In this document: piece by piece, positions 1 to 64,000 of the stretch
Layout: every line of letters starts with the position of its first letter
Position numbering within the stretch: position 1 is the stretch's first letter
Source of the DNA: Callorhinchus milii
Taxonomy: Eukaryota
Length of the DNA: 64,000 nucleotides
Assembly (NCBI RefSeq): GCF_018977255.1
Contig: NW_024704742.1
Coordinates: forward strand, 29,700,001-29,764,000
Direction: 5' to 3'
The notes under the pieces: generated by a model
What the model was told of the DNA's origin: nothing
The model's input: the letters and a program-made list of their open reading frames with translations, nothing else
Database searches by the model: none
Program-made: the position numbers and the translations under genes

Positions 1-474
1 TCTGTCTCCCAGCTAGATCTGTATCTATGCTGCCACTGTCCTTTCAATATCGTAGGCTTCTATTTTGCTTATAAGTCTCTTATGTGGCACTTTATCAAAC
101 GCCTTTTGAAAATCCATATAAACTACATCAACTGCACTACCTTCATCCACCCTCTCCGTTACGTCATCAAAAAACTCCATCAGGTTTGTAAGACATGATT
201 TGCCTTCAACAAATCCGTGTTGGCTGTCCTTTATTAACCCATATTTTCTAAGTGAAAATTTATTTTGTCCCGGATTATAGCCTCCAGAAGTTTCCCCACT
301 ACTGACGTTAGGCTGACTGGCCTGTAGTTCCCGGGTTTATTCTTCTGCCCCCTTTGGTACAGGGGAGTAACATTTGCGACCCTCCAGTCCTCTGGCACCA
401 CCCCAGTGTCCAAAGAGGATTGAAAGATTGTGGCCAGAGCCTCCATTATTTCCACCCTTACTTCCCTCAGTAAC
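1..474 (-). mobile_element. CR1 LINE ORF2 (reverse transcriptase region) fragment, disrupted
   Basis: Translation VPEDWRVANVTPLY..PGNYRPVSLTSVVGKLLE, then after a frameshift SQHGFVEGKSCLTNLMEFFD..VDVVYMDFQKAFDKVPH; typical CR1 RT. Contains stops. Confidence 0.93.
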
Positions 475-642
475 AACAACAACAAAATGAAATTTTGTTT
501 CAGCGTGTTTCACGTCAGGAGGACGTCCCAAGGCACTGGACAGACAAGAGTTTTGGACCCGAGCTGGGGTTGGGATCGGGGAGGGTGGAAAGCAGAGAGG
601 GAAACAGGGTGATCGAAGGCACAGTCGAAAAGGAGGGTCTTG
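471..642 (-). mobile_element. 5'-truncated L2 LINE 3' end inserted into the CR1
   Basis: (AAC)n tail plus ttcacgtcaggaggacgtcccaaggcactgg..., matching the other L2 3' ends here (18305-18717, 50195-50425, 52920-53255). Confidence 0.8.
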
Positions 643-693
643 ATACAAAACAGTTGATTGGTCCTTACACCTTTTGTAACCTTTCATAACCTG

Positions 694-832
694 GTAACCT
701 AGGATGCATCCCGTCCAGACCGGGTGATTTATCTACCTTGAGCAACAACAACTTTTTTAATACCTCCTTATCTTATCCAATTTCTCTACCCTTTCCTCGG
801 ATACTGTGGCATTGGCTGCATCCTCTTCTTTT
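694..832 (-). mobile_element. Continuation of the same CR1 copy beyond the L2 insertion
   Basis: gtaacctaggatgcatcccgtccagaccgggtgatttatc joins directly to ...cttccctcagtaac at 474 (KSPGLDGMHPRLL motif on the minus strand). Confidence 0.85.
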
Positions 833-844
833 ATACCCCAGATA

Positions 845-1018
845 AAACTGGTCATTCACTTCATGGCTGTTTATGGGACATTGCTGAGCCCAAATTGGCT
901 GCCATACTTATCCACAAAACAGACAGTCACTGCACTTTACAGTATATCCTGTTAAGCTCTTTGGGACGTCCTCCAGACATGAAAGGTGTTATATTCAAAT
1001 GGAAGGATTATTATTATA
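845..1018 (+). mobile_element. Deu-type SINE 3' fragment with L2-like tail
   Basis: gctgtttatgggacattgctgagcccaaattggctgcc...ctttgggacgtcctcc...aaggattattatta, same as the SINE 3' halves elsewhere in the window. Confidence 0.8.
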
Positions 1019-2111
1019 TAGAAGATAATAATAACTGCATTTGAAAACTAGGTAAAGAAAAATAGAGCAACTTAATATATTCAAATTTCAATCAGTTATT
1101 ATTTGGAAGGGGTCACTGTGGAAGGATCAAAATTATAGAACAGTTTTTCTAAACATATGAAATACCGGGTCGATTTAAAGAACCAGATTTAAATGTGTTC
1201 TGCAGTTAAAGCCCCCTTTCCCCATCTCAATAAGGTTGATAGTGCCACCAACTTGATTCGTGCTTGGTAGAGATGATGTTGAAGCTTTGTAAAATAGGTT
1301 TCCTGAGTCTATTCAGGGAATAATAGCTGAGCTTAATCTAAGTTAGGTTAATATCTCTTGAATTAGTCTGGAGAGGCCACATATGACAACTCGGCCTCCG
1401 GAAATATTCAGGCACTAGTATGTGTTCNTTTTTTCAAATAAACAAAACAGTTGATTGGTCCTTGCATCTTTTGAGTTATAGCAGGGTGAGTGAAAGACGG
1501 ACAGAACGCACAGACTAACAGTCATGTCAAGGATGAACATAGTAGTCTGCCGTGAAGTTTAGCACTCAACCTCGCACTAACAGGGAATTGAGGTCAAGAG
1601 GGGACACTTCAGCACTTGGTGGAAGGCCAGTTTTCTCTTGACTCCATTAATTTGTCCAAACTACCCCAGGAGGCTCCTGAGTACAACTGTTACCCAAGAC
1701 AGAGATCCAAATTATAGTCCCTAATCCAATGATTTGCAGCTCCAGTGTTGGTCCTAAGTTCCAGAGGACACTGATTACGCTGGGTACAAATCCACAGGCA
1801 GTAGCTGTCTTTCTATTATAATACTGGGAAACTGATATTAAAGAAAAACATACCATTAAGTTTGATATAGGTCCTAAAATTTAGAAAATAGGATCACTGA
1901 CCTCATAGTAAAAACAAAATGGCATTGCTCAGAGCCTGAGTACAGGAAGCCACTAACCTGCACACTTGCAACACCTGCTGGTGTTTCTAACAAAAAATAG
2001 GAACACATTTTGGAATAACACAAATTTTACCCTATAACGTGAAAGGAACCGAGTGCAAATGAACCTGTGCAGCTGATCATTCCACCTGATACACATTGTG
2101 GTAAAGTTCAG

Positions 2112-2461
2112 GGTGTTCACAAAGTCCTGTTACACCCTTATTTTTTTCTTTCAATGAATTTTTATTTTCTGTTGCAGATGAGTCGAGTGTAACAATGTCT
2201 GATACCAGTAACTTCCTCGTCACTCCATCCATGTTACGCAAGATGTCAGACCGAACATGACAATGGATCATTATCTGCCATGAAAATGATGGTGCTCACA
2301 CCCATACTCTGGACATCTAAACACAGTTAAACACTTGTACTGAGTACAAGTAAGTACTTCTAAATACATTTGTTATGTATTTAGAATTTATTCCACGTGT
2401 TACAGTTGTTGGTCAGTGAACTGTAGAAAAAACGTGGGGGTAACAGGACTTTGTGAACACC
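2112..2461. mobile_element. Putative MITE / non-autonomous DNA transposon remnant with 22-bp perfect inverted termini
   Basis: ggtgttcacaaagtcctgttac (2112-2133) is the exact reverse complement of 2440-2461. Several TGTAAC/GTTAC motifs lie inside and just beyond. No clear TSD. Confidence 0.5.
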
Positions 2462-3098
2462 TGGTAACTGTAACACCAGTGTGTATAAAACCATGCTTTA
2501 GTCCTTTGTAACTGAAACTCTGTTGAGAAAACAGTAACAAGCCCTTGTACATGGACAAATTAAGTTATATTCGCTGGGCAAATAATGGAACACACACTGT
2601 GATCCAAGATGGGATTATCGCTGTAGCAAAATAAAATAGAAAATGTTCACGAGACAGGAGCAAAATGCCAGCAAGTCAGATATCAAACTGTGAGACCAAG
2701 TACTATGGTGGACCGTTTATGAAACACTAGTCCCCAGTTACACTTCTTGATCTGTCAGAGTTTGCAAAGGAAATCTATTTTAGCACAGTTATTTGTTGGA
2801 ATATAAAGTGTTCAAAGTGCCCTATCAAAGCCAAGCCTCAAGCCAGGCCTTAACCAACTTTCCTTGAATCTAATCAATGCATCTTGAACAAAAAACACAT
2901 GGACCACTTATTACAAGACCAACTAAAACACAAGGCAAGTCAAAAAGATTAAACGTACGCACAAACAGAGATAAAACTAACGCTTTGGGGACTTCAAAGA
3001 AGTGAAATAAGCAAGAATCCTCTAATATAAAAGCAAGAGGAACAAAACTAAACACCAATCTTGGCAGCATTGAAAATCAATATGCTCTTCTCACTTAC

Positions 3099-4616
3099 CG
3101 GACCATGGCTTGGCAGTGTTCCATAAGGTATTGTCTGGGGCAGTAGTCCTTTCTGCTTCATTAACAGCAGGCGCTTCTGTTCCTCACTAATATGAGGAGC
3201 CTGAGGTTGAATATGTGGCTGCTGTTGCTGCAAGTAGGGCATCATAGGAGTTTTGTTCTGACTAACCATCGGCGGGGTCATTCTCTGGCCCACAGGCTCA
3301 ATATTATAATGAGACAGTGGTTTAGTGTTAGCATACGAAAGCATGGCCTGTTTGTTCACAGAGTTCTGCCCCATGCTATTTGGCTGTTGATTCATCATGC
3401 TCATGTGGTTTTGTGAGAGGTAGTTATTCATGGCCTTCTGAGGGTTGCTTGTCATAGTAGGCACCATAGGCTTTTGGTTATTAAAGGCCTGTGGGTACAT
3501 CATTGGGCTATTTGGTTTGTCTGGATTAAAGGGTCCTCCAAAGGGACTGTGTGGTGGAGCTGCGGGTGACCAGCTCGGTGTCTGATTCTGCTGGTGCTGT
3601 TGCTGAGTGTGTTGGTGCTTTTGCTGCAGCAACATAGCTCTTTGCTGCTGCTGCACTGCCATTTGCTTTAACTGTTCAGCTCGAGACAGATCAGAACCGG
3701 ATGGCGGCAGAGGTCCTGGACCAGATCCCGGTACAGGTCCCGGTCCTGGCCCCTGGCCTGACCCTGACCCAGAAGATGTCGTCATCAGAAAGCCACTTCC
3801 AGGTCTTGCGTGTGCTGGGGTTTGATTGGGGGTTTGCTGCTGGGATTGGCTTGCAGAGGTCACTGGTGAGGTGGCCGGAGCAGAAAGTGATGAAATGCTT
3901 GATACAGACGAGACGTTAGAGACCGTAGAGACGTTGGAAAAGGGAGGACCTGAAGAAGATGGTCTCACCTGAGGAGATCCCATCGACATCTGGTTAAAAG
4001 GAGATGGACACATCTCAGACTTTATATTTGTGTTATCTTGTGGCACTGGGGTTTGTGCAGTGGGTCTGATAACCTCAATCTCTTTCTTTTCATCGAAATC
4101 TTCATTGAACAGATCGTGCATGTCATCTTCTGGGACTGTGCTCGTCAGTTCATCAATTAACTCTTGCCACTCCTGTTCGTTGAGATTAATGTCCGAGAAC
4201 AGTTTATTCTGATGGACAAGGGAAGCGTCCGATGAGTCCATACCCGTTGGGTCATCCAGCGGCTCTTGCTTAAGATCCTTGGTTAAAATCAGGTTAAAGT
4301 CATCATCATCTCTGGTGCCATTGACCTGTAGGTTCACTCTGGGATGTCGACCTTCTTTGTTTAGGTCGTCCATTCCCGTTGAATTATTTCCACTGGTCGG
4401 TCTGGGAAAAGTTGGTTTAATGTCAATTTGATGCAGAGGAGAGACTGAAGGTATGGGGATGTTATTGGGCAGACTGTTGCTCTGCTCTATCCCAGGTCCC
4501 TCTTTTCGGACTCTCTTACTGGTCGGAGAGAAGCTGCTGTCAGAAACTCCATTTTGCAGGTCTCCATTCAGTGGTGAACGGGCTCCTTCAAGTTTCCGCT
4601 TAACAGTTTCTTGAAG
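3099..4616 (-). CDS. MAML3: Mastermind-like protein 3, large internal coding exon (exon 2 equivalent), 506 codons, phase 0 at both ends
   Basis: Minus strand reads ttctctttattttcctcccaaAG|CTTCAAGAAACTGTTAAGCGG = LQETVKRKLEGARSPLNGD, the start of MAML3 exon 2. It runs in frame into ORF 3048..4373 (KQEPLDD, LFSDINLNEQEWQELIDELT, AEQLKQMA, SPMMYPQAFN, NTKPLSHY, EEQKRLLLMKQKG) and ends SHGP at donor CCG|GTAAGT (3099/3098). Motifs fit MAML3 better than MAML1/2 (recalled sequences). Confidence 0.95.
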
Positions 4617-6729
4617 CTTTGGGAGGAAAATAAAGAGAATTGATTAATGAACGATTGCACGTTTGACTCCACTTGACAGAAATGTTAACTCTCTTCAGTG
4701 TAAACTTGTGACCAGCAAAGTACAGTCAAACTGCATATCTGTAGATTCTTGGAGACCATAAAGCCATTCTCATTTCATTGAGTATATCAGAGGTTCTGCC
4801 AGGAGCAAATCAAAGGTGTCTAATACCTGTCTGTTACTATTAGGTTTGGCTGTATAAATTGGGGTTCAGTGTTTCAACCAAAGAATAATGCTTGACGCAA
4901 ACTGCTCCTCTTGTGTTTCAATTAATTCAGCATTTTAACAATTACGGTTAAATATATGGGTAAAATTCCATTGAGTGTTACATCCTTATAAAGGGAAATC
5001 CCATTAGAGGCTGACATCAGGTGAATCTTTACCATGTAGTCTTTTAATCTGCAGTTAGATCTACATCTTTCTTTTCAATGTAAAACTGTTTTGTGGCATT
5101 TCTTCTTATTAATAATTATCCCAGATCTCCTTGAAGTGGAACCGGGCTCCAATACCCTTCTCAATGGTTGTGCCAAATAACCAAAGTAGTTTTCTGGCAT
5201 TGCACTGCTGGCTGGAGGGATATTGCCTTGACTATCATTTCTCTCCTTAGTTAAGCCTGTATCCCACTAACCCAGACCAAAGTCCAATGGCTTCTCACCA
5301 TAATCATTGAGATGGTTTTGGGTGTCATGGGGCAAAGGGTTCAGTGGACCTTTGATGTTAATTATCAACTGGTCGCTAAATTAATGCATATGTTATTTAG
5401 CACTCAATTAGCTGTTAATTAACACACTACAACATGGCAATTTTCACCCCATTGATTCTAATTGCAATATTCCTTGTTTTGATATTTTGGAGTGATTATA
5501 TTTATTACTATATCTGTACAATTTCTCCTTATGCGCTCCATTTAATTCAGTGCAGATCAAATCGGTAATCATCTGGTCAGCACACTTGCCTGTTATACAG
5601 GGCCTTTACACACTTGTGGTTGACTTTACCCACTTGTCCATTGATGGAGCCATTGAACTGCTATTTGGAAGGCCTCACGCAAAAAATTGTTGAGCAATAG
5701 TGGCATCGGTGGGATAACTCCATTGCACAATGACGGAATGTCTTGGGACGCCCATTAATTGTATGTTAGTGATATCTCAAGATCAAGTTAGATTCAGATG
5801 AAGAAGGTATTTGATCTCATCCTTCAAGAATATCCACCCTGCTGTCTCCCCTTTAATATGTCATGTGGGTAGTGGTAGCTGTAGGAGTGTGTGGGGGGTG
5901 GGTGTGTGTGCAGGGAGTCTCGAAGCTTCACAACAGAAGCAACCACCCACTTCCCCTCATAGGCTTCAATACAGAACTGGGGGGGGAGGGGGAAGAAGGG
6001 CCCAAACTGCATACGCTCAGTGGGGAAAGAAACAACCATAAGTTTTATCAAAGTACTGGACAATTAGTCCTTATGAACCTTTCACAAGGAAATGGCAGAA
6101 CAGTACACACTGGTGACTTTATTCTAGGGGTTCGATTCATGTGTAATTTACGTGGGGATAAAGTCTGGAATGAAAACAGGGCTTTGCTCCAGAGTGACTG
6201 ACAGCTCAGGTCCAAACAGCGGCTTTTTTTTCTGAAGGAGAACAAAAGCAGGCGACTGGTTTTTAAAAAAAATCACTTTTATGATTTCTGTCATGAAAAT
6301 TCCATTAACTAGCCCAGGGTTCACTGGAATCAGATACTGCATCTGGGTTTCTCCAGGACTAAAACAGCATTATTCACAAGCGCTGAATAATGAAAGCTCT
6401 CCAGGGGGTTTGTACATTTCTGTCATAAGCAGTGGTGAGCTCCTGCAGACCTCGCGGCTGCCTTGCACGCGGACAGTCAGTTGTCATTGTCCTCAAACTG
6501 AGTCCAACCCACTCCGCACCATGTGTGTGTCGCTCTTTGCTTCTGCCACAAACCTGTGGCGAAAGCGGGGCACATAAAGCGACCACTGCCCTCGAAGAAG
6601 AAAATCGACTGCACTGCTATTCCTCTCCCAAAGTGTCCCTCCGCTTCTCCCCCTGCCTCGGACAATCAACAGTGATGCCCCACGTGCTGTGTCTCTACCC
6701 GAACAAAGATAAAATATTCGCCAGACGCT

Positions 6730-7109
6730 TATAATAATAATACTTGCATTTGATATAGCAACTTATCACGTTTTCAAGACGTCTCAAAGTGCTTCACAGA
6801 ATCTATTGTAAAGTGAATTCACTGTATATTTTGTGGGCGAAACGTGGCATTAGCCAATTGCGCACAGCAGTGTTTCACAAAGAGTCGGGGATTGAAGTGA
6901 CCAATATATTATTTTTTTTATTTTTTGAAGAAATTATTATACCCGGAAAAGCGCTCCGCCAATCGATTAACAACCAGGCTCCTACTTACTGCTAGGTAAG
7001 CAGAGGTGTGTGGATTAAGTAAACTTGCCCAACGTTTTGCCTGCCGGGAATCGAACCCAAGTCTCTGGCTTGCGAGTCGAGTGCTCTAACCACTGAGTTG
7101 CAGTACTCC
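6730..7109 (-). mobile_element. tRNA(Ala)-like SINE, long subfamily
   Basis: Minus strand: tRNA-like head (A box TCAGTGG, B box GGTTCGATTCC, TGC/CGC anticodon loop), CCTCTGCTTACCTAGCAGTAAGTAGG segment, Deu-type 3' part, (ATT)n tail. Confidence 0.85.
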
Positions 7110-8119
7110 ACTCTGATGAAGACGCTGCCTCCTTTTACAAACCAACTGCAAAACACACCTAACATTAAGGGAAGAAATAAAAATAATGTGGGAGAACTGT
7201 TTAGGAATTCCGTTGCCATCCTCTGCCCACATCCGAGGGAATGGGCTGGGAGCCCATTCCTGAGATGCAGCCTTATGAACCGATGCAGTGGATTATTCAC
7301 TAAGTAGTGACTAATTTTTCCTTTCCATCTAACCTTCCTCCGTTCGTCCATCTATGAAGATACCGACTCTTGGGGTGGCATATATACCCCTCCCTGGGCA
7401 CCCTCTGGTACTTCACCCTCAAGTGGCCATTGTTTACATTGTGATAATAATAATCCTCACACTTGGTAAAGCACCTTTCACGTCTAGAGGCCGACCCAAA
7501 TCACAGGATTTCCTGCACTGGTATGTCATCTTCGATTATGTGAGTCTAAATCCCAATGTGGCTTGTGACTCAGAAGCGTGAGCGCTACCAACTGAGCCAG
7601 GCTGACACACAAATGTGTGGAATCTAGGCAATGGGGTGGGGGGGGAGGCGGTGAAAAGCTCTTGTTGGGAACAGAAGTGTGAATATGATGCAGAACATGA
7701 AACACGCCTCTTTCAGGGAAACCCATGTTTGGCACTCTGACACCTCAACAACTCAGCTATGACTCAAGATCTCACAGTTTGGTAGGAGAAACACGGTATT
7801 TCCAGTTAGTGATGCATTTACACCTCAAAATGCTTTTTCCTGTGCTTGAGCTCATTGATGTGATCTTCTATGTGAGTTTGTTGATCCCACTGAGTGCTGG
7901 TATTCAAGTGTTGGAGTGAGGGGGCATCTCAGCTATCCCGCCCCCGCCCCCCCCCACCTTATTCACACAATTACTGAGCTCTGTATATCTTCAGAAAGAT
8001 CATTTCTCACCTCTCAAAAATAATCTGTTCTCAGCTAAAAACAATGCACCTGGGATTTTCAGCCAGGTTGGGTGGCCCCATCGTTCAGAGGGTCCCCACA
8101 TTCAAGAAAACATTTTTAT

Positions 8120-8480
8120 AATGACTTTGAAGCATTTTAGAGCAATTGTTTATCTTGGCAAATGCAGATAAACAGACAGCAGCCATTTTGCATACCACAA
8201 GCTGCCACCAACAGCCCACAATGTGAACAAAGGCTGAATTATCTGGAAAAATCTGGGGGAAACATTTTTTCAATAGTTTTATGGGATTGTCAATCCCCTC
8301 AACAGGTATCTGGGAGGTTGGTTTGAATGGTGTACCTGAGGGATGGCACCTCCGACAATGAGTGCTCCTGCACTGGAGGGTTAAAAATCCTGTGAGCTCA
8401 AAAACTCAGGAATTGATGGTCTCATACCCACAAGCATCTGAGCCAAGAGATGAGCGTGCTCCCAACTGAGCCAAGACGAC
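8120..8480 (-). mobile_element. Older SacSINE1/Deu-like SINE, degraded
   Basis: ggatggcacctccgacaatg...gtgctcccaactgagccaag is the reverse complement of the head and core seen at 45828-46244. Confidence 0.65.
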
Positions 8481-8989
8481 AACTGACGGGTGATAATTAT
8501 CTGGAACTCCTACCAAACATCACTTCATTCCCTCCCTGTTTTCAAAACACTTTTGCAAACCTACTTTTCAACCATGCCCTCAGTCACTGATTCCTATTTC
8601 CCTGCGTTCCCCCCCACATCACAACTTCCTCGAGTTCGCGCACTGACCTTAAAAAAGCAAGTGTGTTGAGATGTTAGCTTACATAAAAGGTGCTGCGCGA
8701 GTGCAAGTTGTTGTTGTTGTGTAGAGGGAATATCCATTGGCATGTGTTAGACCAACCCTCCCATTTCCCGGTTGTGTCTTTAAACCACACTGCATTTACA
8801 AACAACAATAGCCCTTACATTTGGTGTAGCGCCTTTTACATCGGGAGGATGTTCCAAAGTGCTTTACAGGATATATTGCAAAATACATTGACTGTGTGTT
8901 CTCCCCTTTCTAAAGGCAATCATTTCTTTGCCCCCTGCCCTCCTCTTCCTCCTCCTCCCAGCAAGAATTTCAGTGCTTTGTGGATACTT

Positions 8990-9540
8990 TTGTTTCCTAA
9001 AGCCTCACAGCATATTTTCTCGCAGTTGCGAGGAGAAAAGCAGTGAACAGCAGCGCTGCCCGAGCTGGACACGTGCTGTTGTGCCAGTCCTGGAGCCGCA
9101 ATAGCAACACAAAGGGGGCAGAGGTAGAGCAGAGCGCTGCACACGAGACCGCTCGTTCGCTCGCTCCCAGCCCGAATCTGCCAAACGGATGCACAAGCTG
9201 CTCTGCTCAGTGGCCCACCAATGTCGATCCACTTCTTCCCCAAAACAACAGAAAAAAAACACACCAAGGAGATGTTACTATAGCAACAGACTGAGCCCTG
9301 TGCACAGCACCTCCCCCCACCTCGCTGACTGCCACCATGACTTCAGAGGACAGCTATTCAAGCAATGCATAGGAAGTGACCGCTTTATATGCTGCAGTCT
9401 TTTTTTCCACCTCACTTTGCTTTTGCCTTTCTGCTGCTTCACGTTAACGAGGGAGATGATGGCTGCCCGTAGCCGATTTGCATTTAGTCCTCTTGCATTT
9501 TCGTAACTCCAAATGCAGTGTGTTTAAAGTAACATTGTAC
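8990..9540. promoter_or_regulatory. CpG-enriched non-repeat island, candidate intronic enhancer or promoter about 4.5 kb upstream of exon 2
   Basis: Local CpG density (cagcgctgcccgagc, gaccgctcgttcgctcgctc) against a CpG-poor background; no repeat similarity recognised. Confidence 0.35.
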
Positions 9541-10059
9541 AATCCTCCAACCCAGGCTTCCCAACACCCCTAATCTTCTCCACAGCTTTGTATTTTCATG
9601 ATATGCTCCTACAAGGAGTAAGCAGCTGATTCCTAATTCATCCCTGGCTTTGCTCCAGAAGGTGTCAGGGGCCCCAGTTTACAAGAAACATGGAAGATTT
9701 CTGCTATTTAGAAATGTTCAGCACAAACCCAGGCTGGGTCAAAAATCCCATACTTCACAACAATCATATGGGATGAGATAACAGACAGAAGGTGGTAAAT
9801 TCAAACACTCGGTCATCCATCCACACACACCTCCCCGACAAATGCGTGAAAAGCAAAATGTAAAAGGGTTTGGGGGAAAGGGAGTAAACGCTGAGCTCTC
9901 TGTCCCAGAGCCCGCACAGGCACAGTGGATGAGCTGAATGGCCTCCTCCTGTGCTGTACAATTTAAGAATTCTACACATTTCTTTTGTCTTTTAATATTT
10001 TTTTCTCTTTTCTCAGTTTATACATGGTTGCATGAGACACTGAGCACTTTTGCATATGT

Positions 10060-10560
10060 TCATGTATGCATGTGTGTGTGTATATATATGTCTCTCTCTC
10101 TTCCTCCCAGAGCTTCACTCTGTCTCTCTTTCTCTTCACTTTCTCTCGCTTCTCTCTCATTCTCTCTGTGTTTCTCATTCCATTTTGCTCTCTGTCTTTC
10201 TCGTTGTCTTTCTGTGTCTCTCTTTGTCTCAATCTGTCTTTCCCTCTCTCTTGTGTCTTTATATATGCCTTTCACTATCACTTTTTTTCTCCCTCTCTAT
10301 CACTCTCTTTCTCCCTCTCACTCTTTTTCCCTCTCCCTATCACGCTCTTTCTCCCCTTCTCTATCACTCACTTTCTCCATCTCCCTATCACTCTCCCTCT
10401 CCCTCTCCCTTTTTCTCCCTCTCCATCACTCTTTCTCCCTCTTCATCACTTTCTTTCTCCCTCATTATCACTCTCTTTTTCCCTCTCTATCACTGTCCCT
10501 CTCCCTCCATCACTGCCTTTCTTCCTCTCCCTCCCTTCAGCCCTTTCTCTCTTGCTCTCA
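10060..10560. repeat. TG then CT-rich low-complexity / degenerate microsatellite
   Basis: Pyrimidine-rich CTCT/ATCACTCT runs that give spurious S/L/F-rich ORFs. Confidence 0.9.
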
Positions 10561-10869
10561 CACCTTGAGTCAGAGGCAATGACCAAAAATATGACACCTC
10601 ACCCAAGTTACTGTTTTCACGTGTGAGACTGGACAATGATTGTCAGCAGACTCATGGATCCCAGGGGAGAATAGGGGGAATCACAGCCAATTGGTACCCT
10701 GGCCTCTACACATACATTCGTCTGGAAAGGGTTAATGAATATGATCAAGCCAAAATGAGGTTGATTTCTCACCCCCTTTAGCTCAGGGGAGCTGAGGCAA
10801 AATGTTGCAAAGACTGTCTTGGCAGAAACCAATCTACTCGGCATAGATCAACAATCAAACAAACCTGTG

Positions 10870-11075
10870 GCCTTCGATACGGCTTGAAATTCTTTTAAAC
10901 GAAAATTAGATAAGACTTCGTTTTTTTTTAAAAAAGAAGCATATTAAAGGGTGAATGTAGGGAGTGAGCAGGATAATGGGATTCAATCGGGTAGTTCTTG
11001 TGGAGGAAAATACTGGCATAGGCACGACCGGTCAAATGACCTGTTTCTGAGCCGTAACGTTGTGCAACTGTGATC
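10870..11075 (+). mobile_element. CR1 LINE 3' end fragment, degraded
   Basis: ttttaaacgaaaattagataag...ggtcaaatgacctgtttctgagccgtaa, similar to the CR1 3' UTR at 23080-23234. Confidence 0.6.
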
Positions 11076-12687
11076 ATCACAGTCTCCTGGGTGTGATCTC
11101 CTGTCCTATCTGTGGCTGTAACAGTAGAGTTGAACTAAACATTCCCCCTTCCTGCTGAATGTAACTCACACGGTGACTGGAAAGGCTGGGCTCAGTGTCT
11201 CCTGACAGCTGTCTCCAGTTTCAGTTTAAACCAGTAAGATCAGAGGTGTTTATGACTAAATGGCTAGGCAGGCCCAAGCAATCACAGGATTAAAAGCCTC
11301 CAGTTTCATTTCTCGCTCGCTTGCGAGGAAGGAGCTTGAAACTACAAACCCAGCAATGTTCTCCACAGGCCACCTTCCGTTTCCACTGGGAGTGCTGTCC
11401 CAGGTTTGTCCAGTGCACATCAGGCACCTTCCTGTCCCTCAAACCTGCCAATTAAAGGGCTTCATTGCAAGTGCTCCCAGACAGTCATCCGTTAGGAACC
11501 TGGCCAACAATCCTCTGGATAAATTGGTCCTTTAATTCCTGGCTGTCTGTGGGGCCTTGTTGAGCACAAATTGACTACTGCATTTACCTAGACAAACACA
11601 GCAACAACAAATTATATTTATATAGCGTCTTTCATATCGGAAGCATGTCCCAGGCATCACTAAACACAGTCACTACCCTTGACAGCAAATACTTGTAAAT
11701 TGCCTTGAAGCGTTCTGACGTTATAGGCTCCATACCAAATGTATGGATTATTATTATTATGTAACGGTTTGATGCATTCATGACACATGTTTATACTGCA
11801 TGTGAGGCCAGACTCTCGTGCAAATACATTTCCTGCCTCAACGCTACTTTATACAGAAAAATGTCAACAGAATGATACTTGGATTCACATCACTAATAAG
11901 ACAGTAATCTCCTGCTATGTTTGTTTGGGAGCTGCACATCCAAAACCCAGGCAGCTGAGTCTGATCCTGTCCTCACCCCTTGTCCGCACACGGGTACTTT
12001 GAGACGTCTTGGCTTGATAAGCGCTCTATCAAAAGCAAGGATTATTATTATTACTTTTTGCCTGCCAAAAGCAGACAGAAGTTGACAGAAGTTCCGGTAA
12101 AGCGTTTTGAGAATAATATAATTTGAGAAGTTTTGACATGATGGGGTGCGATAAAAAAATGCTAAGTTCTCTATTTTCCAGCAAACGGAAAACACTAAAC
12201 ATAGATTGCGAGCAGGAACCAAGGCTGAAATTTTCTCAGAGTTCCTTAGCTCAGAGTCACTGGGGCATGGTTCCCTTCGGTTTAGCACGCTGCATGAAAC
12301 CCGTCTGTTGACAGCTTGACTCCATCATTAGATCTGCACTGGTTCTCCTGAAGCTAGGGAGTCTTTTTTGGCAAGAGGGGTTGGTGGGGGGGCTGATCAG
12401 TTTATTTTGAGGGGGGATCATTCAGGCCAATCAAATGCCAGTGACAACAGGCAAACTTGGCACCTCATTAGGATTCGATCATTCAATAGTCAGAACAAAT
12501 ACACCTGCGGTGCTGATCTCAGCTATGCAGTGATGGGAGTCTGATACAGGTTTGGTTTAAGATGACTGCCCCAGCGTCCGATTGTTCATTGGATGCTGGG
12601 CAATGAGTGAGACAGTGGCTCATTCGTAAAGGGATTCATAAAGGCAGAATCATGGACGAACCCAGACATGTCTCAGGCTGATCCCCT

Positions 12688-13007
12688 TATAATAATAATA
12701 ATATAATGATTTTTGCTTTTGATATAGCGCCTTAAGATGTTGTTGAGATGCTTCAAAGTGCTTCACAGGATATACTGCAAAGTGAATTAATTTAATGTGA
12801 GCAAAAGACGGCAGCGCATCGCAGTGTCTCACAAACAGTTGTGGATTGAGTGACCAAANTTTTTTTGAGGGATTATTACTGCCAGAATGCAATCGACTAA
12901 CAAACGGGGTCCTACTTAAAATTGCCTAAGGTTTCACCCCAACCTGGAATCGAACCCTAGTCCCTTCGCTTGCGAGGCGAGCGGGCTAACCACTACACTA
13001 CGGGAGT
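12688..13007 (-). mobile_element. tRNA-derived SINE, long subfamily
   Basis: (AAT)n tail at 12688 and head ggaatcgaaccc...ttgcgaggcgagcgggctaaccactacactacggga. Confidence 0.8.
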
Positions 13008-15699
13008 TAAACTCTGCTCTCTGGCCAGCACTGGGCGCCTCCCTTGGCCACATCGGGGAATGAGATCAGCATCAGAGCAAATTGCCAGTGAGTTAAAACC
13101 CACAGGATTCTATGCCTAGAAACTCTTTTATGAATCGCTGCATACTGGAGCTCAGCAGATGACCTGGGACAACGTGAAGGTAAGGGACAGCACCCTCCCT
13201 CCCTCCACCACAGTCATGGCTGTAAATGAGCACGTGTGTTCTTGTTTCTTACTACAGCACAAGGACAAACCAGAGTCTTGAGTTCTCAGTAACTTCAAGC
13301 ATGACATTTGCGTCAAGTGTACTGTGCAGCGAACCACAGGCACATGTTAGCATGTATTTATAAACTGCAACAGGCCACGGGACTGAGCCAATTCATTTAT
13401 TGAATTGAAGGCAGCCAGCAAGATGTTCTTTCCAATATGACAAGTAACATGGAAAGGCGCGAGTGAGGCACAATTGCAATGTAACTTCAGTCACATATAA
13501 CTGCCCATTATATTGAAAAGTGTGTCCAATTACAGTATTACAGAGATTTCCTTAATATTTGATCCTGTTTTATTTTTGACACGCAATAAATGGTGGGAAA
13601 GGAGCGAACTGCACAAAATCTTTTGGCAAATCACCTCTTTACATCAATATAATTCAGCTTAGAAAGAAGCACGGGAAATCGTTGGTGCAAAGTCAGAGAT
13701 GATTTGTAAATGGACCATTTTAACGTGTCACCGTTCAATCGCGGGGTGTTTATGATAAATGTTTCAGATCGATGCTGGCTTTAGGCTTTACTTCCTGCTT
13801 CCCAGAAAATAATGGTCTGGTGAAGAGAAAAGTGACACTGAGACCCTCAAGTGGAATGAGGGGCTGACAGTGAGAGAGCCAGGAATGGCAACTAGGAGTG
13901 TGAGTGTTCTGTGAGTGTTCTGCAGTACCAAGATTTCACCCAATCTTTGTATAATAAATGCGAATGCAATCTTTGTGCAACCATCCTCCGCATCCCACAC
14001 ACATCCCCACACACAATCCCCCACCACACATGATAATACCTGCATTTGATATAGCACCTCATCACATCTTTGCAATATCTCAAAGCGCTTCATACATTAT
14101 GCTGTAAAGTGAATTGACTATGTTTTGTGGGCAAAACGCGGCAGACATACAACCCACTGCCCAGCCCCCACCCAGCTTCACAACCCTCTGCTCCCCCACA
14201 AAACCACCCTGCCCAATATAATCATAAACAACTTCCCTGCCCCCCCCAACACTCACCAACCCCCTGCCCCACCTCCTGACCCCTACCACACACACAAACA
14301 CAACCCCACCCTACCTTTCGCAACATGGAAAAAAAAGTTTAATCTTCAAACAAAGAAGCGAAAGAGAGAAATTAAAACATTTATAATAATCTTTGCATTT
14401 GGTAAGAGCACCCATGACATTGGGAGGAGGTCTCATGGGATTTACTGTGAAGTGTAGTGACGAAGAATTGTGTAGGCAAACATAGTCATTAGATTTTAGC
14501 ATCATTGCCTAGCTCTGTCTAAAACATACAGAAAACTAATGTTTTCTGAAAAGAATTGAACCAAGAATACTGCATTCAGCTACAGCTGAATTCCACTGAC
14601 ATTATTTTACAGTACATTTGCCCAAGTGATTATCATATTAAATAAATACTGAGAGCTAAGAATCAGTGAGCTAAGTGTATATTTTGGAATATATATACAC
14701 ACACACATACACCCGCACACACACACACATGCAAGATTTCCTATTTATCTTATGTTAGAGGTTACAAAATTCACTCAAAGGAACTCCCACTTGTTTGGGA
14801 AAAAAGCGATGTTTACACACATAGAGCCAGTCAAGCTCAGCCCTGTTGTTTGAACAACCGCTCACTCCTGTTGACAGAGAAACCACGTGACTCCAGGTTA
14901 ACAAACTACACTTGTGCCTGACACGCCACCTTTGAACCCAGGCACTTTAGGTGTACATGTCTCTGTCCTGCTCACCACTGAGGGAAATGGTGGGAGATGT
15001 TAGCTCTGAGGTTGACATTGCCCTGGCTGCCAAATACAGAAGAGCCCATCTGCCTACAATGATCATACTTCATGCAAACCCACATTTTATAACATTTTAT
15101 AACATCCTCCACATTACCCCCCCCCCCCCCCCTCATTAAAGAGAAACAAACTATTTCACAGAACAGGATCTTCACAACACAACCTATGACCCAACATTTA
15201 ACTCTTGAATCATGTCCGTCAAAAATCAATCATATTGTTACACAATCCAGTCCCTCGTTGGTTCTGCTGACTGCGCTCCTATTAGGTGTGTATTGCCAGA
15301 AGATGTGAAATGATCCATTAAAACAATAATAAAATTGCTTGCATTTGATACAGCGCCTTGAAATGGGTGAAAGCACTTCACCCAACCAGTTACTTTGAAG
15401 CGTAGTGAGTGCTGCTACATGGGCAGATGAGGCAGCCAGTCAACAGCATATCACAAACAGCAAGGAGAAGGACAACCACATTCATGTACCTGGATCAGAC
15501 AAGAATATTAGTCAGGGCAGCAGGAGAATCTTATGCTCTTCTTCTTCGAGAGAAAGAGAGCTCATGAAATTTTCAATTCCCCTCAAGCCACCTGAACAGG
15601 GACATGGGCTCTCAGTTTAGTGTCTCGTCTGAACAATGGTTCTGGACAAACTGCAGCTTTCTCCATAACCACTTTCCTTCTTGATTTATCATTTATTGT

Positions 15700-16019
15700 G
15701 GAGTCCTGTAGCTCAGTGGTTAGAGCACTCGCTTTGCAAGCGAGAGACCTGAGTTCAATTTCAGGCAGAGCGAAACCTTGGGCAAGTTTCCTTACTCCAC
15801 ACACCTAATAATAATCCCTCCAAAACCCAAAACAATAATAAATTGGTCATTTTCAATCTACGACTGTTTGTGGGACACTGCTGTGTGCAATTGGCCGCCG
15901 CGTTCACCCACAAATATACAGTCAATTCACTTTACAATGTGTTCTGTGAAGCACTTTGGGACATCCTCCCGACATGAAAAGCGCTATATCAAATGCAAGG
16001 ATTATTATTATTATTATTA
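15700..16019 (+). mobile_element. Young tRNA(Ala)-like SINE, short subfamily, full length
   Basis: GGAGTCCTGTAGCTCAGTGGTTAGAGCACTCGCTTTGCAAGCGAGAGACCTGAGTTCAATT head, Deu-type body, L2-like tail GCGCTATATCAAATGCAAGG(ATT)n. Closely matches 43106-43424 and 59971-60295. Confidence 0.92.
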
Positions 16020-16091
16020 ATTTTGGGGGATCACAACTGAGGCAGAGAATCATGAATTAGCTGGTGGTTCATAACAGTAACAAAATAATAT

Positions 16092-16494
16092 TAATAATAA
16101 TCCTTACATTTGATATAGCGGCTTTCATTTTGGGTGGACATCTGAAAATGCTTCACAGGAGCTTTACTGTAAATTATAGTGACTGTCTATTTTGTAGGCA
16201 AATGCAGCATTTATGCACGATGGAACCCCACAAACAGCTGTGAAGTGATTGACCAATTTTATTTGAAGAAATTGTTGGCCAGAACGAAGGGAGAAACTCC
16301 CTTCTCTTTTTGAATAGTGCCATGGGATCTTTAATGTCCACCTGAAGGTGGAGCCTCAGCTTTAACCTCTCACCCCTAGGCACTGCATTGGAGTGTCAGT
16401 CTCAACTGTGAGTTCAAAGTCCCAACGTGGAGCTTGAGCCCACAAATATCTAACTCACAGGCGAGAGTGCTGCCAAGTCAGCCAAGCTGACACT
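16092..16494 (-). mobile_element. SacSINE1/Deu-like SINE, near full length
   Basis: Tail, Deu core (gtgccatgggatctttaatgtccacctga) and head (gagagtgctgccaagtcagccaagctgacac) in reverse orientation. Confidence 0.8.
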
Positions 16495-17639
16495 GTGAAT
16501 TACTCCCAATGCAGTGCTTGGGGTGTGCTACATTGTTGGGAGGTGCCAGCCTTTGAATGAGATGTTAAACCAAACTCCCGATTGCCTGTTCAGGTGGACG
16601 TTAAAAGACAACTATCCCCCAATTGAAACCGGTTATTTCAAATCATGGCTTTAATGCCACGCCAGCCCGCCCAACACACAGTCACACCACTTTACAGTAA
16701 ATCCTCTGATGCATTTAGAGAAGTCTCAATGACGCGATCACAGGCGCTATAATAAATGGAAGGATTATGAATATATAATAATCCTTGCATTTGATACAGC
16801 GCCTTTTCATATTGTTGAGACGTCTCAAAGCACTTCACAGAATGTAAAGTGAATTGACTGCATATTTTGTGGCCAAAACACGGCAGCCAACTGCACACAG
16901 TAGTGTCCCGCAAACAGTCGTGGACTGAGTGACCAATTTTTAAAAAAAATGTACTGTAAGTGTGTATATGTGTGCGTGGGGGTGGGGGGTGAGAAGATAG
17001 GGTATCATGATGTCCCCAGTCCAGCAGTAGTGACTGAATGCATGTTCACGTGCAGTCTAAGGATACAAGCATGTGTTTGTAATGTGGATAAGCAGCTGGA
17101 CATCTTCCGAATGAACCCATCCAGCAAAGCAGAAGGAAGAGCAAACCAGCCTGTCTGGACCACTGTTCCCTGCACTGGAGACTTCAGGATGACGGACGTG
17201 CTCACAGGAAAGCAGCGACCCCTGTGAGCTCCCTACACAACACAGTTTGAACCAAATCTCATCTCCCGCCAGCACCACTCCCCATGCCCACTGCTGCACT
17301 AACAGGACAGAGCATTGCGCTGGGTTAATGCACTCACTGTCACCTCGATCGAGCTTGACTGCCTGAGTAAATGGGACCAGAGACCCGTTTTCATTTGTGT
17401 TTCTTGTAGATCAAATTAACCTTTTGAGTACTAAGTGGCTTACTTTATACTGGGATTGATTTTCCATCAGTTGATCCTGCTATGAACAATACGCTCCCTT
17501 GGACAGCACAGTGGATGAATGGCCGATTCCTCACAGTCCAATTAGCACAGGCAGCGGGAGGGTGACTTTGACAGCAATTCAGGCAGCAGAGAGCGGCTCA
17601 ACACAAGCACAGACTCTGTCATTGGCCCCACATTGGAAT

Positions 17640-17920
17640 CTCTGTCACAATTGCACCAGCGAGTTGTGAGATGAAAAGGCCAATTTATTTGGAGGACTGG
17701 CAGCCCGGACACTGGGAGAAACTCCCCTCTCGTAGTGTCAAGGGATCTTTAAGATCCTCCTGAAAGACAGTTTTATGTCCCATGTGAAGGACAGCACCTC
17801 CGGCAATGCAGCCCACCACCTAATATAACACTGGAGTGTCAACCTTAACTCTGAGTTCAAGGGCTTGAACCCACAACCTTCTGACCCGGAGGAAAGAGCG
17901 CTACCAACTGAGCCAAGCTC
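17640..17920 (-). mobile_element. SacSINE1/Deu-like SINE fragment
   Basis: gacagcacctccggcaatgcagc...ggcttgaacccacaaccttctgac...ctaccaactgagccaagct. Confidence 0.75.
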
Positions 17921-17950
17921 ATACCACATATAGAATTGTTTAAGTGCTGC

Positions 17951-18155
17951 TGTGTTTTTCTCAGTGAGGTCTCCCAGTGTGTGAATCACTCGTCTGTCTG
18001 TGAGAGTGACTCTGCTGCATTCGTGACAACAGCTGCAGGCTGCGTTGCACGGCTGGAGACCGTATTGGAATGATTCATGTGAAGGAATCGGATCCTTTTA
18101 CACCAATTGACTTGTCAGTTTATCACATTCAGCCTTGACCAATGAGCGCTCTGTG
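17951..18155 (+). repeat. Left arm of 205-bp long-range inverted repeat
   Basis: Manual alignment to the reverse complement of 27347-27551: 200/205 identical, no gaps. Confidence 0.95.
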
Positions 18156-18304
18156 TGTTCATATCTAGCTCTGTATGCATATAAGTGTGTTTGTAAATTA
18201 TGTGTATTTGCAATGTGTAGAAATGTATACTTATGTGTGTTGTGTGTATATAACGCATGTGCACATATGTGTAATGCGAATAGAATGAGTGTGTGTGTGT
18301 GTGT

Positions 18305-18717
18305 GTAGGATAGAGTTCAAAATCCTTGTCCTCGCCTTCAAAGCCCTCCACCGCCTTGTTCTTCCCTACCTCTGTGACTTGCTAACTCCATATCGACCTG
18401 TCCGCTCCCTCCACTCAGTAGGCTTCCAGCCTGCTCTATGTCCCCCAGCTTGCCCGCCCCATTATCGGTAGTCTGGCCTTCAACCTCTCTGCCCCCACCC
18501 TTTGGAACTTCATCCCACCGTCCCTCTGCCTCGCTCCCTCCCTTGCCTTCCTCAAGCCCCTCCTCTTCGACAGCACCTTCGGTCACCCTTCTACCCTTCC
18601 TGCCTCCAACCCTCCTGATCCCATCTCCCTGCTTGGGTCCAAATCCCAGAAAGTCTTGCGTCTTGGGACATGCTCTCCACGTGAAAGGTGCTATACAAAT
18701 GTAAGTTGTTGTTATTA
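18305..18717 (+). mobile_element. L2 LINE 3' fragment (ORF2 C-terminus plus 3' UTR)
   Basis: Encodes RIEFKILVLAFKALHRLVLPYLCDLL, the typical L2 ORF2 end; finishes cgtgaaaggtgctatacaaatgtaag(TTG)n. Confidence 0.88.
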
Positions 18718-20057
18718 TGTGTGTGTAAAATGTGTATGTGTTTTGTGTCTGTGTGTTTATGTTTGTTTTAGTTGCCAAGGAGAGGCTAAGCAGGAAGAAC
18801 AACACATCCCAGGCAATTCTCACACACCTCTCAACAGCAGTGTATGGAGGAAGCTTATCCTCTATCCTGAGGTGGGCAGGCAGCTGTCAGGAAAATACTG
18901 TACAACTTGGTCTGTTCCCAAATTGCTTTTCACATCCATGAACATGTGGCCTCTTGTACGTTTACCTTGACAATCTGAAAGCATTGTCCCAGATTTATCT
19001 TGTATACCCCACTGAAGTATCTTATATACCATTTTTCCAGCTCAAGAGCTTCAACATATCTAATTGTTAAGGTGGATTAATAGTTGAAATGGGTTAAATA
19101 ATGGAGAATACGTCTGAGGTATTCAGTATGCTCAAATACATTATTTTCTGAAAAGCTCTGGTTTTGAAAAAAAACTCATAAAATTGTTACCAGAGATACA
19201 AGCGCTTTGGGACATCCTCCCGACGTGAAAAGCGCTATATCAAATGCAAGGATTATTATTATTATTATATTCAACAGTTAAATCCAAGTTTAACTGCACA
19301 GTTGAAACCATTGCTTTTTTAAACGTACACTTGCCTGATCCAGGGATAAACCTATTGCTTACAGTGGGGATAAAGAGCAGTCAGTACAGGTTGCATTGAA
19401 AGGGAACATAATGGAACCAGCACAAGAAGAGCAAGAAAGGACCTGATGGGAGAGAGCAGTACAATACAATTCACATTTATGGAGTGCGTTGCGTGTCAGG
19501 AGAACGTCTCGGAGCACTTAACACAGCTGGTTGGGCACCTGAGCTGGGGGTGGGAGTCAAAGGTGGTGGGGAAGGAGAGGGCCGTGAAAGGTGTATGTCT
19601 TGAGATGGATCTTGAATAAGATGAGGAAGGGAACAAGTCAGAGAGAGTGGGGACAGAACAGCTGAAAGCCCACCCACGTGCAACTATGTTCTTTTCAATA
19701 GCCATCGACTCCTCCTGGTGCGTGTAGTCTGTCACCTTTGAATGGGCAGAGCATCACTAGCTGCAGAACCAAGCAGCACGGCCTCGATCCCTTCGCTAAT
19801 TGGAGACTGTTCAAACCCGTCGTATTTCCACTGGTGTCACCGACTGCTTGGTAAACATGGCTGGTGAAACTGAACTCCCATCTAATAAAGGTCTCAGTGC
19901 GGGGAGGCAATTACTGCTGCTCCCAGGTGTACCATAAAAGCTTGAGGGTAAGGAAGAAGATGAAGAGAAAGCTGGTTGAAAAGCTGAAGACGAAAATCTG
20001 ATCCTGGTCTGGTGTCAGACACAGGCTGAAAGGCTTAGTTAATATCGAGACTTTAGA

Positions 20058-20392
20058 GGATTCCCGTAGAGTGGTGGTCAGCGCGCTTGCCTTGCAAGTG
20101 AGAGGACCCGGGTTTGATTCCCGGGCAGGGCGAAACCTTAGACAAGTTTCCTTACTCCACACGCCTCTGTTTACCTAGTAGTAAGTAAGAACCCGGTTGT
20201 TAGTCGATTGGTGGATTGCTTTCCCGGGATAATAATCCCTCCACGACTGTTTGTGGGACACTGCTGTGCGCAATTAGCTGCCATGTTTCGCCCACAAAAT
20301 ATAATCAATTCACTTTACAGTATATTCTGTGAAGTGCTTTGAGATGTCTCGAAGACACAATAAGGTGCAATATCAAATGCAAGAATTATTAT
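20058..20392 (+). mobile_element. tRNA(Ala)-like SINE, long subfamily, full length
   Basis: GGATTCCCGTAGAGTGGTGGTCAGCGCGCTTGCCTTGCAAGTGAGAGGACCCGGGTTTGATTCCCGG head, GCCTCTGTTTACCTAGTAGTAAG segment, Deu-type 3' part and tail. Confidence 0.9.
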
Positions 20393-22946
20393 GTCAGCTC
20401 AACTGAGTCAGGCTGAGTCAGTCCTAGGCCTACTGTTGGACTATCTCATGAGTGCCTCCCAGCTTCACACTTGGTGTAAGAATCTAGCTTTTTTTTTTAA
20501 AACAGCGCAGAAGAAGGCCATTCGGCCCATGTTGTCTTACTTACTTACAGAGGCGTCAGTTCCTCTGAATCTCCAGGCTTGCTACCGAATTTCCCCGTGG
20601 TCCCTACATCCGGAATAGTGCTGGTAAAGGAATATTTCCTGGTGTCTTTGTTAAAATTGTCTCTATAAGCATTAAATCTGTGTTGTTACCTTGGGATACC
20701 TGAATGACGTCTTGTTTCAGGTTAACTTTCCATATACCAATAACGCATCTTATTTATACCTCTGTTAGGTCCCCTCTTCTCAAGGCTAAAGAGCACTGTG
20801 TATCTCACTCTTATATTAGGTTAGTGATTGTTGGGTTAGTGGTTGAAGGGTTAGTAGCAGTCACTATATTCAACGGTATCCCTGGCTGAAGCTGTGCTGT
20901 AGCACCTGCTGCTAAAGCATGGAAAGAACCAGGGTCTCATTCAGGCTAGGAATCCTTTGGTATAGACGAGCAGGGAGAGTGCACGGATCCACCGGGACTG
21001 TTTAACCAGCGGCTGGTGATGGACTTGCAACTCTGGTAAATCTGACTCACAAGATGGGATTTTGCCGGATTATGATGTGTCGAACAAGCCGAAACACAGT
21101 GACAAACACAAAGAGTTTCCCTAAAACTCTGAGCGTGTAGGCGGTGGCCGAGCACTCCACAATGTAGCACCTGCGATTTCAAAGGAAGGTCTTTCCATCA
21201 GAGTCCGGCTCGCTGCCTGTCCAGGCTGTGTGCTGGCTGCGCTGCCTGCCGCTGGCTGCACTGCCTGTGTTCTGTCTGTGTGCTAATTGATCCTACTGCA
21301 GCAGCCATGGTGGCCAGCACTATCAATCAGCACTTCCAACAAGCAGCACACAAAGGTCTAAAGTCCCATCACTGCCTTCAAACACATTGCCTCTTAGCAG
21401 GTAGGATGTGCCAGTCCTTTGGATGGTAAATACAGACACAGCACCATTTCATTGAGCTCTTCGTCACACACACACACACACACAGACACGTACACACTGT
21501 ATGTATCGCACAACCCCTTCGGAATGGACACTGAGATTCGGTCTGCCTGTTCAGGTGGATGTTAAGGAGCCCATGGCAATAACGACAACAAGGTTACATT
21601 TGTATAGCGCCTTTCATGTCGGGAGGACGTCCCAACGTGAAAGGCACTACTCAAAAAGAGAAGGGAATTTCTTCTCGAGTCCTGGTCAACAATCCCCCAA
21701 ACAAAAATTGGTCATTTGTTTCAAAGCTGTTTGTGGGGCATTGCTGTGTGCAATTGCGCTGCCGTGTTCACCTACGAATAGTCACTCCAATTTATGGTAA
21801 ATCCTGTGAAGAGCATTGAGACATCTCTGAGACATGATAAGATGCAATAACAAATGCAAGGATTATTATTACTATTATTACCCCCATACACTCCCAACAC
21901 ACATACCCTCGCCCCACCACACACACAGAAAGAAACACACACATATGTAGTTGCACCCCTCACACACAAGCTAGCTAGCGAGGGTCACCAGCCGGGGACC
22001 AGCAGCCAACATCTTAAGGTGATGCTTCCTCCCGCTGGGCTCGGGTGCTGAGCCTTGGGAACCCCAGTTCCGTGAGGCTGAGATCAGCAAAAACAAACCA
22101 GGGATCATGATTACCTCCAAACTCGCTGAACGAGCCATCGCAGAAGGCCACTGTGTTTTAGCAACTCCCAGGAAGCAAATGAGCATATCAAGTTGACTCA
22201 TCTCCTGGTTAATCTCCCAACTCTCTCTCCCACAAGTCACACATCTCCTGTTTTCACTTCCTCTCAATGAGCTGAACAACAACAACAACAAAATTACATT
22301 TGTATAGGGCCTTTCACATCGGGAGGACGTCCCAAGGTGCTGGACAGACAGAGTTACGGACCCGAGCTGAGGATCAGGAATTGGCAGGAGGGCGAGTACA
22401 GAAGGGAGAGACTGCGGTCATCTGTATGCCCCGAGGCACAGTGCCCCATTTTGTCCCTCAACACACTTTGTAAGCCTGGCAGATGTGAAAGGGATGGGCT
22501 GATAGCAAACTACAGTACCACAGTGCGAGACTCGACATGAGGAGCACAGAGCGTTTTGTGAATGAAGATTATGCACTGTGACCCACTCAGAAAACTAGAG
22601 ATCAAGCAAAGTAAAGCATCAGAGGGGTAGTAACTGCAGATAGAGCCTTAGATATGACCAGACCCAATAAAGTAAGGACGGTGTTAGTAGTCACGACTCT
22701 CCACTCCTGTATATTTAGGATCTTGGTTGGTTTGCCGGTGGATTCTCGTCTTGAATTCTATTCTGATGCTACCAAAGTCAGTGTATGCGCCACTGTGTAA
22801 TTGTAGGTGACTGAGAGCTGGTTGAAAAGATGCATTTTTAGATGGGTTTTGATAAGAGGGAAAGTAGGTGGGAGGGTGCAAGTTGGAGCGATTTTGGAAG
22901 CGAGTCCCAGAGAGAGGGGGCAAAGTGGCTGAAATCTTGGCTGCTA

Positions 22947-23234
22947 AACCAGAGGACACAGATTTAAGATAGTTGTCAAAAGAACTAGAAGGGAGATGAG
23001 CAGAAATTGTTTCACACAGCGAGTTGTTCGGATCTGGAATGCATGGCCTGAAAGGGTGGTGGAAGCAGATTCAATAACAACTTTCAAGAGAGAAGTGAAT
23101 AGATATTTGAGCAGGACAAATCTGAAAAGGCTACAGGGAAAGAGCGGGGCAGTGGAATTGATTTGGACAGTTCTTTCAAAGAACCAGCACGGGCATGATA
23201 GGCCAAATGGCCTCCTTCTGTGCTGTATAATTCT
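22947..23234 (+). mobile_element. CR1 LINE 3' end (ORF2 C-terminus plus 3' UTR)
   Basis: TRGHRFK...RNCFTQRVVRIWNAWPERVVEADSITTFKREVNRYL, then ggccaaatggcctccttctgtgctgtataattcta. Confidence 0.9.
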
Positions 23235-25789
23235 AAAGATGGGGCAACAAGCAGAGAATAAGAGCTGGTCAACCAGTTCTGGATTAGCATGCTTACTGAC
23301 CAGTTTCATTCCTCAGTGTGCACTAAATAGCACCTATCATTGTGTGGCCAACCACACAGCGATTAAAGCCGCTGTTAGCAGTAACGATTGATAAACCCAC
23401 AGCTGTGGGGGATGGCGGAGCAAGACTTGATTTTTGAAGCACTCTCTCAATATATGCCAAATAAATCAAATCAACTCTGAGCTAATGACACTCGCTTTCC
23501 TGCACAACAGCATCTAAAAGGCGAAACTGATTCCCTGGGGGGCAGAACACAAGCACCAGCTGGGCTCACGGATACAGGAGCAGAAACATTACAAAATACA
23601 CTGAGAAACAGCTCGCTCCCTCACTCTGCTCGCCCTCACTCTAGACACACACACGGATAAGACGGATAAACCCCCACAGCGTCATAAAATGCCATTGATT
23701 TGCTCCTGTTCTATAACTATGGCTGCTCTCACCCTCCGCAGAGCACGACCTGTCCTTGCTCATTCCGAATTGCATAGCCCTATCTCTGACTTCCCATGTG
23801 GTGGGGCCTTCTCGAATCTGGGAATTTGTTAGGCTTCTGGTGACTTGCTGAGACTTTAGCCTGAATGAAGGCACTGGGATGTTCTTACCTTAGACACGCC
23901 ACCACCCTCTCCCATATCTTGTGTCAGAACCTGCACAAGTTGCCGTCACAGACAGGGTAAAAGCCAAGAGAAAAATCACGTGTCAGTCCAACAAGAGAGT
24001 GGGGTCTCCACACTTAAAACCTACCACACGGCAAATCCTCCAACAAAGAACAAAGGCTTTCCTTACGCCATTCTCAAAAGGTGGCAGATGTCAAAAGAAA
24101 TTACCTAACCAGTACCATATTCCATGGTTATGAAGCCGACTCAAATGCATCTGAGAAAAGAGCAGAGATATATTGACAGAATTTCCTGAGAAGTCGTTTA
24201 TAACAACAACTTTAACTTATACAGCGTATCTTGAAGCGCTTAAGGTCTAATGCCCAGAAAAGGGGACCGTCACATGTTTCCTGCTTTGAAATCTCTTAAA
24301 AGGAAGGATAAGACAGAGATTTTCCTGCTTTAGGGTTAGGAACATAGAAACAGGAAGCTATTCAGCTCATTGAACCTGTTTTCATCAGTTTGTTAAATTG
24401 TGGCAGATCGTTTAATCCTGCAGCAGAGCCCTGGAGCCCTGTTAAAACATGGTAGTTGGGAAGGGGGTGCTTAAAATTCCAACCAGAGTTATAACAGGGA
24501 GTAACTACTGGTTAGCACTCCCCACTCATTGTGGTATATGAGGACAGCCGGCTACACATGCGATTCAACAGTCCGGGCGGCACACAGAAAGACAAAACGG
24601 ATGAATTTCGGGTCATTGGGTCCCTGTCAATGTCGCTTCCTGGGTCCAACAGGAAGTGACTCTGGCTGCATCCTGATGCCCAAGCGATCAACCATTTGTC
24701 TTCCTGTGCACTGGCTGGTGTTTTGAAGCGTGATGGAGCCACCGCATGAATTTTAGATTTTTCACATAAGGTCAGGATTCACACACCATAAGCGAGCAGG
24801 CGTTATAACCAAGCACTTTATAATGGAGGTGCTACTGTATTTCCCTGCCTTTTGCCCATACCCCTCGTGACCCTCACTGGCTGCCTTAAGCGTGGTTCTC
24901 ACAATATGAGAGCGGCAGGGTTATTTATGCCTACTGCCTATTGAAAAATGACACCGCAAAAGAAGCAACCAGTTTGTTTACATCGCTGATTCCTTGTTTT
25001 CAACCCAGGAATTGTCACGGATGCTCCTTTAACAGGCTTCATCTGTGCCACATTTGCGCAGATTCAATCTGCATAATCTGCGACGGAATCGTGCTCCCGT
25101 ATAAAATGTGCGGCAGCTTCTCTGCTGTTGAATTATACAGTGACTTAACTTAAAAAGGAAAACAGACAAATCTGCTAGAGCGATCTCTAGTCACTGAGTG
25201 GTGACATACCAGCACATGTAAAACATCTGTAAGCCTCAAGCGCAGGGTACAAAGGATGGGAAGAAAGTGGGACGTAACCCTTTAATTTGTTGATGCTGTC
25301 ACTGATATTATTGATCATGCAAGGTGGTATTCAAATAGCTGTTGAACCCATTATGACACTTGTATCTGCTGCTGATCTAAAACACAAGGGAAGCGCTCAT
25401 TTGTAGTGTGTGTCTCTGAACTGCTTCTGGGAAGAAACAATGTGCTTATCTACAAAACTGATCCAGGGGGCTGCATGACTTATTCATTTATCTTCTTTAA
25501 AGTGAAGTGGGGAGAGAGAAGGAGGAGGAAGAGGAGGAGGAGGAGGGAATGGGAGAATCAGTCTCGCCTATCCAGCAGGAGCATTTATTTATTTCAAATG
25601 TATTCTAAAGCGTTGCTGCTTCGTGTGAAGAGAAGGTAGTCTAGACCTGTGCCGAAACCTGCCACATGATAAGAGTAAAAGATCTCACTGCGTTATTCCA
25701 GCCATCCTTTCAATTAGTATCTCCTTACAACCTCTAAATATACATTCTCCCCTGATGGTCGAGAAGTCTGGAAGAGATCCTGTCCATTA

Positions 25790-25965
25790 GGGAACTCTGC
25801 CATAAAAACCAGGTGGGTCCCAGGTTCTCTCCCTGGCCTGTGCCGAGTTAGCCAACCTCAGTCAGGACAGGTAAGGGTTCTACATTTAACCCAGTATCCG
25901 TGATCTATAGAGAAAAAATCTCCCCAGTATTTCTGCTCCTCATTATGATCCATTGCTTCCCGCTT
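25790..25965 (+). mobile_element. Older SINE family copy (related pieces at about 28380-28550, 34190-34330, 34950-35040)
   Basis: Shared motif tcccaggttc...ctgtgccgagttagccaacctcagtcaggacag...aaaaaatc..ccag..tt.ctgctcct recurs at these sites. Family not named with certainty. Confidence 0.55.
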
Positions 25966-27099
25966 AAAAACAAGTTCAGAGGTCTGAAATTTCGGACTTA
26001 GACCTCGGTCACAAGTTTTAAGACTGTGTGGTGAAGTGTAGTAACTTTGTTTTCATAAGTAAATACCATTTTTTACTGGGTGTTTGTGTACAGGGAGGTT
26101 CCACAAACAGCCAGGAAGCCATTGGTCATTCACTTACTTCATGGCTATTTGTGAGAAACCGCAGTGTGCAGATTGGCTGCTGCCTTCACCTACAAAATAC
26201 ACAGTGACTGCACTTTGTAGTGCTTTGAGACATCTTCCCTATGTGAAAGGTGCTATACCAAAACCAAGGATTATTATTATTATTATTATTATGAAGTGAA
26301 TGATGAGTCTGTAGCTCTTGGGAGTCCTGGCCACAGATAGGAGTCAAAATGCCTTCAAGAGAGGAAGGATGGGGGAGAAAACGGCAGGAACAAGGAATTC
26401 AGCTCTGTATGTATCATACTACTCCTCTCACGAGCACTGATTGTTACTGCAGTCAGGTTTGATACGGAGCAAACATTCACCATTCCCAAATAGCTTCCCA
26501 AAGTGATGGTGCTACAGGTTTGTTGGAAGCATGTCTCTCTGACCAGCCCTCCTGAGGTGAGCCCCGAACTGGAGCTAAAGTTCTTCCCCAGAGAGACGGA
26601 AATCAGAGAGAGAGAGAATCTCCACTCATTCATGTAATTTACTAATATAAGATCAGGAATGGTCAGATGAGGTGGGGGAGGGGGTAAATCGGACTGTATT
26701 ACCCACCCTGTTGTAGGGAGTAAAGGAGCCTGGAAAAATATACATGATATTCTATCCTACATGGGAGTATCGTACTCTAACATGCCAGACTCATCGCAAG
26801 GCTCCCTTCACCACCACTCAGTAAAACGGTGGAGTTCACCAGCACACACCATCAAAAACACATTTAATAGCGTTCAACAGAGCTCAGAAACCTTCCGAAT
26901 ATATATTGTCTGGCCTCCTCAGATCAGCTGGTCACACAGAGTGCCTTTTGCTAGTCCCTTTGGTGTTTCACAGCATCCTTGCTTGCACTTCTGTAATTTG
27001 CTTACTTAGAATACTTCCCCTTAACATCTTTTAACATGTTTACTGCAGCAATGTAATCCTGGTGGCACTGCTTTGGGACACTGATCCAGGACACTGGCA

Positions 27100-27346
27100 G
27101 ACACACACACAGAAAGATATGCACAAATAAGAGACATACACACAGAGATAGAAAAATACACATACCGACAGAAAATTACATACACGCACAGATGCACATA
27201 CACTCACACACACCACACACATACACACACAAAAAACACATGCACAATTACTCCAACTCCTATATGAACACAGACAGACAGACAGACAGACAGACAGAAA
27301 CACACACAGATAGAAATATCCAGACAGACACCAACAGACAGACATG
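27100..27346. repeat. Degenerate CA/CAGA microsatellite on the inner side of the right inverted-repeat arm
   Basis: (CA)n/(CAGA)n runs mirroring the TG-rich run at 18156-18306. Confidence 0.85.
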
Positions 27347-27551
27347 CACAGAGTGCTCATTGGTCAAGGCTGAATGTGATAAACTGACAAGTCAATTGGT
27401 GTAAAAGGATCCGATTCCTTCACATGAATCATTCCTATACGGTCTCCAGCCGTGCAACGCAGCCTGCAGCTGTTGTCACGAATGCAGCAGAGTCACTCTC
27501 ACAGACAGACGAGTGATTCATACACTGGGAGACCTCACTGAGAGAATCACA
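27347..27551 (-). repeat. Right arm of 205-bp long-range inverted repeat
   Basis: Reverse complement of 17951-18155 with 5 substitutions. Confidence 0.95.
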
Positions 27552-28854
27552 TTTCATATTTTAGATATATGTGTCTACCAACACGCCCATCTGCGTAGCT
27601 GGTGAATACTGCAGGTGTGATTTTCATTTCGGATTGATTGGGAGGAGCTTGTTGCAGTTAGAATCACAAGCCATAAAAAGGTACAGCGAGTGGTTTTAAT
27701 ATGAACAGGGATACACTCTCCCCACCCCCACCCTCCCACCCCCCTCCTTGTACTTTAACAAAGATTTCAATTTAGAATTCAGATCACAGCACGGACATAA
27801 AGTGGGACAGACTGAAATAAATGGCTCACTGATGAACCAATTGCTGGCAACACAGAGGCACGCGTGTACAGTGTGCTGGGATTATTATTGGGTTAAAACC
27901 ATACAGGTTGGCCAGTGATGCAGTGTTGCATCCTGCTTTGTGTGTGGTTTTTTTCCACTACAATTTATCTTTAAACCAATCCTCCAAAGGTCGGTGCAGA
28001 ATATTCCTGAGGCAAACTGCGGAGACAAAAGATTTCACGTTTTCGCCAGAGTGAACCTGCATTAAAAGGCTTCAAGAAAATACTCTTCTTACTTATGTCT
28101 TTTCACTTTTGTCTAACAAACACGGATGTCTTAATATTGTTGGTGACAGTCACCGGCAATGTATGCGTTATCTGATATTTTCTTCCTGGTGGGCGATCTT
28201 GCCAAAGCAAATAGTCGTCACATTTCCCTACAGAAAGTCACTCCACTTGACTTAACAACTCGTGAAGCACTTTGAAATCTTCTGATGTTACAAAGTGCTG
28301 TACAAATGCGAGTCTAGTTTTCCTTCCCTTCGTCATTTCTTTCTACTCCACCCAACGCCTCAGGTAGTAACGTTATCGATTAACGTGGAACTGAGCCATA
28401 CAGATCCAGAATGTCGCAGGTGCCAATCCTGCTCTGTGTTAAATTAGTTGCTCTGAGCCAGGGCAGCAGGGGCACTAAAACTGGCCTCGGTGCCCCCGAT
28501 TAAGGACAAGAACAATCAGACAAGAATCTCTATTAGAGATCCCTGCTGGGTGTTTCAACAACAACTTGCTTTTATATAGCGCCCTTCACATGGATAACAT
28601 CTTGGAGCACTGCACAATGGCAGGGTTGGACACTGAGCGAAGGAGAGGGGGATGTGACCATAGGTGCAGTTTTAGAGGTAGGCTTTCAGGTTGGATTTAA
28701 AGTTAAATAATTGGGGGTCAAGGCGGAAGGATTGAGACAAGGAGTTACAGAGATTAGGGGTGTATTGGCTGAAGGAACGACCACCGATGGTGTCACCGGA
28801 TCCAGTTCAGCTGACATTTCGCCCCCCCCCATTCCCCTCCTTTTTTAGCTAGGT

Positions 28855-29055
28855 CATTTAGGAGTGAAATCGGGAAGCACTTTTTCACACAGAGGGCAAT
28901 GGAAATCTGGAACTCTCTCCTCCAAAAGGCTAGGAAGGGTATGAAGAAATATGGATCAAAAGCAGGTAACTGGAGTTGAGGTACAGATAAGCCATAATCT
29001 AATAGAATGACGGATCAGGATTAAGGGTCTGAATGGCCTACTCCTTTTCCTATCC
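28855..29055 (+). mobile_element. CR1 LINE 3' fragment with internal deletion
   Basis: gaagcacttttttcacacagagggcaatggaaatctggaactctctcc...gggtctgaatggcctactcct. Confidence 0.8.
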
Positions 29056-30725
29056 CACCACACAAGGTTTAACAGTTAGCTCACATTCATTGTCTGGGAA
29101 TTCAGCATTAATATCAGGAAATCGGGCTGATAGCTGATGGTTTTTGAATGGTACCCCAGCAAAGACTCAGCCAGGCTGTGCCTTCAGGTGAGGAACAAAG
29201 GAGATTGGAAAGGAAGAAAAAGAAACAAGAGTCCTTATATCCCAAAGGGATAATGGAATGGCTGGAGACTACTCTCTCCCACAATTAAGACTGAACCCAA
29301 TGAAGTCCTTGGAGTCGGACTGGGATGACCTGAAAGGAGACGCTGGATCTTAGTCGCTGACTTTCTAAAATAAAGCAACACGTTCAAATAAACCAACAAG
29401 GGGTACGTTGTGAAGCGATAATCACAGAAAGGTCTCCCGTGTTTTGATAAGCACTTCAGTGGTACACTGCTGCTAATTGGTCTCAACTGAAACCCTCGGG
29501 AACTGCATTTTTGAATACTTTCGACCACTAAAATATCCAGCAATTAGGAAACTTAAAACCATGGTTGTGGGTTTTTATTGTGTCAATTGCATTTGATTTA
29601 AAAACATGTTAAGTCACCACACGAACAGGAGTTTATTTAGGTACGGAATCACTTTACAACAGCGGAACAGCGCTGTTGCGGTTGAGTAAGAAATCGGTCG
29701 GATATTGTCGGCAGTTCCAGAGAGGCTGGCTGACTGGCTCTTCTACTCAGCTCAGGTTTTCTAATTCAGGCTTTGTTTTTTTTTGTTGACGGAGTTGGGG
29801 GTGGGGGGGATAAGAGAGAGGAGCATTGAATTGTCTTTAATGCAAGTTTTTAAGGTGAGATGTTAAACTGAGATCCGGGCTGCTCCGTTCAGGTGGGCAA
29901 TAAAAAGAAACACTGCACTGTAGTTTGCCCTCACATCATAGACAGCAATCCTCCACATGAACTGGTCGGTTGCTTCACGGCTGTTTGTGGGACTTTGCTG
30001 TGCATAAGATATTTGCCAAGATAAAACAGTCGCTTTACCGCATTAGTGTAATTTCGAAAATGGTTACTTTTAAGAATTGCTGTAAAAGTGGGTTTAATGT
30101 TAAGACTGAATTAGCAACGAATATTCCACAATTATTGCACCATGTGGTTTTTGAGCCAAATCGGGTATCAAAGAGACTTAACTCTTTGAGAGTGGGATTT
30201 CGAGCACGCCCATTTCGGGGTTTACAGCGAATCCTGCGAAGCTCTCTGAGACGTGTTCCTGACACGAGAGACTACACCAAATGTAAGGACTATTATTGCT
30301 ATTCTCCTCTAGTGGTAAAGGTATCAACTCTTGCTGGAGGGAGTGTGAAGCGATTTCCCAGTGTGCAAGCTCTCTGCCAAAAGACAGTATATTTGCCAAC
30401 AACTAGAGAACAATCCCCTGCGAGTCCGTGAGCGGAGGCATCGCTCCCTTTGCAGGCTGCTGGCAGCGCTCGCTGCAGATCATATCTCAGCTTTCCCTAT
30501 CGCTTGCTGTCTGCATCGTGACTGGAATAAAACACCTCGGAATAAACCAGACTCATTAAACTTTATGGATTGTAAGAAGCTCCGTGCTAAACAGTGGTGC
30601 TTTAAAATAAAGCACAGAATCTGCGTTGGAGGTGTTTCACAGTAATAGTAAGCCAGGATTACTGCACTATGTTCAAGACAATTTTATGTATCCACCAACG
30701 CAGCCAGGAATAACTGATAAATCAG

Positions 30726-31150
30726 TAATAATAAAAATAATATCTGCATTTGATAAGTCACCTATTTATGTCAAAATGTCTCAAAGCGCTTCAGAGTTTT
30801 CTATGAAATGTAGTGACCACGCATGTTTGGGGAAACATGGCAGCCAATTTGTGCGTGGCAATGTCCCACAAACAGCCATGAAGAGAATGACCAATTTTTT
30901 ATCTGAAAGGATTGCTGGTCAGGACACGAGGAGAAACTCCCTTCTCTTTTTGAACATGGGGATCTTTAACATCCACCTGAACAAGCAGATGGAACCTCGG
31001 TTTAACATCTCATCTGAAAAGCGATACCTCTGCAAATGCAGTGTCCCCCACCCTTCGCCCACACCAGCACTGTACTGGAGTGTCAGACTAGATTATGAGC
31101 TTAGTCCCTGATGTTGTGCTTGAACCTTCTGACTCAAGAGAGCTACCAGG
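30726..31150 (-). mobile_element. SacSINE1/Deu-like SINE, near full length
   Basis: Tail, ggcagccaatttgtgcg...aatgtcccacaaacagc, catgggatctttaacatccacctga, and head remnants. Confidence 0.8.
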
Positions 31151-31374
31151 CTCTTTTAGACACGTCATTACAGTGCTCTTTTATATGTACTCTTATACCT
31201 GCTCTCCCACAGGATTCATGACGTGGTTACAACTGAGGAGGAATTTTTGGTGAGGCCAAAGGTTAACAGGCCCAGAGAAACGTTTACAAAGTTCAGAGCT
31301 CATGCACCACAGATTTCAGAGTTACAGCCAACTCCTCAGAAACTGCGCAGCTGCTACATTAATTACCTAGGCAC

Positions 31375-32165
31375 GGCGAGGAGAGACAGCGAGAGAGAGA
31401 AAGAGACTGGGAGAGAGAAAGAGAAGGAGGCGGGAAGATATTGAGGGGCACAACGTGAGAGAAAGAAAAAGGGTATGGAAGCGAAAGAGAGTGGGAGAGA
31501 GTACTGAAGGAACCGGGAGAGAGAGTGAGAGACAGACTGAGAGGGGAACCAGCGAGAAAGACATTAGGAGAGACAGAGAGAGAGAAAAAGTAAGAGAGAG
31601 GCAGGTGAGATAGATAGTGACAGAGACAGTGAGCAGACAGAGAGGAGAGACAGTATGGGGAGACAGTGAGAGAGTCAGTGAGAGAGGCATAATGTGAGAG
31701 AGAGAGAATAAACAATTTTACAACAATTGACATTTATATAATACGTTTCACATCAGGAGGTCGTCTTAAAGCATTTTGTAACAGAAGATAATAAGGGGCA
31801 GAGTGAGAGACAGAAAGTCAGAGAGAAGAAAACGAGAGCGGGAGAATACTGAGGACACTGCAAGACAGAGCAAGAGAGAGAACGGAAAGATACTGAGGGG
31901 CACAACGTGAGAGAAGGAGAAAAAAGAGAACAAAAGCATGCGACTGAGAGGGCGGGGGGTGTGGGGTACAGGGAGAGAGAGGGAGGGCTCTGGGGGAGAG
32001 AGAGAGAGAGAGAGAGAGGAGGGAAGATATTGAGGGGCACAACGTGAGAGAAAGAAAAAGGGAATAGAAGCGAGAGAGAGTGAGAGAGAGTACTGAGAGA
32101 ACTGGGAGAGAGAAAAGGGAGGATGCCGAGGGGCACAAAGAGAGAGAAAGAGAGAGAGAAGAGTC
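31375..32165. repeat. GA-rich low-complexity region containing a repeated unit of about 90 bp
   Basis: ggaagatattgaggggcacaacgtgagagaaagaaaaaggg at about 31432 and 32021, with partial copies at about 31884 and 32121. Confidence 0.85.
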
Positions 32166-32844
32166 ATCATGAGCTCCTTAACACAGTAAACGCAAGACTG
32201 CAGGGCTGCTCTGTGGGCCCCTCAGTGATTGATTTCAGTAATGACAGGGTTTTGTGACTTTTCAGTGGCGAGTAATAGCTGGGTGAATGGGCAGAGGAAG
32301 GTACTTGCTGTGCAAATGAATGACTAATGAATTTGCCGCTCTTTAAAGGACAATACTCTGCTGGTTTGTCCCTTTTTTAATCTCTCCGCCGCAGTGTCCT
32401 CACAATTACTGGAACTGTTCGCTGCTATGGCATTGGATGGAAATCTGATTAACATGTGACTTACTGCCAGTGGTTTAGGTTTAAGCACAACATCCCTCAT
32501 CAAGCATTTGTGTTAAGTAAAGAGATGAGATTTTTGTCACCGTACAGTATACCCTGTGAAGCATTCTGAGACGTCCTCCTAAGGTGCTGTATCAAATGTA
32601 AGGAATATTATTAACATTTGACCCCGGCAAATCACAATTTAAAAAATAATTTTGCTTCCTCTGCTCCTCAAAAGGCTGATTCGACGGGATATACCAATTG
32701 TAAGGATGGTTATTATACGATTTCATGGGTACCAGCCGTGCACTACAACTCTTACCCAATTACCTGCTGTTTATCTTGTGTGGGTGCGGCTGGCAGGTGG
32801 ACATCACACAGGTGGTCCTCATTCTGTTCTCAGTGATAGCTTTC

Positions 32845-33075
32845 CCAACAACAACTTGCATTTACATAGCGCCCTTCATGTGGGGTAGTGTCTCGGAGAG
32901 CTTAACAATGGTAGAGCTTGACGCCGAGCCGGGGAGAAAGGGGAGATGACCCTAGGCACGGTCGAAGAGGAAAGTCTTCGTGCAATCTGAAGCCGGACAA
33001 AGAGGGAGCAAAGTAGAGAGATTGAGGAAGGGAGTCTGCCAACGCATTGCCCCCAAACACTGCCCCATCTAAAAT
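32845..33075 (-). mobile_element. L2 LINE 3' fragment
   Basis: caacaacaacttgcatttacatagcgcccttcatg...ggcacggtcgaagagg. Confidence 0.7.
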
Positions 33076-36000
33076 CAGCTAACCCAGCACGGACCACGGT
33101 TTGAACCAGGCATTTTCCTGTCCAGTACGCCGTGGTATAACATCGAACAGTACCAGCAACTCCCGGTTGCTCTCCCCCATCTCCTAAAAGAAAAACCTCC
33201 TAAATAAAAGCAGCTAAAATATGTGGATGATTTCATAAATTTCCATATTTCAACCAACTGCTTGTATCACTGATTTCCANTTTTTTTGCATAATGTTCTT
33301 ATCAGTTAATACACATCTGTCAATCTTGTTAATTCTCACCTGGACTGTTACTTCCCAGATACATGTATTTTCATGATCTGCATTGCCATCAGCAATTTTT
33401 CCTATTCGGAGGGGAGGAAGAAAACATACACAACACACATGATCTCTATTTATCTGAGGAGCATGTTTGCCAAGTGAAGGAATGCAGCTAGGTTGTGATA
33501 ACTTCTTATCAGACAATAGTCGGAGTGAGAAAAGCAGGGGGGAAAAAAAAACAGGCCAGTTTGTGCGCAGAGAATTCGACACATCGTTATATGCAACAAC
33601 ATTTCCAGACAAGGTGATGCTGAATATTTGGATCTCCGAATGAGATTTTGGGCACATTAAATCATACTGGCACTCTGAACTCCCCATGTCAGAGCAGGGA
33701 GAAATGATAAGAGGAGTGAAACTGCATAAATAAAAGATTAGCTTCTTTCCCATTTCCTGAAGCACATTGAAATCTTCCAGCCAAGCTTGGATCTTTGCAA
33801 AGTGATTTGTTAATATTATTCATAATGTACTGATTTACCATAAATCAGCATGAAAATTAACATTACTGATTTGGGGCTCTTTCCGTCTACAATGTTCGGT
33901 GTATTTAGCATTTTGTGCAAAGATCAATAGTAATCTCCTTTTGGATTCATTGAACTGTGTTGGGCATACTGTCCTTTGGAGGTGAGGGGGGAGGGGTGTG
34001 GGTGGGTGGGGGGGTGGAGGAGAATGAACGTCAAAGAGAATTCCTGATCGAAATTAAGAAACATCCATGTTTTGGAGTCTTGTCTTGGGATCATGTAGAT
34101 TGAGAATGGCAGATCTCTTAGAAAGAAAACCCTAAACTCCTCTGATACCTCAGCGTGAGACAACACAAGACAGATAGATGACAACGGTCACAGGTTTCAA
34201 CCCCTGCCAATAGCTGTGGGCTGCTACACTGGGCCTCGAAGGAGAAAATTCAGCCAGGATTCTGCTTCTAAAAGCTATTACATGTGTCCCATGCAAAATG
34301 TGGATATCAGGGAACGAAAGGATTTGGCTCAACTGTGATCCCTTCCCCTCTCACACACACACACACTCATACTATTACATTTGCACACTGACTGTTCTGG
34401 CTCACATACAGATAACACTTGGATGCAATTTTGGTGAGAGACTGACCAGCCTGTGGAACAATATAGCAGTCAATTTTAATGCACTTTCTAAACCTTTTTA
34501 CCTTCCTCTACATCTCCAATGCTAGATTATGGTTCCGTGGACATACATCCTGTACCTTAACCAAGCAGACACTCTTTACGTAATGTGCAAGCCTAGTCTG
34601 TGAACGTCTGTAGCTGTTTCTGGTGTTTTGACAAAAAATTGGAAAATTTGAAGTGGGAGGTGACGAATGCGTGACTGATGGTTTCAGATGGATTGGGTGT
34701 GAGGTATATAAGTGAAATTCAGCGTTATACATAGTGCCTTTGGCGATTAGCAACTATAACGGAAAATCCCATTAATGTCTGACATCATGACACACGATGT
34801 ATACAGTACACTGAATGGACAATGAAGTGCACAGTAATTGTAGTGTACAATCTCTGCGATGCTCCCCAATGACTCAGTTGGTAAAGCCAATTGTGAAAAT
34901 GAGACATAAGGCGCTATATTAAAGGCAAGGATTATTATTATATCACTGTCTGGAAGGTTTGATTCCTAGTCGGTGCCAGTCTACCTGATCTCAGCCAGGG
35001 CAGTAAGGAGGGGCCCTACAATTCACCTCAGTGGCACTGCTCACATCTTCGTTTTTTCCCAAGCTCTTAAAACAACCTCGACTACATGTCATTCAGTTGA
35101 CCAGGTTGTTAAAACTGATACAATCAAAGTGGTAAACATGGGTGAGTTCCAGCGCACGTTAGCAACAGGACAGCAAAGTTCACCAGAAGTCAATGCTTCA
35201 AACTTCAGCCAAGCCTCCAGCGATGAGATAGTAGGGGCCCTTTTCAGGGTAATCTGCCTGCTAAGCATAGCCAAGGGCTTTCGCCTTGATATGTGTCAAC
35301 ATCATCTCCCCCTCCTCACATTATCTGTATTATCTGTAACACCTGACGGTATCAACCAGGAGACATCATGGACACAAAGTTGAGAGAAGATGAGCAAAAT
35401 AACGGAAACATTATCAAAGTATTGTTGCAATTTTTTCTCCAACCCTTTCTCTTTTCAAATAATGCCAGAACAGGAAGACAGGACATTTAACACACATTCA
35501 TCCTCAGACAATGTAGCCCTTTCTGGCACTGCAATAGGAGTGTCAGCCTAGGCAATGAGCTCAAAGACTCAAACTGGGGCTTTAACCCACATCTACTGTG
35601 TCAGTCTGATGAGGAAAACGATCATTGTTCTTTAGGTGGCTGCTTGAAACATTCCAGGATTTCTTCAATTTCTTTCCTAAAAAGTTGTTTTCCCTCAAAA
35701 AGGGAATGCAGCAGCTTCACCTGAAGAGCATGAGGAAGAGCTGAGCTATTTCACCAAGCTTCCATACAGAACAGACATCCATCGCCAGGAGCAGTCATTT
35801 TGTGATTTGAGTAAGATGTGATAAGGAGCTATATCAAATGTAAGAATTATTATTATTATCTGCAGGGAGTGGATTGTTGGAATCAATGCAGCCACTGCTA
35901 TTTCCACAGTTTTCGTGAAAATAAGCCCAGATGGGAAAGGAATGCCAATCGCTGCATCCCATTTCCTTCATGATATTCCTTGCATTTGATATAATGCATT

Positions 36001-36376
36001 ATCACGTCATTGAGGTTTCTCAAAGGACTTCACAGGATATACTGTAAAGTGTAATATAATGTGTATTTCATGGGTGAACATGGCAGCCAATTTAGACAGC
36101 AATGTCCAATAAACACCATTGTGTGAATGACCAATTTTTTTATTCATATATTTTGGATATATAGTATAAATCACAGATGGGAAGAATAAATGTATTGCTT
36201 GAATTCAATGTTGAGCGTTGCGCTGATCCAGTTACTGTAGCAATACAATAGGACTATCCTTTTTGTCCCGTATCTAAGGCTGCCTACTAGAGGAGCAGTA
36301 TATAGCTCGAGAGTGAGTTACACAATCCTTGAATTTAGTATAAGTGCCTATAACGCTGAAACATCTCAAAAACAGC

Positions 36377-50194: not shown

Positions 50195-50425
50195 CCACTC
50201 CATCCCTGAATCTCTCCGCCTTGTCCCCTCCCTTGCCTCCTTCAAGGCCCATCTCAAGACCTTCCTCTTTGACGGTTCCTTTGGCCACACTCCCATCCCT
50301 GCCCTCCATCCCTCTCGATTCCAATCCCCAGCTCGATTGCAAACTCTAAACTGTCCAGTGCCTTGGGACGTCCTTCCGTGGTGAAAGTCGCTATATAAAT
50401 GCAATTTGTTATTGGTGGTGGTGGT
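50195..50425 (+). mobile_element. L2 LINE 3' fragment
   Basis: SIPESLRLVPSLASFKAHLKTFLF, then gtgccttgggacgtcc...gctatataaatgcaatttgtt. Confidence 0.85.
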
Positions 50426-51759
50426 TCTAATGAATCCGAATGCCCCTCAGGGCACGTCCACACAAACCCCCAGTCACTTCATTGCTACTCTTTATCTTTG
50501 GTTACAACCAACCAAATATCCTCCTCCCCACCTAGGCTGGGGCTTCTACTTATTCCTGCAGAGAATCAATCCTTCAACAAGTCAGAACAAGCAAACACCA
50601 AGCTGGTTGAAGGCTTCGTTCTTATCTCTGTTTGTGAGGATTTGTGATTTGTTGTGTGGGAGCTTTATATACTTGGTCCCGAATGACTGAATAGCTGGGA
50701 CACCAGTAATGCACAACCATCAATGTGCTTATTGCATCCAGGCCTTTTTTCGGCTGAAGGAAGGCGCAAAAGGTCTGAGATAAAGCCCATGAAGCAAAGT
50801 GTCGGTGTTTTTAATTGGCCAGTGCTGATATTTGTGATTCAAAAGTTGTCGCTTTTGAGTTGTGTTTTTTTTCAAATCTCAAAACTCTGATTGTAAACTG
50901 GAAGGTTCAATTAATTAATGCAGCAAGTTCAACAACAACTTGCACATATATAGTACCTTTCTCTTGGATAAACATCTCCAAGGTGGAATGGGAACCCAAA
51001 TGGGATTGGCATTGGGCGTGGGGATGGGGCGAGGTGAGGTTGAAGGGATGCGTCAAAGAGGGTTTTTAAAAGGGCTTGTCAGACAGTGCCCTCAATGGCA
51101 AGCCATGTAGTTTGAGCTGGTTAAACTCCAGCAGTACTTCAACACACACTTTGGGGTTCCCGAGCCTTGGTGCTTGCCAACCTGTGTCTAATACTTTCCG
51201 GAATTAATGACCAGGGTGCCTCCCTCCAGGGATATGTCACATGTACAATATAAACACAGCACAAGACTGAAAGACCTGCTCTTACAGCTTGGACCACTCT
51301 CTGGTTAATGGTGTTAACCAGCTCATGTAACAACTTGCCACACTAAACAAGCCCCAGCTCTCATTAATGCTTTAATTGTTTCAATAATTGATGAACTATT
51401 TAATTACAAGAGTAAAGCAGTTGACACGGGCCTCGCTGATGGTTGCAGCCTGTTAAACGCGTTTTGTTGCAAACTCATTTAGCGAGCATTTAAAGTGGCA
51501 CGTGTTGCCACAGGAACCTTGCATTGAAGCACATCTAAATAAATCAGACTGACGTCTAGTTCACAGAACAACCAATAGGAACATAAGAAGTTAAGAAGGT
51601 CATTCAGCCCATCAAGCCCAAATCGCCACAGATCATTCCTTGGCTCACCTACCACAGCCATTACATTCCTCTTTCCCGCCACATCCCTTAAATATTTTTA
51701 CTCTTCAAGCATCTATCCATCTCTCTCTTAACTCACTACTGATTCTCCATCTATGGCTT

Positions 51760-52040
51760 AATAATAATAATTCTGCATTTGGTATAGCGCCTTATCACGT
51801 CGGAAAGACATCTCAAATCTCTTCACAGGATTTATTATGAAATGGAGTGTTTGTAGGCGAACACGGCTGTCCAATTGCACACTGCAATGTCCCACAAACA
51901 GCCATGAAATGAATGACCCACTTTATTGGGGATTGTTGGCCAGGACACTGGGAAAAACTCTTCTCTTTTCGAATAGTGCCGTAGGATCTTTAACATCCAT
52001 CTTGAACAGGTTTTTGGTACCTCGGTTTAACACTTCCTTG
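51760..52040 (-). mobile_element. Deu-type SINE 3' half
   Basis: (AAT)n tail, aatgtcccacaaacagcc, gaatagtgccgtaggatctttaacatcca. Confidence 0.8.
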
Positions 52041-52919
52041 CTTTTAAATTTTATATGCCCACAAAACACACAGGATATCCTGTGAAGTGCTTTCAGATGC
52101 CCTCCTGAAATGAAAGATACTACAGTATACCATATGTAAGGATTATTATTATCCTTCTGGCTATCAAGCCCAGCATACCAATAGCTAGCTCTCTGGGGTC
52201 TGAAATACCATGTTCAAAATGAGAGTTGCAAATAGAAACTCTTACCCAGTAACTAGAAATGCCAACCCACAAGAACTGTTCTCCAACTCTGGGTTGAGTC
52301 TGGAGCCAGTTCCCTTGGGTTGGCTTGACGACTATTTTCAACTACTGTTATGAATATCTCCATGTGGAAACTCAAGAGTGATACAGTAACAGCACAGGGA
52401 ATTTATCTCAGCACAACCATACCTCAGTGTAATCAATCCTCACTCTGTTAAACAGGATCGCAGGTCAGACACGTCACGATATGGCCTGCTGAGATTATCA
52501 TACTATCACTAGAGAATGGTTACCCTGGGTGGTCTGAGCACTGGATTATCACTCCAGGGACCCCCAGCCCACTTTGAATCCGATGCTGCATTAACATTTG
52601 AGATCAGATATCACCCGTGGGGCAGATTCATCCCGTTCTTTACTGGGCCATTGAAACAAGCACGTCATACCAATGGAATGCTCAGTCTCCTGTGTGGGAG
52701 AGAGAGAGGGGGGTGGGGGGTGGGAGACCACGGGTGATACACAGTGACACAGCAATGAAGAAATCCATCATCCACACTGTCTTGCTCCCACTTCATAACT
52801 GGTTGAAGGAGGATACAGTAGAGGTAAGAAACAGGCAGGTTTTAACCTGAAAATCTCTGGCAGATCCTCCCCTCCCCCCCGCCCACTAAATCTGGGTCTA
52901 CGCTCAATCATGACACCAC

Positions 52920-53255
52920 CACCACCACCAACAACAAATTACATTTATATAGCGGCCTATCATGACAGGAGGATGTCCCCAAGGCCCCGGGACAGTGAAG
53001 GGTTTGCACCTGAGCTGGGGGCTGGAGTCAAGAGGGATGGAATTGAGGGGGAATGACCGAAGGTATGGTTAAAAAAGATGTTGAAGGAGGCAAGGGAGGG
53101 AAATGAGGCAGAGGGACTCTGGGATGGAGTTCCAGAGGGTGGGGGCAGAAGGCCCAACCGCTAATGGTGCAGAGAGCAGGGACATGGAGCAGGCCAGTCT
53201 CTACCGAACAGAGGGAATGGGCAGGTAAGTAATATTTTAGTAGGTCGCAAAGGTA
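52920..53255 (-). mobile_element. L2 LINE 3' fragment
   Basis: Reverse complement of the 18305-18717 type sequence. Confidence 0.8.
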
Positions 53256-56200
53256 TATTGTTGTCTCTGTTCTTGGTTCAGACAGGCTCAATGCCAGGCC
53301 AGGCATTGCACTTACCCACTGAACCATTAGGAAAGCCCTCTTGTTATCAGGAGTTACCAAGGTTTCAGCCACATTATACATTGTAATGATGCTTCAATCA
53401 AGACCAAGAAAAAATGGTAATCGTAATGATTTTAACAATGAGATCTTACTCAATATTATATAAGTCAAACGTATCCTGATTGTACTTCACAGGTTGGAAC
53501 AAAATCTTGGAATTCAAATGACTACATATAAAAATTGCTCGAGCTTGCAAGGTTCATGATGTTATCTCAATCACTCAACTGTGTTCAAGCCCTCTAACAT
53601 GCTTTGAGCTATGTGTTACTTATGCCTCATCATATAACAGCATGAGAAATTGCAGTCGCTATATAGGCGTACATACAACAAAACCAAGTGCCAATGGAAT
53701 GGGTGACAGCCTGGCTCAATCAGTAACCACTCTTTCCTCCTCTGTGTCAGAAGTTTGTGGGTTCAAGCCCCCACACAGAGACTTTGAGCTCACCATCCAG
53801 ATTGTAAAATAATTCTAAAACAAAAAAGCTGAAGTTAAAAAGTTATTTTCGTGGCCAGTATTTTTAAAAAATGCGATATGGGCTAAAATGCAAGATGGCA
53901 GAGAATCAGTGCTGAACTGACTGAGGGAGAAATTATTCTGATAATTTTTGCCGGTGACAATTATCACATCACATACTGCACATGAAACATTCTTGTAAAT
54001 TTGCCAGATTTAACCAGATAAATTGGTCATGTATTTCATGCTGCTTGTGGGGTCTTTCTGTGTGCAAATTAGCTGCCGAATAAGGCTACAAAAACAGTCA
54101 CTACTCCTGAATGTGATTACTGTCAAGCGGTTTGAGTGATTGATGCAATAAGGCGTTTTAAAAATGCAAGATCTTTCTTCTTTCTCACAACCTGCTAACT
54201 GTTTCTTTAACGCTCCCTGCCAGAATTACAGCATTGAGTAAGGTAACATTACCGCACGTCACACACCAACTGCAATGAGAGAGATTCACTGTTCGTACTG
54301 ATAGTAATATGACTTCCACGATCACCAGTGTAGCCAACTATAGTGAAATATCACACAATGACTAACATACCAATTATATCCAATTACTAGTGAGCAGATT
54401 GACTTTGAATAAACCAGCCTGGTGTGTTTTTTTCACATACACTAACGAGGTGCACTTTGTGTCAAGGTGGAAGCAGGATATAATACCTCTCATTGTCTTG
54501 CATTGATACTTGTTCACAGATATTGCATAACTCTTTCTGCAAGATGATGAATCCATTAGGAGCCTCACCAAAGAACGGTGAGACATCTGTGAGCAAGAAT
54601 CAGTGTAAGACAATGAGACAGAGGCATTAAACGCTCCTTCCAAATTGATGGAGAGTGCACAGCATGTAATGTACATTGCATTATAATATACACACACACA
54701 ATGAGAAGTGTATGATCTTTAACACTGCCCACTATGTGATAGTGCCGTCATAATGGGAAAATCTCATTAGAGCCACACACCAGCAGACTTGATAAATGTA
54801 ACAAAGATCAACCCTTTTATCCAAAGAATCATACGATGTTTGGGATTTTTCTGATCCTTATATTTTTATATTAATTTTCAAATTTTGAACATCTTTGACT
54901 GGCCACTGTCGGTCATGAATATTACGACTGCATAAGATTGTGAACACTGGTGTACTTTCAGATATAAAAGGGCAATAAATGTTATATATTTGTTGCATTA
55001 TGCCGGGGTAAAGCAATATTGGAAACAATTCCGCAATCAAGTTATCGTACTTTACGTTTCACCCAGTTGATATTTACCTGTTGTGACATGGAATAAATAA
55101 ATTGAATTCTGGGGGCTTCTCACAGACCTGTTTTTTCCCCTGTGACCAAAGATTTGCTTGCGTTAGCGATCGGTATATGTTCGACCCTCACCCCAAAAGC
55201 AACGTTTTGGCACACCATTGCGGAGATGACCATTGAGGTCTTTTATGCAGCACGTGCAAACCAAGTGTAAAGCCACGTGCTAATACGAGTGCACAGAGGG
55301 AATTGGAGCTGCCCTTAATCATACAATTATCCAATGAAAATGATTTATTGTGTAAATTGCAATCAGTTGTTTTCATTGGCTGTTAATTGTATAATTAAGG
55401 CCACCTGTGTTTTCCTCTGCAAAGATCTATTTGCACGTAGCGCATAAAACATCCACGTTTACACATGGTTTAACACATCACAGAACACATACCTAACACA
55501 TGCACAGTCTCTACACTTGACAGCAATTTCCCTGTGGAGAGTACTGACCTTCTAGACTCTGTATCAAACACAAGGATTGTCATCATCTCCACATTCCTAA
55601 CAACCTGTTGCGAGATGAAACCCAGCTTAGAGAAGGTCTTACACGGCTGTGGCAGAAACAGGCAGTATGGGTTGAATGGCTCTTTCTCTATCCGTGCCAT
55701 CTCTCCCAGATCGCAAGCCGGAGTGGAGCCGGAGTATCACCTGCTCTCAACTGAAGAAGCCAAGAGTGGGCATTCCGTGGATTGGTTCCACCCAACGTGG
55801 TTCTGGTTTCACCCAACTGTGTGTGAAAGAAAAAGCAGTTCTCTCCTCTGGCGTGCTTCAGCTCATCAATCACCACGTGCATTTGTAAAACCCACGCGGC
55901 TGACGAGCTGTGCTCGTGCCAGAAACTGAACAAATAGGGGAGGAGATCAGGTGAAAGCAGTCAGAGAGTCAGCGGGGAAGTGTCCCCCTTTCCCTCTTGC
56001 CTTTTTCTAGCAATCGTTTGTAAATTTGCATTGAATCCATGTAGAATAGCTTCACGTTAATTGCTGGGTAAGAGGAGCAGGCACTCAAATGAGGACGTCA
56101 AATAATATCATGAGCAAGAAGAGAGCAACACAAAAGCATTTTAAAGACCCGTTCTGTGCCAAAAATCTCAAGTCCCTGAATCTCACTTCTCTTTCATAAT

Positions 56201-57291
56201 ACCACACTTGTGCTTCTGTCTCATTTGATTTATATTTCTTCTCACCCCTCCCCTCTGTCAGTGTGTCACCGCCCTCTGCCTTCTTTTAAGATCTTGTCAC
56301 CACTATACGCACAGCGCCTTGGGACATCCTCCCGATGTGAAAGGTGTTATATAAATGCAATTTGTTGTTGTTGCTTGTTTGTACTATATGTTAGATGTTC
56401 CCCAACCAACAAGTCAGACAAGGTGCGTGTGCTTCCAGGGCACAATCACTGCTGTTCTGTGACTGACCACTAGGAGACGCAGAAAAGCATTCCTGAGATT
56501 GCCTATTAACTTTTATTGTCCCCACTGAACTTCATGACAGGCAAAATGTTTTTGTTTTGTCTTCTTCAGCACTTCTCTCTTAAAGTGTGCCTGCCGAATC
56601 ATGCTGGGGTCTAGTCTGGTCGAGTCCCATAGGTCAGCAACCCCACCAGTTTTTCATGTGTGAGCTCGAGCAGATTCTCGAGCTCCACCAGTTTTTCATG
56701 TGTGAGCTCCAACAGATTTGTTGTGCTAATTGCAACTTTCCGGTTTCCCGGGATCTAAAAGCATTTAATTTGCGACCTTTACGGAACCGGCTACTTGCCA
56801 TTGGGGAAAGTCAGCAATTAACCCAAAACAGGACCTGGAGAGCAAAACGGCAAGCGGAAAATGGCAATTAATGCAACCAAAACGGCTGAGGAATATCACA
56901 AACAAGTCCCAAATTCAAGAGGAGAAGGAAGTTTCTCCCAGTGTCCTGGCAAACAATCCCCCAAATAAAATTGGTCATTTACTCCATGGTTATTTGTGCA
57001 ACATTGCTGTGTGCAATTGACTGCTGCGTTTCGCTCACAAAATACACATTCACTAGACTTTACAGTATATCCTGTGAAGCCCTTTGAGCCATCTCAACAA
57101 CATGATAAAGCGCTACATCAAATGCAAGGATTGTTTTTGCATAATCATGAAGACATGACAGCCAGGGCTGATCCTTTGCTCACCCAACAACCACACTCAA
57201 CAACAACTTGAATTTATATAGCGTTTTTCACACAGATCCGCATCACGAAGCACTGCACGCTGGTGGGGTTCTAAAACCTCCAGCACACCTG

Positions 57292-57564
57292 GTGAATTGA
57301 CTGTACATTTTGTGGGCAAACATGTCAGCCAATTGCGCACAGCATTGTCCCACAAACAGTCATGAATTGAGGGATCACATTTTTTTAAAGGATTATTACC
57401 CCTGGATCCACCAATTGACTAACAGACGGGTTCCTACTTACAGCTAGGTAAACAGAGGCGTATGGAGTAAGGAAACTTGCCTAACGTTTCGCCCTGCCTG
57501 GGAAACAAACCCGAGTCCTCTTGCTTGCGAGGCGAGTACTTTAACCAATACGCTACAGGAATCC
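57292..57564 (-). mobile_element. tRNA-derived SINE, long subfamily, tail missing
   Basis: cttacagctaggtaaacagaggcgtatggagtaaggaaacttg...cgctacaggaatcc. Confidence 0.85.
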
Positions 57565-59970
57565 GCAAGACCATCAAATTAGACCATCATGGGAGCTAAT
57601 GTTTCTCCAAATGAACGCAAATATTCAATAACTTACTTTGTTTTATATGAAGGAAATTCGAATTGGATATGTTGTGAGCATCGTAATTTAGACAAAAGCA
57701 CTTCCCATCCTCCTAGGAACGTGGCAAACCTCAATGTTATAATCGGCCTCCTTGGTTCTAAAGCATTCCAGCACACAGTGAACGGAGTTCCCAGACACTG
57801 TTATAATGAGCGTGTAACACACCACATTATCGATGAAGTTCCATGTATTATATAAGGCGTGCTGTGGCTGGTTTGATTTCCTGTAATTATTTCAAGCTGA
57901 TCATTTTTAACCTGCATTCTCTGTAACACCTAACCTGTTAATTCCTCTTCTAATGCAACCCTATTACATGAAGATCGTTAACTGGCTGAATCTGAGTTAA
58001 TGAAATTGACCTGAAATCGACGAGCAGAGAGTTGCCAAAACTGATACTTCAGGTTTTAAATGGCCTCAGTGTTGCTTGGCTTTCATCTTGTATGGCTCCT
58101 CTCCCCTCCCCTACAAATTAGGGCAATGAGTTGTTTCCTCCTGTGTCCTGACGCCAAACCTAAAACATGACACAATGGAAACTCGCTAATAAAGTCAGTA
58201 AATGAACACAGGAATTTTGCACATTATTATTAGTAAATAATAATAACCCTTGCATTTGATTGCAGCATCTTTTATGTCAGGAGGACACCTCAAAGCGCCT
58301 CACAAGATTTAACTATCAAGTGTAGTGACTGTTTATTCATCACTGACTGGTAAGCTTGTTACTGCACTAATGTGGGATGAGAGAAGCAACAAACAACTGA
58401 CTACATTATCGAGTTGACCATATTAGTGGGTGACCTTAAGATGAGCTTCAAACAGAAACAGCAAATGTACCCTTGGTTGGGGCTCTGAAATTGTGTTGGA
58501 TCAACTATATGAATGAGGAAGGTCTGGTGTTGCCCTCTATGGACAATAATCCAGCGGTGGCAGGTAGAAAGAGGAGGTCAATTAAAGGCGTCACAAAATC
58601 AGATTTGGTTTTCAATGCCAAATTTGCCAGAGAAACACTGTGTTAGCTTATACTGAACGTGAGGGCAATCTGTGCTCAATGGAACATGACTCGTGTCACT
58701 CAGAACTGTCACAAAGTCCCTCTCAGTTTCTCCAATCTCCCTTCCAATAACTACAGGAGTATTTTTTAAGCATTACGAGGAAATCCTTTAAAATTGAGGA
58801 ACTGAGGATACCCTTTCATTGCATCTGCCCCCATTCCCTGGAAATGCATCCCAGAGTCCCTTCACCTCATCCTTTCACTCGCCTCATTCAAGGTCTACCT
58901 TAAGACCTTCCTCTTTGACTGCACTTTTGGCCATCTTTCCCTCCCTCCAACCACTTGCCCCACCACGAGCCCCCATCCCTATTTTGGGTGCAAACCTTGG
59001 ACTATCCCAGATGTCCTCCCAATGTTAAAGCTGTTATATAAATGTAAATTTGTATTGTATTGTAATTCAGCCAGTGGCTAAATTCGCTTTCAAGTTTATA
59101 AATTAAGTCACACAGAGCAGGATAGTCTCAAGTTTCATCCACCTGCATTACATTTGCGGTCCCTGGGATCATAGTAACAAGAGGAAGCCATTCTGCCCAT
59201 TGAGTGTATGTTTCACCATTTCAGACAGCCTATCAACATGGAAGACTCTATATAAATGTAAATTGTATTTTATTTAATTGGATCATGGCAGATCATTGAA
59301 TCCTCTTTCTTTCCCTGCTTTTATTCCATATCCCCTTAATACACATTATTTTCCCTTTTAAACATCCTAACTAATTCTGCATCTAACAGTTGTCTTGGGC
59401 AGTCAGTCAGTTCTACATTCCCACAGCCCTCCGCTTAAAGAAATGTTTTCTGATGAGTTACTGAGCTGTTTGATAGCTGCAGCAAATTTTGCAATCTGCA
59501 CTTACAATGGGAACTCCACTTGCAACATCATATCCAAGAACAAGTCAGCGCCTTCAGGTTAGGGTAAGGAGGCGAGAATTATTGGAGAGAAAAGAATAAT
59601 GTCAAGGCCTACATTTTTCATTTAATATTGCAAAACTCTAAATAAGAGAAATCAAGACTATTTCAATTCTTGGAGGATATTCACTCTGAAACACACTCAA
59701 ACTTATTTAATAAGTTATTATATAATGAGTTATTATACAACTTACTCTTACGCATATCATTGCATATAACGCCTCATCACAATTTTATTGTAAAGTGCAG
59801 TGACTGTGTATTTTGCATTGCTGGAGGTGCCATCTTCAGGTGGTCAACAATCCTCCAGATAAATTGATTATTCAATTTGTGGCTGTTTGTAGTTATTGCT
59901 AGGTGCAAATTAGCTGTCTGCTTTGTCTATAAATAAACAGTCACTACAATTGACAGCAATTCCCTAAGAT

Positions 59971-60295
59971 ATAATAATAATAATAATAATCCTTGCATTT
60001 GATATAGCGCTTTTCACGTCAGGAGGACGTCCCAAAGCGCTTCACAGAACACACTGTAAAGTGAATTGACTGTATATTTGTGGGCGAACGCGGCAGCCAA
60101 TTGCGCACAGCAATGTCCCACAAACAGTCGTGGATTGAAAATGACCAATTTATTATTGTTTTTTTTTTTTTGGAGGGATTATTATTAGGCGTGTGGAGTA
60201 AGGAAACTTGCCCAAGGTTTCGCCCTCTGCCTGGAATTGAACTCAGGTCTCTCACTTACAAAGCGAGTGCTCTAACCACTGAGCTGTAGGACTCC
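59971..60295 (-). mobile_element. Young tRNA(Ala)-like SINE nested in an older Deu-SINE; possible CTAAGA target-site duplication
   Basis: Full head-to-tail copy. Flanks tccCTAAGAt / ttCTAAGAct; older SINE sequence at about 59800-59960. Confidence 0.92.
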
Positions 60296-61099
60296 ACTTC
60301 TAAGACTTTTGAATGTGATCAAGTGCTGCACTGTCTCGACAAGATGCTAAATTGATGTGGAGACATCTCGTCTTCCCTCACTGGAACTCAATCCTGGAGT
60401 CCCCCTGACTCAATCTCTTTCTCACCTTAGTTAAGGTCCATCTTAAGACCTATCTCTTTGACCTCGCTTTCGGTGACCTTCCCAGCCCCCCCTCTCCCCA
60501 CCCCCTGGCTCCAAACCTCCAGTCTTTATACTTAGGTTAACAATTATGGTATAAACTTTTTTGGAAAAATGAAAGCAAGAGGCATTAAATTGAAGAGTCC
60601 TGTGAACAAAGCAAACGTCTCGAACCTGATTACAAGACAGCTATGTGCACATCACTGGGAAAGAAGAAAGGAAAGCGAAAGGTTATCTCTAATTCATCAG
60701 CATTCGACAGATCGATTAGAGCAGACCAGAGTGGGAGGCCCGTCAGTTTTGGAGTCGGTTTTGCTTGTACTACACATCAGCAAGATTCAGCTTGAGTTGC
60801 CCGTGCAATGCAGCAAGTGTGTGGCAGAAAAGGGGGAAGAAGGTATCTTGAATCTCCTGTATTCAAATTTAAATTATAGCTGGGGAGGATGGATATTTAA
60901 ATAACAAGAGAGAAGATTTCTCCTCTCTCTCTCTCTCTAAATAGAAGATTTCTCCTCTCTCTCTCTCTCTCTCTCTCGGTAAATATAAATTCCCCTGACT
61001 GCTCTGCAAACCACAGCTCCTGTTTAATAGAGGAGTTGGAAAAGGGGTGGGGGGGAGGGAGGGTAAGTAAATACAATCCTGTCTTGTTCAAGGTTCTTT

Positions 61100-62450
61100 G
61101 CTAACTGAGGCCAGCCCACAACTATCTCCCTTCTCATTCACAGAGACACAAATGGCCTCCAGCTACGGTGTCCTCTTGCCGTGCAACACAACACGTATCA
61201 GATACCATCTGTGCGTCAGCACGAGATATGGGCCGGGGCAGGCCGCTCCACTCGCTTGCACATCAGAGGCTTTTACAGCCTCTCTCGTGCCGCTGTGTAC
61301 AGCGAGGAGAGAGGCGGTGGCCTTTGTTTTATTTTTCTCGGTCGCAAACTATTCACGTGCAAGTGTGTGTGTGTGGAGCGAGGGGGAGAGAGAGGCCATG
61401 CGTTCCTTTGTTGAAAGGGTTGGTGTTTGTCGTGTTGAGAGGTCTATGTGTGTTTGTGCGGGGGGGGGGTGGGGGGGGGGTGCGAGTGAGGTAAACAGGT
61501 CACGGATAACAGCTTTGGGACAGGGAAAAGTGTTGCTATAGCGACAGCATCTGGGTGACATGAGCAAGCATGTGTGAACTCTCCAACGCTCCAGTCCCCT
61601 CTCACCGAGGGGAAGCGGGGAAATGTCAGCTCTCGTGTGATTTTTTCGCCTCTGGACACGTTTCTCCAGGAATGACCCAGGCACGGAGCAGGGGGAGCTC
61701 AAGAGGAGTCCAGAGGACTTTCTGTCAAAGAACACGCACAACTCTGCTGGGGGTGGGGTTCGGGGGAGGAGATACATACATAAAGAATCTCTTCTCTCTC
61801 CCCTATTGTGAAGGAATTTGTGCAGAATCAAGTGCTCAACTTGATTCCAAATGAATTGTGGGCGCTCAACCTCGCTTGTCCCCATGGCTCTCTCTGAAGC
61901 GGTGCTGGCTGTGTCTTAAGACCGGCTTGTTCAGCAGGAGAAGGGTTAAGCCAGGTGCTAAGCACAGATTCATTTCAGAAGCTGGGGATTTAGCTCAAGA
62001 GCGGCGCTGTCTGAGGGCAGGCGTTTGAGCTAATGGAGGGTGAATAAATTACCCATCAATGTATTTAGGAGGAAACTCCGTGTGTACCCAAGGCAGAAGG
62101 GAACCAACAGAGAGGGGTATGGGTGGGGGGAGGGGGAGGGGGAGGATTAGCAAAGGCGGAGGTTCACCGGTACAGATGAAGCTGGGCTGAACGCCTGGTT
62201 CGATACCCTTGATTTCATGCACAGGTGAAGGCGAGAGGAGTATGCGAGAGCGTGGAGGGATTTGATGTACAGGGTAAATGAGGGGAGGGGGAAATGCGCC
62301 TTCCTGATCTGCCCCACGAGATGTTTGCTCGGCGTTTCCAGAATCAGCAATGTTAATGAAATGTTATATAACACGGCCACAGATGGGCTGAGCACCTGAG
62401 CTACCCACACAGCACAGCCATATGTTTCTGCTGTTGCAATGGTCGCTCTG
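61100..62450. promoter_or_regulatory. GC/CpG-enriched, SINE-free island; candidate internal promoter or enhancer
   Basis: Many CpGs, G-runs (gggggggggt, gggggagggggaggggg) and no recognisable SINE/LINE across more than 1.3 kb. Confidence 0.4.
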
Positions 62451-64000
62451 TACAGACCGTCTCAGGGAAAAGTCGTGGATTGTGACTTTCAATCAGTTGT
62501 ACATTTGCAAAATTCGGGCAGGCAATAATACAGCGTTGTTTCTCCCACAGCTGCTGTAACAGACTCCAGATATCTGAGTTACAGCAGATTCTGGGGGTGG
62601 AGCTCCAGCAATCTGAGGCTGCAGCGGCAGCCACAGTCACAGTTGCATTGATCTTTAGGATAATTGGGCTGTGGCGTCTCTGCAACACTGGGAACAAGTT
62701 GCGGCCTCAAACACTCGAGTCTAAATCAATTCTCAAAAGGGGAGAAAGAATAGGTTTTCTTGCAGGCAGTGGGCTGACCATCAACATGCTCAGGTACCTC
62801 TCCTTGGCCAGACAGAGAGACAAACAGAGAAACAGAGCAAGAAAGACAGACAGACAGACAGACAGGCAAGCCTGTATTTCAAGAAACTAAATTTCAGTCA
62901 ACATTTTATAAATTCAAATATAAGAACACAGCCTGAGCTTGGCATCAGGGGAGCTTTTAACACAGGCACTTATGTGACGAAAGAGAGAGAGACAGACTCC
63001 AGGTTAAAGTTAAACCAGAGTAATTCATTAAACAAACGCGTATCTGGCTGTTATCGAAGAGTAGACAAAACAAAGCTGCACTTTCAAAACACTTGTGAAC
63101 TCAGTGATTCTTCCTTGCTGCAGCAATTCAAACCCACAATAAATATATATTTTCAGTCGGTGAGAGTGTTCTTTCTTTATGGCCTAAGTATGAGGTTCAC
63201 TGGCACTCAGAGGCACTCTTTCAGTTCATCACAATTCCCTTAATCCCTCAGTAGAGCTCTCCATATACTTGCAGTGCACGACTTAGTAAGTCCCACTCTG
63301 TCCTTAATGCTCTTTATTTGTCACTCTGCCCATTTTGTTCTCTTACAAGAGGGCAGCCCTTGCTCCATTAGTTCACTCTCCCAAATTAGTCGCTGCTCAT
63401 TAATCTACTGCTTTGAGAACTTTTGATGAATCCGTACTTATCAAGGTGAAGTAGCTTATTCCTGGTAAGTGAAACACTTTCCCCATTTCAGGCATGCATT
63501 GTCAATAACAAGCACTCCAACCAGGCAACTGCTCACACCAAATGGAGGGCAAAGTTCCCTCTCCTGCTGCACATCGACACACCTCGGCTCCACCCCCAGG
63601 AAGGCGCCCCTACTTTCCCGGCAAGACAGTTTCCGTTTCCAACACCGGCAGAGCTCTGCGCTCCTTTGAACGAGATTGACGATTACAGTATAAGAATATG
63701 AGAGTTGATTTTAGGTCACTTTTGTGCTGTAATAATAATTCTTGCATATGATATAGTGCCTTATCATGTCTTCGAGATGTCTCAAAACGTTTCACAGAAT
63801 ATACTAGAAAGTGAATTGACTGTATATTTTGTGGGTGAAATTTTAGTGCTGTAGGCCATTTGGAAATTGTGTGCTCAAACTCCTTTCACATCCGATCCTT
63901 GTAGAGAGAAGGTTCATCCCAATAAACCTGGGTCCCAAGTGTGAAAGGCACTCACGAGCAGGGTAATGGTTAAGCCGGGTCAGATTGATCAGATCTTTTA

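Follow-up and report, generated by a model that had tools for sequence, protein, structure and literature searches.

The first intron of MAML3 contains a real inverted repeat, made up of two 205-nt arms that lie in opposite orientation about 9.2 kb apart and match at 200 of 205 positions without a gap. The pair is not a mobile element, no selected function is indicated for it, and we regard the repeat as an ordinary structural relic. The account we favour, to which we give about an even chance of being right, is a local inverted duplication made by break repair that predates a species split and was later homogenised by gene conversion.

The arms and their setting in MAML3 intron 1

We analysed a 64-kb stretch of DNA, referred to here as the window, and its relevant features are collected in Table 1. 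When one arm was compared with the other by BLAST, the match was returned at an E value of about 1e-99. The five mismatches fall at arm positions 5, 8, 31, 116 and 198, and one of them is a CpG-to-CpA change. The resulting difference between the arms is 2.4% (97.6% identity), the core is identical at 194 of 197 positions, and the longest uninterrupted stretches of identity are 84 and 81 bp.

Table 1. Positions of the arms, the sequence between them and the neighbouring MAML3 exons.
Feature	Position	Strand	Remarks
MAML3 exon 2	3096..4619	-	protein P0001 aa 143-650 matched at 100%
Left arm	17951..18155 (core 17959-18155)	+	200/205 against partner; one of two genome copies found
Spacer	18156..27346	.	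9191 nt, intronic; old interspersed repeats present, coding remnants not recognised
Degenerate TG/TA-rich microsatellite tract	18156..18306	+	ends in (TG)9; high-copy repeat from 18307
High-copy repeat in spacer	18307-18716		about 78% identical to other copies
High-copy repeat in spacer	20058-20392		about 82% identical to other copies
High-copy repeat in spacer	22947-23235		about 87% identical to other copies
CA-rich tract (TG-rich on minus strand)	27090..27346	-	(ACAG)n at 27270-27344; from Tandem Repeats Finder and density
Right arm	27347..27551	-	200/205 against partner; one of two genome copies found
MAML3 exon 1, beyond window	C1:29826409-29826855		P0001 aa 1-149 matched at 97%

Similarity breaks off sharply at both ends of each arm. 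Outward of the arms, residual Smith-Waterman scores of 8-12 lie within the range of dinucleotide shuffles, and inward the score of 27 compares with a shuffle mean of 30, leaving no residual similarity on that side either. Because a second pair is expected if both breaks of an inversion were staggered, left-inner sequence was also compared with right-outer, and left-outer with right-inner. A nested second inverted pair was absent from these comparisons, which returned interspersed-repeat matches only, away from the junctions.

A search of the whole assembly (991 Mb) with the arm gave two candidates, both of which were scored and both of which are the arms themselves; other repeats were recovered by the same tool down to 69-70% identity. 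Within the window, arm matches other than self and partner are at most 22 nt long, with E values of at least 0.33. The near-perfect repeat described in the first-pass annotation, and its unlikeness to other repeats in the window, are thus borne out, and its concern that the arm might be a high-copy young repeat falls away with the finding of only two genomic copies. Its remark that the arms keep their CpGs stands in part: 7 and 6 CpGs are present in the two arms, but the observed/expected ratios of 0.59 and 0.51 are unremarkable against 0.41 for the window. Its list of motifs in the arm is likewise weaker than presented, having been drawn up post hoc. The GC content of the arms (48%) is not clearly higher than that of the spacer (45.7%).

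MAML3 is encoded on the minus strand. The protein used to place it, P0001, carries the source name mastermind-like protein 3, and its matches to exons 1 and 2 agree with the proposed location of the repeat in intron 1. Window positions 4620-64000 therefore belong to this intron, which is 122 kb in size. The arms lie 13.3 kb upstream of exon 2 within a single transcription unit, and no coding exon of MAML3 is found between them. The spacer is, as had been proposed, intron sequence with old repeats, whose copies are about 78-87% identical and in which no Pfam family scores above cut-off; its unique parts are also found in contigs of both related species considered below. Three single Ns occur in the window, none of them close to the arms.

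The two TG/CA-densest tracts of the window adjoin the arms on their inner sides in mirror orientation. The density of TG/GT dinucleotides is 0.407 in 18156-18305 and that of CA/AC is 0.493 in 27197-27346, compared with a window mean of 0.13-0.14. A density of 0.407 is met by only 0.25% of 150-nt windows on either strand, and by 0.01% on the plus strand. Aligned to one another, the left and right tracts score no better than dinucleotide shuffles, and the sole complex word that they share is TGTTCATAT, at offset 0 on the left and offset 76 on the right. The mirrored tracts, noted from the sequence together with their divergence beside intact arms, are confirmed by these densities. GC and AT skews across the spacer, meant to detect an inversion, were too noisy to be informative.

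Cross-species contigs and the age of the arms

The locus was compared with contigs from four of 24 listed runs (X1, X5, X7 and X12), which are k=31 assemblies and were compared at 85% likeness; SINE copies dominated the output, with part of the differences listed. A contig from run X12, which represents a related species, is placed on 27333-27785 (record 16) and takes in the entire right arm and its outer flank. The right arm of this species carries three indels in 205 nt, at 27465, 27489 and 27527, which indicates that conservation of the primary sequence is not tight. A second X12 contig (record 9, 350 nt) contains the left flank and left-arm positions 1-54, with 83 nt outside the listed placements. 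The left outer junction is also spanned, at 17863-18065, by a same-species contig from run X1. None of the listed runs is recorded as RNA; run X5, which may be RNA, covers the intron and the spacer as DNA would. Run X7, from a second related species, has no contig at three listed right-arm positions, and run X12 has no cover in 20970-21326; both gaps were treated as no evidence.

The X12 species diverges from the window by 9.1-14.1% in three listed pieces, compared with 0.37% for the same-species contig. To judge from these contigs, the junctions of both arms may well have existed before the 9-14% species split. For an arm pair older than the split, the 205 nt should hold at least 18.6 differences between the arms, whereas five are seen (P = 1.3e-4). 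An arm difference of 2.4% is far too low for two arms of that age, which points to gene conversion, and on this sequence comparison copying from arm to arm has probably maintained their likeness. Two points count against this reading. The minimal efficient processing segment is given as more than 200 bp in mouse and 337-456 bp in human (PMC3966225), so that conversion between arms of 205 bp, with 84 and 81 bp uninterrupted, would be inefficient at or below this length. Moreover, the related species' left arm is represented by one contig, which reaches only arm position 54.

Proposed origin and rival explanations

In the favoured account, otherwise unique sequence of MAML3 intron 1 would have been duplicated locally in inverted orientation through a break-and-repair event. 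Two such events are likeliest: the 9.2-kb segment was inverted with a staggered break, which would leave breakpoint sequence inverted at both ends, or a replication template switch took place. The break-prone TG/CA tracts beside the arms may have been involved in either. The beginning of the TG tract probably belonged to the duplicated unit and would since have decayed through slippage. The duplication seems to have preceded the split from the 9-14% diverged species, and its 97.6% arm identity may reflect occasional intrachromosomal gene conversion, that is, concerted evolution, for which the cross-species evidence is partial. Inversion breakpoints, one of the readings first offered for this locus, are plausible as the origin and conceivable as a consequence: at both ends of the segment stand inverted copies of sequence that is otherwise unique and belongs to no repeat family, as a staggered-break inversion would leave them. 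Two consequences would follow from ordinary biochemistry, without selection. The MAML3 pre-mRNA can form a 205-bp duplex with five mismatches, looping out 9.2 kb, and the arms offer a substrate on which the spacer could, rarely, be flipped.

The within-genome features alone also fit a younger duplication without conversion. Such an event would share the break-repair origin and fall after the species split, with 2.4% as its true age and no conversion; we consider it a serious reading but a rather unlikely one. Sharp boundaries, two copies and five differences including one CpG-to-CpA change are all in its favour, as is an arm length at or below the homology required for efficient conversion (PMC3966225). 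It is opposed by the related-species contigs across both outer junctions and by the inner tracts. If these were duplicated too, their want of alignable similarity is hard to square with 2.4%, and if they were not, they are mirrored by a coincidence of about 0.1% unless they attract breaks. The same contigs bear on whether one arm was misplaced or duplicated by the assembler, an artefact that the first-pass annotation had named as a risk and that we find scarcely credible. It has only the general risk of such errors to recommend it, the few Ns lying away from the arms. The arms differ at five positions, and each outer junction is spanned, the left by an independent contig from the same species and the right by the related species' contig. 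The three right-arm positions listed (27465, 27489 and 27527) also have depth in run X5.

That the arms are the terminal inverted repeats of a DNA transposon now dead and present once, or the inverted ends of another element such as a DIRS-like one, around an interior that decayed and received later insertions, is very unlikely. Inverted ends of about 200 bp do bracket 9.6 kb, tyrosine-recombinase elements are not known to leave a target-site duplication, and great age would agree with the occurrence in a related species. Nevertheless, no target-site duplication of 2-10 bp was found at any of 22 boundary offsets, and the only pair to exceed a loosened threshold, a 4/5 match, is located within the arm. 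Pfam returned no family above cut-off in 124 stop-to-stop frames of at least 45 aa from 17060-28252, with sub-cut-off matches at chance level. No remnant of a transposase was seen in these frames, and no reverse transcriptase, RNase H or recombinase family was found between the arms at E <= 0.1. Both absences, of target-site duplication and of transposase, had been stated in the first-pass annotation. In Rfam (16000-29500, E <= 1) there was no arm match, and the weak sub-threshold matches lie within interspersed repeats only. The assembly search, reaching about 70% identity, found no further arm copy in 991 Mb. A TIR DNA transposon was rejected on the absence of a target-site duplication, of a transposase and of genome copies beyond the two arms.

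There is also the question of whether selection keeps the arms alike, as a long-range MAML3 pre-mRNA duplex, as duplicated regulatory modules or as a 9.2-kb recombination switch. We judge this improbable. One transcription unit holds both arms, their RNA is predicted to form a 205-bp duplex of -402.8 kcal/mol, arm identity is far above the between-species divergence at the locus, and the alignment of one X1 contig stops exactly at a variable arm position (115/116). However, equal or stronger duplexes are predicted for inverted SINE copies of this intron, with one pair (15699-16030 and 43098-43425) at -598 kcal/mol, and the arms enclose no coding exon. The related-species right arm with its three indels argues against strong constraint, the enhancer reading included, and CpG content is barely above background. 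The earlier proposal of an RNA duplex kept identical divides: the part that invoked gene conversion agrees with 2.4% between the arms against 9-14% between species, and the part that invoked selection or RNA function has no support, given the stronger SINE duplex, the lack of an intervening coding exon and the three indels. The more specific idea that a short inverted repeat is held complementary across species, either as a duplex that affects folding, editing or splicing kinetics or as a two-state regulatory switch that flips 9.2 kb, is highly unlikely.

Significance and comparison with known systems

If the cross-species reading is true, the locus would be a small, clean case of concerted evolution at about the least length of homology needed for recombination, in the very slowly evolving genome of a vertebrate. 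It would also help to show, from a natural case, how short homogenised inverted repeats can be. A polymorphic microinversion may occur here, and as far as the evidence reaches the locus has no bearing on MAML3 function.

Intronic inverted SINE or Alu pairs form long double-stranded RNA, which acts as a substrate for ADAR and as the complementary sequence that promotes circular RNAs. The MAML3 arms resemble these pairs in being near-identical inverted stretches within one pre-mRNA with about 200 bp of pairing, and such SINE pairs occur in the same intron. Unlike them, the MAML3 arms are not dispersed, with two genome copies found, and have no coding exon between them.

In Y palindromes, gene conversion keeps inverted arms alike across species, and inversions are rarer (PMC3723533, Hallast et al. 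2013). The human Y palindrome P6 type offers a likeness in its inverted arms, unique spacer, identity above the expectation from age, and inversion of the spacer as a rarer by-product. The arms of Y and X palindromes are 10-1000 kb long, more than 99.9% identical and gene-bearing, whereas those in MAML3 measure 205 bp, are non-coding and autosomal, or at any rate intronic, and are about as short as homologous recombination allows (PMC3966225).

In Drosophila, inversion-linked inverted duplications of unique sequence range from 46 bp to 1.9 kb with a median of 321 bp, and are about 88% identical on average (PMC1885836, Ranz et al. 2007). That average compares with 97.6% for the MAML3 arms. The Drosophila cases so described are large inversions for which the ancestral order is known, whereas the present segment is only 9.2 kb and lies in a cartilaginous fish intron. 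The staggered-break duplications of Drosophila share with the MAML3 repeat an arrangement in which ancestrally unique sequence, inverted and with no transposon or target-site duplication, brackets a segment, and the arm length of 205 bp falls within their range.

The arm pair and its setting in MAML3

The inverted repeat described in the first-pass annotation is present as two 205-nt arms that match without gaps at 200 of 205 positions and lie 9191 nt apart (see table). The five differences fall at arm positions 5, 8, 31, 116, and 198, the last being a CpG/CpA difference, and the longest uninterrupted identical runs are 84 and 81 nt. A genome-wide search of the species' own 991-Mb assembly returned two candidates; both were scored, and both are the arms themselves. 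No further arm match longer than 22 nt occurs in the window. Since other repeats were recovered by the same tool in copies as little as 69-70% identical, the arm lies outside any recognisable repeat family and is not a high-copy repeat. The window holds 10 inverted pairs of at least 100 nt, among which the arm pair is the most alike; it is also the sole pair among those tested with just two genomic copies, and the partner regions checked (15699-16030 and 20058-20392) both belong to high-copy repeats. A tRNA-like Rfam match within the second of these (26.6 bits, against a gathering score of 29) probably represents the tRNA-derived head of a SINE.

A 1097-aa protein from a Callorhinchus species, named mastermind-like protein 3 in its source, maps exon by exon to the minus strand, and the reading frame of the MamL-1 domain exon is 99% identical to it. 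From the exon placements, intron 1 of MAML3 spans approximately 122 kb; the other exons lie below the window. Both arms are within this intron; relative to transcription they lie 13.3 kb upstream of exon 2, and no coding exon lies between them among those mapped. Beyond the window, at G000:C4:43700158-43707355, is a partial MAML3-like copy with four exon-sized matches of 81-87% protein identity to MAML3 aa 650-1097. This copy is distinct from the MAML-family locus at C4:53.3-53.56 Mb, and aa 1-650 have no match nearby among those listed.

Features at the locus. Positions are window coordinates unless prefixed C1, the contig whose stretch 29700001-29764000 is the window; X12 is a sequencing run from a related species, and mismatches of records 9 and 16 combine arm and flank.
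Feature	Position	Strand	Remarks
Left arm	17951-18155	+	
Right arm	27347-27551	-	
Left inner tract	18156-18305		TG/GT density 0.407
Right inner tract	27197-27346		CA/AC density 0.493
MamL-1 domain exon	C1:29826547-29826717	-	
MAML3 aa 1-149	C1:29826409-29826855	-	protein-to-genome match
MAML3 aa 143-650	C1:29703096-29704619 (window 3096-4619)	-	protein-to-genome match
X12 record 9 (350 nt)	17744-18004		left flank and arm positions 1-54; 30 mismatches (11.5%), 2 gap letters
X12 record 15 (968 nt)	24052-24765		unique spacer; 101 mismatches (14.1%), 11 gap letters
X12 record 16 (1192 nt)	27333-27785		whole right arm and outer flank; 41 mismatches (9.1%), 24 gap letters
SINE-like copies in intron 1	15699-16030, 43098-43425, also 59961-60169		inverted pairs 94-96% complementary
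tRNA-like Rfam match	20067-20124		
Single N	1428, 12859, 33280		all away from the arms

Similarity stops sharply at all four sides of the arms. Inward, the Smith-Waterman score is 27 where dinucleotide shuffles average 30; outward scores lie inside the shuffle range, and no second nested inverted pair adjoins the arms. The TG/CA tracts noted earlier do lie directly inside both arms in mirror orientation, at densities well above the window mean of 0.13-0.14; a density of 0.407 is reached by 0.25% of 150-nt windows on either strand. The sole complex word common to both tracts is TGTTCATAT, which opens the left tract (offset 0) and lies at offset 76 in the right one, behind a (CTGT)n block. This placement would fit homology continuing past a microsatellite expansion, though without statistical support. 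Alternating purine-pyrimidine tracts are break-prone, and one of two readings is that both breaks fell at TG/CA tracts; the other is that the duplicated unit took in the start of a TG tract, which later decayed by slippage.

Mobile-element and artefact readings, and a predicted RNA duplex

None of the transposon features looked for was found. No target-site duplication of 2-10 bp was found at 22 boundary offsets, no Pfam family scored above cut-off in 124 stop-to-stop frames of at least 45 aa over 17060-28252 (the best sub-threshold E-values, ~0.01-0.08, belong to unrelated families), and further genomic copies are lacking; the annotation had likewise seen no target-site duplication and no transposase. 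Rfam gave no match in the arms. The spacer is, as proposed, ordinary intron: unique sequence mixed with old interspersed repeats that are 77-88% identical to their genomic copies (45437 first-look candidates genome-wide). An assembly artefact is all but ruled out by a contig of X1, a same-species run, that bridges the left outer junction, by depth of a further run (X5) at three listed right-arm positions (27465, 27489, and 27527), and by a related-species contig across the right outer junction. An X1 contig of unique sequence shows 0.37% difference from the window. The X1 contig over the left outer junction, 364 nt long, has its listed placement only on 17863-18065, with 161 nt lacking one. 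That placement stops one base short of arm difference 116, which could be an assembly-graph path switch (k=31 contigs), an alignment-tool cut, or a flipped-spacer allele.

The annotation proposed a long-range RNA duplex kept identical by selection or conversion. In minus-strand pre-mRNA the arms are predicted to form 205 bp with five mismatches (by inspection, two A-A and three A-C/C-A) at -402.8 kcal/mol. Intron 1 also carries a young SINE-like family (3641 first-look candidates; copies across the genome are 95-97% alike) whose inverted copies are predicted to pair as well as the arms or better; the duplex of 15699-16030 with 43098-43425 reaches -598 kcal/mol. Duplex potential of arm size is therefore ordinary in this intron, and selection is not needed to account for it. 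The arms had been said to keep CpGs, but their observed/expected ratios (0.59 and 0.51) are only slightly above the background of 0.41.

Age, maintenance, and origin of the arms

Contigs of four runs were aligned to 17400-28100 at 85% likeness. X12 and X7, a run from another organism, have common differences from the window in unique spacer (29 of 30 listed X7 differences, at 23839-24029, are also in X12). Both outer junctions appear to be present in a species 9-14% diverged, the sole left-junction contig, record 9, being placed only as far as arm position 54, and 83 nt of it lacking a listed placement. If the pair predates the split, independent arms are expected to differ at 18.6 or more of 205 nt, against 5 observed (P = 1.3e-4 when the lowest divergence is used, P = 6e-7 with the pooled 12%), and their likeness is then the signature of concerted evolution. 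Simple sequence conservation is argued against by three indels within the right arm of record 16, at 27465, 27489, and 27527.

We regard an old duplication, its arms kept alike by gene conversion, as an even proposition. Arm length tells against such maintenance, being no greater than the minimal efficient processing segment given in PMC3966225 (mouse >200 bp, human 337-456 bp). A young duplication, arising after the split, would dispense with conversion, and the junctions that appear in the related species tell against it; we consider it less likely. Whatever the age, a break-and-repair event probably placed an inverted copy of ~205 bp or more of unique intron sequence at a distance of 9.2 kb; if the pair is old, occasional intrachromosomal conversion between the arms would then have kept them alike. 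An inversion with a staggered break is the best-fitting documented model for this origin. A replication template switch inserting an inverted copy is the alternative, and the sole difference between the two is whether the spacer is inverted.

The arm pair is real, and adds one more example of known processes, without indication of function. It probably arose as inversion-breakpoint duplications do: in Drosophila, 17 of 29 inversions are bounded by inverted duplicates of unique sequence, which range in length from 46 bp to 1.9 kb (median 321 bp; PMC1885836). The arms in the MAML3 intron work as a miniature version of palindromes with spacers, in which conversion is far commoner than inversion (PMC3723533).
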